DNA from: Podarcis vaucheri
Taxonomy: Eukaryota
DNA length: 64,000 bases
Assembly (NCBI GenBank): GCA_965113315.1
Contig: OZ220368.1
Reading direction: 5' to 3' (one strand)
In this document: one piece after another, positions 1 to 64,000 of the stretch
Layout of the letters: every line of letters starts with the position of its first letter
Numbering within the stretch: position 1 is the stretch's first letter
Notes under the pieces: model-generated
Told to the model about the DNA's origin: nothing
Seen by the model: only the letters and a program-made list of their open reading frames with translations
Databases searched by the model: none
Translations under genes and position numbers: made by a program

Positions 1-2810
1 TTCACATCGTGGTGACTAATGTGAAGATTCTCCTCTGCAGCTAGCTTGAGCATAAGCCTAATGCTCTCATATCTCACAGTGGGTGAGTAGGTCTCGTGAT
101 AGTCTTCACCTGGTACCTGTGCAAAACCTCTGGCTACCAATCTGGCTTTGTGTCTGACTATCTTGCCATTTTGATCAGTCTTCGCTTTGAAGACCCATTT
201 GCTTCCAAGCAGTTTCATTCCTGGAACTACTGGAACTAGCTCCCAAGTTTTGTTCCTTTCCAAGGAATCAAGCTCAACCTTCATTGCATTTAACCATGGC
301 TCAGCTTCCTTAGAATCCAAATCCTGGATTTCTTGGAAACTTGAAGGTTCAAATACCTTCTTGGAGCTTTTAACAGCTGCTACTGCTGTCTTAGCAAATT
401 CATCAGCAAATCTCTTTGGAGGTCTGCCTTTTGTGGCTCTTTGTGACCTGCGAATTAGCCTTTGGTCTTCAACACTCTCCTCTTCCTTCTTAGGAGAAAA
501 ATGACCTATTGTGAACAATGGTTCTTCCAATTCCTGATCAGAGCTTTCAGAGGGTCGCATAGAGGCTTTCGCACTCTTGAAATCCTCTGAATCACCCGAT
601 TCAGTTTCAGACTCAGAATCAGAACCTTCATCAGTGGGTGTGGGTTGCTGTTGTTGCTTATCCTCAGTCTCATCACTGTCATTAGGATAACATTGGAAAA
701 TTCCCACGTTCTCCCCCCACTTGGCATTGTACTCAACACTTCTTGTGAGCCTAATTGTCTTAGAGTCAGTCATCATTATTCTGTAAGAACCTTTCTGATA
801 ACCTAGAAAGATACCATGCAAACCACGCTTGCCTAACTTGGAGCTTTGTGGTGAATGAATCCACATATCAGAACCAAATATTTTCATGTGTTTGATGTAC
901 GGTTTCTTACCAAACATCTTTTCATAGGGGGTACAACCAATCGCTGAAGATAACCTGCGATTGTAACTGTAAACAAAACACGAGAGAGATTCGGCCCAAT
1001 AACTCTCTGGAAGATTGGCATCATGCAGCAAGGTTTTTAACCCTTGAAGCAATGTTTGATTTGCCCTTTCGCAAAGTCCATTCTGCCATGGCGAGCGAGG
1101 ACTGGACAAATCGTGTTGAATTCCTTTCTCAGTCAGAAAAGCTTCAAACTGCTGAGAAGTGAATTCTCCCCCGCGATCTGTGAAAAGAATCTTTATCTTC
1201 TTACCATGCACATTTTCCAACCAAGCACAGAATTCCTTGAACCTTGGAAAAGCCTCTGATTTCTGCTTGAGATTATACACGTAAATATACCTGGAAAATG
1301 CATCAATGAGAACCATGAAGAACCTATTTTCACCCAAAGAGGGCGATAGTGGACCGACTAAATCAGCATGAACAATCTGGTATGGTTCTGTAGCTTGCCT
1401 ACTAGACACCTTACCTTTCGCAGCCATTTTCACCTTGTTTGCTGCGCATGCTTTGCACTTCATGTGGTACCTGCAGGGTTTTATAGTCATACCTTCAACC
1501 AAGGTAGGCATTTTAGATACTGCCTCAAAATGCAAATGACCAAATTTCCTGTGAAAATCATGAATACATCCTGCATGCAAACTTTTGTTAGAACCTGCAA
1601 TGCAACAAGTATCATTCTGCACAACATCATCATAATACAAAACAAACAAACGATCAACACATTCAGCATGCAATACATAATCGTCTTTCTTTGTGATGGT
1701 GCATTTCTTGTTCTTGAAGGAAACGTCAATGTTCCGTTCATTCAGCTGCATCACACTGAGAAGATTGTGTGTGGCATCTGGAACATACAGTACATCCTGT
1801 ATCGATAAGTCCAAACTGTGAAGAACAATAGTTCCGTAGCCTTGACTGGGGATCGTGTGATCATCCGCCTGGTGAATCGCACCTTCCTGCGGTGTAAAAG
1901 ACACGAACAGTCTCTTGTCATTGCACATGTGGTGGGTAGCTGCTGAATCAACAACGAAGAAAGATCTAGACGTCTTCTGGACCTTTGCGACCTTCGGAGT
2001 GAAGCGTGAGACCATTGCCTTGTGCTGCATTGTCCTGGACACCGGACCTTTGCCTTTGCTTTGGCCTTTTCCACGCGATGAGCTTCCGCTGCGCTGCTCT
2101 GTCTTGGCCCTGGGATATTTGCATTCCCTCTTCATATGGCCTAGACGTCCACACGAGTAGCATTTCACTGCCATCAAAGCTTTGGCGCCCTCTGGTGGTT
2201 CCACTGCACTCTGGGATGTCATCTGTGAAGACTCCCCCATACCCATGCAGCTAGCACCCCGGCGATCTGCTTCATTCTGGATCACGGCAGTAACATAGGC
2301 TACTGTGAGCTGAGCAGTTGGTTGAACAGCAATCTGAGTGGCAACGGACTCCCAACTTGGACCCAAAGAATGTAGAATCATAAAGGAATACACAGCCTCT
2401 GGAAAGTTGAGTCCTCTCTGTTGCAGCTCATGTCTCAGATTCTGCATCTCCATCAGGTGTTTACGCACATCTCCACCTTCAGCAAGAGCCATGCCATAGT
2501 AGTACATTGAGGAACCAGCTTCTGTCCTGAAGTGAGCTTCTCTTAAAGTGTTCCAAATTTCTCTGGCTGTGGTCTTGCCACGCAACAGACAGAGCTCTTC
2601 TGGGGATACTATCAATGTAAGCGTTCCCCTTGCTTTGGAATCCTTAGCAGCCCATTGATCTGTAATTGGAGCTGGGGGGTTGTCTGTAATAACATTAAAC
2701 AGACCTTCTTTCCGCAGAATTGCCTCTGCATATAGCACCCAGTTCGCGTAATTATTCTTATTGAGCTTAGGAATCCCAAAAGCATCAGCCAGCTTTGCAT
2801 CAGCCATCAT
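1..2810 (-). CDS. Copia gag-pol polyprotein, single open frame of at least 936 codons, 3'-partial
   Basis: Manual translation: MMADAKLADAFGIPKLNKNNYANW (gag N-term), CYSCGRLGHMKREC (CCHC), FVVDSAATHHMC (protease), HRKFGH...CKAC, VHADLVGP / FTDRGGEF / QNGLCER (integrase DDE), KWVFKAK...KARLVARGFAQVPGEDY...HHDV (RT); no stop seen. Confidence 0.92.
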   Translation of the reverse strand, partial: MMADAKLADAFGIPKLNKNNYANWVLYAEAILRKEGLFNVITDNPPAPITDQWAAKDSKARGTLTLIVSPEELCLLRGKTTAREIWNTLREAHFRTEAGSSMYYYGMALAEGGDVRKHLMEMQNLRHELQQRGLNFPEAVYSFMILHSLGPSWESVATQIAVQPTAQLTVAYVTAVIQNEADRRGASCMGMGESSQMTSQSAVEPPEGAKALMAVKCYSCGRLGHMKRECKYPRAKTEQRSGSSSRGKGQSKGKGPVSRTMQHKAMVSRFTPKVAKVQKTSRSFFVVDSAATHHMCNDKRLFVSFTPQEGAIHQADDHTIPSQGYGTIVLHSLDLSIQDVLYVPDATHNLLSVMQLNERNIDVSFKNKKCTITKKDDYVLHAECVDRLFVLYYDDVVQNDTCCIAGSNKSLHAGCIHDFHRKFGHLHFEAVSKMPTLVEGMTIKPCRYHMKCKACAANKVKMAAKGKVSSRQATEPYQIVHADLVGPLSPSLGENRFFMVLIDAFSRYIYVYNLKQKSEAFPRFKEFCAWLENVHGKKIKILFTDRGGEFTSQQFEAFLTEKGIQHDLSSPRSPWQNGLCERANQTLLQGLKTLLHDANLPESYWAESLSCFVYSYNRRLSSAIGCTPYEKMFGKKPYIKHMKIFGSDMWIHSPQSSKLGKRGLHGIFLGYQKGSYRIMMTDSKTIRLTRSVEYNAKWGENVGIFQCYPNDSDETEDKQQQQPTPTDEGSDSESETESGDSEDFKSAKASMRPSESSDQELEEPLFTIGHFSPKKEEESVEDQRLIRRSQRATKGRPPKRFADEFAKTAVAAVKSSKKVFEPSSFQEIQDLDSKEAEPWLNAMKVELDSLERNKTWELVPVVPGMKLLGSKWVFKAKTDQNGKIVRHKARLVARGFAQVPGEDYHETYSPTVRYESIRLMLKLAAEENLHISHHDV

Positions 2811-3095
2811 TGCTGCTTTAATCAAGCTGTGTCACAGTACTGCAGCTTTTTCCAAAAGCACTTTTAAAAAGTACTTTCGCTTTCTCAGCCATTGCCTTAA
2901 ACTGTATCGCGGCAAAACGGCTTTAAAAGTTCAAAGTCCAGCCATAAAACCATAAACTAGGAGCTGGCAGGCTGCCAGGCTGCTCCGGGCAGCATGAGCA
3001 CATACCTTCATCAATCAAACTTGATGCGCAGAGCAGATAACGCGATCCGTTCCTCTGTACCTCTGCCGGCACTCCTCAGTTTGATTTACGTCTTT

Positions 3096-3109
3096 CTGGG
3101 CCCATAACC
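3096..3109 (-). promoter_or_regulatory. Copia primer-binding site (internal tRNA-iMet fragment type)
   Basis: Reverse complement GGTTATGGGCCCAG, 4 nt inside the LTR end. Confidence 0.85.
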
Positions 3110-3113
3110 AAAA

Positions 3114-3425
3114 TGTTGATATTGCAGAGTCCTTTGCACAACGGAATGATGAACAGTACGTGCCACATGCTTAAAGTTGCTTTATTCTCAGTTCAGTATT
3201 GAGAAGTTACAAACATGCATCTTGCCTCTGCTGGAGCAGAGAAGCAACCGTCCTTCTTCTCGGAATAACGAACACCGAGAGAACAGTGAAAAACAGGAAA
3301 CCAGTGTACGTCACATCCAGCTTCCCATTCCCGTGTGAAAACCCAACAGTGCTCTGACTGTGGAATGTAAACATTGTCTTGTGACAAGCACTTCTGCTGC
3401 ACAGTGAAGAGAGCAGAAACCAACA
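3114..3425 (-). repeat. Copia 5' LTR (312 bp)
   Basis: TGTTG...CAACA inverted termini; minus-strand AATAAA at 3186-3181; adjacent PBS. Confidence 0.8.
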
Positions 3426-4076
3426 CAGACAACCATACCTTGGCTTAATAAGCTGAGATGTGAATGAGCCTCATGCACCCACAGACGGCGGCTTCACCTT
3501 TTGCTTCGTACAAGTCAGGAAGTTTCAGTTAGCTATAGTTTCCCCTTACATTCCGACTGGGAACTGATGGTTTCGAGCTTCCAAACAAGCCAGAATACAA
3601 ATCCTTGGTTTAACATTGGTTTAGGACCGTGACATGTTTAGGAATCATTAACTATAGTTTCTCAGCTTGAACAGAGTTACATATATAGTTTATTAACTAC
3701 TGTTAATTAAGACTAAATCGTTACACTCATGAATGAAAGAACAAAACAGTTGCACTCGGGGAACAAAGCTCACTCATATCTTGGCTTAGTGTGTAATGTG
3801 TGGTCTTTTAAACTTGTTTTGCTGCACACACTGTCCAGTGTGATAAAATGATGGGATTTGTCCACATTGACAAAATACTTTGAGGCAGACTCCCCCCCCA
3901 CGTTATTATTTTTCCTGCCCCCCCAAAAAAAATTGTTCCCCAAAGTTATGCAGGCATAGCCCACACCACAGCCATAGTCCTGTTTTTCATGTGATTCTGT
4001 TAACATTATGTGCCAACCCTTCCTTTAAATCTTGGCTCCAGATTGCACTTTACAATATCTTGTTGATCATTTTCAG

Positions 4077-4166
4077 GGTTTTTATGGAGAAAGGTTTGGT
4101 GAAGATGTTGTTGAAGTGATTAAGGACTCTAACCCTGTCGACAAATGTAAATTAGATGCCAACAAG
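4077..4166 (+). CDS. DOCK7: DOCK7 exon (DHR-2 region) [30 protein letters not shown]
   Basis: ag/gt boundaries, 90 nt, DOCK-C family sequence. Confidence 0.95.
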
Positions 4167-4662
4167 GTAAGAAGCTAAAAATAAGTATCAAGTTGGACAT
4201 TCCTGTATCTAGTGTGAGAAGTGCCCTTGTTCCTGGCTTGTGCATAGCTACAAACTATGGTTCCAGAAAATAAATTGAGTGGCTAAGATGATGCTGCACC
4301 AGGGCCATTTATCTCAGGATCTCCCTGACCTTATCCACACGCCTCTCTCAGTCTAGATACAGGTATCAGGTATCAGTTTTTAGACAATTTTCACCAGGGA
4401 GACTGAGGCAAGAGTTGTCTGCTTTCACAGACTTTTGTATCTTTGCAACTGGCTCTGAGATATAAGTTCAGAGTGTGGAGGACAAAATGGCGGCAAGTTG
4501 TGCTTTCCACTGGTGTGGGCCTCGTTCTGTCTCTTGGTTAATGCCCCTTGCTGCTCACTCACAAACATAAAAATTCTGCAGCAGGAGCAGCGTCACGAGT
4601 GAATGAGGGCCATGCGCGGTTGCTAGTTGGCTGGTGACTATTCTGCAGTGTATTCCTACTAG

Positions 4663-4932
<270 letters not shown>

Positions 4933-5211
4933 TGATGGTAACTGTAAATTTAAGAGGGAGAAATGCCAGAAATAGAGGGGGAATGATTAACATAAAAAAT
5001 AATGCGCTCAGTAAAGTTTCAGCTTGCTGATTATTGATTGGCATGTGTTTTAGATGCATTTACAAAGCTGCTTTTACTGCAAAAGCCTGAGAGGAGGAGC
5101 TTTTATTTCAGGTGTCAGGTTTTGATACTGATGATTACTATTGCTGGGAAACTGCTCTAATTTTTTCGGTAGTACTTTGCATCTAGCAACTGGGAAAAAG
5201 AAAAATCAAGA

Positions 5212-5368
5212 CACCTGTATAGCTCAATTGGTTACAGTGTGGTGCTGATAACACCAAGGTTGCAGGTTTGATTCCCTGCATGATATGGGACAGTTGCATA
5301 TTCCTGCATTGCAAGGGGTTGGACTTGATGATCCTCAGGGTCCCTTCCAACTCGACAATTCTGATTCT
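5212..5368 (+). mobile_element. tRNA(Ile)-derived SINE with CR1-like 3' tail (Squam2-like)
   Basis: Head TAGCTCAATTGGTTA..GGTGCTGATAAC..GGTTTGATTCC; tail GGGTTGGAC..GGTCCCTTCCAACTC..ATTCT. Confidence 0.7.
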
Positions 5369-5466
5369 CCCTTTATTTAGGAGTCTAAATTAAATTTTCT
5401 CGTAATCACAATGAAAAGGGAAATCCCTGATGTTCTTCTTAAATTTTCCTGTGTTCGTTTCCTTAG

Positions 5467-5628
<162 letters not shown>

Positions 5629-6451
5629 TAGGTCCTGTCAGTGTCTTGATCACAAAGGTCCATGAGTACAACCATTAAGACTTGCTTATTTTAAAAAACA
5701 TTGTCAAAAATGGGTTCTGAACATATATTGCATATAAACAGTAATAATAGTGTATATAAATAACTTGTTTTGTATTGAAGAACTAAGAGGACAGTATTAT
5801 TGAAGTAGTGGCTAACAGAGTGTGTACAAATGCAAGTAATTTGAGTGTGTAGAAGCACATTCGCCAAGTTTCACTCTCTGAAGCAAAGTGGTTCTGTGAG
5901 TTAACAGCAGAAGCAAGGGGTGCACACTTTTGATTGAATGGAACATGTGATGTAGTAATCTCCCCTTCCCAGGACAGAACATCTCTAAAAAAAGATTCAC
6001 TTTTTTTTTAAAGGCAGACATTTCACTGAATAGCAGTACATAATACATGTTTGCTCCGAAGAAAGCCCTGTTGAGTTCAATGGGACTTATTCCTAGGTAA
6101 ACATGTCTATGTGATACCTAAAAACTAGAGGTCAGTAGTGCCCACCAACAAGTAGGGGTAGGCGTCAGACCGAATCAGTATTTGAATCTTTGCTAAGTAC
6201 TGTCAACTGCATTGTCTGGAGGGAGCCACACATATTTAATGAGAGTGTGGTGGGTCCTAATTTGAGATCTGTTTGTATGCATCCTTAGAGCTGCTATAGG
6301 CAACATTTGAAAGCAATCCTTGTGCAGCTCTGCCTTCTTCTTGACAGTTGCATAAATGTCCACGTAGAGAGGAAGAGAAGGGAGGTTGTGGAGTGTGGTC
6401 CTAGTGGGGAGACAGCCTAAAGAAATTCTATGGAGTCTTCCATGTATGTGA

Positions 6452-6652
<201 letters not shown>

Positions 6653-6753
6653 TAATTGTCCTAAAAAAGATCATGATAGATATGTTGATCAATTGTCTTG
6701 TGGCGGGTCTGATTACTTACTTTAGTCCCTTCTCACCATGCAGCCCCGATGTA

Positions 6754-6979
6754 CAGTCGTACATAGGAAGTCGAACAGAATCCGTTCGACTTCCAAAACA
6801 TTCGGAAACCAAGGCATGGCTTTCGATTGGCTGCAGGAATCTCCTGTAGCCAATCGGAAGCTGTGTCGGACGTTCAAGTTCCAAAAGATTGTTCGCAAAC
6901 CAGAACGCTCACTTCCGGGTTTGCGGCGTTCAGGAGCCAAAACGTTCGAGTTGCAAGGCGTCTGACTTCTGAGATACTG
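6754..6979. mobile_element. Tc1/mariner (Tigger-like) MITE
   Basis: TA|CAGT...ACTG|TA termini; related copies at 39935-40091 and 63792-64000. Confidence 0.65.
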
Positions 6980-7594
6980 TATATTGCTTCTTAATTCATT
7001 TCTGCATAATTTAGAAAATTCCTTGAAACTTTATCCTACATTCCTCAAAAAAGCACAACTAAGGCGTACAACAGATTTGGCATTATTAGGTGGCACTGAT
7101 GTTCTTCCAGCACGTCTTGGCCTTGATCCATGAATGCTGACGCACTTTCAGGAGCAGTCCCCTTTTTTCTTTTCTAAGCAAGGGGCATTCTGGACATGTA
7201 CGGTGAGCACTTTCCTGCTGTTAAACAAGGAAACACAGAAAACCTCACAGTGCTTTGTATTTACCATTTATATACATGTTGGAGAACCATGTATAGCCAG
7301 CTGCTTTGGTATAGAAGCAGTAGCTTCATTTCTTTTTAAATACTGTTAGACAGCTTTAGAGAAATCAGATTTCTAGGATGACTTGGAGACATCTACTCCA
7401 AGGAACAGAAAGACTGATGTTTTATTGTGTGAAAGCCAATTTTGGCATTGCAGTCACTCTGCGTTGGAAGTTTCGGATGTTTCCAAATAAGTGCAATTAG
7501 TGTTGTGGCCCAAGGAGTGTACGCAAAGGAGACAGATACAATGCTGCTGGCTGGCTCCAAGAGGGTAGACTATGGTCACTTTCCTATTGTCTGA

Positions 7595-7780
<186 letters not shown>

Positions 7781-7998
7781 TAATTTTTATATGTTAACAT
7801 CTCTTGTTAATGTTTCTTTAAAAGGTCTCCTGGATAGGAAAAGTACATGGGAAGGCAAATTGAAAGTTCCTATCTGTAGTGATATAAAATCATTACAATT
7901 ACTTTACTAACACCCCTATATCTGTGGCCCCAAGCCCTCTTTCTCACACTTAAGAAGACCAGAGCCTTAGGCTTCTAGTCACCCCTGAGATAGAATAG

Positions 7999-8359
7999 GT
8001 AAAGGTAAAGGTACCCCTGCCCGAACGGGCCAGTCTTGACAGACTCTGGGGTTTGTGCGCCCATCTCACATCTATTGGCCGGGGGCCAGCGCTGTCCGGA
8101 GACACTTCCGGGTCACGTGGCCAGCGCGACAACGCTGCTCTGGCGAGCCAGAGCCGCACACGGAACGCCGTTTACCTTCCCGCTGGTAAGCGGTACCTAT
8201 TTATCTACTTGCCCCCGGGGGTGCTTTCGAACTGCTAGGTGGGCAGGCGCTGGGACCGAGCAGCGGGAGCGCACCCCGCCGCGGGGATTCGAACCGCCGA
8301 CCTTTCGATCGGCAAGCCCTAGGCGCTGAGGCTTTAGCCCACAGCGCCACCCGCGTCCC
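7999..8359 (-). mobile_element. Full-length young Sauria (Squam1) SINE
   Basis: GGGACGCGGGTGGCGC head, (ACCTTT)n tail, TSD CTGAGATAGAATAG (7985-7998 / 8362-8375). Confidence 0.92.
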
Positions 8360-8492
8360 TTCTGAGATAGAATAGAACTAGTTAATTTTATAGCTGCACA
8401 TGCAAACACTTTGTGTAGCAGAATATTACTCACCACCAGACTCTGGTGTTCAGCTTGGGAAGTAGCTTATCTCATTGTTTTTTCCTCCCCAG

Positions 8493-8535
8493 AGATTCCT
8501 TCAGCAGAATGAGCCTTCGCAAAATGGACATCTGA
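8493..8535 (+). CDS. DOCK7: DOCK7 last coding exon DSFSRMSLRKMDI*
   Basis: Matches the DOCK7 C-terminus; TGA at 8533-8535. Confidence 0.95.
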
Positions 8536-10502
8536 GCATCTTAAAATACACTTAAGAATTTTAAGGTACTGAACAAACGAGTGCAGTGTCATCAACACCG
8601 GGAATTTGGAAATAAAACTTTGGACTTTGTTCAGGACACCATGCACACATTTTACCAATTTACATGGAAGTGTTAAGTGGCCAAATTTCCCTTCTGAATT
8701 ATTATATAGACTTCAAACCTTTTTTAACCCCATGGCAGCAGTATACAAACTACTGGTGAGACTGTAAACACAACTGTTTTTTAAGACATTTTTTAATATT
8801 CAGAGGTACTCCAAATGCATCAACCATTATTTATAGCATTCTTTAATGTTAAATTTGTTTTTGTTTTAGTTCATATATTTATTTTATATTAGGAGCATTT
8901 GCAAATGCATTTAAACCATTTTTAATGCAGTGTTTATTTTAATGGTACCATTAAATATTTGAATGTTTACACTTTATTTCTTGGTGTGCCAGCTTTTAAA
9001 ATTCATCTTTGTGTGAAAAAAGATCCTAGAGAAAGGTAAGTACAAAATGCTTTCATTTTTAAACTTTTAAACTTTTGTGTCACGTGGCTATGGTTACATT
9101 GGGCTTGTGCCTCAAAATGCTGGGATGACCTTGGGGATATGTGGGTCCACAAAAGCCAACCTATTTCTAAAGCGCTAATTTCCAGTTTCAAATACTGTTT
9201 TGGGTCACTGAAAGTGAAGCAGGGACTTTTGGCTTTCAAGCAGACATGAGGTGATAAGTAGCTCATCTCTTTCATTCCTGTTGCAAGGCTAAGCTGGCTT
9301 CAGCAAAGGATGCTGCACAGGAAGGAAGGACTTGTATAAAGTAGACTGGGTGTTCACATGATGTATTCATTACATAACACTGCTACTGCTTCAGTGCTGC
9401 CTGTTTTTTGCAAACTGCTAGTTCAGCATCAAGGCTGCAATCCTAACCCCTTATTTGAGAGTAAGCCCCAATTCAATTCAGTTGATTGACGAACATTTGT
9501 AAACCACTTAATACAGAGAAAAAACTCTAAAGCAGTGACTAACTTCTCAGTAGATATGCCTACTACAAAATTTTATGATTCTCTTCGAAAACTATACCAT
9601 CATACTGGAAAATGTTGTAACTGCCTTTAGCCAAAAATACCTTTAGTCCACCTTGTGCTCAATTACAAATCATATTTGAAAGGGATGAAATCTGTAAAAG
9701 CCACTACTGTTAGAATAGTGTTAAGGTAAGTGGAGCACATTGAAAATTCAGTTCACAGATTACACAAAAGCAAACCTAGTTTTAGCATCACATGTACATT
9801 CAATAGAAAGTACCAACCAATCAAACCTCCCTTATGCAACCCATGCATTTGTTGCCTTCAAAAGTACTGCATGCCTAAAATGTGAAGTGGTCCTTAGAAA
9901 CTGGAACCCTCTGTATTGGTACCTAGCTATGCTTATCTTTTAAAGAAAAATTTCAGTAGTTTAAATATTTATACTAAAATAGCTTAACCTGAACTCAGAA
10001 ATAAAACTGAAACACCAAGTCATGTATGCATTCCTACCTTGAAACTGAGATGAGCATCCCACCACATATTTTGACTGTATGAGGAACAATGGAGAAGGGT
10101 AAGGGCACAAAAGAAGCAATTACTTTTTCAGGTCTTATGGCTTTAGAAATAAAGAAAAAATATATTTTGTTTGCAAAAGCAATTGGATTTATTTATATCA
10201 ACTATACACTCTAGAATATGAGTACAAATAACTTTATTTTTAAAGAGAGCGAATATGAGTAGTGTGACGAAATTAGAACCACCTTTAAATGCTACTGTGC
10301 TCTTAAAGCATTTTATTCAACAGACTATATATACAGGTTTGTATTGCTATGATCTGTATATAATCTATAAAGATAATTACCCACTTTTAAAAAATCATCT
10401 CATTTTTACAGAATCTTAGTCTGGTGAATCATTCTGTAGCTTCATAGGTGCTCTTCAGTGCTGATCAGATGCTAAACTTATTTACATAGTTAAAATACAA
10501 CC

Positions 10503-11223
10503 TCACTCTACAATTTTCTTATAAAACAGCAGGTAAGGAGTAGATGTAGATGAGGAAATGGGGGACAGAAGGTTGAGAAAGTCTTTTTCCTCTGTAACTT
10601 TCACTTCGGAATCATCAAAAAGTAGCCACTTCCCCTCATACTCTTTCAAGCTCTGCATTATATGCATTGCTTTATTTTCTAGTCCGATAGCAGGATCAGT
10701 TTGCTCACAGCGTTCAAACTCCGCAACTTCTTTAGCATGGCTATGCTCTGCATTTTTAGTTTCAGTGACTATGTTAGCCATCATCTCAGAATGGGTTGCT
10801 TTGTTGCTTGGCAAATCACAGTTCAGCTTGCTTTTTTGTCCTCCAAGAAGCCCCACAGCTTCTATATTCTTTTTGTTCAGTCCTTTGTTAGGCTGAGCAC
10901 TTCCACTGACTCTAAAGGAGACCTCACCGTCGTCATAGTCCTCAGTGACAGCTCTTGCTTCTTGTTCATTCAGTGGCTCTGGGTGAATTTTACAAAATGG
11001 ATCACTTGTTAAATTGTCCTTGTCCAATTCCAAGCTATCCAAATTTGTAATTTTAACAGAGGCTGTGTAGTGCCCACTGCTGATTGTAATACCGCTGTGC
11101 ATCACTACAGCAAACAGTCCATATATTTCGTTGCCTGGGTTTATGCTCCAGTCATCCAAAGACAGCTTGAGAGGTGTCTGTAAAGGAGTATTTATCTTGG
11201 ACAGCCCACCGTAACAATCAAAC
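10503..11223 (-). CDS. USP1: USP1 last coding exon (His box HSGITISSGHY, GG autocleavage site LLGGQK, FDD)
   Basis: Motifs plus acceptor ccccaag|G; stop at 10505-10503. Confidence 0.97.
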
Positions 11224-13311
11224 CTTGGGGAGAAATGTAATAAATAGATTATGTTGTCACTTTGCACAGCTCTTTTAAATTTTAAAATTCATCTAGTTTG
11301 CTTTCCTGTTGCTCTAGGATATCAGTCACTCTTAAACTTGGATTCTCTTAAATTTGCATTATCACCAAGTAATATTGCAAACCTTGAACCAAAATGAGGT
11401 ACTCTAGTGCTTAGCTTTTAGATCTCCAACATATTAAGATACTGTACTTAATTTCTTGCTGTAACAAATCAAGTGACTGAACAACAGCAACTTTTTTCAT
11501 TTTTTAAACTATTACAAAGGTAATTTTTTTTTGACAATTAGGTATTTCAAAAGACAGCCCAATAGGTAAGCAATTTGCATAGGTATTTCTGAATAAGCAT
11601 TACAACAAGACACCAGCTAATTTCCCCCCATCTCTTTGCACTTACAAATTGTAAAATAATTTCATGTTTCACAACAGTGAAATTCATATTGGGGACAGTT
11701 GAGAGAATCCGCTCAATAGATAATTCAATTTCAGATATGCCTTTAATTTACACTTAAACTTCCAGTAAAATAACAGCAGGAACTGTTGGTTGCCTTGTTT
11801 TTATTACAATCCACTGGTTTTTGCCTGAGGTATCTAATATTTGAAAGCTTACAAAAGATAGTCTATAATTATATGCTGATTGGTGTTTAAATAGCAAGGA
11901 AAGCCATACAATAGTGGAAAATTAAGAACAGGGTTTATTTGGCAATATATTTTATGTATTATGAACATGACCTAAATAGATATAATGTGGGACTACAGTG
12001 GAAGAGATACCTGTTTTAAAATATTTAAGACCTTCCATGAGAAACAAGAAACAGTGGGAAGAATAGAATACATATTCTAACACACATTTATTAGTGGATA
12101 GATCTTAATCATTTAAGTCTTTTGAGAGTTTGCAACTAGTGAAAAAATAATGGCAAGTAAGCCAAGACAATTGATTCTCACCGTGCCTAGAAGTAATCAA
12201 GGAAGCTACCCAGCAGTCTTTCCTTGCTAATGGGGTGCTTGCTAGTTTAGGCACACTCACATAAAATACTATCATTGTACTATTGCCTAATTTATTTTTA
12301 TTTCTCTAGACAACTGTACACTTTGTAGTATTTAGGTCTGCTTTAGCACGGTCTACCTGTTGAAGAAAATATTCATCACCAGGTGAGTAGAATTTAATAT
12401 TGGCTGCTTTCCCAACAAAGCGTGAGTTACAAGAAAGTACTTGACTGTGACCAAAGTAATGACAATGAAGCACATGACTTTTATTTTAGAAGGAGGATTT
12501 TGCTTAAAGGTACATGCACACTAAGGGAGCAATCCTCTGGAAGCATGCTGATGTAAATTAAGCCACTGTAAAATTGCACCAGATGCAAACTCCATTAAGC
12601 AGCAGGGCTGCTCCTGCCAAACCTGGTTGAGGGAAAACAAGCCTTTTAAAAATAAGTGTTCTACAGTAGGTTGCCAGCTCATGTGACTGAGCTGTATGAG
12701 CTTAGAATCCAGCCTTCCCTAGTCCTGCCCCATTACACCCCGTTTTTGAGGACAAACACCAGCTTCAGCTCAAGCGGGTTAAGCAACTTACACCAGGCTA
12801 AACTAAACTAGGATTGGGAGATCCGCTGCATCCTGAGCTGCTTGTGCTGGCAGATCTTTCCATAGGAGGGATATTTGCATGCATATAATTTGGAAAGAGC
12901 TGGAAACTTTTAACACCCCATATGGTCTGACTAATTTTTTTATTTCAAAAGTAGTGGCAAGAACAAATAATTTTAGGCACACCATTTCTGGAAGTCTTGT
13001 ATCTTCCCTCCCTGCATTCAGAAACACTGATCACACAAGATCCCCATGAGTGTATATCTTTGTTGTAAGGATGTAAGAAGCTGCAGGATATGTCCCACTG
13101 CTCTCTCCCCCTTCATGCTTAGAGGAACTGAGCTACTGTGCAAATTCCATGGGAAGCACAATCTCAACAGTATATTTTGGGATACCTAACAATATAGTTC
13201 ATGCTCTTCTTTCCAGAAGTTAAATTCACTTGATGTGGGTTCCATTTTATTATTTTATATTTGTGCAGTTTTACTTCCAGTAGTTCAATGTGGTTTATTC
13301 ACTATACTCAC

Positions 13312-13513
13312 TCTAATCCTCTAGCTGCGAAGCACTTCAAGTGGATGGTTATAACTTCAGGCATTTTGTCAAATAGAAGACTGCGTTCAGCTTCTGTGTA
13401 ATGACGACAGTTTTCACAGAAATATTTATCTTCTCCCACAATCCTCTCCACTGAAGCAAACTGGGAAATTGCCCACTTCAGAGTCTTCACTTCTGTTTTG
13501 GGATCTGGAGAAA
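13312..13513 (-). CDS. USP1: USP1 coding exon 7 of 8 (KYFCENCRHYTEAERS)
   Basis: ag/gt boundaries, 202 nt. Confidence 0.95.
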
Positions 13514-13945
13514 CTACAAAAGAAAGTTGCTTATATTTAGTTTGCCCAATACTGTAAGCAGTTAAATACAAATCAGGTTGTTGACCACGATAATATGAGT
13601 GCAGGACATGTGAGCAAATGTTTTTAAAAGTGCCAGAATCCTAGAGAACTACACATCAGGGTTCCAAAGCTTATGCTCTGCTGTGATCTCATGACTCTCC
13701 AAAGCCAATTCCTAATCTCCATACTTCAGCACAACCAAACAGAAGGCAGTTTCTTTAAGGTGGGGAAGGGGTTTAACACCATCCTAGAAACCTGCAGAAT
13801 CCTAGAGCCATGCATTCTTCCATGTAACTAAGACCTGTATTATAGGAAGTATCTGTCTTACGTAGATTGCCATGCTTCATTTCAGCACGTTACAGACTGG
13901 TATGATCACACATTTCTAAGCAACCAGAATGGGGACATTTTATAG

Positions 13946-14081
13946 CAGGCATAGGCAAACTCGGCCCTCCAGATGTTTTGGGATTACAACTACCATCATC
14001 CCTAGCTAACAGGACCAGTGGTCAGGGATGATGGGAACTGTAGTCTCAAAACATCTGGAGGGCCGAGTTTGCCTATGCCTG
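13946..14081. mobile_element. hAT-type palindromic MITE
   Basis: TIR CAGGCATAGGCAAACTCGGCCCTCCAGATGTTTTG; perfect 8-bp TSD TTTTATAG. Confidence 0.9.
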
Positions 14082-14194
14082 TTTTATAGGATAACAATAG
14101 CCATCAACTGAAATACCATACTGAGCACATTCACACCACAACCACCCCTCTGGCACACACCTATTTCTTCTCTCAGAAGGTCTGATCAGTGTGG

Positions 14195-14680
14195 TGCAAC
14201 TGCAAAAAGGCTAATGCAATTTTGGGGCTGTATTCAAAGAATCTTAGTTTCTAAATAACAGTGTCACCTTATTCTGTACATTTGAGGTACTATTTCCAGT
14301 TTTGGGTGTTGTGCTTTTAAAGGGCATATAAACAAATTGGAATTGGTTCAGTGGAGGATAATGAAAAATGGAAAACAAAGCCTATGAGAAAAGGTTGGAG
14401 AAACTAGGTATGTTTCACCTGGTGAAAAGACATATTTATTTAGAAAACTTATGCCGTACCCTTCCAATGCATCTGCATCTTCCAAGGTAGCTTACATTTT
14501 ATTAATGCCATGGAAAAAATTAAAAAGCACACAAATGCAACCAAATCAGCAGATGAAAACATTCTAAGAAAAATGTAACAAACCAACCAGATACTTGTAG
14601 GGCTGTCATACAGAAGAGGGCAAAGACTTGTTTCCTAAAGTAGTGACCTTAAGTTACAAGATTACTGTACATTTAAGCTT
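14195..14680 (+). mobile_element. Degenerate CR1 LINE fragment
   Basis: AAAAAGGCTAATGCAATTTTGGGGCTG, GAGGTACT..CCAGTTTTGGG, TATGAGAAAAGGTTG: CR1 ORF2 3' hallmarks. Confidence 0.6.
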
Positions 14681-15158
14681 GACAGTGGAACAAAATTACT
14701 GGGAAGGGGCCCTTGCTCTTGGGAGCTGAATAGCAATCTCTGCTGGGGGAAAGCTGTAGCTCTGAATTTCCTTCATCAAGCAGTGTTCACCTGCTGATCT
14801 ACAGCACAGAAGGGGAACTCCAGCCCATGGGCCTGATTAGGCCTAGCAGGGATCCTAACTTCACTCACAGTACTGTTTTCCCCAAACCATGCCCACCTGC
14901 CCCACCCTTGGCATCAAGTGTAAGCTGGGAAAAAGCTGTTTCCAAGAAAATGGTTGCATATGTACTTTAAAAGGTAATGTCTGTCAGCACCCATCAGGTG
15001 ACAAGTTGTCAGGATACAACTTAAAAAATAATAAAACTATATATAGAAATGTACACCCAGAATTTAACTACAGTTGGCAAGTAAAGTATGCATACTCCTA
15101 CCAAACACAGGCATGTGAATCACAGACATACTTAAAATTTACTGTGGCTTATACTTAC

Positions 15159-15329
15159 TTTCAGAATTCTCTTCTGTTTTTGAGAACTCTTCTTTTTGCA
15201 CTGGCACACTAATATCTTGAAAGTCTTCTCTTCTCTCAGTGAAACTCTCACACTCTAAGCATCGTGTTCGTAACACCAACTGACCCTGGAAGAGTCTCTC
15301 CACTAAATCGAAGACAGCTAACTCTGAAC
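15159..15329 (-). CDS. USP1: USP1 coding exon 6 of 8 (FQGQLVLRTRCLECE)
   Basis: ag/gt boundaries, 171 nt. Confidence 0.95.
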
Positions 15330-16498
15330 CTAAGGTGAAGCACATACCAGATTAGGTTAAACTCTTTTCCTGAATAGATATTATTAGAGTTCTCTGAATT
15401 TCATCATCTTACTGCAGCTCCTCGTACTGCATATGACACTACTCCTCCAAATCCCATATCTTTGAGCAGCTGTAGCAGCAAGAGGAAATGCTCCAAAGTA
15501 TAGTTCAAAAACTGTAAACCAAGGCAGGAAGTTCCATCCACAGCTCTTTGGATCTCTTTAGATCCCACTCCATATGAACAGTGTAGTTCTTATTAGGAAC
15601 TTCAATTATTAGGCACTACACTGGGGGTACATTCTTGATATTGAACTCGCTAATGTCATTGCAGCCCTATCTTTCAGATACAACCAGCACACCCCTAAGC
15701 ATGTTTACTCAAAAAGGGAGTATGTGAAGAAGAATCATTCATTATGCAGGAAATGGTTTTCCATAGGGCAAGATAAAAGATCTTTTAGCATACAGGCTTA
15801 ACCATTCTAGGCAGCTTCTTACATCTAAAAAAGAACTTTACCAATCTACCCCTACAAAGAAATCCCAGTATTTTCAGTTTTTGTTTTAAAGAATACTAAA
15901 ACTATTGATTTAATTTTCATTAAGTTAAATCCAGAAGTATTAGAAATGTTAAAACACTGACCTTCGCTGTATTACATTTTGGCTTGTTATATTTGCCAAC
16001 TCAGATCTAGTTAACCCAGCCCTGCAATATGCCACTGTTCTGCTTGCTTAGGGCAAGTATCAGCCATCTTTGCTTTGCCCTACAAGAAAGCTACACTGCT
16101 GGAACTAAACATATCTCAATCTCTTTCCACCCTGTGTCCCACCATGCATAGTTAATGTCAGGAGAAAGTGAGACACAAAACCCAGCCATGAAACATGGTT
16201 GGGTTAGTAGTCTTGCTTCTAGGTTTACAGCGCTATCCTAAAATGTTTACTCAGAAGTAAGCCCATTGAGTTAAATGATGCTTATTTCCTAGTATATAAT
16301 ATACAACTGTATATTATATAAGCCACAAAATATGTACAGCCTTCATAGCTCGACTGTGGTAAAAAAGAAAAAAGAGCCAAGCCAAGGAGGCAATTCATGT
16401 GACTTGTTCCATCTCTTCTACCACTAATGAAAACACAAAAATGTGGCCAGGTGATCTTAGCAAACTGGGCACACACACAAGTTACTCATAAGACTAAC

Positions 16499-17196
16499 CT
16501 CTCTGGCATCGTTTTTCAATTTCTTTTTCGACAGTGCTTTCAATAGATGATGGATCACAATAGTCTTCCGTTCCTTGGCTGCCATTTTCACACTTGCGGA
16601 AACTGTCTGTGAATCCAGAGTTTTCTATTTCTTTAACAGGCTCTTTGAACCCCAAGTTTGTTGTCAGCTTTCCCAAACTACAAAATTTGGACAGAATGCT
16701 AGGTTGCTTGCTTGAAGATTTTAACCAATTTAATCGAAGTCTGGATTTTTTATGGGTTGGTTTTGTATTTTCATTTTCAATGCAATGCTTAATGGTTGCT
16801 TCAGATTGATTTTCTAGTTTTTCCTCCAGGGCTTTTCTCTTTGACCTGGTCCGTCTCTGATTCTCTTCTATTCCATTTTTCTCTTTGGAAACTTTGGATT
16901 TTTTCTTTTCATTGCCATCCTCTGTATCATTTTTTCTTTTTGCATTTCCGTTAGTTTTATCTTCACCGTCCTCAATAGCTTGCTCAGAGATCAAACTAAC
17001 ATCTTCCTCAACAATACCAGTACTGACAATATCCTGATTAGTAGTTTTCTTTAGTTCAGCTGTGGGCTCTTCTAGTGATCTGGGTTTCAGTTGTTCCTTC
17101 AACAGCTGACATGTTTCTTGGATATGTCCCAATATACACTGCAATACTTCTTGGGCATCATGTTGCAAGTATCCCTCATACATGGGGTTCAGTTCC
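16499..17196 (-). CDS. USP1: USP1 coding exon 5 of 8 (QHDAQE box and basic insert with NLSs)
   Basis: ag/gt boundaries, 698 nt. Confidence 0.95.
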
Positions 17197-17723
17197 CTTT
17201 AAAAAAAATGCAACACATTACCTAATATACACAGTCAAAAAATAGCTTAATGACACAGTTTAGACAGGGATTCATGAGCATAACCAAATTTGGCAGGTGC
17301 CCTTCTTGGGAACACATTTTAAGTACAATTCAAGTTACTACACTATGTTTGGGGGATCCAAAATTAAAATGAGGTAGATGTACAGCTTCATCAAGTTCTC
17401 AGTTTTGCAGGCTATTATGTATTTAGAATTATGGAGATATATTTTTGTAAAACTAGTATATTACAGATAATTTGCTATTTTTGCCTATCAGTCATTTAAA
17501 TTTGACTGATTTGAGATCACAGAACAGGTTCAATCTGCATTGTTGCTGAGCTATCTCACATTATAAAATGACTAGAAATGAACACATCTACTGTAAGAAG
17601 ATGCTGGAGAACATATTTGTGAATAGGAATAATTCAATAAACTTAAAAGGCTGTCTTTCTGTAGAAAATTACAATATTCCATATCATTTGCTTCAGAAAT
17701 AGTTAGAAACACATCTTTTGTAC

Positions 17724-17884
17724 CTAAGCGTATTTAGTAGTCTTCTTGGCTGAGTTGCAAGTTCATCTGTGTATTTATCAGAATTTAAGAGAAAGCTGGC
17801 CTGAAGCTGTTCAACTGAAACAATCAAAGAGTGTAAACTGCAGACCAATTCATAGCTTGCAAGAGAATCTTCTTTACTTTCCCC
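17724..17884 (-). CDS. USP1: USP1 coding exon 4 of 8 (LASYELVCSLHSLIVSVEQLQASF)
   Basis: ag/gt boundaries, 161 nt. Confidence 0.93.
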
Positions 17885-18776
17885 CTATAAAGACAGAGAA
17901 AATAAGTGTTTGCATTTGAAAGTTAAATTTCTTGCCTTTTTAGCTAGTTACATAATTTTATAATCCTTTTTCATAATATTGATGTGTTTAATTTCATTTT
18001 GCACATCAGCTCAAGCTATTATGATTCTGTGATACAAAATTTCAAATGTATCAATGTTATCATCATTGTACCGATATTAGGTTGTTATTTACTTAATGCC
18101 AAAGACTGAATTCAATTAAATGACCCTTTTACTGTCTGAAAGTGACTATAGAACTACATTAACAAACGAATCTTCATTGTGCTTCAGTCCTAATTCTATG
18201 CCATACCATATAAAAAGATACCATATAAGGCATCATCTGTCTATCCTGGAACACATTTGACTAGTCTTAAAACAAGGGTGAGGAACAACCAGCATTCAGG
18301 TGTCCTACTTTTACCCACAAGGTCATTTCCTGCAAACCATGTTCGCCTGCCCCACATCTGACATCACATAAGACACCAGGTATAGACAGCTACTATGGAA
18401 CAATCAGGATCCTAAAATGAGTTCCCTAAAACGCCTTTGCAAGTAGGGCTACCTGTTAGCATCAATAAGCTGATGGAGGTTTAGTGCTCTTTCAGAGGGG
18501 CTTGCTCCATTACATAAAAGTGGTTTGCATCCAAACCACTTAAAACTGAGTTTCCACCCACCGTCCAGCCTTATAGCAAGTGGTTTCAATGCAAACTGCT
18601 TTGTGCTAATGGGGCTAGCACCTCTAAAGGCATGCCAAGTCTAAATTACCCTGCTACAGAAGTGACATCTTTCAAAATAAACTTTCTTCCAATGGAAGGA
18701 TTTGTTTATATTGAACTTATGATATACTAACTTTTGTTATGTACAATATGCCCAATAATAGATAGTATGTTCTCAC

Positions 18777-18872
18777 CTTATCAGTGTCACCTTTTAAGCT
18801 TTCCTTCTTGTTTGTAATTATATTAAATAGTTGTTTCACTCCAGTCTTAAAGCCAGGGCAAAAATAAAGCAC
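18777..18872 (-). CDS. USP1: USP1 coding exon 3 of 8 (VLYFCPGFKTGVK)
   Basis: ag/gt boundaries, 96 nt. Confidence 0.93.
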
Positions 18873-19646
18873 CTAAAATAGGAACAAGGCATGCAGTACA
18901 ATGAAGGAAAACAGAATTCGTGAAACACATATTTAGCTATTTATTTGTGTGATGTAGCAGAATGAGTATTTCACTTAGATCAGGGAGGCCTGCTTTCAAA
19001 TCCCTGCTAAGTCATGAAGGACACTGGTTGACCTTGGACCAACCGCTAGATGGCCTGATTCACAAAAAATTATATCCTGGCTTATGGGTGTATAGAACAC
19101 CTTTGCAATCAAGCCAAGATAATAAGCTAACTTCAAACCATAGCTTAATATCCTCACAAGTCATTAACCATAGGTTTCCAGGCTCGTGTATAACAGAAAC
19201 CTATTTTTATAAACAGAATATTGAACTGCTTAGCCATTTGCTCAGTGGGTAGAACAAAAGGGCATGGAAGGGTTATGCCACTCATTAATAAACTAGTTTA
19301 TTAAGCCATTGATTTGATTGTGCAGTTTGACCCAAACTTGCAGAAAAAGCAAGATAATAAATGTAGGATGACCCAATGCATGTGCCACTTTGAGTTCCTT
19401 GGAGGAATAGGATACAAATTTAGAAGTTGACATCAACAGATGTAACTGTAGATAAACAGAAGTGAATAAATAAGTCTAAATATATATCTGTTGCAAAATA
19501 AGACAACCATACTGTCAAGATAAATCTTAAACATATGTCTCTATGATGAGCGAGTGTCAGGCCTTAATAAATTGCTGAGTATATAAGGTGTTATAGTTAT
19601 GACCACCTGTCTTTTACTATTATCTGATTATTCTGAAATCTGATTA

Positions 19647-19859
19647 CAGTCATACCTCGGGCTGAAGTCATACCATGGCGACCCGGAAGTAACGGAGTGC
19701 ATTACTTCCGGGTTTTGCCGCTCACGCAGACACTCAAAATGACGTCACACGCATGTGTGGAAGCAGCGAAATGCGACCTGCTCACTCGCGTCTTACGTTT
19801 ACTTCAGGATGCGAAATGGGCTTCAGAACAGATCCCGTTCATATCTAGAGGTACCACCC
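19647..19859. mobile_element. Tc1/mariner-like MITE remnant
   Basis: TA|CAGTCATACCTCGG ... GAGGTACCAC termini. Confidence 0.55.
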
Positions 19860-20838
19860 TATACTGTTATTTTTTTAAAGTGTTTTACAGTACATTGGTT
19901 CTTAAGAACTTTCCCCCTGCCCCACTGTTTCATTCATGTTGTTTGAGTATTATTTCTAAATGCCATATACTGGCTTCAAAGTTCTCATATTATTTTTATT
20001 TTTTTAAGGTTACATCCATTACAAAAAACCAAACAAACTCAAACAGAAATAAAGCTATGCTACATAGCTTGTGTATCCAAGTTTTCTCAATCATTCTGCT
20101 TCGATTTTGGAACTCCAATCTCCTGACAAGGCCTGGTTATCAATAGGCAGGTGAAACTGTTTTGATCTAGCAGATGTTTGGATAAAGGAGGCATAGTGGG
20201 TCAAGCTACTGCAGGTTTTATCAGTACTATGGTTTTAATGTTGTTTTCATGTTTAGCTTTCCTTGTTTTCCCTTTGAGCTAGGTAAAGCAAGCATTTTTA
20301 AAGCACTTCCTCTGAAAATGTGAAGTTAAAAGACAATGGCTTGACTTTTGATGGATTATACTCATAGTACAGCCTCTTCAAATACACCTCATTTTAATAT
20401 TTTGCAAACCATACTAAGAAAACAATATCCTAGAGCCTGCCACATACCTTCAATGTTTGTACAATGTATTTGTTACACAACTTATGTCCATCAGGACATA
20501 AGATGGAAAAGGAATGATTATAACAAAAAGCAAATTGCCCAACTTATGAGCACGTCCTGAAACCTGGTCAGTGCCTGCACCACCTCCTGGGAACCACCAG
20601 TATGCTGCCGTGGGTTCCATGACAAAAGATGGAATATATATGGAATGAAATAAATTTTAATATTGTGCAATGGGTCTACAATAAGAGAAAGGTAAAAATC
20701 TTGCTCTCTACAGCCTCTTTCCTCTGTTGCTTCCTTCATGCAGCACACGTAAATACCCACCAAGTAAGCTTTTAATTCCCTTAATTCACACAAAATTACT
20801 TTAGACAACACTATATTTTTAACCTGTTATGAACTTAC

Positions 20839-20968
20839 CTGAAGTATACTGTTAAGATAACACGTGTTACCAAGATTGTTCAAGCCCACAAAAGGTAGCA
20901 TGTTGTCTTTCTTCTCACAGCAGATAGGGGACGGTGAAAGTGGCTGTGTTGCAGGAACTACCTGGTCA
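20839..20968 (-). CDS. USP1: USP1 coding exon 2 of 8 (Cys box GLNNLGNTCYLNSILQ)
   Basis: Catalytic Cys motif, ag/gt boundaries, 130 nt. Confidence 0.96.
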
Positions 20969-21082
20969 CTGTCATACAAAAAAAGATATTTTATTCCAAA
21001 ATACACACGTGCAAGGTGTCTTCTAAATTTAGAAATTGACTTTTTACTAAAATACTGTTTCTTAATCCCTGCTATATGTAGT

Positions 21083-21442
21083 AAGGTAAAAGGTAAAGAA
21101 CCCCATGACAGTTAAGTCAAGTTAAAGGCAACTATGGGGTTGTGGCGCTCATCTCGCTTTCAGTCCAAGGGAGCCGGCGTTTGTCCACAGACAGCTTTCT
21201 GGGTCATGTGGCCAGCATGACTAAAACGCTTCTGGCACAACAGAACACGGAAATGTCGTTTACCTTCCTGCCGCAGAGGTACCTATTTATCTACTCGCAC
21301 TGGTGTGATTTTGAACTGCTAAGTTGGCAGGAGCTGGGATAGAGCAAGGGACGCAGGTGGCACTGTGGTCTATACCACTGAGCCTCTTGGGCTAGCTGAT
21401 CAGTAGGTTGACGGTTTGAATCCCCACAACGGGGTGAGTACC
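21083..21442 (-). mobile_element. Older Sauria SINE with inverted 5' segment
   Basis: 3' body on minus strand 21347-21083; 5' head GGGACGCAGGTGGC on plus strand 21348-21442. Confidence 0.8.
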
Positions 21443-22502
21443 ACTATTGAGGTACCACATAAAAATAACACTCCAAAAATAATGAATTAGCCGCCTCTAA
21501 CTGTACAATAAGATAATTAAAGTACAAAAATTATAAGTACAAAAATGGTATTGATAACTCTTGTGTTTTCCTTGACAACATAACAGATTTCTTTCTGGCC
21601 AGGAATTTTTCAGTGGCTAAAGTATTATTATCCCACACAAGCTCCCGTTTTCACATAAGTATTAGGCCAACAATATACTGTATGGTCATAATTAGACCAG
21701 GATTTAAAGTTTATTCCTAGTGCAGCCTATTGAATTAGTTTTCCATTTTGACACCTTAATCTATTTTTTTAAAAAAATTAAGTATTTTCTCATATGGAAA
21801 CAACCTGCTAAAGTGTAAGAAACCTGCAATCAAGAATGAAGGTGTGCAGCACAATCTTGTGTGTAGAAGTTAATCACACAGAATACAGTAGTTCTTACTT
21901 CCCATTACATATTCTTAGGCCTGTATCCTTTAAAACCTTTCTACCAAATTTAATGTTTTAAACAGTTCACTTTTGTTATTCCACCCAAAGCAGGCTATGT
22001 ATCCAACTCTGCTCTCTATCCAACTCTGCTAAGTCCTTTGACAGAAAAAAGTTCAAGGTCTAGTACATTCCTAAATCTCTTCCACTGGGCTCAATGGAGT
22101 TTTGAAAACTTAAACTTGGGTTGTATTATGCCTGTTCTACCCTCAATTAGCATAGAATGTACATAATGCTACCTATATACAAAACAAATTGTCACCAAGA
22201 TAGAATGCCAGTAATCAAACTGATTTCAGTTATAACCCATTATGTTAACAGCCTACCATTACAGTCTTCTGTTAGAAAACATTAAAAGCCAATTGAAGGC
22301 TGGGATATACATAAGCCAATGCAAATATGTGTAGTTACAGTAATTAAGCACAGCCAATAAGATTTTTGCATAACTGATACAGTAAGATACAGAACTTTAA
22401 GCATACACTGTAACACAAATATAGAAATGAAGATCCACCAAAATGCCTTTAAAAGTTCTCTGCACATTGTGATGAGTTAATGAAAAATAAACGCTTACAT
22501 AC

Positions 22503-22672
22503 ATTTCAGAACATTCATATTCTGAAGTCTTTTGCTCATTTTCTGCCGATTCTGCAAAATCCAGAGCTCTTTTTGTTTCCCTTTTCTGAAAGAACTTCAG
22601 TGAAAGTCTGCTTCTTTTCGTGGGGGTGCCTCTTGAAAGCCCGCTACTGTCACTGGGCAGCACGCCTGGCAT
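22503..22672 (-). CDS. USP1: USP1 first coding exon (MPGVLPSDSSGLSRGTPTKRSRLSLKFFQK)
   Basis: Matches the USP1 N-terminus; 170 coding nt; donor gtatgt. Confidence 0.96.
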
Positions 22673-22779
22673 TTTCCGCCCTCACCAGAGAACCCCGAGG
22701 GACGAACGCAATAAAACTGCAACCTGTAGTCATGCCTGTCAAAAGCATATAAAACACCACGTTTGTATGTTTTGTAAGC

Positions 22780-24470
22780 GGCAGCGTGCATTGTGACGAC
22801 ACAGCTTCACAAGAGCAACTGGAGCACACGCCGAAGTGGGCCGGGAAACACAACTGCGCTTTGATTAGCGCGCGATGCAACTCAAAACTGCGACCGCTTA
22901 ATACAAAGTTCCCTTTGACCTAGACACTAAAAGCCGGCGGCTTCTGAACTGTTTTTTGGGTTGTTAAGGAGAAGCGAAACAGTGCAGGAATCTGACGCTA
23001 CCGGCCAGGGCGGAAATCCTATTTACTGCAGAGTGAAGCCCCAAATCGCCCCAGGTACTTGACTTAAGAACGTCGGGATGTCGTTACTTTTCCGGTACAC
23101 AACCCCGAGGCATCTCCCCCTCCGCCCCGCCCTAAGTTTTGAGGGCAGCTCGAGAAACGACCCCCCAAAAATACTCTCGGCCCGGCACTGGATGCGAAAA
23201 GGATGAAAACCGAAAGCCGAGAAAACCTTCCATAGGAGGAAAGCAGGCAGACACGCTCCCCCTGCACAGACGCCACGGGCGGAGCCAAGGGAAAAGGGGA
23301 GAAGGGCAACTACCCCCCCAAATCAATAAAAATACTTCACTGAGGTTCTGCATCCCCCCCCCCTTTCCACACGAAGCCTGGCTCCGCCCGTGACAGACAA
23401 AAAAAAAAAAAAAACCAGCAGCGGAGAGTTCCGTAGCGCGCCTTCCACTTCACAACTAATTTCCGTCTCAAGGGTGAAGAGGAATATTCTTCCCTGAAGC
23501 TCCACTCGGGCAGGCAGGGCTGCGGCTCGAAGCGACAGAGAACCAGCAGCGGCCCGCAGTCGTTCCCTCGGAACCCCCCCCCCCCGGGGAACCAGGCGGC
23601 GGTAAAGAGCAGGCAGAGTTGTGCCCCCGCCCGCTCATGGTGGCGCGGCCGCCGCATCTCCTCACCCGCCGCCGCTACATCTTCTCGTCCTGGCCAGGTC
23701 CCCGTGGGCGAGGCGCGGGAGGGCGCTGCCCCGGAATAGCCCCTTCCCCAGCTGCTCTATAGACTGAGGGGATCTGGGGTCCCTCCAAGCTCAGTCACAC
23801 ACCCACCCGCCCGCGACGGGAAACTTGGCGCGTTTTGCACACCGCCAGGACCCCTCGTTCCCCCACCGCGTTTCTCCCGCCCGGCGACTCGGGGGTTGTC
23901 CTGAACGGATGCCGGTTTGATAATAGCCACGGTCACCGCCCGCTGAGGCGGTGAAAAGTTCGGCAAACTGCCTCCCTAGTTGGTTTGGGGCTCGCCGCCG
24001 CTTCTGGTGCAAGCAAAATCGCTGCCTCCCTGCCTCCCTCGTTCTTTTGGGCTCAGGCGGGTGGCTTGGACAGCTCGGAAGGGTCCTCGCGGAAACGCGC
24101 GCGTGCAACGGTAGAGGCCTGGGCTGGAAAGCTTAAAGCCCGCCGCCAACAGGAGACGGATGGAAGAAAAGGAAATACGAATCGGCCCCACCCTGCTCCG
24201 TCGCTTGACCAATCGCGGCCTGCTTTGACTAGCCAATCACTTTACCCCCCAAGGCCAAAAGAAAAGCATAGTGCTCTTTTAAAAGTGACAGTGTAACGGT
24301 TGCTGGGACGCAGAGGCCTGAAGGAACGTAGGGGAGAGAAAAAGGCGCGAAAGGGGAAACTAGGTGGAGTCGTAGATCTATTAAAAAAAGGGTAGACTCA
24401 CACGCGCTGGCGATTTCCGTTTTGACTTTTAATGCTCGTTTTGGGCTTCTCGGAAGTGAAGGCGAGAAGT
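22780..24470 (-). promoter_or_regulatory. USP1: USP1 CpG-island promoter and non-coding first exon (candidate donor near 23665)
   Basis: High CpG density; CCAAT at 24209 and 24233; E2F site TTTCGCGCC at 24352-24344. Confidence 0.8.
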
Positions 24471-24649
24471 ATCTGCATCAAATTGACACAAGAGCATCTG
24501 CAACAGTAATTTGCTGCACCCTGGGGTGCTGGAAAGGCAAACCAGTAATGATCAGAAAATAAGCAGTGAGGAGGAGCTGGGAGTCACCAACTTGGCAAAT
24601 CTGCTGTCCTACAAATGTTGCAACTCCTATCAGCCCCAGCCAGCATTGC

Positions 24650-24763
24650 CAAATACCTGGCCTAAGGCTAAAATTACTCCTTCGCAACAATTAAAAAAAG
24701 AGATCAAATACCTGGCCTAAGGCTAAAATTACTCCTTCGCAACAATTTAAAAAAGAGATCAAA
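24650..24763. repeat. 55-bp tandem duplication
   Basis: CAAATACCTGGCCTAAGG...AAAAGAGAT twice, one mismatch. Confidence 0.9.
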
Positions 24764-24882
24764 CCACTGGGGGTTAGGGTTAGGGGGCGCAAATCCACAG
24801 GTTAGGGGGCGCAAATCCACGGGTTAGGGGACACAAATTACTTGCCTTGCCCTGGGTGCTGACAACCCACGCTACGCCACTG
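24764..24882 (-). mobile_element. One-ended hAT MITE (same family as 36764-36921)
   Basis: Terminal CGCTACGCCACTG and shared internal sequence. Confidence 0.8.
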
Positions 24883-25741
24883 CCTTAACGGAAACTTGTG
24901 AAAGGAGGCTGACACATTGGTAGTAGTAAGACTGAAAAGATCCCCGTGGGTTGGAATATGCCCTCTCATAAAACTACTTTGGGGTCAGGGAAGGAGGAGG
25001 AAAACAGGATTAGGGCGATGGCTTTGATTACACAACTTGCCTCCAGAGCAGACAGCTACTCCCTCCTTCCACCGGGGCTTCTGCTACGATCAGCTTCGCA
25101 AGCTCTTCACCCAGCCTTGCCTTTCTACCACCAGGGAGTCGGAGGGACTTCAACACTGTACTACTTTGCAGGATTGTTGTAAATTTCTCTTTCGGTCTCA
25201 GCAATTAATCTTCAGTATTAATCGGATTTTGTTTGTGACTAGCCATTCCCTCACAGGTCTCAACCTTCAGGCCCCAGCAATAGGGAGATAACAGTGTCCT
25301 GACTTGTATTTGAAGTTGGATTGGCAGGATGTTTTATAAGTGTTTAGAATCGAAGACCCACAACCTTCTCACCTTTTAGAAGATCAGCAATTTCACATTT
25401 GAGTTATTTGAGAACTCTCAGGTGGATGGCATTGGATCCCGTATATCCAAGGATACCCTTCACCCCCTAAAGAAAACGAATGTATAGTAAGTCCCAGTAT
25501 TTCCCTTTCACAGCCTTGTTGTGGGGAATGTCCAGTTGGCCATTTCTGTGCCATGCAGACTGTTAAGGCATAGAAGCTTTAGTGAGGAACGTTGCTGGGG
25601 CAAACAGTTGATATAATAGTGCGAAGATCAACAGAATAGTTTGGTCAACATAGGTTCGGGTGGGGACTGATATCAGAATTGAATAGGAAAGCCTTTTCAA
25701 AAGGTAAATAGAAAGTTATCAGATAACACTGCCTTATACTA

Positions 25742-25919
25742 CAGTGGTACCTCAGGTTAAGTACTTAATTCGTTCCGGAGGTCCGTTCTTAACCTGAAAC
25801 TGTTCTTAACCTGAAGCACCAATTTAGCTAATGGGGCCTCCCGCTGCCGCCACACGATTTCTGTTCTCTGGGTTAGCGGAGTCTGTAACCTGAAGCGTAT
25901 GTAACCCGAGGTACCACTG
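25742..25919. mobile_element. Tc1/mariner (Tigger-like) MITE
   Basis: TA|CAGTGGTACCTC...GAGGTACCACTG|TA. Confidence 0.85.
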
Positions 25920-26799
25920 TATTTTCAAAATTTTGACTTGGGCTTGTATTTTGCCAAATCAAGGGACGGCAGGTGAATCTGATCACTGGAGCACCAACTG
26001 GGAATCCCTTTGCTTTGATGCATTGATGAAGTTGCTTTGGTCTAGGGCAGCCTTCCCCAACCTGGTGCTCTCCAGATGTCTTGGACTACAAGTCGCATCA
26101 ACCTCAGCAAACTGGAGGAAGGCTGCTCAGTGTTAGAACACAGGATGTGTAGTCATAACCTGTTTTGTTCCATTTTAAGCAAAACATGAATCTAATGGGC
26201 CCCTATTTGGGGTTGTTGGGTTTTTTTTGGGGGGGTGTCTTTTATGCCCCAGTCATTTCTGACAAGTGTAAACTTCAATATCATGCATCGAGAAAATAGT
26301 ATATCCTTTGTGATGGGTTCCTTGAATAGGAAGAATGGTACAGTATATCAAAGACAAAAAGGTAGGAACTGGATATGGGAGTTTGTTTAAACAGATATTC
26401 ACTGTCTCCACTAGATGGTGCTCATATTGTGTGTGTACTGTATTTAAAACCGCAGCCAGAATCATCACGCTATGTCCCTCAGCTTACTATTATTATTTTT
26501 TTACTGGAACTAAACGTGGAACAGGGAAAGTTGAAAGGGGGTATCTACCTTGCGTCTCAGGACTTACTTTCTTTTTTCTCATTCATACCTAACATACACT
26601 GACAGCATGGATCACAACCTTGGATGAGCACCTGGAACCCTCTGGAATTTTGCTACCATTCGGCATGGATTGGGAGTGGCATATAAATACTTGTATGATT
26701 GGAGCATAGGAATTCATTGCTTTTAAATGATACACTCATGAGGGGATTGGAGTAGTCATACAAAGCTAATCTGCTACCAACTTTACTATACGCTCATGA

Positions 26800-27420
26800 A
26801 ACATGAACCACTTAGAAACGCCATCTCCAACTCCTCGAAAGATTCCATCAACGGTGCCTCCGAAAAATTAACACATCACTTGGGAAGACAGCTGAACTAA
26901 TGCCAGTGTACTGGAAGAAACAAATATCACCATTGTTGAAGCAATGATTCTTCAACAACAACTTTGTTGAACTGGTCATGTTGTGTGGCTGCCCTGATTA
27001 TTGTCTTCCAAAGCAACTAATCTATTCCCAACTCAAGAATGGAAAGCGAAATACTGGTGGACAACAAAAGAGGTTTAAAGATGCTCTCAAGGCACATTTA
27101 AAAAAAATGTAACATAAGCACTGATAACTGGGAAACACTAGCCTGCAAGTGCTCCAATTGGAGAACAGCCTTTACCAAAGGTGTCATGTACTTTGAGGAA
27201 GCATGAACACAGGGCAAAAAGGAGAAATGAGCTAAGAGGAAGGCACATTTGGCAAACCCTCAACTCCTGCCTGGAAACCTATGTACCCACTGTGGAAGGA
27301 CATGTGGATCTAGAATTGGCCTCCAGAGTCACTTAAGGACTCACTGTTAAGACCATGTTCTTGGAGGACAATCTTACTCGGCTATGAGTGATCACCAAAG
27401 GAGGAGGAGGAGGAAGAAGG
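26800..27420 (+). mobile_element. 5'-truncated, degenerate RTE-clade LINE
   Basis: Broken translation LERFHQRCLRK..TWEDR..GHVV..LPKQLIYSQL..KRFKD..CTHCGRTCGSRIGLQSHLRTH. Confidence 0.8.
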
Positions 27421-29061
27421 GGTAGTCATTAAAAAGTTATAGTATCAGAATCATTGCAAGGGACACAGGAGTGGTCAGTAAATGTAATTTTGGCATCAAA
27501 ACAGGGCAAGCACATGAGAGCATTCAGAAAGAAACAATTTAATAGACAAGTTAGGGTGGGGGCCTTGGAGGGCCACAAAAAAAAACTTGACATCACAGCA
27601 TGGGACATATAGGAGCATTCAGCACTTTAACAAAAACACAGACTTTTTTTGGAGTGTTGTTGGCATCACAACATATAACCCACTGAAGCAGCTGCATCAT
27701 CATCATCATCATTATTGCTGTTGTTGTTGTTGCAGCATTTTTTAAATGACAAATTGAGGAGTCACCAAAAAAAAACTTTTGGGACTGGATAGTCACAGGC
27801 TGTGCATTAGATAACCCTAGAATGCTCACTGGGAAAAACACTGTGTAAATAGTGAATTGGCCCTCTGGAGTTCTGGAAGAGATAAGTTATTCCTTTCAGA
27901 ACATGGCTTGCTGAAGGTCTTCAGTGACTTCTCTGACATTCTGTGCTTTTAAAGAGTTCTATACAACACAACAGAGTGATGAAATGGCACCTTTATTTTA
28001 CAATAGAAAAAAGAACTAAATACAGTATTGTAAACCTGTCAAAGGCAAGACAAAGTGAACATCTGGGGAACACAGGCTTGTTCCATTTAAGATGGACCAC
28101 ACACACACACACACACACACCTTCAGAAGCCCTGAGTTATGCTTCCCCCCACTTTACTCATAAGATGGCTTTCATATTACACAGACATTGTTTCTTATAA
28201 GGGCTTCTGTTTTTTGCAACTCCTTTTCACTGACAGGATTTATATAAGGAAAATGAAATCCCCCATAAGATGAGGATGTAGCTTTGTAAATATTTCATAT
28301 TCAATATGAAACAGATACATCAGATTCACATACCATCATGCTACACAATGTAAGACTGATCCTGAGTGTCAATTTCATTTTTTAAATATAGAAGCTAAGA
28401 ACTAAAATGCTTACCTTGGGTGCGGTTTGTAGAAAAGGTAAATACTTAAAAAAATGTAAAGGTTTATCGGGTTTCTTGACCTTGTATTTGCAGTTTAGTT
28501 AGGAAAAAAGGTTCAAAGTAAACCCTAAAACTTGCTTCAAGGTGATATACGTAAGTAAGAAGGTAGTACCAATGGTAACATATACAATTGTGTGCAATAG
28601 AGGTAGACATATCAATCTATTTCTGGTCTATGTTAGTTTCACATGTGTTCATTCAGGTTGCATGCATATATCTTATTCCAGAATCAATGGAGACAGAGTA
28701 CACATCACCCCAAAAGATGTAGTTTCGAATACAATTTGCATGTACCAATTTACTTATTGAGAGATGCAAATGCAGAAATAATTTCTGTAATAGAAACAGA
28801 GTACATGTCACCATGGCTGTCCAGGTGCTAACCACTAAGGCTTCCCTTCTTATAATTATCTTTAAACCACATTTAGGCTAGAGAACCTTTCAAATGGAAA
28901 ACTATCCCCTGACAGTCTTTCAAATAGAGGGCTTGTCCTGTGTAAAAAAGTTCATTTGGCTTTCCTAAGCCTAGCACACTAGAAGCTGCAGGACAGAGGT
29001 TTCAGTTAAAATATTAAAAAGTATCAGCATTTTCAGATATGAAATTATTCCTGATAAAATA

Positions 29062-29287
29062 CATTGGTACCTCGGGTTAAGTACTTAATTCGTTTCAGAG
29101 GTCCGTACTTAACCTGAAACTGTTCTTAACCTGAAGCACCACTTTAGCTAATGGGGCCTCCTGCTGCTGCCACGCCGCCGGAGCACGATTTCTGTTCTCA
29201 TCCTGAAGCAAAGTTCTTAACCTGAAGCACTATTTCTGGGTTAGCAGAGTCTGTAACTTGAAGCGTATATAACCCGAGGTACCACTG
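29062..29287. mobile_element. Tc1/mariner-like MITE (same family as 25742 and 38112)
   Basis: TA-flanked TIRs and shared internal sequence. Confidence 0.85.
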
Positions 29288-29567
29288 TATACATATAGGG
29301 TGGAATGCCATGTAGTGCTAAGTCACTCATTCTAACAGTGCAAGGATTTTTGTTTGTGTATCCCCTCAATCTGTTCTAGGAGTTCCCCTAACACTCTGAG
29401 GAGGGTGTGATGCATGCGTGGGGAGTCCCATTGCACAAGCAGAAATTGTTGCACAGCATCAGAAAGCAGGTGGTGGAGGGAGCAAACCTGCTTACGGTAT
29501 GTGCAATGAAAAATGTATGGATGGATAAGATTAAACCAGCTCTAATTCTATAAACTTTATAACTGCA

Positions 29568-30256
29568 TGTAGACATGTTATTTCTATGTGCCTAGTATAG
29601 TAAAACATTGGTTCTTTTCCTCCTGCATTCTGGGAATTATTTCTATCTTCTCTTTGCTTCTAAAACAGACTATAAGGCCTGTTTATAATCAATCACGCTT
29701 CTCTCCCTCTCTTTCACGCACAAGGCTAAAGGTCTGTGCCTGGCACAGATCTTTCTGTATAGCATTCCTTACATACCACACTTGTCTTCTTTAGTTCACC
29801 TTTAGTTCACAATGATGTGTAAATCACAATGATGTGTTAATCCTCAATGTATAATTAATTGTGTGAGTTTATATAACAATCTAAACATTAGTAAACACCT
29901 TCGTTATAACATTATCAATCTTAGTCATAGGTGGATTAAGAGCTTATATGCCTGTCTAAATACAGCTCTAACATTCTGTCTTTCATGTGCCAAAGATCTA
30001 TGGAGCTATGTAAGCCCGCCTTACATACAAATGAGCCAATAGGATTTCAGTTTCTTTGTCTTGTATTGAGCCAATCAGCCACTGGCACATTCGTGGCCAT
30101 GCTTTTTGTAACTTTGAATAAAAGGAGATGCTGTGAGGCTAGAGGAGGAAGAATCTCTCTCTCTCTCACTTTCATCTGGCACACACGCAAGCTCTCAGAA
30201 AGAAAACATCTCGTTGTCTGTCTTTATTCATCTCTACAAACCCCCAAAAACCAACA
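29568..30256 (+). repeat. ERV 5' LTR (689 bp)
   Basis: Identical to the 3' LTR except C30212/T34456; two GAGCCAAT boxes; AATAAAA at 30117. Confidence 0.97.
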
Positions 30257-30258
30257 TC

Positions 30259-30276
30259 TGGTGACCCCGACGTGAT
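30259..30276 (+). promoter_or_regulatory. ERV primer-binding site, tRNA-Trp
   Basis: TGGTGACCCCGACGTGAT, the 18-mer used by avian sarcoma-leukosis viruses. Confidence 0.93.
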
Positions 30277-30284
30277 CCTGAAGA

Positions 30285-30293
30285 AGGGTAAGT
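30285..30293 (+). promoter_or_regulatory. ERV major splice donor
   Basis: AGG|GTAAGT between PBS and gag. Confidence 0.7.
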
Positions 30294-30384
30294 AATCAGA
30301 TCCCAATAGAGATCCCTTTAGAGCCAAAAGCATTCCTCATACTAACCCGACTGGGAAAAAGTCTAAAGCGCTTAATTCGTTAGT

Positions 30385-31929
30385 ATGGGAGGGGATTTAA
30401 GTAAGGTGCAAAAGGCTCACGCGAAAGAGCTTCTTTCGTTAGTAAGACAGACAATAGACAAAGTTCAAATTTCTCTAAAAGAGATTGAACAGCTACTGCA
30501 GGAAATAAATCATCAATGTCCTTTTTATCAAGCAGAAGGCTCATTGCAAATTAGCACATGGGAGAAGATCGGCAAAATTTTATTTTCCGAGCCACGTGCT
30601 CCAATCAGCTGCCTACTCACATGGCAAAAGTGTGCTAACGCCATAGCAAAATTAGAACAATCTTCTCTTTCAATTTCTCCATTGCTGGCAACTGCAGAAA
30701 CCTCCCCCCCGCCATACCCTCTGATTTTGCCCCCTTTGTCTCCTTCATCACCTAGCCGAAATCCCCCTCCCTTTTCTCCTTCCCTTGCTCCTGAACCGTC
30801 TCAGTTTACAAATTCCCCCCCAATCCCCCCTCACCCCCCTTCTCTGCCTGAACAAGCAAATCGGCATGCCTTTGTCCCTTCCTCTTTGTCTCTAGACCAT
30901 GCTGCTTTGCCAAAACAATATGGAGCCGTCCGTGCTGGGCTTTTACAGGCTAAGCAAGATGGGCTTTTTTCATTGGAAGAAACAGCTGCATGGGCTGGTG
31001 AAATGCCATTAATTTTTCCTCTCACATATCAAAATGCTCCTGGAGGTCAGCAATTACAAGTTTATCATGAAAAATTGCCTTATGCTGTCATGAAAGATCT
31101 CAGGAAAGCCATTAGTGATTCAGGTCTTAAATCTTCTTATGTAATGGGTATTATAGAGGGCATTTCTACCTCTTATACAATGATTCCGAGTGACTGGAAA
31201 GATTTGATGAGGATGATGTTATCTCCAGCGCAATTTTTAGTTTTTGAAAATGAATTTAAACATGCCGCCATAGCTCTGGCTGATCCAACGCATACAGCAA
31301 GCCAGCTTTTCGGCGCTCCTCCATTTGAGACCCTGGCTGCCCAAGCCGTGTTGTCACCTTCACACTTTCAGCGCACTGCAACTTGCGTGCAGCGTGCATT
31401 TCGTAAAATTCCTGTCTCAGGACAGCCACTGAGTTCCTTTGTAAATGTTAAACAGCAGAATACAGAGCCATACCATCAATTTGTGGATAGATTGAAGGAA
31501 TCTATCTGTAGACAGATAGATAATGAAACGGCTCAGAATGAGTTGCTAAAAAAATTGGCTTATGAGAACTCTAACATGGACTGTAAAAAAATGCTGCAAT
31601 CAATCATAAGCCGTTCAACATATTCCCTTGCAGATTTGATAAAAGCGTGTTCGGAAGTAGGGAGTCAATCTCATACAATATCTTTGTTTGCCAATGCACT
31701 TCAGGCTTCCGTGAGACAAACAGGAAACTGTTATAATTGTCACCGTCCTGGTCATTTTGCAAAGCAGTGCAAGGCCCAAGGTGGGACTGCACAGAAGAAT
31801 AATAATGCAAATACCACGACCAGACCTTCCAAAAAATGTCCAAAGTGTGGGAAAGGCTATCATTGGGCAAATCAATGTAGGTCTCAGGGAAACTTCACTG
31901 GGCCCAGTCTCTCGGGCCCCAAAGAATAG
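30385..31929 (+). CDS. gag: ERV Gag polyprotein (514 aa), intact
   Basis: MGGDLS myristoylation motif, beta-type matrix CPFY..GSL..WEKIG, PPPY late domain, MHR VKQQNTEPYHQFVDRL, two CCHC knuckles. Confidence 0.96.
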   Translation: MGGDLSKVQKAHAKELLSLVRQTIDKVQISLKEIEQLLQEINHQCPFYQAEGSLQISTWEKIGKILFSEPRAPISCLLTWQKCANAIAKLEQSSLSISPLLATAETSPPPYPLILPPLSPSSPSRNPPPFSPSLAPEPSQFTNSPPIPPHPPSLPEQANRHAFVPSSLSLDHAALPKQYGAVRAGLLQAKQDGLFSLEETAAWAGEMPLIFPLTYQNAPGGQQLQVYHEKLPYAVMKDLRKAISDSGLKSSYVMGIIEGISTSYTMIPSDWKDLMRMMLSPAQFLVFENEFKHAAIALADPTHTASQLFGAPPFETLAAQAVLSPSHFQRTATCVQRAFRKIPVSGQPLSSFVNVKQQNTEPYHQFVDRLKESICRQIDNETAQNELLKKLAYENSNMDCKKMLQSIISRSTYSLADLIKACSEVGSQSHTISLFANALQASVRQTGNCYNCHRPGHFAKQCKAQGGTAQKNNNANTTTRPSKKCPKCGKGYHWANQCRSQGNFTGPSLSGPKE

Positions 31930-31935
31930 AGAGAT
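31887..31935 (+). promoter_or_regulatory. gag-pro -1 ribosomal frameshift signal with H-type pseudoknot
   Basis: G GGA AAC slippery site, 6-nt spacer, stem1 GGGCCC/GGGCCC, stem2 GTCTCTC/GAGAGAT. Confidence 0.88.
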
Positions 31936-32663
31936 GTCAGCCTTTGGTTTCTGCTGCTGCAAAAGTTACTAAAAATATGCCTTCTGAATTTGCCATTGAT
32001 TTGATTAATCAAGAGACCAAAAACACTGCATTGCCTGGTGAAATCATAATCATGGCCAGCCAAATGGCAGGTCCACTTCCTCCTAATATCACAGGTTTAA
32101 TTTTACCTAAATTTTCTGCTGCAAAACAAGGCATTCATGTCATCCCAGGTGCCTTGCCTCCTGACTATGTGGGCACAATCATGGTTCAATTTTGGAGCCA
32201 TATGCCCATGCAGTTAACAAAGGGTGAATCTTTTGCTCATTTGGTGATGCTGCCTTCACCACCTGATGTTGTTTGCGCTATTGACACTAATCTGCACAAG
32301 CTCTCTTTATCTTTTTCCCCACAGCTTCTAGCTGTGACCCAACGTATTGGAAGAGAGAAACTCCTTCGTAAGTATAAAATCAATGGAAAAATATTAGAGG
32401 GTCTGATAGACACTGGTGCGGATGTTTCGGTCATTTCCAGTAATTTTTGGGAACAAACTTGGCCGCTTGAAACTTCTCCTGAAGTGTGGGGCGTGGGAGG
32501 TAATCAGGCTTCTTGCAAAAGCGCACAGTGGCTGCCTGTCTCTTTGCCTGATAGCTCTGAAGTTATTGCATATATTCAGCCCTGTGTGCTCAAAATTCAT
32601 CTTAATTTGTGGGGAAGAGATTTGTTGCAACAATTACAAGCAACCATTCAAATAAATGAGTAA
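31887..32663 (+). CDS. pro: ERV Pro (degenerate dUTPase-like domain plus aspartic protease), -1 frame from gag
   Basis: LIDTGADVSVI, GVGG flap, NLWGRDLL; dUTPase-like GPLPPNITGLIL...DYVGTI...GESFAHLVMLP. Confidence 0.93.
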   Translation, partial: GKLHWAQSLGPQRIERCQPLVSAAAKVTKNMPSEFAIDLINQETKNTALPGEIIIMASQMAGPLPPNITGLILPKFSAAKQGIHVIPGALPPDYVGTIMVQFWSHMPMQLTKGESFAHLVMLPSPPDVVCAIDTNLHKLSLSFSPQLLAVTQRIGREKLLRKYKINGKILEGLIDTGADVSVISSNFWEQTWPLETSPEVWGVGGNQASCKSAQWLPVSLPDSSEVIAYIQPCVLKIHLNLWGRDLLQQLQATIQINE

Positions 32664-32724
32664 GTTTGTGCTTCCACTTACTTGGAAGTCCACTGATCCT
32701 ATATGGATTCCGCAATGGCCTCTT
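32656..32724 (+). pseudogene. pol: pol remnant: first 23 codons (start of RT), then deletion
   Basis: MSKFVLPLTWKSTDPIWIPQWPL matches the class II RT N-terminal P(L/I)xWK...P(V/I)W(V/I)xQWPL motif. Confidence 0.88.
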
Positions 32725-33611
32725 ATAATGCTACTTGTGCACGTATGGTCAACTGTACGAAACAAAACTGCGTGAAAATGGGCAAAAATAACTTTAATTG
32801 CTCTGATTATGTAAATATTTCTTATATATATAAGTACACAGAACTGCCAGCAGGCTGGTTTTGGTCCTGCCCAGGTTACACTTTCAATTACATTCCGGCA
32901 AACATTAGTCACGGCACACCTTGTTGTTTAAGCCGTCTGTCTATCATATTGCCTGGAAAACATCATTTCTCTTACTCTAGACATCAGCGTAGTGTTGAAT
33001 TGTCTGATGACTGTGATGATCTTGTCTCTCTCCCTAGCAGGTCTGAATACATCTCTTTAGCTGTCTCTCTCTTAGGTGTTCCAGGTTTGGCTGTGCGTAA
33101 TAGCGCAAATATTAATTCCTTAGCTTGCTCTGCAGCAAAATCCCTGAACTTTACCTCTCAGGCGCTTCATCTTCTCAACACAGAGCAAGCCGAACTTCGC
33201 AACGGTTTATTAAGGTCGAAATCTACTTTGGACTACCTACTCATGGTACATCATTATGGTTGCGAACAATTCAAGGAAATGTGCTGTTTTAACATCACTG
33301 ACAATTCTAAGGCCGTTCAAAGGCAAATTTCTCATTTGCAAAATCTCACTCACCACATTAAAAAGGATATCGGATTTTCCGGACTCTGGGATTCCTTTTC
33401 CTTGTGGTCTATGGCGTGGCTCCCTAATCTCGATTGGCTACGCAATGCCTTTTTTTATGTAATTATTATTGTATGTATATTAATTTTGTTTTGTTGCTTT
33501 CTCCAATGCATTCCTAGCCTTACAAATCTTTTTTCTCGCCTTCTCTCTCCTCCACCACCACCTAGCGCGCTCCTTGCAGCCTATTATGCGAAATGGCAAC
33601 GCCACCAGTAA
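32703..33611 (+). CDS. env: 5'-truncated Env (SU C-terminus plus complete TM), ASLV-like, no signal peptide
   Basis: LPAGWFWSC..PCCLSRL, furin site RHQR (32979-32990), Cys-flanked internal fusion peptide, CEQFKEMCC (CX6CC), TM helix. Confidence 0.92.
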   Translation: MDSAMASYNATCARMVNCTKQNCVKMGKNNFNCSDYVNISYIYKYTELPAGWFWSCPGYTFNYIPANISHGTPCCLSRLSIILPGKHHFSYSRHQRSVELSDDCDDLVSLPSRSEYISLAVSLLGVPGLAVRNSANINSLACSAAKSLNFTSQALHLLNTEQAELRNGLLRSKSTLDYLLMVHHYGCEQFKEMCCFNITDNSKAVQRQISHLQNLTHHIKKDIGFSGLWDSFSLWSMAWLPNLDWLRNAFFYVIIIVCILILFCCFLQCIPSLTNLFSRLLSPPPPPSALLAAYYAKWQRHQ

Positions 33612-33788
33612 GAAAAAACAAAAATAAAAGGGGAGATGTGGGTAGGATTATTTTGAGATTCGTTGGCACACCACTAATCTTGAAGTACTTTTGCCCCATC
33701 AAGCCTAGCAGTATTATTTCCGGCATTTGATGGCAAACCACTAATCCGGAAGTATTGTTGCTTTATTCACCTAGTTGCCTTACCTCGC

Positions 33789-33811
33789 AAAGAAGAAAAA
33801 AAAGGAGGAGA
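33789..33811 (+). promoter_or_regulatory. ERV polypurine tract
   Basis: AAAGAAGAAAAAAAAGGAGGAGA directly before the 3' LTR. Confidence 0.9.
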
Positions 33812-34500
33812 TGTAGACATGTTATTTCTATGTGCCTAGTATAGTAAAACATTGGTTCTTTTCCTCCTGCATTCTGGGAATTATTTCTATCTTCTCTTTG
33901 CTTCTAAAACAGACTATAAGGCCTGTTTATAATCAATCACGCTTCTCTCCCTCTCTTTCACGCACAAGGCTAAAGGTCTGTGCCTGGCACAGATCTTTCT
34001 GTATAGCATTCCTTACATACCACACTTGTCTTCTTTAGTTCACCTTTAGTTCACAATGATGTGTAAATCACAATGATGTGTTAATCCTCAATGTATAATT
34101 AATTGTGTGAGTTTATATAACAATCTAAACATTAGTAAACACCTTCGTTATAACATTATCAATCTTAGTCATAGGTGGATTAAGAGCTTATATGCCTGTC
34201 TAAATACAGCTCTAACATTCTGTCTTTCATGTGCCAAAGATCTATGGAGCTATGTAAGCCCGCCTTACATACAAATGAGCCAATAGGATTTCAGTTTCTT
34301 TGTCTTGTATTGAGCCAATCAGCCACTGGCACATTCGTGGCCATGCTTTTTGTAACTTTGAATAAAAGGAGATGCTGTGAGGCTAGAGGAGGAAGAATCT
34401 CTCTCTCTCTCACTTTCATCTGGCACACACGCAAGCTCTCAGAAAGAAAACATCTTGTTGTCTGTCTTTATTCATCTCTACAAACCCCCAAAAACCAACA
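33812..34500 (+). repeat. ERV 3' LTR (689 bp)
   Basis: Copy of 29568-30256. Confidence 0.97.
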
Positions 34501-35195
34501 ACTGCAGTCTGCAAAAATAACTGCACTTGGAAAACCAAAAGCTCCCCATATACTTTGCCAAAAATAACCACACACAGCACTTGAAAAGCACAGCTTTCCG
34601 GGAGGCAGAATCTTTAAGGAGCTGAAAGGAGTCTCCATTACAAAGCATTACCCCTGCAAGAGAGTCTCCTGCAACCTTTAGTTGTTTCTCTGCTTCACAT
34701 AAACCATGGAAACCCCAGCCTATTTAAAATCCTACTTCGGCCCCAGGGTATTTCAACATTAAACCTATAAATCTAATAGGCTTCCTGCATTGTCAAAATT
34801 ATGGTGCGAGTTCTGTGGACACTGTGCAAATTGTACACATACCATATGTTCCTTTATTAACCTCCCTTCTGAGGCCTCAACACTAGGTAGAGACCGCACA
34901 GCTGGAAAGACTGCAAAATGCTCTGATTTTCCTGAAGTGCCAGAGTGACAAAATCCATTTGTCTTTGGCAGAGTAGCCTAATTTCTGATCAGATGCCTTC
35001 AGATTGTTTTGCTCCTAGAGTTCTGCTAATGCAGGAAGTTTTGTTTCATGTAATGGTCTACAATTTATAAGACAAGAACCAGCTGTTAAATAGTATGCAT
35101 GGTGGTAAAACAAAATAGTAAGGGCACTTGCCTAATTTGCAATACTGTACTAATACTACAGAACAGCATTTTTCAAACTGGATAACTGCAGCATA

Positions 35196-35547
35196 AAAAG
35201 GTAAAGGGACCCCTGACCATTAGGTCCAGTCGTGGCCGACTCTGGGGTTGCGGCACTCATCTTGCTTTATTGGCCAAGGGAGCCGGCATATAGCTTCCGG
35301 GTCATGTGGCCAGCATGACTAAGCCGCTTCTGGTGAACCAGAGCAGTGCACGGAAACGCCGTTTACCTTCCCGCCGGAGTGGTACCTATTTATCTACTTG
35401 CACTTTGACGTGCTTTCAAACTGCTAGGTTAGCAGGAGCAGGGACTGAGCAACGGGAGCTCACCCCGTCGCAGGGATTTGAACCGCCGACCTTCTGATCG
35501 GCAAGTCCTAGGCTCTGTGGTTTAACCCACAGTGCCACCCGCGTCCC
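35196..35547 (-). mobile_element. Sauria SINE
   Basis: Family sequence; TSD TAACTGCAGCATA. Confidence 0.9.
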
Positions 35548-36140
35548 TAACTGCAGCATAGTCCTCGCATTAAAGTAAATTAGAGGCACACTTCAGTCGT
35601 ACATCAAAAAAAGATACACACATTTTCTCAGTAATCTCTGACGAATCAAGTGCATGATAGCCAGGAATGGGCAAATTATGTAGGTTTGGTTTCTCTGAGT
35701 TTTTCATTTTTCCCGCTTTGCAAAATTTAGTTCTCCACATTTCTACATCAGTTTGAAAAGTGTTTTGATAAAAAGTCCTCGTGAAAATCCATCAGCATTT
35801 TAGTGTTGCATTTCTCCTGCCAGATGTTAAGAAAATAAACACCTGACTTTTAGAAGCCCTGTATAGGGAAGTTTTTAATGGTTGGGTTTTTTAAATAATT
35901 TGTTGAAAGCTGCCCAGAGTGGTGGGGGCAGATGGGCAGCAAATAAACATATTAAATATAAATATATTATGTTTTAATATTAGCACATTTTAGTATACAG
36001 TTTCCCCTAATATAATGCATTTTTGTATGTTCCTCTCAATAATGCATGGATTTTGTTTCAGCCCTTACCCTGTTACATTCATTTTTGTACGCATTACTTT
36101 GCGTACAGTATAGTCATGTATAGGATTGCTCTAACAGCCA

Positions 36141-36476
36141 CAGACCCTCCAAGTGTCCCTATTTTCCAGGGACATCCCTGATTTTGAGAAGCCGTCCCGG
36201 TTTCTGATTTGATCTCAGAATGTCCCACTTTTCCTTAGGATGTCCCTATTTTCATTGGATAAATGTTGGAGGGTATGGAATTTTCTAAGCCCTGAGCCAT
36301 CTGAAGGCAATCCTGTATAGGGAAGTTTTTAAAGTGTTTTATTATGTTTTTATATATGCTGGAAGCTGTCCAGAGTGGCTGGGGCAACTCTGTAAGACGT
36401 GCTGGTATAAATAGTAAAATTAACATTGTGGAATGGGATGCCCCTATTTTCATTGGAGAAATGTTGGAGGGTATGC
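36141..36476. mobile_element. Non-autonomous TIR element with nested LINE-tail-like sequence
   Basis: CAGACCCTCCAA...TTGGAGGGTATG inverted ends, internal TGTCCC repeats. Confidence 0.5.
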
Positions 36477-36763
36477 AGCAGTGACCAGGATCTAAAGGGC
36501 TAGTGCATTATTCTAAGCCAGTGGACACCTCTTCCTTTAAACAACTTATCATCATCATCATCTATTTATTTATATTCCACTTTTCTACAAAACTGTGCCC
36601 AAAGTGGCTCACAACATATAAACAATAAAATTGATTCCAAGAATGTATTAGAAACAGAAGTACGTAAACATATTATCAATAAATACAAAAAACTAACCTG
36701 GATTTGTATAAAAACAATACAACACTAACGAAATTTAACAACTTAAATGAAACATGGTATAAA

Positions 36764-36921
36764 CAGTGGCGTAGCGTAGGTTGTCAGCACCCGGGGCAAG
36801 GCAAGTAATTTGCGCCCCCTAACCCGTGGATTTTAGCAGGGGGCAGAGAGCTGCGAGTGCGAGCACGCTCCCCCCAGATGTTGCGCCCGGCCCCCCCTGC
36901 ACCCCCCACGCTACGCCACTG
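36764..36921. mobile_element. hAT MITE
   Basis: TIR CAGTGGCGTAGCGT; perfect 8-bp TSD GGTATAAA. Confidence 0.92.
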
Positions 36922-38111
36922 GGTATAAAATAATACAAGCAAGCTAACCCAATCGTATAGCTTGAACTAAACAGAAAAGATGATAACAAAAAAATAGAGC
37001 ACCACCATGTTTCAGACAATGCAAGTGCATTCAATAGTTTGGTTCCGAGATTCAATCTTATCCCCATGTAGTAGCACACACTGTTTCAGCAAGACCCTTC
37101 AATTTTAAATGTAGTTTGTCATGTGGTATTAGGGGCTGCTGTTTCAAAAGAAGCAAGTGAAAAGGCAACCTGGCTTAAGGAATTAGTTTTGGATCCTGGC
37201 CCACTGCCAGTCAGGGTTCTGCTTTCTGAGTGATGGAGATGCTTCTGGAATTCCCTACACACGACAGCTGAGAGTTCACAACGTGAAGAAATCCTGGTGT
37301 ACCTTGACTCTTTATTGCCAGTAATAAGGAACATTTTTCTCCCCACCCCCCATTTCTGGGCCTAGGATAGAAAGACCCCCGCAAATAATCACCTTAATGG
37401 GAAACAATTTTACTGGAACTTTCATGAATATATGCCTAGAGTCACATTTCTCCCCATTTCACTTTTGGGAATATGGCAACCCTAAGCAGGAGTCTCTACT
37501 AACACAAATTTGTTCCACAAACAGAAGTACAAGTCATCAAGTAAATAGCGTTGGCCGACCATAAACACATTTTTAATAATTTGAATAGCGTACGCTATCT
37601 TTACTGTATTTTATTACTGGATTACTGTATTTTAATACTTTGTTGGAAGCCGCCCAGAGTGGCTGGGGAAACCCAGGCACATGGGCGGGGTATAAATAAT
37701 AAATTATTATCATCATCATCTTTCTGAATCCTCATATTTGAGACTGGTGAGAATTCCTCTATTAGAACAAAAATAAACGTACCTGTCAACAATGACAAAA
37801 GATGCTGTTGGGAAAGTGACATCTAAAAAAACACACCTGGAACTACACTGGCATTTTGAAAGGAGGCCTAAGCAGAATTCACAGACAAATAAAACTTTTT
37901 GTGACCAATAGGAGGAAATGTATTTTTGCAGTGGTGGTTTTTTTTAGAAGGGTTATTATTTTTTATAACTTCTCTACAGCAGAAGGGTTGGGCTTGAGGC
38001 TACATTACAGAATTTAGGAATAAATGTCCTGCAGGTTTTAAATGCGAAGTATTTGTATAGTCAAGATCAGCTGAGAGGGGGGAAAAACAAGTTGATTGCT
38101 GAATGCCTATA

Positions 38112-38303
38112 CAGTGGTACCTCAGCTTACAGACGCTTCAGGTTACAGATGCTTCAGGTTACAGACTCCGCTAACCCAGAAATAGTACCTCGGGTTAAGA
38201 ACTTTGCTTCAGGATGAGAACAGAAACTGTGGTGATGCAACGGGAGGCCCCATTAGCTAAAGTGGTTAAGAACAGTTTCAGGGTTAAGAATGGACCTCCA
38301 GAA
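38112..38303. mobile_element. Tc1/mariner-like MITE, one end lost
   Basis: TA|CAGTGGTACCTC start; reverse copy of the 29062 family. Confidence 0.75.
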
Positions 38304-38604
38304 CCTTACTTGTTAGTGAAACTCCATTTTAGAAATTTGATGACATAATGAGGAGAGCCCATTGTCAGAGAAATTCTAATTTATGTTGGTGAGTGACAGA
38401 ACAGAAGCTTGCTATCTGAAGAAAAATCGATCTTGTGCAAGCATATACCTGAGTTTGGGGCAACGGCTTTGTGGAAGGGGTACATGCTGTCTTTCATTCA
38501 CTAAAGGGAATCTGACCTGAAGGAAGAGAGACACATTTCTAAATATATTATTTATCCTGTGTGCTCTTAATTCTTGTTAACTTGTCTAATTTTCTCTTCC
38601 TCAG

Positions 38605-38673
38605 GAAACTTGCAAGTGTGATCCATTTCAGTAATGGCAGCCAAGCCTCGTTTGGAAGCGGCAATGACGTTAG
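38605..38673 (+). other. Candidate orphan exon with ATG (MAAKPRLEAAMTL, phase-1 donor)
   Basis: Branch-like TCTAAT, pyrimidine tract and CAG acceptor; TAG|GTGAGT donor. Confidence 0.35.
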
Positions 38674-39934
38674 GTGAGTTTTCCCACGATGAGTTGTCTG
38701 AACTGTCACATAGTAGTTGTCAGAGACTTAAGAACCTTAACAGTTCTCAGTACCAGTGGATGGTTCCCTGAATGGGAAAATCCCCAATTGGGTTGGAATC
38801 GGAGACAGCGCAGTGCAAGGACTGTGCTAGGTAAAATAAAGCATTTTGCAGTTAGAATTTTGAGAAGAGGCAGCTGGAGTTAGCTAAACAGAGGTGTTGC
38901 AGCCTTGGAGAGGGCAGCAGCAGCAGCAGCTGCTCTCTGGGAATCATGCAGAATTAGCAGCTGTGTTGCCCGCTAAAGGAGCACCTGTCTGCCTCCACTG
39001 TGTTCTGCTTGTATATTTATAATTGGAAGGAATACTACAAAGGCACCATTTGTCTGCAGTGGTCTCTTGTCAAAATTAAAATGAATCCCATAGTGCTGCC
39101 CCTGGAACTTCTCACCACTCAAGGAAGCAAGAGAAGACAGTAACACGAGTTTTTCCTTCTGCTCTTTTTGTCACACATCTTTTTGTATTTGCTACTGTTA
39201 TTCTCCACATATTTTATAAGCTGTTGGTTTTGTATTTATAAACTATAATGTAAAAAAGCACAAAGATAGGAAAGCATTGACCAAAGTATTGGTAGCTAGC
39301 CATGACTCTTAGACTAGGGCAGGAATGGGAAAGCTGTGGCCAGATGTTGTTGGGCTATAACTCCCATTATCCCCGATTATCGGCCATGCTTTATTCCCTA
39401 ACAAGTACATTTAAGGTTGCAGCTCACAATGTGTCATCTTAAATGCATTTTAACTGGTGAAAGTTCTACTGAAATTAGTGGGACTTCGTTATAACTGCAC
39501 TTCAGATTCTTGAGCCAATTCTGAACGGTATAGCCATGTGCTCAGTTTAATACATGCTCCTCATGAAATAGCTTTTTATAACAAATATAAATATCACTCT
39601 GTCTGGCTGAGGTACAGCATGCTGGTTTCCAATTTCTCTGAGACATCTATCAATAGCTACGTCTGCCTGTAAAATATTGCTTAATTTTTCATTCTGTTTT
39701 TAGACGGAAATATGCACAGCCTTAATCTTAAACCTTTGCACGCTGAGCACCAGATGAAAATAAATTGCGAGCCGGAAAATGGAACTAAAACAAAGGCAAT
39801 TGAAAATGACTTTGGGAGAAATATAAACTCATTTTTCCTAAAAGAAGGATTTTAAAACATAGCATTGAAACACTTGCTCTGAATTAATCCCACTGAAGTA
39901 TATGCAAAAGTTTGGAGGCTGAGGGTTGCAAATA

Positions 39935-40091
39935 CAGTTGTACCTCGGAAGTCCTGCAGCTAATCGGAAGCTGTGTCGGATGTTTGGGTTCCAACGAACG
40001 TTTGCAAACTGGAACACTCATTTCCGGGTTTGCGGCGTTCAGGAGCCAAAACGTTTGAATTGGAAGGCGTTCAGTATCCAAGGTAGAACTG
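39935..40091. mobile_element. Tc1/mariner-like MITE
   Basis: TA-flanked; similar to 6754-6979. Confidence 0.7.
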
Positions 40092-42831
40092 TATAGGAAA
40101 GAACCCTCACATTCCAGAGTTAGACTGCCTTCTTCTAAGTGCATAGCACTATTTGTATGTTGTTTACATGGCTGATAGCTGTATACATTACACACATTTA
40201 AAGCAAACACCTCATGAATCTTGGGAACCGTAGTTTAAGGGTGCTGATGACTCTGTGAGGGGTAAACTACAGTTCTTGGCATTCTTTTTCAGGGTAATGT
40301 GCTTTAAATATATGGTATATACCCATATAATGTGTGATGTATACACATTTGGTGTATACACACAACAGCTCACATGGTTTTTAAAGCTTGGCAACTCCAG
40401 GTAAATTGGTTTGGCAGTAAGTTTACATGAAGAACTTCACAATGCTTTAAAAGCTATCCAAGTCCACAAGCGGAAGGAAAAATAAAATTATTGACTGCAA
40501 GGCTTACCTAGAATAAATAAAGTTAGACAGTTTCTGGTCTTTTGAGAGTTGGCTTGTGAATGTTTTCACACAAGACTGGATTGTTGGAAGTATCTCTCTA
40601 ACAAGACTGGGGCACTGGTTCCTCCTAAATCCACTTACACATACAGACCACAGTCTTCCAGAGTCAGAGAGAGAACACGGATGTGCCAAGAAAGCATTAT
40701 CCTACAAATTAAATATTACCAGATATTCAAATAAGCAAGTCAAACTGAAAATCCTTCAGGGTTACCTGCCAATGTGACGTGGAGTAAGAAAAAGTATTAG
40801 CTCTAAATATGATAGTCAGAAGCTCTCTTTTCAGTGTATATTATTTTGGATTTCTTTCTTTTTATAACCTACCCGACTTTGATTTGAATGGCCCTCAAAC
40901 ACAACTTTTAAAGCAAAAATAGATCAGGTTTGCTCCTAACTGCATTTGTGATGGGAAAAGCACATTCTTCATGTCAGTGCATTATAGAGGAAAATGATTG
41001 TGTGGAACAAAAACAGCAGTTAAACAGACAAAGGCACCCTTCCAATCCTTGTCTATTTGAAAAACGGAAGGATTGATTAGTCTATTTTAGTTCCCATTAC
41101 TTGTGCTCTTTGCATTTCTGACTGCCTGATATTATATTCGTAGCTGGCCATGTCTGTGTTGGTTGCATATCGTGCAAGCAAATTGGCTCCAGACAATCTC
41201 ACAAGAGCTGGACACCCCATACAGATGCAGGCAATGCTTGAAGGACAACAGCAGGTCATCCCACTTTACAGATGGACCCTACTTCTTTTTATGCACAATC
41301 TATCCAAACCAACCCACTTCCTTCCCTTTTTCCTCCCACATTCAAAACATCCAGCCTCATCCCACTTCCTTTCCTTTCTTTTTTAAACTTCCTTCTCCCC
41401 TCTCCGCCAGCTAAGATGCTGGAAATACGGGGTGGGGGGAATTTGAATACTTATTCTCAAGCAAGGTTTACCATTGAGCCTCAATTTTTCTCTTCACAGT
41501 AATGGGCTTGCAGCCCAAGCTGCGCTCCCCTAGAACCTGGTAGAGTGTACCCATTTTCTATCACCCTCCTCTGCGTTTGGGGCCCTGAGACACACAATCT
41601 GTTCATGGTGATATAAGAGCTTTTGCTTCCACATCTGCTGTCAGCTCCCCTAGACATACAAGGTCAAAGGGCACATTCAAGATCTTCACATGTCAAGACA
41701 ATAAGAATCAATTTTAATTTTCAAAAGACAGAGCTATCGCTGAAGAAGATCACTAAATGCTACTAATTTCTTTAGGCCCCAGGGGTCTTGGAAGGTAATC
41801 TCATTAAAGGTGAAATACTGCCTAAGTGCAGGCGTGGGACTCAGCCTTAACCTCCAATTCACATTGCATTGCCTGCTAGCATTGCTTGATTAAATACTGC
41901 TTTATCTGACTCATGGATTAATACTCATCTTAGAACTATCATAAAATATAAGGTAAGGATGGCCTTGGGAGAAGGTGTACTGTACTGCCACCACCCTTCC
42001 CGCTATCTGTCCCATCTGCTCAACATGGCAAGTTCTCAATGCATGTTTCAGAAGGAAAATAATCACTCGCATTATTCTTCCCATCTTTATTCTATATTGG
42101 AAAAGGATGCCTGAGAATCTGCCCTTGAGGACGTTGAAAAATAAGGACAATTAGGCTGTGCTACACACACCCATTTACTTTGCAGCCTCTCCTCATATGA
42201 GCTGACTCAGAAACTGTGGCCATCATCCGAAGCCCTTCTTTGTGTGCCTCTTCCACAAGAAGTCTGGAGGGTGGAAACACAAGAACAGGCCTTTTCTGTG
42301 GTGGCGCCTCACTTGTGGAATGCTCTCCCAAGGGAGGCTCACCTGGCAGCTTCGTTACGCACATTGAGGTAGGGTTGCCATATTTTGAAGAGTAAAAAAA
42401 AGAGGGACACCTTTGCTGACTTCTACTTTTAAATCTGGATCGCTATGGTGACTCTCATTTTACATACCCATGAAAAAGAGGACATATGGCAACCCTAATT
42501 TTAAGCGCCAGGCAAAAACATTCTTCTTCTCTCAGGCCTTTGACTAATTAAACAATCTAGGGCCTTTTAAATTGGGAGGGGGGGAGAGAAGGAATTTTGT
42601 TTTTGTTGATTACTATGGTATGCATTTTTGTGTTCTTTGGATGAGGGGTGGTATAGAAGTTTAATAAATACATAATATTTTAAAAAAAATAAAAATCAAT
42701 GTTAACCACAACCCATAGCTATCCTGTATCTACCCTGTAGTTTATTTTGAAATGCTGACTGTGCACACATTACTGGCTAAAAAGACAGTGAAGTCAGTAT
42801 GGTTGTATTTCTAAGTCACCTGATGTTTGCC

Positions 42832-43075
42832 TGTTATGTATTGAAGTTCTCACCCTAGCCAGCAGGGGGTATTGTGTATATAGTTTTCTCTCAGGTCTAG
42901 GTAAGTTAATTTAGGCGGGAAACTCTGGGCTGCTATTGGTACAATGTTGACAGCCAGCTGCCTATAAAAGCAGGCCGGCTGAGCTGTTTGCTGTTCAGTT
43001 CAGTCCCAGCTTACTTATAAAGAACTACATGGAGAAATATCTGTGTCGTCTGCTATGTCCACCCACTACTTAATA
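42832..43075 (+). mobile_element. Probable solo LTR (244 bp)
   Basis: TGTTA...TAATA ends, near-TSD TTGCC/CTGCC, internal TATAAAAG. Confidence 0.55.
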
Positions 43076-43976
43076 CTGCCCACACCAGTGGGTGGAGAAT
43101 GGGCATGGATGTCCTTATATGGCTGAAGTTTTCAAATCAGATCAAAGCTGGTTTGGGGGGAAATTCATCAGAACACAGTATTTTCCAGGACAGATGTGGA
43201 TTGTAGCTAACTGTGTGTACAGAGCTTCACAATCTAATGTTGGGAGTATGGATGCATTCTCTGCCCCCAACCAAATTGTGAAATAAAGGGCTAGCTGCAT
43301 TTTAAGCCAGTATTGCATATACAGCCTTACAGCAGCTAAACCTGAGTAACTGTAGGTGTAGTCAGAAAATGTTATTGATGTCAAATATTTGTCAGTGCTT
43401 CAGTTCAAATTTACACCTCTGCTGCTGTTATTTCTCCAGACTAGAAGTGAAAATCAGTGTTAAATCCAGCCAGCTTGAGATGTATGAAACATCCACTATA
43501 CCTTCTCAAGCAATGTTCACTTTTTGTTTTCTCCATTAACATTTCAGATTATAATCTTTTTCCTTTTTTGCACATTCACCAAGCAGCAGAGGTGGTGGCT
43601 CAAATCCTCTGATCTTATCCTTGAATAAATATAAATCTCAGATAGCCAAAAGCTGGAGATAAACCACACAAATTATATTGCATACTACCTCTGAAGCATC
43701 TGGAATTGGCTGTATATTTAAAAAATTGAAAAATGCCCATTGGTCATTGCAAGTGTATTGCTCATAGCTTGAAAAATGAAGGAAACAGCTTTTTAATTGT
43801 ATTTTTTTAAAAACAACAACATATGAATATCCCAAGTTATTCTCTGTTGTAAGTAAACCCCTGTATGATTTACTCCCAAACTGACAATATTCCTTCTCTC
43901 TCTGAATATAATACTTAGGGTGGTCATTTATGTCTAAGAAAAAAGAGACACATATTTGAATACAATTAGCATCTAC

Positions 43977-43979
<3 letters not shown>

Positions 43980-44006
<27 letters not shown>
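43980..44006. repeat. (GA)n microsatellite
   Basis: Seen directly. Confidence 0.9.
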
Positions 44007-44010
<4 letters not shown>

Positions 44011-44256
44011 CCTGCCTGTTCAGTTTGTTGTCTAGGTGCCAGCTGTTGATGGACAACTTCAATGACCCTGCTCTCCTTTTTTCTGATGAATTATATTTAA
44101 ACCAGACTTGGGTCAGACAATCCTTCAGTAACAACCCTGTCCTCTGCAAACTAGTGCAAATGGCTACTTTATTCTCAATCCTAAACTCTCACTTTCTTGC
44201 ATTTTTAAAAAAGCGTAATGATAGCGCAGTCGGTAAAGCATCAGACACTTGTCTGA

Positions 44257-44924
44257 TGTCTTGAACCCCTGGCCTACCTGGCAGCAAGTCAAAATGTTGC
44301 ATCCAAAGTCCAAAATCCGGGGGTCATGCAGCCACACAAGCCAAGTCCAAAGTCCAAGAAACACAGTCCAGGTCCAAGTAGCCAAGTCTGAAGTTCCACA
44401 ATCAGCATACAGTTCAGAGTCAAACCCAAAGCAGAACCCCAGAGAAATCCAGGAGCATCCAAGCCAAAGTGCCTCAACATGGGCAGCTAAGCAAACACAG
44501 CACCTCAGCTCTGCTTCCTTCTTTGAACTTTGCATGCTGATTGCAGCATGGCAGCATCTGGGCTTGATGAGGCAGGTGACCCTCACCTGTTCTGAGCCTA
44601 TCACACACTTCCTTCCAGAGTTAGCGAGCCCCACCTGGCCAACTAGGGAGCTGGGCTGTGGGCTACTGCCTACCTCAGCCTCTTACAGCGCCACTCCTGC
44701 TGCTCCCTACGCCTCAGAGCCCAGTGTTCATGATGGGTCCTGCTGCTCCGGTTCCTGTGCACTGACAGCCATCCCCTTGCCGTCCTACATCACCTTGTGA
44801 GTACAGTCCTTCCTTCCCTATCCCCTGCTTGCTTTGGTTTGTCCCAGTCCCAGCCTCATCCCTTGCCAGGATATTCTTCTTCCTCCTCCTCCTCTCCTCA
44901 CCATTGTCCTGCCAGTTCATGACA
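44257..44924. mobile_element. Solo-LTR-like element (668 bp)
   Basis: TGTCTTGAAC...GTTCATGACA inverted termini, flanks GTCTGA/ATCTGA, internal CCAAGTC repeats. Confidence 0.55.
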
Positions 44925-46675
44925 ATCTGAGGGTTGTAGGTTCAAGAGCCTCAGGTTCTACTATCTTTGGTTTCTGTTTTATTAAGCTTTGCTCTTTGAT
45001 TCCTGCAGCTTGCATAGCAATCTAACCTCACATGTTCAATTTGCAAGAACACCAGCAACACCTAAGCCTAGGAAATAGTACCTTTGTTGCATAACTGGGC
45101 CAACTAATGCTGTATATCTTGTGAAACTATATTGGGTGGATTGACTCAGGAGCACATTTCCAGAAGAGAAAAGAAAACGTATTTTTAGCCATAAATAAGT
45201 TTATTGCTGAGAAACAAGTTGGGAAGGATGAATTTCCCCCTTCTAGGGCATCTTGCTCTTAGCACCGGAGTAGCATTGCATTGCTGGTTTCAGTATAAGG
45301 AGAAAGATTGATGAGTGGGACTTGGTGTGTCTGGGAACCTGATCTTGCATTAATGAGAGCACTGCTATACGACTGCCAAGTGTCTCCTGTCCAGGAGCAG
45401 ACAGAAGGCCAAAGAGCAAAACAGAGTGCATACCTAACAGTCTCATTTGCATTGCTGGAACAACACAAGCCCAAGCAAGGCCATGTCTTGTCAGATTCTC
45501 AGTGTAAGTGTGTGAACCGTGTGTTGTGTTGGGTGCAAACAGTGCTTGTTTTCATATTCTAATTTATTTAAGTGTGTACTATTGCCTAGTAATAGGACAG
45601 ATTTTTTTAAAAAGTGTTTTCTGTGTGTTTGAACCGTATCACAAGACAACCCAAAAGCAGCAGCAGCAGCTGAAATAATCACTGATTTAGAAATGGCAAG
45701 AGGCAACTATCTCAAGATGTTTCCCACTTGTCATATGTTTGGCAATGATAGCTTGGGTCCATGTTCCAGTCTGTTAAAGCCTAGAGGCTACTTGAAAGGG
45801 TAGACAGACTAGAGGGCATCCAAAGATGCTTGGAAAATGTGTGGGCCATTTTATAGGACCCCACCCCGCCCCCTCACAGTTTGGTACTGGCCACTGAAAA
45901 GATCTGTGGTAGCTCTTTCCTCCCCTCTGCTCACGGAGAAAGGACATAGCTAGGCAAATATCTGGATATTTCCTCAACATTGAGAGGACTGTCTTGCAAT
46001 GACTTCTGGAATTCTAGTTTGGCACATGGAAAGGGAGTTCAGATGGCCCATTGCTCACTACAATGGCAGCTGCATGTGCTGGCTCTAAGCTTCCTAGTCA
46101 TAGCATGCATGTATTGGGGCCCAAAGATGTGCTGGGCTAATACACCATGGCATTAACCTTTTGCACCAACCACTTTTCTGGTACGTGGCACAATACTATG
46201 AAATGACAACATTGTGACCTTACATGGGTCATGCAATTCTATGAAAGCTTCCTTGAAATGGATGGTGCTACTTCACCTACCATGTATTAACAAAGCTTGT
46301 TGTTTCACAGGCTTCTTTGGGCATTCTACTGTATTCTGGGATATTTTTATGAACAAGCAGTTTATACATTTTCATATATATATATAAAATAAATAAGAAT
46401 AGTCATATACTTAATTGGTCATAACCACATTAGAAGCATATTCCTAGTGTAGGGTCAGCATCCATTGTAGTTTTATTCTGCAACATTCATCAGTGAATGG
46501 CTGTGTGCAAACTACACATTTAAAGCACATTCAAAACCCACTTCCTCCCTCAAAGAATTCTGGGCATTGTAGTTTGTTAAGGGTTGCTGGAATGCTGCAT
46601 TCAGATTGGTTATAACGCTAGAACTTCTGTCTTGATTTCTCATGTTCTTTTTACACTGCAGTACCTGTTGAGTTA

Positions 46676-47040
46676 GGGACGCGGGTGGCGCTGTGGGCTA
46701 AAGCCTCAGCGCCTAGGGCTTGCCGATCGAAAGGTCGGCGGTTCGAATCCCCGCGGCGGGGTGCGCTCCTGCTGCTCGGTCCCAGCGCCTGCCCACCTAG
46801 CAGTTCGAAAGCACCCCCGGGGGCAAGTAGATAAATAGGTACCGCTTACCAGCGGGAAGGTAAACGGCGTTCCGTGTGCGGCTCTGGCTCGCCAGAGCAG
46901 CGTTGTCACGCTGGCCACGTGACCCGGAAGTGTCTTCGGACAGCGCTGGCCCCCGGCCAATAGATGTGAGATGGGCGCACAAAACCCAGAGTCTGTCAAG
47001 ACTGGCCCGTTCGGGCAGGGGTACCTTTACCTTTACCTTT
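46676..47040 (+). mobile_element. Full-length young Sauria SINE
   Basis: About 99% identical to 7999-8359; TSD ACCTGTTGAGTTA. Confidence 0.92.
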
Positions 47041-48399
47041 ACCTGTTGAGTTACGGAACTGTGGTTTTCTGATTTACTATGTCAGACTAAGTTTTAAATG
47101 GCAGGAAAGAATGCAACGTTAGAATACCTCCCCAACTTTCATCACGTGATACTGCACTGCAAAACTTCAAGGATTTTCCAAGTTAACAAGGTTGCAAACG
47201 GATCAAACAAATAACACAGAAAAAAGTGTCAAACTTCCACTAGATTCCCAGAAGTGGCATTTAGATCCTGGAAAGATTACATTAAACCTGGAAATTATCA
47301 GGTAAGGATAATTTCAGGATAATGAAGTAAGTGTGGACTGAACGCAGTCAGGGTTACAATTAGCAGAAACTCATAACAACCAACAGTGCCCAAAATTATT
47401 TGAGGGAAATAATGTGCTTTGAATGCGCTTTTAGCATGTGCAAACCCTCAGCTTGACAACAATGTACTTAGAGCACTGTGTATGTCTCCTGTGTATGTCT
47501 ACTCAGAAGCCAATCCTACTACATTCAATAGGACACACTTCAAAGTATAATGTGTACAGGACTGCAACCTAACTCAGTTTTTTAAAAAACCAAATCTTGA
47601 AAAAAGTACATTGTGTTCTGTACATATCCCATTATTCCTGCACAATGACACATACACACACACACACAGAGAGAGAGAGATCCTCACAACAACCCTGTGA
47701 AGTACTTTTGGCTGCAAAAAGGACACTGGACGTAGTCACCCAATGAGCTTCACGGCTGAGCATGGACTCCTGCCTATTGGAAACATATCCATGTACTGTA
47801 TAAAGGTGAGATTTGAAATTTTCTCAGACATATTTTATCCTCTCCAAATATTTACATACACAGATATCAAGTTTCCCTGCTCTGGCCGGATTATGAGCTT
47901 TTGACACGGTTAAGGCACTATTGTTCTAAGAAGCGCTTATCCGTGAGCATATTGTTTCAGATGGAATATATATATACAACATGAGAAAAATCTTGTTTGC
48001 TGAAGTCTTCTGTAACTTCAAAACTTGCATACTTAGATGCCAAAAGATGTTTGTCCCATAAAAGATATGAACTGGTTTAATTTCCACTGTTGCTGGCAAG
48101 AAGCCAGTTCACATACTATATGAAAAGGTGTGTGAAAATCCCAAAGGAGGTGGACCTAGATATGGGCACTGTTCATGCTCAAAAGCATTGTCATTATATT
48201 TATTACACCTTCCAAGAATGAACCCCAGTACTGTATTCTAGACAATTGACTTCTGGATCACAATAGAGCTCTGTTTGCTGCAATTAAAGTCTGCAGTCAC
48301 GGTCCCCGTTTGAAGTATTCCGAACCTTTGCATGCAAATTACAGCCTCTAGATAGAAATTATCTCCAGAATGCACTTTGAAAACGAGCAGGAAGAAAGG

Positions 48400-49810
48400 G
48401 CAGCAATGCGGCTCAAACCCCCTTAGGCGCAAAAACCACTGGATGACCTTGGCTCGGTCACCGTCTCTCTGCCTGCCCTACATCGCAAGGTGGTTGTTGG
48501 AACAGGGTTAAAAATGCGAGGAATGAAGAGGCGACCCTGAAGTCCTTGGGGTGAAGAAGGGCGGGCTAGAAAGGAAAGGAAAGGTCAGAGGGAACGATCT
48601 GCGAAGCCCGCCCCGCCCCAATAACTCTGCCCTAACTACCTTTGCTCTCACGGCTTTTCGCGGGGCTCACTTCGAAATAAGCACACGTAAGCCCAACGGC
48701 CACGAAGGAGATGCGTGCACACATATAGGACACTCGAATGCTTCCTTTTAACGTGATCACGAGAGGTGGCTCTCTGTGCGCGCCAGCCGAAGCAGCGCAG
48801 GGGAGGGGGCAGCGCCTCTCTCTCTCTTTTGCAACGCCAGAGCATTGTGGGCAGATTTTCCCCTGCAGCGAGCGAGGAGGCTCATAAACTCTGCAAAGAA
48901 GCCCCGCTTGCTTCTCCAGCACCTCGCCGGACTCCAGAGAGCGCTGTGCAGCCGGCCCAGGGAAGCGAGCTGCAGGAGCAGCAGCCGCCCCAACCCCGGC
49001 CGGCGCAGGAGGGCAAAGGAGCCCCGGGCGGACACCTCCTCGGCGCGGCCGGGGGGCTCACTCCGGCCAGCTGCAGTCCCAGCCACGGGGCCCAGGTAAA
49101 GGAAACTTGCCTCCTTCTTTGTGCGCCTTCGCTTCCGCGCCGGCAGAGCTCAAGGTCTGGGCTGCCGCTGCTGCTGCTGCCGCCTCCCCATTGCAAAGGA
49201 CCAATGGGACTTTAAAAAACATTTTGCTCCCGGGGCTCGATCGCCAAGAGACCGGGATCTTCCGATCTTAGAACAGGCTGGCCAGAAATAAGGATGGGAG
49301 AGAGAGAGAGAGCAAGAGGCGCAAAGGGGGTGTGGGTGCGGCGAAGAAATTTGGGGGAGAGTCGATGGTGGCGGGACTGAAGCTGCGCAGCGCGAGAACG
49401 CAGCTTCGAGTCGGTTTATCCGGAGAAATGCGAACTGAGACGCTATTATATTATTATTATTATTATTATAATAATTATCATCATCATCATCATGATGAAT
49501 GGTGATGATAAGGACTCTTTTTCCTTGGGCAGTTTGCTGCTTCCCAAAGTGCTCGCTTACTGGCATGGAGCGGCTGCCCCCTACAGGATCATGCTCAAAG
49601 GGAAGAAATGTAATCTGTCCCTGCCGTGTTGAAAACCAAGGACAGGAAAAGCCCGGCGCTTTAAGAGAAGCGCAGCTCAGCGCCACTGGTGGGTCCTCCT
49701 TGTCACTTGCTGAGTTCAGCAGATCTCCCGTTGTCGGTGCCTTTCTTTTTTACCTTGCTCAGCTCGTTTGTCTGCTGGTGCGATTCGGGTTCTCCTCCCG
49801 ATCGGTTTAA
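48400..49810 (+). promoter_or_regulatory. CpG-island promoter and probable non-coding first exon (donor CAG|GTAAAG at 49095/49096), likely KANK4 by synteny
   Basis: CpG-rich, GC boxes at 48607-48618, strong donor; KANK4 lies head-to-head with USP1 in human; no KANK4 coding sequence recognised. Confidence 0.55.
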
Positions 49811-52674
49811 ACAGAGTAGGGACTCAGACCTCAGATGCATGAAAGGAGAGAGATAGAAAGAGTGCTCCTGAGCAAGCACAGAGTGCTTTCTCCTCAGCAA
49901 GTCAACCCACCCATTTGACTTATGCGTCTTTAAAGTGTCTAGTTGTGGGGAGAGGCGCAGGTTCTGTTGTATTTAGAATACCAGTGATTTTGTGTTGGGA
50001 AGGCTCCAGAAGAGTATCTGATTTAAATAATTTCTAGAGTCGGGGCTACATCACATGTCCTAATTTTTGACATAGAATCATAGACATGTCAGAAACAACC
50101 TCACAATCCCCTTCCCTTGATGTAATTGCTGTTTTATCTGAATTGAAAGCACAGGTACTGTATTGTGTGATTGGATTCATTCGTGGATAGCAAACTCTTA
50201 CAACTATTGATGGTCAGACACGCCTTCTCAGTTCTTCCCTCCTGATAGCATCCTGGCATTTGTTTATGTTAACGTATAGGTTACCTGTTCCAGGGGCAGA
50301 GAGCAACTTACATACCTGATACAAAGAACAGACAGGTGCCAAGGGATTCACAATTCCCTTCCGGTTCTCTTTTTAACTCCTTTGTCCAAAACCAAGGGGT
50401 TTCTTTTCCCAGCCTAATGTATTCTGCAGATGTGCAGAGGGATGGCAAGTTTCCTCTTAGTATTACGGCTGTTTCGCGGAAGCCTGATTCCTCTTTTACT
50501 AATTTATTTATTGTTGAAACAAGAGATGTGCGCTCCTGCACTGGTGGGGCAAGGGAAGCACACGCTTCCTTTTAAAGAATGGAATACGGAAGGAAAACAA
50601 AAAAAAGATGTTCTTAAATAGCTAGCTATTGCTGCAGGAGAAGGAAAAGCTTCCTTGAGTTTCCAGATATTTTACCTTTTAAAGCAAGGGCGGCTAAACT
50701 CAGGCCTGAGGGCTGCATATGGTCTTGCAAGCCGCTCTGTCCAGCTTGAGGGCCTGTTTCGAGATAAAAGTAGATGGAACACTGGATGTGACTCTTATCT
50801 TTCTGCCATAGGCTGCATTCCAGCTATGTGAAATTCGTATTTCTATACTCACACCCGTATACACGTATCTCCCAAGCAATACGCATATACGCAGTTCAGG
50901 GACGCATCCCAGCCAGGCAAAAGCACTCAAAAGAGGGTTTATTGTAGGGCTGGTAAGCACCTGGCCTGTGGAGACTGTATGAGGCCTGACAGGAGACACG
51001 GCCTGGGAAGATTCCTGAGGGCCACAGCGATAGGTCTGGTGGGCCACATTGGCCTCTGGGCATGAGGTTCCCCACCCTTGATTTAGTGCTGTTGTTCCAA
51101 ACTGTCCAGGCTCCCACTAGTCAACCAGGACTTGGGACTCTTGGCTTGGTTACTACTAAGGGTGTTATTCCAAAGATGGCCGCGCTGCACAGTCCAAACA
51201 TAGGTCAGGTTACCAGCAGTGTTTTGAAACTCCCATTGTTCTAGGAGCATTTTGCGACAGGGAATTTCATTAATGCGAGCAGTTTCTGAGCTCTGGGCGC
51301 AGTACTGCGCTTAAGATTTCAGAATAAAACTGCAGAGTGGAAGGAAAGGAGGACCTTTTTCTGCCTCCCCGCTTCCAGCTACTCTCTGAAGACTGGACAA
51401 GAGACCCTCCTAAGAATATTAGTGGGGTGGGCAGGGGAAGGACTAGACCATGTGAAAAGTGAACATAATATTTTAGCTGCAGTTCATTTTCAGCTTTGTA
51501 TTCTTGTTATATAAAAAAAGTGTGCCTAGACATTCCGTTGTTGCGCCCATAACCCATGTTTAGGGTGCCATTTAGCTCCTAGCTTTCATAGCTCAGTTTC
51601 TAAAACTGATTACAAGGTGTGCAAATCAGCCGCTTAAATCAGAGTTCTAAGTTACAAAGATTGTCATAAATTACAAAGACACCATCCCATCTCTTGGCAT
51701 GCCTCCTGAGCTCTGCTTTTGGAGAGTGGGGTAGGCACAGCCATTTATGTGTTTTACATACTGAGGCATGGGATCAGGCCAGCAAGCGGGCACTTCTGTC
51801 AGAAGGCTGGGTCCATTTGCGCTGGTGCAACCAGTGATGCATTCTTGGAGATGGGAGCAGTTGACAGCTCACTATCCACTCTAGGCTCAGGGGCTTCCTT
51901 GGGGGTGGGAAGCACTTCACTGGCCGCAAGTGGAGCTGAGGCCTAGTTAGGCGGCTCTCCCTCAACGCTTGGGTGTGTGCTTTCTCTGAACAAGTGCCTC
52001 TTCACAATATGGGTCAGCACCTCCCAGACCACTGGGTCCCTCCACAGAATCAGGTTCCACTCTTCCATTCCTTCTCTGAAGTCAAGAAGTCTCCACAGGA
52101 CTCAAAACGGCTTCATAAAAATATAGTTGGCAAATAATCTGTAGTCCGAAACCTAAATGCATGCTTATGAATAGAGAGTACTCATCTCGCTGCCTTTCAT
52201 TGCTATATTGCAGCGTTTAGAAGTGGAATGACTGTACCATTCCCCCCTCCTTTCTCTTGTTTGTGAGAGAAGTAGTTTGGTTAGATTGCCTAGAGACTTG
52301 TTTGTACAAGTGAGCCCGGGTGGGTGTGAACAAACTGAGGAGAGCAGAACTGAAGCACACGAAGTCCGAATTGGGTCACTACATTCTGTAGAGTTCAGAG
52401 TTGAGAAATTCAGATTCCTACGAAAGGTTTACCTCCCACACTCTCGGGCCTATGAGAGCCTGTTCAGCCAAAATATTTAGGTGCGGTTATCTGCCAAATG
52501 AGGGAATAAACAATTTACTTCAAAGCATTGTGTAGGACCAACATAATTCTGGGGAATTAAGAAATTTCTCAGAATTAAGAGATTAAGAGTATGCTTACAA
52601 ATCAATATTTTTTTTCTTCTTCACTGCCTTGTTTTCATATTCTCCCTGGTACAGTGTTCCCCCTGATACAATTC

Positions 52675-52862
52675 TAGGAGCTCAAGGTGGCATACCTGGT
52701 TCTCCCCCTCTGCAATTAACTCCCCACAGCAACCCTGGGAAGTAGGTCAGCTGAGAGGCAATGACTGGCCCAAGGTCATCCAATGAGCTTCATGGCTGAG
52801 TGGGGATTTGAACCCTGGTCTCCCAGGTCCTTGTCCAACACTTTAACCACTACACCACACAG
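52675..52862 (-). mobile_element. tRNA-derived SINE (Squam3/MIR-like)
   Basis: Reverse strand GTGTGGTGTAGTGGTTAAAG..GGTTCAAATCCC A/B boxes; related fragments near 18950, 47680, 48410, 62020. Confidence 0.7.
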
Positions 52863-54320
52863 GCTTTGTCATGTGTCATATAACATTACTGTAAACACAT
52901 CAGAACGAATGTTCAGTGAGGACGGTCATTAGGAAGTGACCTTTGCTGATATTTGTTGCGGGCTGGGTTTTGTCTTTTAACCTTTATCTCTTGGTGATGT
53001 CTGTTTGACACCATTTTGGTTACAAGACAAGGAAATGTCGGCTGGTGAGTCAAATACCGATAAAGAATAAGCAAAGCGCAGCCTCCTTAAGTGGCAGTCT
53101 CCACTTGGCAGAGCAGGATATATTTGGCTCCCATCCCAAACCAATTGGGCCATTAATCATCATGAAACATGTAGGGCGAGCTAAAGACGAGGCACTTAAT
53201 TCTGGTCACAAATTAGTCTAAAACCTGTGTGATAGTACCGGCTCAAATGGAGGCACCTTAGCATTTAAATGCTGATTGCAGAAACAGGTGTTAGATTCTC
53301 AAAACCTATTCGCAGAGGTTATAAAAAATGCCCATGTTAAATCAAACACTCATTTCAGTTTTTAATAACTTCGCAGGCCTAGGCTGAACTATCTGTGGAG
53401 ACTTTTTTGGGTCACAAGCGACTCCTTAAAAAACAAGCACACACGGTTAAGGTTTGCAGGCCTGTTTCCCCACCCCCTCAACCTCCACTATTCCACATGA
53501 TGAATATGCCTTTCTGCTTTTGTCTTGTTCCACGATCACAATATGGAAATTATGAAGTCATACCCATCAAACCACTAATTTTCATAGAAAGCAGGAGCCA
53601 CTTCTGCAAAGGTGTGCACATACTGTACCTGAGGTTTATGGGGACAGACAGAGGATCATTCCAGACAAGTGTTCCCCAACTTGGTGCCCACTAGATATTT
53701 GGGACTCCAGTCCCCCTCAGCCCAAGCCAACAGCTAGGATGATGGAAGCTGTAGCTAGAAACATTGGGGGGTGGAGAGCCCAAGGTCACAGAAGGCTGTT
53801 CTACCTGTTGGTATTAACTTTGCTGGATTGCCATATGTAGGACATAGAACAATGTGCATGATGGACAGCAGAATCTAAGTATCAACCACACAAAGCAAGC
53901 TCATTGGAAACCACTCAATGTTGCATATTTATTATAGACTTTGTTCTCCAGTTGTCTGCATAACAGAACTTCTGCTGTGCCATCAATTCACAGTGTGAAC
54001 AAAATAGCATTTTTGTCTAGCTTTGTAAAAACATAATTCTCCCAGCATTTGGTGTGTTGGGAGGTGTTGACCTGCACTCAAGGCTACATATGACTAAAGG
54101 ATAAGCTAGTTTGGGAGAGGCAAGGTTGCCTTTGTCTGGCGTCCAAGTTCTTATCCCAGAGAAGTCAATGGGAGCTTTGTCGTTGACTTCAGTGGGTTAA
54201 TGATTTACTCTTTAGAAAATGCCTTGCTTTTTCTCTTTGCCAGAACCTGTTAAAGGATGCAACATAATGAAATATAGAAATGATTCTGCAAACTATATCC
54301 TAATGGGAGATAGGTCAGGG

Positions 54321-54368
54321 GTTGGTTGGTTTGGTTTGGTTTGGTTTGGTTTGGTTTGTTTGTTTGTT
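54321..54368. repeat. (GTTTG)n/(GTTT)n simple repeat
   Basis: Seen directly. Confidence 0.85.
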
Positions 54369-55956
54369 TCTACAAAGCATTTAGCCACACTTCCCCCTCA
54401 GAATTTTGGAGAGGGGCATTATATGCCTGAGAATCTGCTCAGAAGACATTCAATCAAAGCAGCCCTACGTATAAGGAGAAAATGGCATTTTAAGTCAGAA
54501 ATGGATGGCTGTGTATAGTCATTACTGCCACCTTGTTAAATGGCTATTTAACTGCCTGTGGACTCAGTGGAGGTTTTGCCAATTATTTTGAAAGTAATTG
54601 AGTTCACATTAAATTATTCCAAGTTAATTACACAGCAGCCAGCTTTGTTTATCCAAGTCTCATAAGGTCCATAGACAAACAACAACAATGATTTAGAAAT
54701 TTACGGAGTGCCCTGTGATAAATATAGCTTACCACCAGGGGCTGATTTTTTAAAATCTCTGGCTTGTCATGTTTAATAGTGTAGTCACTAGTTGCAACTG
54801 AGGAGTCTCATCGTGCAGGTTGCACATGCTGCAAATGTGTGGGTTGACTAGGAGTGTGGAAGTAAGCACACAGGCAGTAGCCGATCACAGCAACACCAGT
54901 TCCATTCCTTGGAAATCTCTTCCATTGTTTGCTTCCCAGTGCTTCTCACTATCAGTGTCCCATCTGGCACTGGCTGTGACAGATGTTTCATGACTAATTT
55001 CCAAACAGTTCAGTACTCAAAACGGTACACACGGCAAAGGATTTGCCTTCTCATAGCCATGTGAAAGCATCTTGCAGGAGCTGCCTGATAACTGTAAGGA
55101 GGTTTCTTTCTAAACCTTTACTTCTCTAGTATACCAGTAGGGGCCATAGGAGGCAGGTTTCTCAAGTCACCTTTGCTCTAGAGTCCAGCTCAGCTGTTGC
55201 ACTGAGTCCAAGGAACTTCAGAACAGTATTAGTCAAGGAGAGTGAGCCTTCTAACACAGAACTTTGTATGGAATAATTGCTCACAGATTATCTGATTTAT
55301 TTAATTTTGTTTAATCTCCTTATAATGACAGAAACTAAAGGGCATCTTTGCCCAAGGAAATTTATTTCATGGGTTAATAAAGCACGAAGTCCATGCAGTG
55401 CATGGAGTCTCCTGGGGGAGTCTCAAATTCAGGAACCCTTCTATGCCTCCAAGAGTTTTGTTAGTCTAGAGTTTAACTGGAACATTAGAGGTGGTGTATT
55501 TAACCTTATGTGGCAAAAGAAAGGAATAATTTGTGGTGCATGCTCTGTATAAAAATACTCTCAAGTTGAAACACTGGTGAAATTATGATGGGCAGAAGCT
55601 TTAACTAATGTGCCTAAAGTCTCTGAAAAGCTGTGTTTGTTTTGCAATATCATATGAGTGGTATTCAAACTAACTTTTATACAGAGTAGACCTATTAAAA
55701 TTAATGCCCCTAGCTTAGTCATGCGCCTTTAATTTCAGTGGGTCTGCTGTGAGTAAACCCTAGCTGAATAACACCCTATGTGTTTTCATATTTATGAAGC
55801 TAATCAAAATTATTATGTGAACCACCCCGTGATCTTATGATGAAGTGTGGTATATACATCTAGTAGATAAATAAATAACCCCCTCCCAACCCCAACCCCA
55901 CCAATGTCCCATTGAACAGATGAGTTTTAATTTTGGATAAGTATACATAAGATTAC

Positions 55957-56315
55957 GGGACGCGGGTGGCGCTGTGGGTAAAACCTCAGTGCCTAGGACT
56001 TGCATGGTCGGCGGTTCAAATCCCCGTGGCGGGGTGAGCTCCCGTCTTTCAGTCCCAGCTCCTGCCCACCTAGCAGTTCGAAAGCACCCCTAAGTGCGAG
56101 TAGATAAATAGGTACCGCTTTCTAGCGAGAAGGTAAACGCCGTTTCTGTGTGCTGCGCTGGTGCCGGCTCGCCAGAGGAGCTTCGTCACGCTGGCCACGT
56201 GACCCGGAAGTGTCTCCGGACAGCGCTGGCCCCCGGCCTCTTAAGTGAGATGGGCGCACAACCCTAGAGTCAGACACGACTGGCCTGTACGGGCAGGGGT
56301 ACCTTTACCTTTACC
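55957..56315 (+). mobile_element. Sauria SINE
   Basis: Head, ACCTTT tail, 15-bp TSD TATACATAAGATTAC. Confidence 0.92.
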
Positions 56316-57249
56316 TATACATAAGATTACTCAGTAAATCTATAAATAAGTTTTTAAAAACCAAATCCATCTCTCATGTTAGCTTATTGTAGGGGTGGGG
56401 AACTCTAGGCCTGGGGGCCAAATCCAGCCCTCCTGACTCTGCCCAGGCCGTCCCTCTGCCCCAGGCCATATCCCTCACTGCTCCCAATACATGCCCTTAA
56501 TTGTGGGGTTGTTGTTTTTCCCCCCCAGGCTTGAATATATCTTACCTGTAATAATGCCACAGGCACTGACCACACCTACCACTAGGATATGCCCCTCAGA
56601 AGATTGCCCATCGGGGAATACAGACCTGGAGCTGGAAAAGTTCCTTATCCCTAGCTTAAAGGGACAAATAAAGCTTTCATTACGCTGATTGCAAATTTTC
56701 AACTCGAGAGAGACAGATAAACTCCGGTGGAGAAAATGCCAAGCAACAGCTCATATCTCTTAGAAAATACTTTCTTTTGATGGGAGACAAGATAGTAGCT
56801 ATCACAGCATTCAAAATCAGAAGTCGTTTAAAGAGAAAAAGAAAAAGATGATCTCTTTGCAAATTTCAGTTGCGGGCTGACTGACCTCTGCATTGTTTGT
56901 ACACTTCTTCACCTCTCAGGATTTAATTAAAACTTTCCTACATGGATAAGAAGTTTAAGAAAAAGGACCAGCACTGTGAAGTTGAATCCAAGTGCTCCAG
57001 AGGAGGTGGTTCTGCACCAAAGGATTTGCTTCATATTCCTGAATACCTGATACTGCCTTTAGAAAACAGCTCTTATATTATGAGTGATCCTCCCAGCAAT
57101 GTCATGGTTCCACTTGACTGAAACAGAGATCTGATTTTAAAAGCAAAGTATGTGCAAAGTTCTGTCAAAACACCTGAGAGGTTTGAGTTTATCATTACAG
57201 CTGGTAGATATATGCCTTTTTACAGTCAGATCCTGGCAGGCACAGGATT

Positions 57250-57251
<2 letters not shown>

Positions 57252-57280
<29 letters not shown>
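57252..57280. repeat. (GT)n microsatellite
   Basis: Seen directly. Confidence 0.9.
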
Positions 57281-57282
<2 letters not shown>

Positions 57283-60200
57283 GTGTGTAAAGGCTTCCAA
57301 CTGTTAAGAAGATGAGATATCCCGTCACTCCAGTGCTGACAGCCTTCCTCTTTGAAAGGATTGCAACAGCTGTCACTCAGTCAAGCAGTTTTGCACGGCA
57401 GAGATGAGAGACTGTTATGTGTGTTTTGTCATTGGTCTTATACTTGTAAGCTGCTTACAAACCACCATGGCAATGAAGCAGTATATAAATAAAAAGCCCC
57501 AGCCTCCAGTTCTGTATACTAAAGGCTTTGGAAAACCTTTCTCTGCCTGGCACCAGAACAGTATTTGACCAGTAAAATACTGTTGTATGGAAGGGGGTGG
57601 ACAGGACTTGAAATGTGGGATTCTAAAATGGCAGATGGTGCAGAGTGGCCTAGCTCTCTCCCACATGCTTGGGAGGAAATGATGCTTCACTACAGGTCTT
57701 GGTTTGAACAACAGCTGCTCAAATGAGAGAGGATGGTTGGGCTAACTGACAACATATGGTTTCTGGATGCAGTGGGATATCTAGGTCTTGTAATGTGTTA
57801 TTTACTGAGAATGTTGGCCTAGGTTCTCAAGCCTGATGGGTGAGTGTGAGTGGCTTTAATTTCCCAGACTTTTGTTCCCAGACTTCATGCAAACCCAGGA
57901 TTGTGATGCGGCACTACAGATCATCCAATGGAGACTTCATGATGACATTCTTACATTTTTGTTATACAGAGAGAAAATATTTTCATTTAAATGTTTTAAA
58001 TCTTTTATTTTGTTATGTTTCTGCACATATTATTGGATAGCACATAAAAGGGTGATTAATCAAATGCCAATGCAGAATTTCAGCCTGTGCTGCTCCTCCA
58101 CCATTCAGCCAATGGAAACATGAAAGCATCTCACAAAGCTGTCTCCCCATGTAGTGTACAGCAGCGTCTCTGGGAAAAAGTACTTGCTATTTCCACAGGG
58201 CATGGGAAATTACTATCTGAATGCTGTGCTGTCATTCCTCCCCCTCGAAATTCTAGGTGCATGTACACATTACAGCGAATAGTCTGGTATTCTGTGAATT
58301 TTCTATAGCTGTGAATATGCAGCATCTGTAGAAGTAAACTAGTTATTGTTGGCCAGTGCAGTCAGTTGAACCTAATAATCCTTTAAGGTACTGGAACCAA
58401 AAAGCATTCAGTTTTCTATCCAGGCCCATATGTGAATCATATAACGGTATATTCTAATAGTCAACCCTTTGCTGTATAATAAGTAGTTTAGTTGAGCAAA
58501 ATATAGCATGATGAGAATAAGGGAGGGAATCATTAATTTCCCCCCAAATGTTAAGGTCAATAAATGTTCAGGCAGGCAGAAGTAACACAATGTCATGTAG
58601 TTCAAGCTTTTAATTGTAGCCACTGAAGTCAATGTGCATGGCTAGAGGCAGCAATTTTAGATTTCTGTAAAGCCTAAACTAGCTCTCAACACTTTGCTTC
58701 TTTGCATGAAATCCCATCTTTAGTCTTAGTGTGTGCATTTTTCATGCATCCTGTATCATTTGAGTCCTTTACTGCATAACTAATTCTTCTCCCTGTTCTT
58801 CACTTGACAGATTGAAAACTCATTATGTACACATCTATATATCCAAACAGATTTCAAAAGTATGTACTGCATATATTCCCCCAGAGTCTGCATTTACATT
58901 TGATAGGTGGCTTTTGCTGACAATTCTGCTTCGCTGCTCTGTGTTCATCTGGACCACCTACCTAGACCTCTCTTTGGAGAGCCTTTAAACAGGAGATGCT
59001 AGATCACACATGGATAGCTGGCAAAGGAGGATGAGGGCGTAAATGCTATTTCATGACAGAAGGCATGGTTAGCATAAAGGAGACCATGGGGTCCTTCCAC
59101 TGCCAGTACACTAGTTGATGCCCACAAGGAAGGAGTTCTTAATTAGCTCCTGTTGAGATGCCGCAGTCCTGCTCCTGAAGGGAATTTGTTGATTCAGCAT
59201 CTTAATCCTCCATGGGATGGGTGTACCTGACCAGCCTAAAGCTCAGTCGGCCATTTAGGTCAGGTTAGGATTGCTGAGTTTAGTTTTAAACGTCCAAGTG
59301 TTTTGGCAGCTGGCTTTCTATTTGTTTGTGTGGGTTTGGTTTTTTTTACTTAAGTAATTCATCTCGCAAAATAGACAATGATCAATCTGCAAATGTGCAC
59401 TCACACTTGGTGCTGTGTGTGTATCTCCTTGCAGAATTCACAGTAGGGAAAGAAGATCAAGGAATCGTGGATGGACTAGGCGAGAGGTCAGATTAAAGTG
59501 GGTAAGGGCTGAGGTAGCTGTGTTTCCAGGCGCCTAAGATTTCTTTCTAGAGCCTGTCCAGCTATAACATTCCTCTTGTAGGATCCCTGAACCTCAGCTC
59601 CTGTAGCCAGATGGACTACATTAAGCCAACAGTACATTTCAATACATCTAGAATTTCAATCCAAAATGACAATATGCCTTGAGAGAGCCATTCCCCTTGT
59701 TGCTTTCGTTTGTACTACTACAAAGCAATTTTGAGGGCTCAAAGGAGGAGGTGCTTAATCCTCCTCTTCCTGCCCCCATGACCTTTTCGTGATCCAAAAG
59801 AGGTGTACTTTTAAAATAAGTAGGACATGACTGGATAACCAAATCGGAACGTTGTGGGTTCAGTTTCACCTCGAAAGCCTTTTGACAGAACTCTGGCACA
59901 CCTCCTGTTGCAATATTCTCTCAGGTCACAATCGAAGCATTATCTAGACCTTGGCGAGTTTTATTAGCTATTATGAAATCTTTCCCCTTCTAATGAGATC
60001 TCCCCCACCGACCCCAACAATAAGCCTCAAAAACTGGCAGCTGACTTGAGTGTGCTTTGCAGCTTGGAAGCGGTGTGGTGACACTTTGACGTTGTTTGTC
60101 CAGTTTCCTCACACAAAGCTCCGTTGCCAATAGTCAGGTCTTTCGTCCAACTTGGGTCTCAGATAAGGCATGTTCATGTTTTCCTTGATTTTGTTAATCT

Positions 60201-60968
60201 GGCCTGTTTTGTGGTTTGGCAGAGCCCACTCTTGCTCAGGGGCAGCAGTGTGGCACAGTACCCCTTTCTCCCTACTACCTCTCACTGCTGTAAGCGACAG
60301 CTGCCATCACTGGCAGAGTTAATGGGGACCCTGCCCCACCAACCTCAGCCAACTCTCCACCCCACCTGCCTGCCTGCCTCCTTGCTTACAACTAGTCAAG
60401 AGGTGGCTAGTGAACAACTAGTCAGCAGGGTTTTAAGTGGGTCTCCTTAAACCACAGGATCACTCTGGAAAGGGCTTTCCTCCCACTTCTGCCTGCTCTT
60501 ACAGATGCTACTCATTGAACTGCAGCTGAGGTATAAAATCAATCTTGCTGAATGCTCAGTAATGACAACAGATGCATTGCTGATTTTTCTGGTCCTTCTG
60601 CACAGATTCAATGTCTTCACTGGTTCTCTGTAGACTGATGGTATAACAAGGAAGATATGAAGCCTCAGCCAAAATATGGGACACTGCTGTTATTATTTAG
60701 CATCTCTACTAGGTATGGTGCCTTCCAGGTACTGTTATAGACTGCAGCTTCCCCCAGCCCAGCACTTGGCCATGCTGGCTGGGGCTGTTGAAAGCTGAAA
60801 CCAGCAACGTATAGGGGTCAGTGCATTGAATAAACTCTTGGGCTCCCAATTCACTTCTACGCAAACAACCATCTTTGCTGTGGCATCCGTTAACACTCAG
60901 AATCACCCATGGTGTTGTAGCATAAGACAATCAAAGCTGTTTCACTTTGCTTTCCATTCACACTATTT

Positions 60969-61439
60969 AAAAAAACAACCCCCAAAAGTGTAGTCAGTGT
61001 GACTTTAAAATGCAAATGTGGTTGTTACTTTTATTTAGTAGCATGAACAAACTTGATTTTGTTTGTTTGGCATCAGGGAGTTTGGCAGTTGGGTATGTGA
61101 GAAGCAGAGTTTGGGGGTGATCATGAGAGAGATAGAGAGATACTGTGATTGTATTTGTGTGTTGGAGATCAGAGCCCATCTCTGCCATTGGACTTGGGTT
61201 CTGGGACAAGTTATTTTAGCTTCACCACTTTACCTCCTGTGAAATGGGTTTCTGTTGCTTTGAAGGGATGGTTTTGCATGTTCCTTTCTGCCTTGTGCTC
61301 AGGTTCTGGCACAAGTTGTCTTTTGCCATCACAAGTTTGCTTCCTGTGAAATGGTTTTCTGAACAAAAAAAACAACCCCCAAAAGTGTAGTCAGTGTGAC
61401 TTTAAAATGCAAATGTGGTTGTTACTTTTATTTAGTAGC
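60969..61439. repeat. 74-bp exact direct repeat (60969-61042 / 61366-61439)
   Basis: AAAAAAACAACCCCCAAAAGTG...TTTAGTAGC twice, 397 bp apart. Confidence 0.9.
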
Positions 61440-62015
61440 TCTTCCGCGCAGACCCCGCGCAGCCTGCCTGCGCCCCCGCGGAGATCGGGCGGCAGGATGG
61501 AGCCCGGGGATCCCCGCGGAGGCGGAGCGGCGGAGGCGGAGGCTGCCCCCCAGGTAGGGCTGCGTCGGGGGTTTTTTATTTTTGCAATGCTGCATCCGCG
61601 CCGGAGGGGACGCATCGGACCACGGGGAGACCCCTTGGCGTGCGTGCAAGGCAATGCATGTGTGCAGGCGTTGCATGGAATGCAGTGCAATGCAATGGCA
61701 ACGCGGCGCTCTGCATGCATGCATGCAACTTCCACCGGCGCTCCGGACTTGGCAGGTGAGGGGGGTCCCCAGTGGGCGGCAGAGAGAGCCAGGAGGGCGA
61801 AGGGGAGCCGGGGGGAGCAGCGCTGCTCCCCGAGCCGAGCCCGGGGGGAAACTTCGGCGTCGTTGCGCCGGGTGTTGGAAGCGGAGGCTGGCGGGGGCCC
61901 CTCACCTGCAAAACCTGGTCGCCTCTCATATATTTCGTGCATTGCATTCATCGCCCGCTTTCTCCTCCAAGGAGCTCCCGGGGGCGCGCGTGGTTCTCCC
62001 CGTGTTATCGTCGCA
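61440..62015 (+). promoter_or_regulatory. Abrupt CpG island with candidate first coding exon (ATG 61497 to donor 61553, MEPGDPRGGGAAEAEAAPQ)
   Basis: Strong Kozak AGGATGG, CAG|GTAGGG donor, very high GC/CpG. Confidence 0.4.
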
Positions 62016-63791
62016 ACAACAGCCCTGTGAGGTGGGTCAGGCGAGTGGCCCAAGGGAGCACCCAGGGATTGTCCTGGCCAGGTGGGGTGATTTGAACCCT
62101 GCTCTCTGCCCGGTCTTCGTCCTCATTTAGCCCCCACATGTGCATGACTGTGCATGACTGAAGTTTCCCCCCCTCGTCTTGGCTATGGTGTGAGTCTGTG
62201 CTGTTAATTAATGGGGTTCTGCCTTCGGAGAAGATGAGCCAGCCCTCAAGGAGGTGATTATGTAATTTGCTACCAATTCATGTCCCTCCCGGCGTGACGC
62301 TGCGCGCTGACGTCACGGGGCTGTAATGGTGGTATGCCTCGAGATTTTTTTCATGAAACAAGTGTGCCTTTGCCCAAAAAAGGTTGGGAAACACTGTCCT
62401 ATGGGTTGGTTTTTTGTTGGAGCAGAAAGCTGTCACTTAAGATGCAGGGTTTGATATTTGGGGCTGAAAGCCAACTTCTGTGTTGTACAAAGGTTGAGAT
62501 CACTTGTCCCCATCTAGTCCAGACAGCTGTCTTGTCTGTAGCATTGGCCAGTAGGGATAACAGGGAAATTTGTTTAGGTAACCTACCCAGTTTGCAATTC
62601 CCAAATAAAATACAGTAAGCCCACAACTTATGCACATTTAACATGTGCACATTCAACTTTATGCTCTTGGCAAAAAGTAAAATATAAAAGGGCATGGAAA
62701 GGAGGTAGCGTCGGGGGGGGGGAGTCTTTGGCAGTCCCACCCACCATTGAACCCAATGTGTTTTGGCTTTAGGCATGATCCCCAGAACGTAACCCCCACG
62801 TAAGTGGTGGGCTTACTGTACGCAGTGAAACACACCTATCCTTCACAATTTCTACTTCTCTGATTTTTTGCAGTGCAGTTGTCCAACCCAACATTCACCC
62901 CCCCCAAAGGCATATGTTAAGGAAAAGTGCGCACACAAATGCTTATTTTAGTGAAAATAATGTCCCAAAATTGGGGGGAAGCTGATTGGAAACAAAATGT
63001 ATATTTTAGGCAAAATTGCAGAGTAATGCTAGGTGAAATGCATAGGAAAATGCGCATGAATTTTCATACAGTAGTTAAAAGAAGTTTGCAAACTAAGGTG
63101 GAAACGGGGAGAACCAAACTGAAGATTGGGGAGAGAAACAAATAGAAACGAAAATGAAAACCAATTTATCTGTGTCTTTGAAAAGGTTAAAAGCAACCAG
63201 CCATGACTGAAAACTGTACTAGAACCCCTTTCCCTCCCAGTTTGTTTGTTCGTTTTGTTTTTTTGAAAGGTGCATTTAGTTCCTTCAAAGAGAGGAGCTG
63301 TACAGCAGGACCAGGTGGAGGAGGCAGTGATGATCATTTGCCTCACAAGTTGCATTTTCTTTCTCACAGATGAGGTAGTGTCTTCTAACAACATCTGTGA
63401 GAGGAGAAGGGTCCCAGTCCCAGCAGTGATGAACACACTGTATTGCTTTCCCAAGGCATCAATGGCTACTAGCCACGATGGCTATCTATTACCTCTAAAT
63501 ACTAGTTTCTGGGGATCACAAGCAAGAGAGAGCTCATAGCCATCTGCTTCACTGCTGTGAGAACAGAAAACTGGGCTAGATGGACCTTTGGCTTGATCCA
63601 TAGGAACGTAGGAAGCCGCCTTATACGTAGTGAGTCCTTTGGCCCATCTAGCTCAGAACAGTACTGTCTACACCAACTGGCAGCAGCTTTCCAGGGCTTC
63701 AAGTAATGGACATTCTCTGCCTTACCAGGAGATGCTGGGGATAGGATCTGGGGCCTTCTGAGTGCACAACCTATCTTGTAACACTAAGCTA

Positions 63792-64000
63792 CAGTCGGAC
63801 CTTGGTTGTCAAATGCCTTGGTACTTGGACATTTTGGCTCCCGAACGCCGCAAACCCGGAAGTGAGCGTTCCGCTTTGCGAACGTTTTTTGGAAGCCAAA
63901 CATCCAACGCGGCTTCCGATTGAGTGCAGGAAGCTCCTGCAGCCAATCGGAAGCCATGCCTTGGTTTTCAAACAGTTCCAGAAGTCAAACTGACTCCCGG
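63792..64000. mobile_element. Tc1/mariner-like MITE, runs off window
   Basis: TA|CAGTCGGACC start; reverse copy of the 6754 family. Confidence 0.7.

Follow-up and report, generated by a model that had tools for sequence, protein, structure and literature searches.

Pol-deleted endogenous retroviruses (ERVs) that are mobilised in trans are already well known, and the element described here, from a 64,000-nucleotide stretch of Podarcis vaucheri DNA (contig OZ220368.1 of assembly GCA_965113315.1; hereafter the window), adds another pol-deleted copy. In mouse, IAP I-delta-1 and ETn/MusD are described as class II elements that have lost internal sequence, retain intact LTRs and depend on proteins supplied in trans (PMC1331978). 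In I-delta-1 a 1.9-kb part of gag-pol is missing and ETn has no coding capacity, whereas the element keeps gag and pro whole; both mouse forms are reported as proven multi-copy and mobile, whereas the element is known from one locus (PMC1331978). Among bovine ERVK[2-1-LTR] elements, D-type copies made up 85% of the 221 sequenced (PMC10924933). As portrayed in that source, D-types resemble the element in being young, betaretrovirus-like and pol-less, and are proposed to outcompete their helper, but their central segment is given as swapped and none of their ORFs as intact, in contrast to the simple deletion and the open gag, pro and env remnant found here (PMC10924933). In birds, the ALV-like pol-deleted proviruses of grouse are described with an LTR-gag-env-LTR layout and lengths of 3.2–5.1 kb (PMC10820513), and chicken EAV-HP, in which pol is also deleted, is believed to have been spread by a helper (PMC4607243). 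Both share with the element this layout and an alpharetrovirus-type env; however, they are avian alpharetroviruses, whereas the element combines a betaretrovirus-like gag-pro, a dUTPase and a −1 gag-pro site with a reptile host (PMC10820513, PMC4607243).

The element spans positions 29568–34500 of the window (4,933 nt, + strand) and carries all the marks of a recently integrated ERV, namely paired LTRs with TG...CA ends, a target-site duplication, a primer binding site (PBS) and a polypurine tract (PPT):

29562–29567, + strand: left target-site duplication ACTGCA (6 bp), same letters as 34501–34506
29568–30256, + strand: 5' LTR, 689 nt, TG...CA ends
30259–30276, + strand: primer binding site, 18 nt, 18/18 letters equal to the RSV PBS consensus (Rfam RF00467 alignment)
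30285–30293, + strand: splice-donor-like site (GT at 30288) from a pattern scan, putative function
33610–33636, + strand: first polypurine tract, followed by TG; not the LTR border
33789–33811, + strand: second polypurine tract (23 purines), adjoining the 3' LTR
33812–34500, + strand: 3' LTR, 689 nt
34501–34506, + strand: right target-site duplication ACTGCA (6 bp), same letters as the left copy

An earlier note on this DNA had described LTRs identical at 688/689 nt with a change at a CpG, a perfect target-site duplication, and an intact PBS and PPT. The first three descriptions held: the sole LTR difference was 30212 C (in a CpG) vs. 34456 T, ACTGCA was present at both ends (an exact 6-mer duplication has a chance expectation of 2.4e-4), and every letter of the PBS agreed with the RSV_PBS consensus, with a weak match to the whole Rfam model (E 3.7, below gathering). 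Reverse transcription of RSV is primed by tRNA-Trp. For the PPT, the tract at the LTR border was indeed present, but two polypurine tracts exist rather than one. The 5' LTR contained CCAAT boxes at 30036 and 30071 and an AATAAA at 30117, and the donor pattern used had one match in the whole element, at 30285–30293. At the gathering threshold, the single Rfam match in the window was tRNA-like and located outside the element.

Upstream of env, the interior contained the following features:

30385–31929, + strand: gag, 514 codons, open, betaretrovirus-like, with Pfam MA, CA and two zinc knuckles
31881–32663, + strand: pro frame, 260 codons, open, with Pfam dUTPase and aspartyl protease
31887–31893, + strand: slippery heptamer, candidate site of a −1 gag-pro frameshift
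32534–32554, + strand: splice-acceptor-like site from a pattern scan (speculative), the first ATG downstream being that of RT
32656–32724, + strand: RT stub of 23 codons, beginning at an ATG of its own that overlaps the pro stop, in the +1 frame relative to pro

Gag was ordinary in appearance, with Gly2, a PPPY late-domain motif, a capsid and two CCHC knuckles, and its nearest solved structures were HERV-K and other betaretroviral entries. The capsid was 68–71% identical to those of five Podarcis ERV gene models and grouped with Podarcis models in a capsid tree of 25 rows, at 94/99 support, slightly under the tool's threshold. The stem 3' of the slippery heptamer had a predicted stability of −14.6 kcal/mol. 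Pro was 76% identical to the P. lilfordi model P0031 and encoded a degenerate dUTPase-like domain N-terminal to a protease with a DTG active site; no G-patch match was found in it. The motif-III aspartate of the dUTPase, a catalytic residue, was present in 8/8 P. lilfordi models and in solved enzymes, and absent from the element. Both the gag and the pro frame are open, in line with the earlier description, although pro carries a degenerate dUTPase part.

Relative to pro, the RT stub lies in the +1 and not the −1 frame. No slippery heptamer was found at 32560–32700, and the acceptor-like site was one of 12 in the pattern scan. Gene models from two different loci, P0031 with its protease C-terminus and P0012 with its pre-RT peptide, fitted only a +1 overlap, over 14 codons, so that the overlap seems native to the lineage. 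A −1/−1 pattern is described as usual for beta-like ERVs, although 27% of a degraded set was assigned +1 (PMC1224870, PMC3482500). The arrangement would be compatible with stop-restart, with a +1 shift where pro stops, or with splicing of a pol mRNA from the donor at 30288 to the acceptor-like site that ends at 32554. Among matches bearing the RT motif, a Met located 12–26 residues before it was present in 6 of the 12 listed first and in 35 of the remaining 77 (31 of the 120 RT matches listed lacked the motif). Such a Met was considered as a sign of a Pol with its own AUG and rejected, because ORF callers start at Met and an upstream Met is therefore no evidence for such a start.

The env part of the element comprised:

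32703–33611, + strand: env ORF from ATG 32703, 302 codons, open
32715–33611, + strand: env remnant, 298 codons, from the C-terminal half of SU to the membrane anchor
33213–33230, + strand: unusual hexapeptide in the region of the immunosuppressive domain (ISD)

The remnant carried a furin site, an internal fusion peptide flanked by Cys 100 and Cys 138, a CX6CC motif (Cys 183-190-191) and a membrane anchor. It was identical to the full-length P. lilfordi env P0001 at 232/298 residues and retained 16/17 of its cysteines over the same span, and 193 residues of P0001 had no counterpart in the element. The nearest solved structure to TM was that of ASLV (E 2.3e-9), and Pfam gave no match for the env frame or the RT stub. 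The remnant shows the two features by which the avian gamma-type (alpharetrovirus-type) Env is defined, a CX6CC motif and an internal fusion peptide between two cysteines (PMC3758190), but has neither a signal peptide nor a complete SU. Since its first 60 residues include no hydrophobic stretch, the remnant presumably cannot be a normal glycoprotein.

The hexapeptide differed from the family pattern at 6/6 positions. Among the 79 relatives with a recognisable motif in the best 150 listed, the residues of the window occurred in 0, 1, 0, 0, 5 and 3 relatives, respectively, and all six changes scored at least 0 in BLOSUM62. A copy or inversion of nearby sequence was ruled out as its source (0 extra 10-mers in the window). 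With the hexapeptide left out, env rate tests indicated no excess change in 2/3 outgroup choices (5 vs. 4 and 13 vs. 10), whereas the third was nominally significant (18 vs. 7, p 0.043). Faster evolution of the lineage was rejected, with capsid rate tests non-significant in 10/10 cases and env significant with one outgroup only. A Rec-like leader in the env of the relatives was also rejected, the matches being weak (E 0.019 and 0.075), present in 2/5 env proteins scanned, and lacking in P0001.

For all three genes, the nearest named relatives were P. lilfordi and P. muralis ERV gene models, with protein identities of 62–78%, which makes them too distant to represent the helper. These Podarcis models share with the element the C-terminus of pro and the +1 overlap into RT; some hold RNase H and integrase, unlike the element. 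By the marker set of PMC1224870, the two CCHC knuckles, the dUTPase N-terminal to the protease and the −1 gag-pro site assign the element to class II (betaretrovirus-like), and the RT of the relative P0012, an indirect indicator, matched class II Pol proteins (the element itself keeps 23 RT codons). In place of the usual betaretrovirus −1 pro-pol frameshift, tRNA-Lys primer site and beta-type TM, it has a +1 RT frame with no slippery heptamer nearby, an RSV-consensus PBS and a TM nearest to that of ASLV. Because a betaretrovirus-like gag-dut-pro is combined with an RSV-type primer site and an alpharetrovirus-type env, the parent is, judged from sequence, a mosaic retrovirus. Env-Mab3 of Mabuya belongs to the same env class and is 41% identical to the env remnant. 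A wide distribution of alpharetrovirus-like envs among reptiles is reported, with entries for Podarcis, Lacerta and Zootoca (PMC13568524); the pol genes linked to the bat-related set of that source are gammaretroviral, whereas here the env is truncated and sits on a class II gag-pro.

No other copy of the LTR or interior and no solo LTR was present within the 64-kb window. The protein searches (14 matches from 848 candidates; 44 of 7,998 scored; best 150 of 468), to which unannotated repeats are invisible, listed no match more than 82% identical to the env remnant or more than 71% identical to Gag. Neither the junction peptide nor the odd hexapeptide occurred in the collected relative proteins, again a search blind to unannotated repeats. 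In the open-access literature searched we found no account of this group of lacertid elements, nor of pro and pol overlapping in +1 with a separate AUG for Pol; other papers or their supplements may list the family.

The point at which pol gives way to env could be located to within a few bases:

32715–32724, + strand: deletion junction, where the last bases of the RT stub and the first of the env remnant coincide over 4–10 nt

RT-like residues reached 32721–32724 and none lay beyond, env-like residues began at 32718, and no filler was present. Among 76 motif-bearing RT relatives of the 120 listed (the pattern itself requires Q and W), the Pro at 32719 was common to 97% and the Leu at 32722 to 88%, and the six residues after this Leu to 0–4%. 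Of the env-frame residues, those at 32718 and 32721 were common to 6/6 relatives, and the three at 32706–32712 to 0/6. Judged by the lengths of the relatives, approximately 856 Pol and 193 Env codons would be missing, i.e., about 3.1 kb, which was probably lost in one deletion that took away almost the whole of pol together with the 5' portion of env. An RT stub joined to the middle of SU near 32724 had been proposed from the same DNA: the 23 codons and the end of the match at 32724 were confirmed, but the RT frame itself continues to a stop at 32773–32775. The 302-codon env frame described earlier is likewise open from 32703 to 33611, but its first codons are RT sequence read in another frame. 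With only 23 RT codons remaining and no integrase, the element is unable to make either enzyme, in agreement with that description.

At assumed rates of 1–4e-9 per site per year, the single LTR difference corresponded to 0.18–0.73 Myr, with limits of 0.005 to 4 Myr; this difference being a CpG transition, the younger side of the range is favoured. The claim that the element is very young is thus supported by one difference in 689-nt LTRs. Since insertion, approximately 2.6 substitutions (0.07–14) are expected in the 3,555-nt interior, and 0.05–0.11 disabling changes per frame (upper limits 0.3–0.6; indel rate assumed). The intact gag and pro indicate youth and not selection, because the useless env remnant is equally open and fewer than 0.11 disabling changes per frame are expected. 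Breakage of the env remnant would be expected by 4–8% neutral divergence; as it is open, retains nearly all of its cysteines and shows no excess change outside the hexapeptide in two of three tests, selection on it likely ended only recently (less than about 4–8% neutral divergence ago). The element therefore appears to have separated recently from an intact ancestor, and the earlier suggestion that a full-length relative was recently active is judged right.

With moderate confidence, we favour the reading that the element derives by a recent deletion from a class II retrovirus of lacertid type that was itself active not long ago, the deletion having occurred during minus-strand synthesis. RT would have switched from one short stretch to a second, matching one, with the loss of about 3.1 kb, and the integrase of the parent would then have inserted the shortened DNA normally, leaving a single copy or a member of a young small cluster. 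As the cis signals are all visible, re-copying by a full-length relative would be possible, and any expression could yield Gag and Gag-Pro particles in which RT, integrase and a functional Env would be lacking. Aberrant minus-strand transfer is described as the usual source of large internal deletions that leave the LTRs intact and show short homology at the junction, and its signature was reported for 334 sequences (84.6%) in an HIV-1 set (PMC12657518); microhomology likewise marks chromosomal end joining (10.64898/2026.10.12.758617). The particle in which the deletion arose would already have contained the RT and integrase of the parent, so no helper is implied. The argument of the earlier note, that a deletion predating insertion means mobilisation by a helper, does not follow, since the deletion may arise in the single reverse transcription round of the parental particle. 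The defective-interfering or dominant-negative role suggested there would likewise be speculative. Counted against the favoured reading are the dUTPase motif, the stop just before the RT ATG and the ISD hexapeptide, which are multi-base and all predate insertion, as well as the end-joining microhomology and the env rate test of 18 vs. 7. Moreover, young insertions in several systems consist predominantly of deleted forms present in many copies, so that a sampled young deleted copy is often a family member.

It is possible, though we regard it as tentative, that the element instead belongs to an established helper-dependent family, with the junction common to many loci and copied by the RT and integrase of a full-length relative, its own Gag-Pro favouring packaging and competing with the helper. 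The element lacks RT and integrase while keeping all cis signals, precedents are common in the sources cited above (IAP I-delta-1, ETn, bovine D-type, EAV-HP and grouse), and a family sharing the junction is plausible because such families dominate young insertions elsewhere. The relatives P0012 and P0014 (2/7 models compared) share a 4-residue env deletion that removes the fusion-loop cysteine, and the different contigs on which they lie place env-defective relatives at two or more loci. The loss of the dUTPase aspartate also points in this direction, and complementation would be easy if the lineage makes Pol apart from Gag-Pro. Against such a family stand the window, with neither a second copy nor a solo LTR, the matches listed, among which there was no near-identical protein or helper, and the intact gag and pro, which carry no selection signal. 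In addition, the RT-to-SU join of three P. lilfordi models (P0009, P0011 and P0012) lies elsewhere and may be a recurring predicted splice; it was not counted as an independent deletion family, other shared joins of the gene models resembling predicted splices. Any family sharing the junction would be young, because the env remnant is undecayed.

Integration of a full-length provirus, with later germ-line loss by microhomology-mediated end joining, is unlikely, although such repair also leaves short direct repeats (10.64898/2026.10.12.758617). The CpG transition in the LTRs indicates that some time has elapsed, but the time since insertion is short. In germ lines, kilobase deletions are far rarer than substitutions. 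By contrast, a single cycle of infection produces them frequently: 41% of proviruses were defective in a single-round HIV-1 model (as cited in 10.64898/2026.10.12.758617). With only about 2.6 interior substitutions expected since insertion, an origin before integration is likelier than a later chromosomal deletion. Assemblies are error-prone at young repeats, but an artefact joining two parts of a repeated element is very improbable here, as no inconsistency is seen in the target duplication or in either flank, no N occurs in the window, and the clean join has a few-base overlap that would be too short to mislead a long-read assembler.

Apart from the deletion, the region between the two polypurine tracts was conspicuous for its predicted structure:

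33638–33759, + strand: two tandem related hairpins, which may represent an RNA export element or what is left of another LTR

The hairpin units (33638–33697 and 33706–33759) were 77% identical over 52 nt. The 155 nt between the tracts folded at −46.2 kcal/mol (z −3.96), and 0/200 shuffles were as stable. Pairs changed on both sides numbered 3/24, a count reached in 56/500 shuffles and derived from a hand-fitted structure and two sequences only, and Rfam gave no export-element match. The SERV-K/MER11 elements of macaques likewise show the order env, purine tract, non-coding donor-LTR piece, second PPT and LTR, and their donor-LTR piece between the tracts is reported to export unspliced RNA (PMC11379458). 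That piece is about 1 kb and was assayed, whereas the one in the element is about 150 nt, consists of twin hairpins and has a candidate function (PMC11379458). The first tract, followed by TG, suggests that the hairpin region may derive from an LTR. A broader proposal would combine a lineage that makes Pol apart from Gag-Pro (own AUG; spliced mRNA or stop-restart), in place of a −1 frameshift, with captured twin-hairpin RNA export and a young satellite, present in several copies, that provides Gag-Pro itself and relies on others for no more than Pol and Env; we consider this combination improbable.

The twin hairpin between the polypurine tracts mirrors the SERV-K/MER11 export element as a candidate function, and the +1 pro/pol overlap with its own AUG would, if true, constitute an unusual orthoretroviral route to Pol. 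On the evidence of this locus, a mosaic retrovirus was integrating into a lizard germ line very recently, and an intact relative may therefore still segregate in the species.

The short RT reading frame of the provirus lies in the +1 frame relative to pro (32650-32665), the RT ATG overlapping the stop codon of pro. A stop codon also lies immediately 5' of this ATG and is absent at that place in P0012, a Podarcis lilfordi gene model. The dUTPase-like domain (31980-32250) was degenerate, lacking the motif-III aspartate that was kept in all eight P. lilfordi models (8/8). Six changes in a row, all conservative, were found in the immunosuppressive-domain region of the env remnant (33213-33230), where the residues differ from those of the 79 relatives carrying the motif among the matches listed.

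Three P. lilfordi models on separate contigs (P0009, P0011, and P0012) share one RT-to-SU join, positioned differently from the provirus junction; they may form another deletion family, or the join may be a splice that gene prediction placed repeatedly. Model P0176 (687 residues) lacks an RT motif but combines dUTPase and protease with an env that shares 52% identity with the remnant; it could be a relative devoid of pol, or its layout could result from splicing in the gene model. The Gag P0019, 43% identical to that of the provirus, clusters with a Pogona Gag although its annotation gives the tick Nuttalliella namaqua as the source; it possibly originated from a reptile blood meal.

The provirus lies approximately 5 kb upstream of, and is oriented away from, a ubiquitin-specific protease gene (exons at 10503-24300, minus strand; Pfam UCH), which we take to be USP1 and which has a promoter-like GC-rich region near 23-24.3 kb. 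Elsewhere in the window, an inverted pair of 364 nt (7997-8360 and 46675-47038; 99% identity) belongs to a very young short repeat family, presumably SINE-like, and an exact direct repeat of 74 nt was present at 60969-61042 and 61366-61439 (spacing 397 nt).

The 3' region of the provirus contained a structured feature:

33638-33790, twin related hairpins flanked by two polypurine tracts (z -3.96)

The position between two tracts resembles that in the macaque element SERV-K/MER11, in which a piece of donor LTR between two purine tracts acts as an RNA export element. The twin hairpins are a candidate export element, or may be a relic of a donor LTR.

Follow-up and report, generated by a model that had tools for sequence, protein, structure and literature searches.

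This stretch of Podarcis vaucheri DNA (the window, 64,000 nucleotides) contains a provirus that carries both betaretroviral and alpharetroviral traits, and the original prediction read it as a lineage intermediate between the two groups or as an env/leader recombinant. Two questions follow: where the element belongs among retroviruses, and how a virus with its pro/pol junction, the most unusual feature of the element and one that the prediction passed over, would make its polymerase.

A deleted copy of a young lizard family

The provirus spans positions 29568-34500 (4,933 bp), and the interval noted earlier, 30259..33611, falls short of both ends (Table 1). Its LTRs differ at 1 of 689 sites; the insertion is recent and the copy young. 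It is missing 3,050 nt of pol and env, the deletion lying at a 10-nt repeat, and its closest proteins are from Podarcis, which fits a lizard host. We regard it as close to certain that the element belongs to a high-copy family of lizard class II retroviruses with an envelope of alpha type, of which it is a copy deleted in pol and env. This family (family A) is young and has about 100 or more copies; most counts given for it cover 37 loci, chosen partly by pol score and drawn from the best-scoring candidates only. Family B is its sister, and family C is a distant member of the same RT clade in the genome. Deleted copies would arise repeatedly through template jumps at the 10-nt repeat and would rely in trans on longer copies.

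Table 1 Features of the provirus, with positions in the window
Feature	Position	Strand	Remarks
Target-site duplication	left copy 29562..29567; right copy 34501-34506	.	ACTGCA (6 bp)
5' LTR	29568..30256	+	689 bp; single mismatch to 3' LTR at 30212
PBS for tRNA-Trp	30259..30276	+	18 nt; identical to ASLV-group site
Predicted leader splice donor	30288..30293	+	GG/GTAAGT; from sequence only
gag	30385..31929	+	514 aa, open; MG start, Gag_p10-like MA, PPPY, CA, two CCHC knuckles
pro	31881..32663	+	260 codons, -1 frame relative to gag; dUTPase remnant and protease; G-patch tail absent
Predicted -1 gag/pro shift site	31887..31893	+	GGGAAAC heptamer
dUTPase remnant	about 31986-32255	+	Pfam E 2e-7, above cut-off; best PDB match 2d4l
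Predicted splice acceptor	32287..32324	+	start of PR domain; branch-like CTAAT, 17/18 pyrimidines, CAG; conserved in families A and B
Upstream ORF	32383..32397	+	4 codons (7 in family B); between acceptor and pol AUG
pro/pol junction	32653..32663	+	pol AUG (32656), +1 frame, 8-nt overlap with pro stop; in-frame stop immediately 5'
pol stub	32656..32725	+	first 23 RT codons; remainder deleted
Microhomology	32716..32725	+	10 nt, at the 3,050-nt pol/env deletion
env remnant	32716..33611	+	SU end, furin site, alpha-type TM; start codon and signal region lost
env furin site	32979-32990	+	RHQR
Twin tandem hairpins	33640..33762	+	3' UTR; candidate RNA export element; z -3.96
Polypurine tract	33789..33811	+	
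3' LTR	33812..34500	+	

The traits on which the mosaic reading was built are real. The PBS is exact in 22 of the 37 family loci, with 2-3-nt insertion variants in 15, and recurs exactly in nine viral contigs whose ORFs resemble ASLV-group genomes (in one of these, L035, the structure of the ASLV TM is hit by env with E 3e-27). Three host tRNA-Trp(CCA) genes agree with the PBS at 15 of 18 nt, the remaining three pairing with the CCA end of the tRNA, and reverse transcription would be primed by tRNA-Trp. The 110 nt preceding the site are free of AUG. Gag matches Pfam Gag_p10 (E 8e-8) and p24, has two CCHC knuckles and finds its nearest solved structures in HERV-K and M-PMV Gag; its MA, predicted from the MG start and the Gag_p10 match to be of the myristoylated p10 type, scores z 11 against L138 and -0.3 against ASLV. 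Pfam and the ORFs likewise bear out a pro in the -1 frame behind GGGAAAC, 3' of which the fold is no better than shuffles (z 0.1), and a dUTPase-like domain before PR that is degenerate, its last motif, by the numbering we assume, being missing.

The envelope is present only as a 3' remnant, in which the ASLV-type TM was confirmed: it has the furin site, cysteines at +8 and +46 (+9 and +45 in ASLV), LAC and CX6CC-FN, and its best PDB match is the ASLV TM. CX6CC was found in 35 of the 37 loci; SU has no CXXC. The env remnant, searched against longer proteins, scored with 0 of 4,789 candidates; distant env and pro relatives are under-sampled in our protein searches. The stretch after env, tried as a relic LTR and rejected as such, is a 3' UTR conserved in family B, whose hairpins show two-sided changes at 6 of 49 pairs (five sequences, two lineages) and gave no match to Rfam.

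RT and envelope differ in affinity

Trees of RT, Gag, PR and TM, built without caecilian, Mabuya or python sequences, gave answers of unequal clarity. The RT-RNaseH tree places the family in a reptile class II clade with support of 100/100 (31 rows; 98 in a 55-row quick tree), outside an ASLV-plus-beta group that is itself weakly supported (85/87), and a grouping of the RTs of families A and B with ASLV is rejected (AU p=0.0003, 31 rows). In the Gag and PR trees the element forms its own deep branch. The TM ectodomain groups with ASLV (support 85/82; scores of 178-183 to ASLV versus 120 to family C), the alternative is not rejected (p=0.275), and this tree cannot settle the sister group of the envelope. 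For the TM anchor and tail, reptile family C is by far the closer match (z 16-18, against 3-7 for ASLV).

Judged by these comparisons the mosaic is real, RT and env showing different affinities. The intermediate-lineage half of the original prediction conflicts with the RT tree. We consider it improbable that the family is a stem lineage between beta- and alpharetroviruses, near the source of ASLV: the exact Trp PBS and the ASLV-like TM ectodomain favour such a position, and ancestral traits could persist in a deep branch, but the rejected RT grouping, the affinity of the TM anchor and tail for family C and the taxon sampling all weigh against it. The recombinant half fares better. Because RT and env are discordant, and family C combines a gamma-type env (CWxC) with a different PBS, exchange of env or leader within the reptile clade is plausible.

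The family resembles several known groups in part. With betaretroviruses and HML elements (M-PMV, MMTV, HERV-K) it shares the MA type, a dUTPase before PR, a -1 gag/pro shift and two knuckles, and these viruses give the top PDB scores for lizard Gag, PR, RT and IN; it differs from them in its Trp PBS (the beta control sites begin TGGCGCC, which we take to be a tRNA-Lys PBS), alpha-type env, an RT outside the mammalian beta group, and the lack of a G-patch and of a -1 pro/pol site, its gag/pro step being -1 and its pro/pol step +1 with no heptamer. The layout of the ASLV controls (pro sharing the frame of gag, dUTPase absent, a -1 step into pol) is likewise not that of the lizard element. ASLV and avian alphabeta/EAV ERVs (L033, L035, L063, L089), as described in PMC3482500, share the tRNA-Trp PBS, the 6-bp duplication, the Cys-bounded internal fusion loop, CX6CC and an SU without CXXC, but use 0/-1 or -1/-1 shifts, unlike the lizard family, which also has an RT outside their clade, a separate pro, a dUTPase remnant and a myristoylated MA. 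The caecilian class II ERV-AB-Mun, in the sections of PMC12690878 that describe it, is similar in layout, on which the comparison was made (a class II pol, a pro ORF of its own and an env of alpha type), and in having about 200 young copies with identical LTRs; its pol is reported near alpharetroviruses and has YMDD, whereas the lizard family lies in the reptile clade and family A has YTDD. Part of a further survey (PMC13568524) terms alpha-like envs ubiquitous in reptiles and describes such envs in squamates and turtles (the Mabuya Mab3/Mab4 clade, relatives of CHIRalphaEnv), and may already include this one; the CHIRalphaEnv-related elements with pol are reported there to carry gamma pol, whereas that of the lizard family is class II.

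An AUG at the pro/pol junction

No -1 slippery heptamer occurs at the pro/pol junction, where the -1 frame is closed. The +1 AUG-NN-stop arrangement is found in 36 of 37 family-A loci, the exception being a single copy, and in all 14 distinct family-B loci that retain an RT start; a canonical -1 junction was found in none of 51 A/B loci. The arrangement persists through UAA/UGA, N/D and GAG/GAA changes. Contigs of three organisms span it with one listed change, which retains a stop (differences at contig ends are unlisted), and four Podarcis lilfordi gene models (P0123, P0124, P0125, P0127), which are predictions and not RNA proof, join at the same residue. Pol records of Podarcis muralis, a tortoise and a cobra open with a Met that precedes the first RT motif by 14-16 residues. 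The AUG junction is not a property of the whole reptile clade, since family C has a canonical -1 heptamer (AAATTTA in 5/5 loci).

Several observations count against use of this AUG. A Met start close to RT is also seen in 10 of 40 records from outside the clade, a control with a -1 junction (L066) shows stop-then-Met, and the AUG context is weak (U at -3); the codon could have arisen as a side effect of the Asn/Asp-Glu codons that close pro. Among 25 distinct control junctions, two (L028, L135) are also +1, but there a heptamer is present, the pro tail is long and the AUG is missing, and a +1 reading was assigned by software to 27% of beta ERVs (PMC1224870). An AUGA variant was dropped as evidence of reinitiation, being a single copy, and a donor-like GTAAGT at the pol AUG was rejected as not conserved (absent in seven QIDE-type loci and one other).

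Strong purifying selection acts on pol (dN/dS = 0.08 at dS 1.1 between families A and B; 0.12 within A), implying that Pol functioned with the existing junction. The RT motif, which bears on how active this RT would be, is YTDD in all 33 pol-bearing family-A loci, an atypical form that counts against this; a degenerate pattern for a family-A-like motif with Met gave no matches. A protein search found three family-B loci with YMDD, all with the same AUG/stop junction.

Upstream of pol, an acceptor-like site lies 331 nt before the AUG, one of only two such sites within the 6.6-kb interior of L012. Of 13 A/B loci tried, 12 could be scored, and all 12 have its 17 of 18 pyrimidines at the same offset. 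In the controls, of which 15 were tried and 12 could be scored, the count is 8-14, and in four family-C loci it is 14. The site is retained although linker residues and length vary. The stretch before pol has an AUG density of 0.3-0.9 per 100 nt, the rest of the element one of 1.6-1.9, and every upstream ORF closes before the pol AUG in 38/38 A and 12/14 B copies; against this, family C, which uses a -1 heptamer, is low in AUG too (0.85-1.13) and has an AUG near the junction in 4/5 loci. Two single-cell RNA runs of a related organism held only 32 and 27 reads, with no splice joints among them. One pattern for spliced retrocopies (leader exon followed by non-G, G-starting acceptors falling outside it) gave a single match, which was unspliced.

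Routes to Pol

On this evidence, the family probably makes RT-integrase free, from its own AUG and most likely through a spliced RNA, rather than as a Gag-Pro-Pol fusion. Initiation at that AUG by either splicing or reinitiation is rather more probable still, and own-AUG synthesis by splicing in particular we put slightly short of even. Genomic RNA would yield Gag, and Gag-Pro through the -1 shift at GGGAAAC; in a second RNA the leader donor would join the acceptor at 32324/5, and ribosomes would bypass the upstream ORFs, one to three in number and short or weak, and start at the pol AUG. As this AUG lies near the start of mature RT, no PR/RT cut would be needed. Free Pol would be packaged by RNA or Gag contacts, as in foamy viruses.

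Ribosomes completing Gag-Pro could instead terminate at the pro stop and resume at the AUG, which lies 5 nt further 5', as in caliciviruses, giving free Pol from unspliced RNA; we judge this unlikely, though it is the best of the alternatives. In both families the two codons fall within 8 nt of each other and in different frames, and stop/start overlaps, in the part of PMC10275272 that treats them, have codons within 20 nt, need no Kozak context and are used by the retrotransposon SART1. However, PR and RT abut in any retrovirus, so an overlap is expected anyway, and the conserved acceptor is left unexplained. The UGGGA core that serves as a reinitiation motif is absent within 100 nt upstream (the nearest, at -162 and -208, lie inside protease motifs), and upstream structure is not above shuffles (z 0.75).

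Marginally less likely again is an antizyme-like +1 shift at the pro stop, which would give an ordinary Gag-Pro-Pol fusion, retain the normal packaging route and make the AUG incidental. The G after the stop is conserved and a hairpin follows it in family A (z -1.8 to -2.2), but its family-B counterpart is weak (z -0.4), and both the P-site codon (GAG/GAA) and the stop (UAA/UGA) vary. The in-frame stop of family A limits a shift to the last two codons, where Glu tRNA would probably re-pair poorly in +1, and no spacer for a PR/RT cut is evident.

A shared lesion, in copies that at no time produced Pol and owed their spread to an unseen helper whose own junction was of the canonical -1 type, is very improbable: deleted copies show spread or origin without their own Pol, the family-A RT motif is atypical and the best-scoring candidates alone were inspected, but the selection on pol weakens this reading, as do the YMDD loci with the same junction, the lack of any canonical one in the A/B loci and an open pol in 30 of the 36 loci that were tallied (four of the 30 being deletion copies; loci picked partly by pol score).

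Implications

Whether Pol is made as a Gag fusion is the textbook divide between orthoretroviruses and foamy viruses, as set out in part of PMC3705302. If the own-AUG reading holds, the family would resemble the foamy viruses described there in having a Pol free of Gag, a spliced RNA and alternative packaging; it would differ in that foamy Pol includes PR, whereas lizard PR is on Gag-Pro and Pol would be RT-IN alone. Its Gag with Cys-His boxes and its class II RT set it apart from Spumaretrovirinae. Our literature search found no description of this family or of an AUG-initiated orthoretroviral pol, and nothing on an endogenous betaretrovirus of Podarcis.

We lean modestly towards the view that a reptile class II branch, recently active in lacertids and perhaps in tortoises or snakes, dropped the Gag-Pro-Pol fusion for an RT-integrase with its own AUG. 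A class II family of some 100 or more copies with a selected pol and no frameshift link would then break the divide between orthoretroviruses and foamy viruses, with Gag-independent Pol having arisen a second time, independently, within the retroviruses and in combination with an envelope and primer of ASLV type, and would offer a second natural system for the packaging and dosage of free RT-IN. For envelope history, the family is a lizard case in which a core that is not alpha carries an alpha-type env and a Trp primer, which extends the published caecilian and reptile findings.

A pol gene that probably opens at its own AUG

The provirus in the window belongs to a high-copy lizard family (family A) that has a sister family (family B) in the same genome. 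In 36 of 37 family A loci, pol lies in the +1 frame and starts at an AUG whose overlap with the pro stop is 8 nt and which is immediately preceded by an in-frame stop; at this junction the −1 frame does not stay open, and no heptamer is found there. Family B, 70–76% identical to family A in pro and about 80–85% in pol, has the same pol AUG and frame in all 14 distinct loci that retain the RT start (three more lack the region). There the pol frame runs without a stop from as many as 21 codons farther upstream, so the stop adjoining the AUG is not essential. Podarcis lilfordi proteases have the same C-terminal residues as family A, and the Podarcis muralis Pol record starts at the same methionine. 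For pol, dN/dS is 0.08 between the families at a dS of 1.1, and 0.12 within family A (Nei–Gojobori, on non-independent pairs, with env outside that run).

Control junctions were drawn from 82 loci, including 25 without a motif and 31 duplicates; the non-family junctions came to 25 distinct ones, of which 22 read −1, one stays in frame and two, those of the related D-type reference contigs L028 and L135, read +1 without an AUG and despite an AAATTTA heptamer. The +1 reading of this pair reflects either an error common to both records or an atypical shift. The junction is −1 in all five loci (L171–L175) of family C, a distant relative in the same genome, and PMC3482500 defines an avian alphabeta clade and gives −1/−1 frameshifts for it and for a python virus. 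Damaged beta ERVs also have +1 readings, which PMC1224870 puts down largely to post-integration change, whereas the +1 state here is fixed across families A and B.

All 33 pol-bearing loci of family A, which has expanded recently, carry YTDD at the RT motif (motif C; about 4135–4150 in the longer copy L012), as does the P. muralis record. In family B, three loci have YTDD and three YMDD, so the AUG junction is independent of this motif. Among protein records, a methionine start lies 14–19 residues before the first RT motif in 7 of 8 records of a 10-row subclade and in a tortoise record, and near RT in 10 of 40 non-clade records; AUG-initiated pol beyond lacertids is only hinted at by this comparison.

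Possible routes to Pol

Some route other than a −1 shift must have produced Pol. According to PMC3705302, orthoretroviruses produce Pol fused to Gag, and foamy viruses make theirs from a spliced RNA. We tentatively rank first a spliced pol RNA, joining a leader donor to an acceptor at 32324/5, from which Pol would be translated from its own AUG, because the acceptor-like site, the upstream ORF pattern and the donor are what such an RNA would need. The strong acceptor-like site is kept in both families across a pro dS of 0.7–1.0 while the linker encoded there changes, and a donor is predicted before the gag AUG in both. Between this site and the pol AUG lie 331 nt with one to three further AUGs; in 50 of 52 copies every ORF opened by these terminates ahead of the pol AUG, the count being taken from a second AG that lies 7 nt beyond the acceptor. 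However, the pol AUG context is weak, and AUG density is low in family C too. Stop–start reinitiation where the pro stop meets the pol AUG (a process treated in PMC10275272) ranks second and seems unlikely; a +1 shift at the pro stop, ranked third, is doubtful.

We found no literature description of a class II retrovirus whose pol is under selection, AUG-initiated and free of a frameshift link, nor a comparable case in the accessible text of PMC5009743, and we lean towards regarding such a virus as new.

The window provirus

The provirus exceeds the interval originally predicted. Its 689-bp LTRs are identical but for one site, and it is flanked by a 6-bp target duplication; gag and pro are both open, and RT breaks off after 23 codons, followed by SU. 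Relative to longer copies (~7,980 bp), it lacks a 3,050-nt stretch bounded on either side by a copy of a 10-nt repeat. It stands ~5 kb beyond the GC-rich island, pointing away.

Features of the window
Feature	Position	Strand	Remark
Ubiquitin-specific protease exons	10503–17198	−	Pfam UCH; presumably USP1-like
SINE-like repeat, second copy	near 21200
GC-rich island	23000–25000
Provirus	29568–34500		4,933 bp
Acceptor-like site	32324/5
Tandem hairpins, 3′ UTR	33640–33762		z −3.96
SINE-like repeat	35200–35550		presumably Sauria SINE

The dUTPase-like domain looks inactive, judged by motifs that we take to be diagnostic. The twin hairpins show compensatory changes between families A and B, are conserved in family B and had no match in Rfam. 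ASLV (avian alpharetrovirus group) direct repeats and the M-PMV CTE are RNA export elements, and by analogy the hairpins are a candidate for one.

A young family

To judge from its copies, family A is very young. LTR pairs are 0–3 sites apart in 35 loci (two tandem loci set aside), and 40 scored of 224 candidates for the env remnant are 98–100% identical. Of 36 loci, all have an open pro, 30 an open pol, 30 an open env and 20 an open gag, a tally that overstates intactness because loci were picked by score. A protease search (142 of 313 candidates scored) gave roughly 110 family A copies and roughly 30 of family B, which is older and mostly on one contig. Its older copies (L145–L170) are concentrated on the 41-Mb contig G000:C41, an enrichment that would fit expectation for a W chromosome. 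The LTRs of the two families have only short patches in common; the PBS is kept.

The window-type deletion junction occurs in 5 of the 41 matches listed. Because a single clade of deletion copies is rejected (AU p=0.0015, 38 rows), the pol/env deletion likely recurs via template jumping; recombination between copies could also give this pattern. Tandem proviruses with common LTRs (L022/L023, G000:C18:44.74–44.76 Mb) are spaced 7,292 bp apart, and comparable evenly spaced runs occur on C36 and C27. An insertion of 2–3 nt within the Trp PBS in 15 of 37 family A loci, across several sub-lineages, perhaps reflects recurrent copying or the use of a different primer.

A mosaic of reptile-clade RT and alpha-type env

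The original prediction was of an alpha/beta mosaic, either an intermediate lineage or an env/leader recombinant. Every trait it named is present (beta-type MA, −1 pro, dUTPase-derived domain, tRNA-Trp PBS and ASLV-like TM). In the light of the comparisons that follow, the mosaic is real and an intermediate position is not supported. The closest Pol records are from Podarcis (86%), then tortoise, other assemblies, sea turtle and snakes (46–57%), with bird and mammal records at most 42% over full length. In trees without python, Mabuya and caecilian sequences, and with viral contigs (ASLV and others) named in part from PDB matches, RT–RNaseH (31 rows) places families A and B within a 13-row clade (100/100) whose every named member is reptilian. 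This clade, found at 98 in an unfinished 55-row quick tree, branches outside a weak group (85/87) of ASLV and bird and mammal beta-like sequences; forcing A and B with ASLV is rejected (p=0.0003). Both families are unattached in Gag CA–NC and PR trees. The alpha-type TM ectodomain scores best against ASLV, but that grouping has a tree support of only 85/82 and the alternative is not rejected. For the anchor and tail, family C is a nearer match than ASLV. In Atlas, env groups with clusters carrying TLV_coat (73–94%) and Avian_gp85 (15–27%).

Family C combines a reptile-clade RT and −1 heptamer with a gamma-type env, which is similar to that of family A in its anchor and tail; a dUTPase search in its loci found no match. 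Its PBS begins TGGTGCCCCGTG, which we take to be a tRNA-Met site.

The recombinant part of the prediction fares better: with an ASLV-like TM ectodomain and an RT in the reptile clade, the mosaic probably reflects env exchange. The caecilian class II ERV-AB-Mun, as described in PMC12690878, shares with family A a class II pol, a separate pro and an alpha-type env; alpha-like envs are called ubiquitous in reptiles in PMC13568524, and further env swaps appear in PMC10536682, PMC9967133, PMC12287698 and bioRxiv 10.1101/2024.07.05.601823. Since ERV-AB-Mun and reptile alpha-like envs are published, the alpha/beta mosaic in a lizard is a new member, and an extension, of a known pattern.

Follow-up and report, generated by a model that had tools for sequence, protein, structure and literature searches.

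A family of class II (beta-like) endogenous retroviruses (ERVs) in the lizard Podarcis vaucheri carries a pol gene that opens with its own AUG, which overlaps the pro stop codon in the +1 frame. Judged from sequence, this family probably makes a free RT-RNaseH-IN Pol that is initiated at this AUG, whichever route leads ribosomes to it. As that route, we tentatively propose a singly spliced RNA in which a leader donor (D1) is joined to an acceptor inside pro (A1). One member of the family lies in the 64,000-nucleotide stretch of contig OZ220368.1 (GenBank assembly GCA_965113315.1) that was analyzed here and is referred to as the window. The original prediction suggested that Pol may be expressed by an unorthodox route, and the conserved +1 AUG junction, together with purifying selection on pol, supports this as probable.

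The provirus in the window

The provirus occupies positions 29568-34500 and is flanked at both ends by a 6-nt target duplication (Table 1). It is a very young class II element with a deletion across pol and env; the insertion must be very recent, because the two LTRs differ at a single base. The primer-binding site presumably corresponds to tRNA-Trp; a search of the window for tRNA genes found none. The gag-pro frameshift heptamer G GGA AAC was retained in three of four second-subfamily copies examined, and other DNA occupies its place in the fourth. The closest named proteins come from Podarcis lilfordi (best matches: Pol 86%, Pro 67-84%), and a Pfam search with the lizard Env matched no family.

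Table 1. Coordinates of the proviral features in the window.
Feature	Position	Strand	Remarks
Left target-site duplication, ACTGCA	29562..29567	+	read from the letters; second copy at 34501-34506
5' LTR, 689 nt	29568..30256	+	one mismatch to the 3' LTR
Primer-binding site	30259..30276	+	from sequence
Leader donor D1	30285..30293	+	exon end 30287, GT 30288-30289; 7/9 match to U1 consensus
gag, 514 aa	30385..31929	+	open; p10, p24, two zinc knuckles
pro frame, 260 codons	31881..32663	+	aspartyl protease preceded by a dUTPase-like part; stop codon at 32661-32663
gag-pro -1 site, G GGA AAC	31887..31934	+	heptamer in frame at 31887; 6-nt spacer
GC hairpin downstream of the gag-pro heptamer	31900-31919	+	possible second pseudoknot stem, by eye only
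Acceptor A1 inside pro	32287..32324	+	branch-point-like CTAAT 32287-32291, pyrimidine tract, AG 32323-32324
43-nt exon inside pro	32325..32367	+	contains no AUG
Donor D2	32365..32373	+	GT 32368-32369; full-length relatives splice it to the env acceptor
Short upstream ORF, 4 codons	32383..32397	+	7 codons in the second subfamily; weak context
Second upstream ORF, 77 codons	32422..32655	+	pol frame, weak context; first subfamily only; ends at the TAA adjoining the pol ATG
pro/pol junction, TAA-ATG-AG-TAA	32653..32663	+	pro stop overlaps the pol ATG (32656-32658)
pol stub, RT codons 1-23	32656..32725	+	frame then runs through 16 codons of out-of-frame env DNA to a stop
10-nt microhomology at the deletion point	32716..32725	+	3,050 nt missing relative to a full-length copy
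env remnant, about codon 194 to stop	32726..33611	+	lacks acceptor and start codon
3' LTR	33812..34500	+	

The 3,050-nt deletion has taken out pol and env DNA, including the env acceptor and the env ATG, and the window copy is a deleted, non-autonomous member that merely retains the junction. Among 41 matches, the same deletion recurs at four places (98-100%) and at one further place (88%). Other breakpoints, likewise just 3' of the pro stop, occur in contigs of relatives. The original prediction had offered the Pol expression route as a possible reason for the survival of the pol stub. That explanation is not supported, since the deletion, at its microhomology, removes both the env acceptor and the env ATG. 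Selection for keeping the stub was likewise discarded as unneeded, the breakpoint having happened to fall 60-70 nt into pol. Elsewhere in the window, positions 7997-8360 and 46675-47038 form an inverted pair (364 nt, 99% complementary, 38 kb between them); both are probably young copies of the same short interspersed repeat.

The pol start codon overlaps the pro stop codon

The pro frame ends with ...CAA ATA AAT GAG TAA. The RT frame, which is the gag frame and lies +1 to pro, reads TAA (32653-32655), ATG (32656), AGT AAG TTT GTG CTT CCA, and its predicted N-terminus from the ATG is MSKFVLPLTWKSTDPIWIPQWPL. The AUG has a poor context, with T at -3 and A at +4. No XXXYYYZ heptamer was found between 32110 and 32760 of the window, and none of seven copies sampled from both subfamilies has a slippery heptamer in the 120 nt before the pro stop. 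Folding 5' of the pro stop yielded nothing significant (z +0.4 to +0.8), and folds 3' of the junction are mildly stable in two of three copies (z about -2).

To assess conservation, 112 loci of the animal's own genome were merged into 67 distinct places, which are the basis of all counts out of 67 given here. An ATG stands at the RT start site in every one of them, and in 65 the frame is +1 with the pro stop 5 nt after the A of the ATG; the two exceptions are a copy with one extra base and a copy in which pro is deleted. The betaretroviral arrangement, with pol -1 to pro behind a slippery site, is therefore not what the junction displays, and re-reading of the frames bore out the overlapping, +1, heptamer-less start that had been predicted. 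The further claim that a stop codon immediately precedes the ATG holds for the window and for 60 of the 67 places; this stop is missing in the second subfamily, where the pol frame is open for 21 codons 5' of the ATG. By place, the junction takes the form TAAATGAGTAA in 52 cases, TAGATGAATAA in 5 and TAAATGAATAA in 3, with TTAATGAGTAA (3 places), TTGATGAGTAA (2 places) and two singletons as rarer forms.

Locus sets collected in different ways agree on this picture, each favouring well-preserved copies as such searches do. When junction DNA was used as the query (best 40 of 166 candidates scored, 30 loci retrieved), most loci ran from the ATG into an open pol, and in nine of ten long loci a frame of 869-875 codons begins at the pol ATG, so that the junction is kept in full-length family members. 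Picking by a foreign Pol protein instead of junction DNA (best 51 of 8,349 candidates scored, 30 retrieved) gave loci in which the pol frame opens at an ATG straight after a stop in 29 of 30 cases. The second subfamily was found by querying the genome with a Podarcis Pol. In all three protein searches of the genome, among the best 51-75 candidates each, every retrieved locus was of this junction type. Full-length relatives with a normal -1 site were sought among these copies and none was found.

Between the two subfamilies, Pol is 85% identical (dN 0.085, dS 1.08, dN/dS 0.079), and inside the first subfamily dN/dS in pol is 0.10-0.13. These ratios indicate strong purifying selection on pol, between the subfamilies that have the junction as well as within them. 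Because dN/dS is about 0.08 between subfamilies sharing it, Pol functioned while the junction had its present form. The idea that the junction is an indel in a dead pol was rejected on the universal ATG, the open full-length frames and the purifying selection.

Individual copies depart from the common form. In L112 (= L041), an extra base makes the overlap AUGA (-1 type). L110 has lost the stop before the ATG, so that the 77-codon upstream ORF continues into pol. In L111, most of pro is deleted and pol is in frame with env, giving a 1,334-codon frame from the pol ATG. Each of these is a single copy. Four second-subfamily copies (L108, L109, L105 and L107, all on contig C41) differ in the leader beyond the primer-binding site and have other long frames 5' of pro, which suggests recombinants or nested elements.

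In contigs of relatives, splice joints link the leader to an acceptor in pro

Twenty sequencing runs contain part of the pro region; none is recorded as RNA, and 15 are presumed to be RNA. Seven different presumed-RNA runs, which come from relatives 80-95% alike, were mapped on the full-length locus L034 (window position = L034 position + 27820). The D1-A1 joint, from 30287/30288 to the AG at 32323-32324, is present in contigs of six of these runs (X9, X13, X1, X5, X7 and X12), which represent four studies and two organisms; in these contigs, sequence of the primer-binding site and leader extends as far as D1. The joint was not found in the contigs of run X2. A second joint connects D2 to the env acceptor (L034 4547 to 7326, GT..AG; 32367/32368 in the window) in contigs of X5 and X13, and this acceptor lies 40 nt before the env ATG.

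Conservation of the sites is in line with their use. A1 lies 331 nt upstream of the pol AUG, and the AG and GT bounding the 43-nt exon stand at the same offsets in 65 of the 67 places, with the AG shifted by one base in one more. The pyrimidine tract of A1 is kept between the subfamilies despite different encoded amino acids, and none of the five codons around D2 is synonymously changed between them. Four Podarcis lilfordi gene models (P0150, P0151, P0152 and P0154) enter pro at the A1 residue, and in contigs of relatives the stretch from the exon to the RT start is free of indels.

The original prediction had raised splicing as one possibility and had noted an HTLV-1-like donor, ATGA|GTAAGT, at the pol AUG itself. 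Splicing is indeed implicated by the D1-A1 joint, at an acceptor inside pro and not at the proposed donor. The GT of that donor is lost in 8 of the 67 places, and the eight copies without it among the loci picked with the foreign Pol protein retain an open 875-codon pol frame. No contig joint starts at the ATGA|GT site, a count that covers 15 of 17 joints in one set and all joints in the other. Splicing of the pol AUG onto env, also proposed, would lead out of the env frame and into a stretch open for just 36 codons.

The uses of D1-A1 and of D2 are unphased in the contigs, because the 43-nt exon is longer than the assembly word, and the exon may serve the env mRNA only. Contig depth for the path into pol, set against the unspliced path entering the exon, was 31.9/25.8 in X5, 22.6/12.8 in X7, 14.6/11.4 in X12 and 9.1/6.0 in X13. 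It was reversed in X9 (36.1 entering, about 9 beyond), X1 has no path into pol, and in X5 the path into pol leads mostly to a deleted form. As evidence of retained pol, these depths were set aside, since depth is flat and a poor measure.

The first exon base after A1 (32325) also falls on a codon boundary near the expected start of the mature protease, with a near-cognate GUG/CUG next in the pro frame; free protease might be a further product of the spliced RNA.

A model for free Pol, and its alternatives

In the spliced model, the genomic RNA would be translated into Gag, and the normal -1 shift would give Gag-Pro. From the position of CCAAT and AT-rich boxes we infer that the transcript begins downstream of 30128, and the leader after 30128 contains no AUG. 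D1-A1 splicing would strip all gag and pro AUGs except one or two weak upstream AUGs. Subsequent use of D2 would produce the env mRNA, and skipping of D2 would leave an RNA that retains pol as its first long frame. The pol AUG could then be reached by leaky scanning or by resumption after a short upstream ORF; the one or two upstream AUGs that precede this weak-context AUG count against the spliced route. The signal region of Env (L034:7366-7560, missing in the window copy) is long and has a basic stretch and the motif PVTWGQIK. These features, in our view, recall the RNA-export proteins Rem, Rec and Rej, and a factor of that kind would carry a partly spliced RNA out of the nucleus. The same PVTWGQIK signal region is found in the second subfamily and in a turtle Env, and the Env is gamma-type. 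Finally, free Pol would enter particles by contacts with RNA or Gag, as foamy virus Pol does, and the protease of the virion would cleave it. By analogy with HIV-1, whose Pol is reported to be packageable without fusion (PMC7019881), packaging of this kind seems feasible in principle.

An alternative that we regard as unlikely, though deserving of attention, is a stop-restart on the genomic RNA, in which ribosomes that have shifted into pro would end at the UAA and a fraction of them would reinitiate at the AUG five bases upstream. Free Pol would then be coupled to Gag-Pro synthesis, and such a process is compatible with the spliced route. The AUGnnUAA spacing, which the original prediction had likened to that of a calicivirus, fits this idea in 65 of the 67 places and in both subfamilies, and AUGnnUGA/AUGnnUAG overlaps are reported to reinitiate in caliciviruses and victoriviruses, in the latter for Gag and Pol (PMC3542737). 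The UGGGA motif of caliciviruses, however, is absent from the 160 nt upstream in all six copies inspected (TURBS motif 1 is expected 40-90 nt upstream), and the nearest motif, TGGGG at -46, is a Trp-Gly codon pair of the protease motif. The final ten pro codons have a synonymous change of 0.14 compared with a pro mean of 0.40, but four other ten-codon windows of pro are equally low. A poor AUG context would be less important for reinitiation, and an unrelated record (L115) has a UAAUG overlap of pro stop and pol AUG; against this, the fold upstream of the stop is insignificant, and because the end of PR is the start of RT in any case, their adjacency requires no coupling. The conserved A1 in pro would also stay unexplained.

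Quite improbable, by our estimate, is a +1 (or -2) frameshift at the pro end, for example with the A site occupied by the stop codon, which would produce a Gag-Pro-Pol fusion and make the AUG incidental. It would preserve the orthoretroviral logic of packaging, and it draws on the open codons 5' of the ATG in the second subfamily, on the mildly stable folds downstream of the junction, and on two of ten control records (L122/L127 and L124) in which pol is likewise +1 to pro. Yet both of these controls have a heptamer and no AUG, unlike the lizard family, and the stop abutting the ATG in most places limits a shift to three codons, in which re-pairing was not evident on inspection; the clade-wide Met starts would also be left unexplained. 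We give still less weight to the idea that ribosomes enter internally, or are shunted, at the pol AUG of the genomic RNA, independently of splicing and of the pro stop: retroviruses are reported to use internal entry (PMC3542737), but the upstream structure signal is absent and nothing specific speaks in its favour. Least credible of all is the reading of the junction as an inherited defect common to the copies, with pol silent and the family copied by the enzymes of another virus. Deleted non-autonomous members do occur, and choosing loci by likeness to well-kept queries favours open frames, but purifying selection on pol is strong and every locus of the three protein searches (among the best candidates of each) has the junction type; a dN/dS of 0.08 at a dS of 1.08 largely refutes this reading.

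Class and reach of the Met start

In a quick IQ-TREE analysis of 47 Pol rows, both subfamilies fall inside a 13-row reptile clade (SH-aLRT 100), which is sister to bird and other beta-like Pols and whose named members come from turtles, Varanus, Naja, Thamnophis and Podarcis. The family is assigned to class II by similarity ranks, the tree being composed of class II rows with class I and III left out. The class II marks are present, namely two zinc knuckles in NC, an N-terminal dUTPase in pro and a -1 gag-pro site, and the marks of Spumaretrovirinae, a Gag without zinc knuckles and a protease within Pol, are not.

The Met start extends beyond Podarcis. Of 240 proteins, 136 extended to the RT motif, 122 of them with sufficient length for the tree; a Met 17-28 residues before the RT motif QWP was found in 10 of 13 clade proteins vs 23 of 109 outside it, a count in which clade rows are not independent and gene callers for metagenomes may write M for GTG or TTG. 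Pols annotated in eukaryotes that start with this Met include 897-aa turtle proteins (four species) and a cobra protein. A larger tree from short alignments gave 11/15 vs 30/150, and the former count was preferred, as the larger tree has low support (42) and a long branch drawn in. In ten control betaretrovirus-like records, pol is -1 to pro in eight, with 26-34 open codons before the RT motif, and +1 in the two already mentioned. In four of these ten records, too, a Met lies 14-23 codons ahead of this motif, and a Met at the RT start alone is therefore not diagnostic. Scans of viral and metagenome data for DNA of distant clade members returned only canonical viruses or fragments.

On balance, we somewhat favour the view that a clade of reptile orthoretroviruses, in lizards, snakes and turtles, has dropped the Gag-Pro-Pol fusion and makes a free RT-IN from its own AUG, through a spliced mRNA or stop-restart, and that it evolved a foamy-like packaging of Pol independently.

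Comparison with known expression strategies

Betaretroviruses such as MMTV, MPMV and JSRV resemble the lizard family in having separate gag, pro and pol frames, the G GGA AAC gag-pro site, a dUTPase in pro, two zinc knuckles and a Pol that is about 40% identical. They are described as making Pol by a second -1 shift (PMC3835772), whereas lizard pol is +1 with no heptamer. The python ERV PyERV is likewise reported from a reptile host, with beta-like gag-pro-pol and gamma-type env (PMC3758190, PMC10536682), features that the lizard family shares, and ERVs related to it are reported in squamates and turtles (PMC6001957). The python strategy is -1,-1 according to secondary sources (PMC3482500, PMC1224870); by description, PyERV has this double shift and no dUTPase, whereas the lizard family has a dUTPase-like domain and a +1 pol with its own AUG.

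For foamy viruses, Pol is described as a product of singly spliced RNA (PMC3185757, PMC3705302). The likeness, as far as these descriptions go, is one of working principle only: an own pol start, an acceptor in the upstream gene and the absence of a Gag-Pol fusion. The lizard family has the foamy-like joint of a leader donor to an acceptor 5' of the pol AUG, seen in six of seven presumed-RNA runs. Foamy Pol, however, includes the protease and its acceptor lies in gag, whereas in the lizard family the protease goes with Gag-Pro and the acceptor lies in pro, so that lizard Pol would be RT-IN only. Lizard Gag also has zinc knuckles, and Pol groups with class II, unlike in foamy viruses. The family thus belongs to the class II ERVs of reptiles and not to the foamy viruses, but its layout of Pol expression likely works like theirs.

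The 43-nt exon has a counterpart in HIV-1 vif and vpr mRNAs, in which a small non-coding exon is reported to have its acceptor used and its donor skipped, so that an AUG of the retained intron becomes accessible (PMC4163160), but that design serves accessory genes there rather than Pol. Termination-reinitiation at AUG/stop overlaps is reported for calicivirus VP2, influenza B BM2 and victorivirus Pol (PMC3542737), with which the lizard junction shares AUGnnUAA-type spacing; unlike the calicivirus VP2 type, it lacks UGGGA, and its upstream frame is itself entered by a frameshift.

According to reviews, foamy viruses are the only retroviruses that make no Gag-Pol fusion (PMC3185757), and orthoretroviruses use readthrough or frameshifting only (PMC3835772, PMC3705302). 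A free-Pol route from spliced RNA has so far been described only for foamy viruses. Our literature search, which covered mostly titles and the beginnings of abstracts, with the original descriptions of python and caecilian viruses outside its scope, returned no orthoretrovirus with its own pol start codon. If our reading is true, a beta-like lineage with free RT-IN breaks the rule and represents a second origin of unfused Pol, and it raises the questions of how Pol enters particles without Gag, how splicing sets the amount of Pol and how a -1 site became a start codon. It would also mean that +1 pro-pol junctions in ERV surveys, reported for 27% of beta-like ERVs (PMC1224870), can be real, though they are usually dismissed as decay. 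The family is young and has many copies, and relatives apparently transcribe it, which makes the question answerable with RNA from lizard tissue.

Other pro/pol junctions in class II records

The overlap in the unrelated class II record L115 (IMGVR_UViG_2706796609_000001), UAAUG at 2545-2549, joins the pro stop and an AUG at the RT start. Its pol is -1 to pro without a strict heptamer, and its relatives P0024 and P0172 (63-66%) also have a Met start; L115 is possibly a second lineage with a stop-restart pol. A literature search for comment on +1 junctions of the L124 type found none. L124 (near 3618-3705), which we take to resemble squirrel monkey retrovirus, and L122/L127 (near 3932-4019 of L127) are related, betaretrovirus-like records. 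In both, pol is +1 (= -2) relative to pro, an A AAT TTA heptamer is present and an AUG is absent. Because they share a common offset, a -2 shift is possible in these records.
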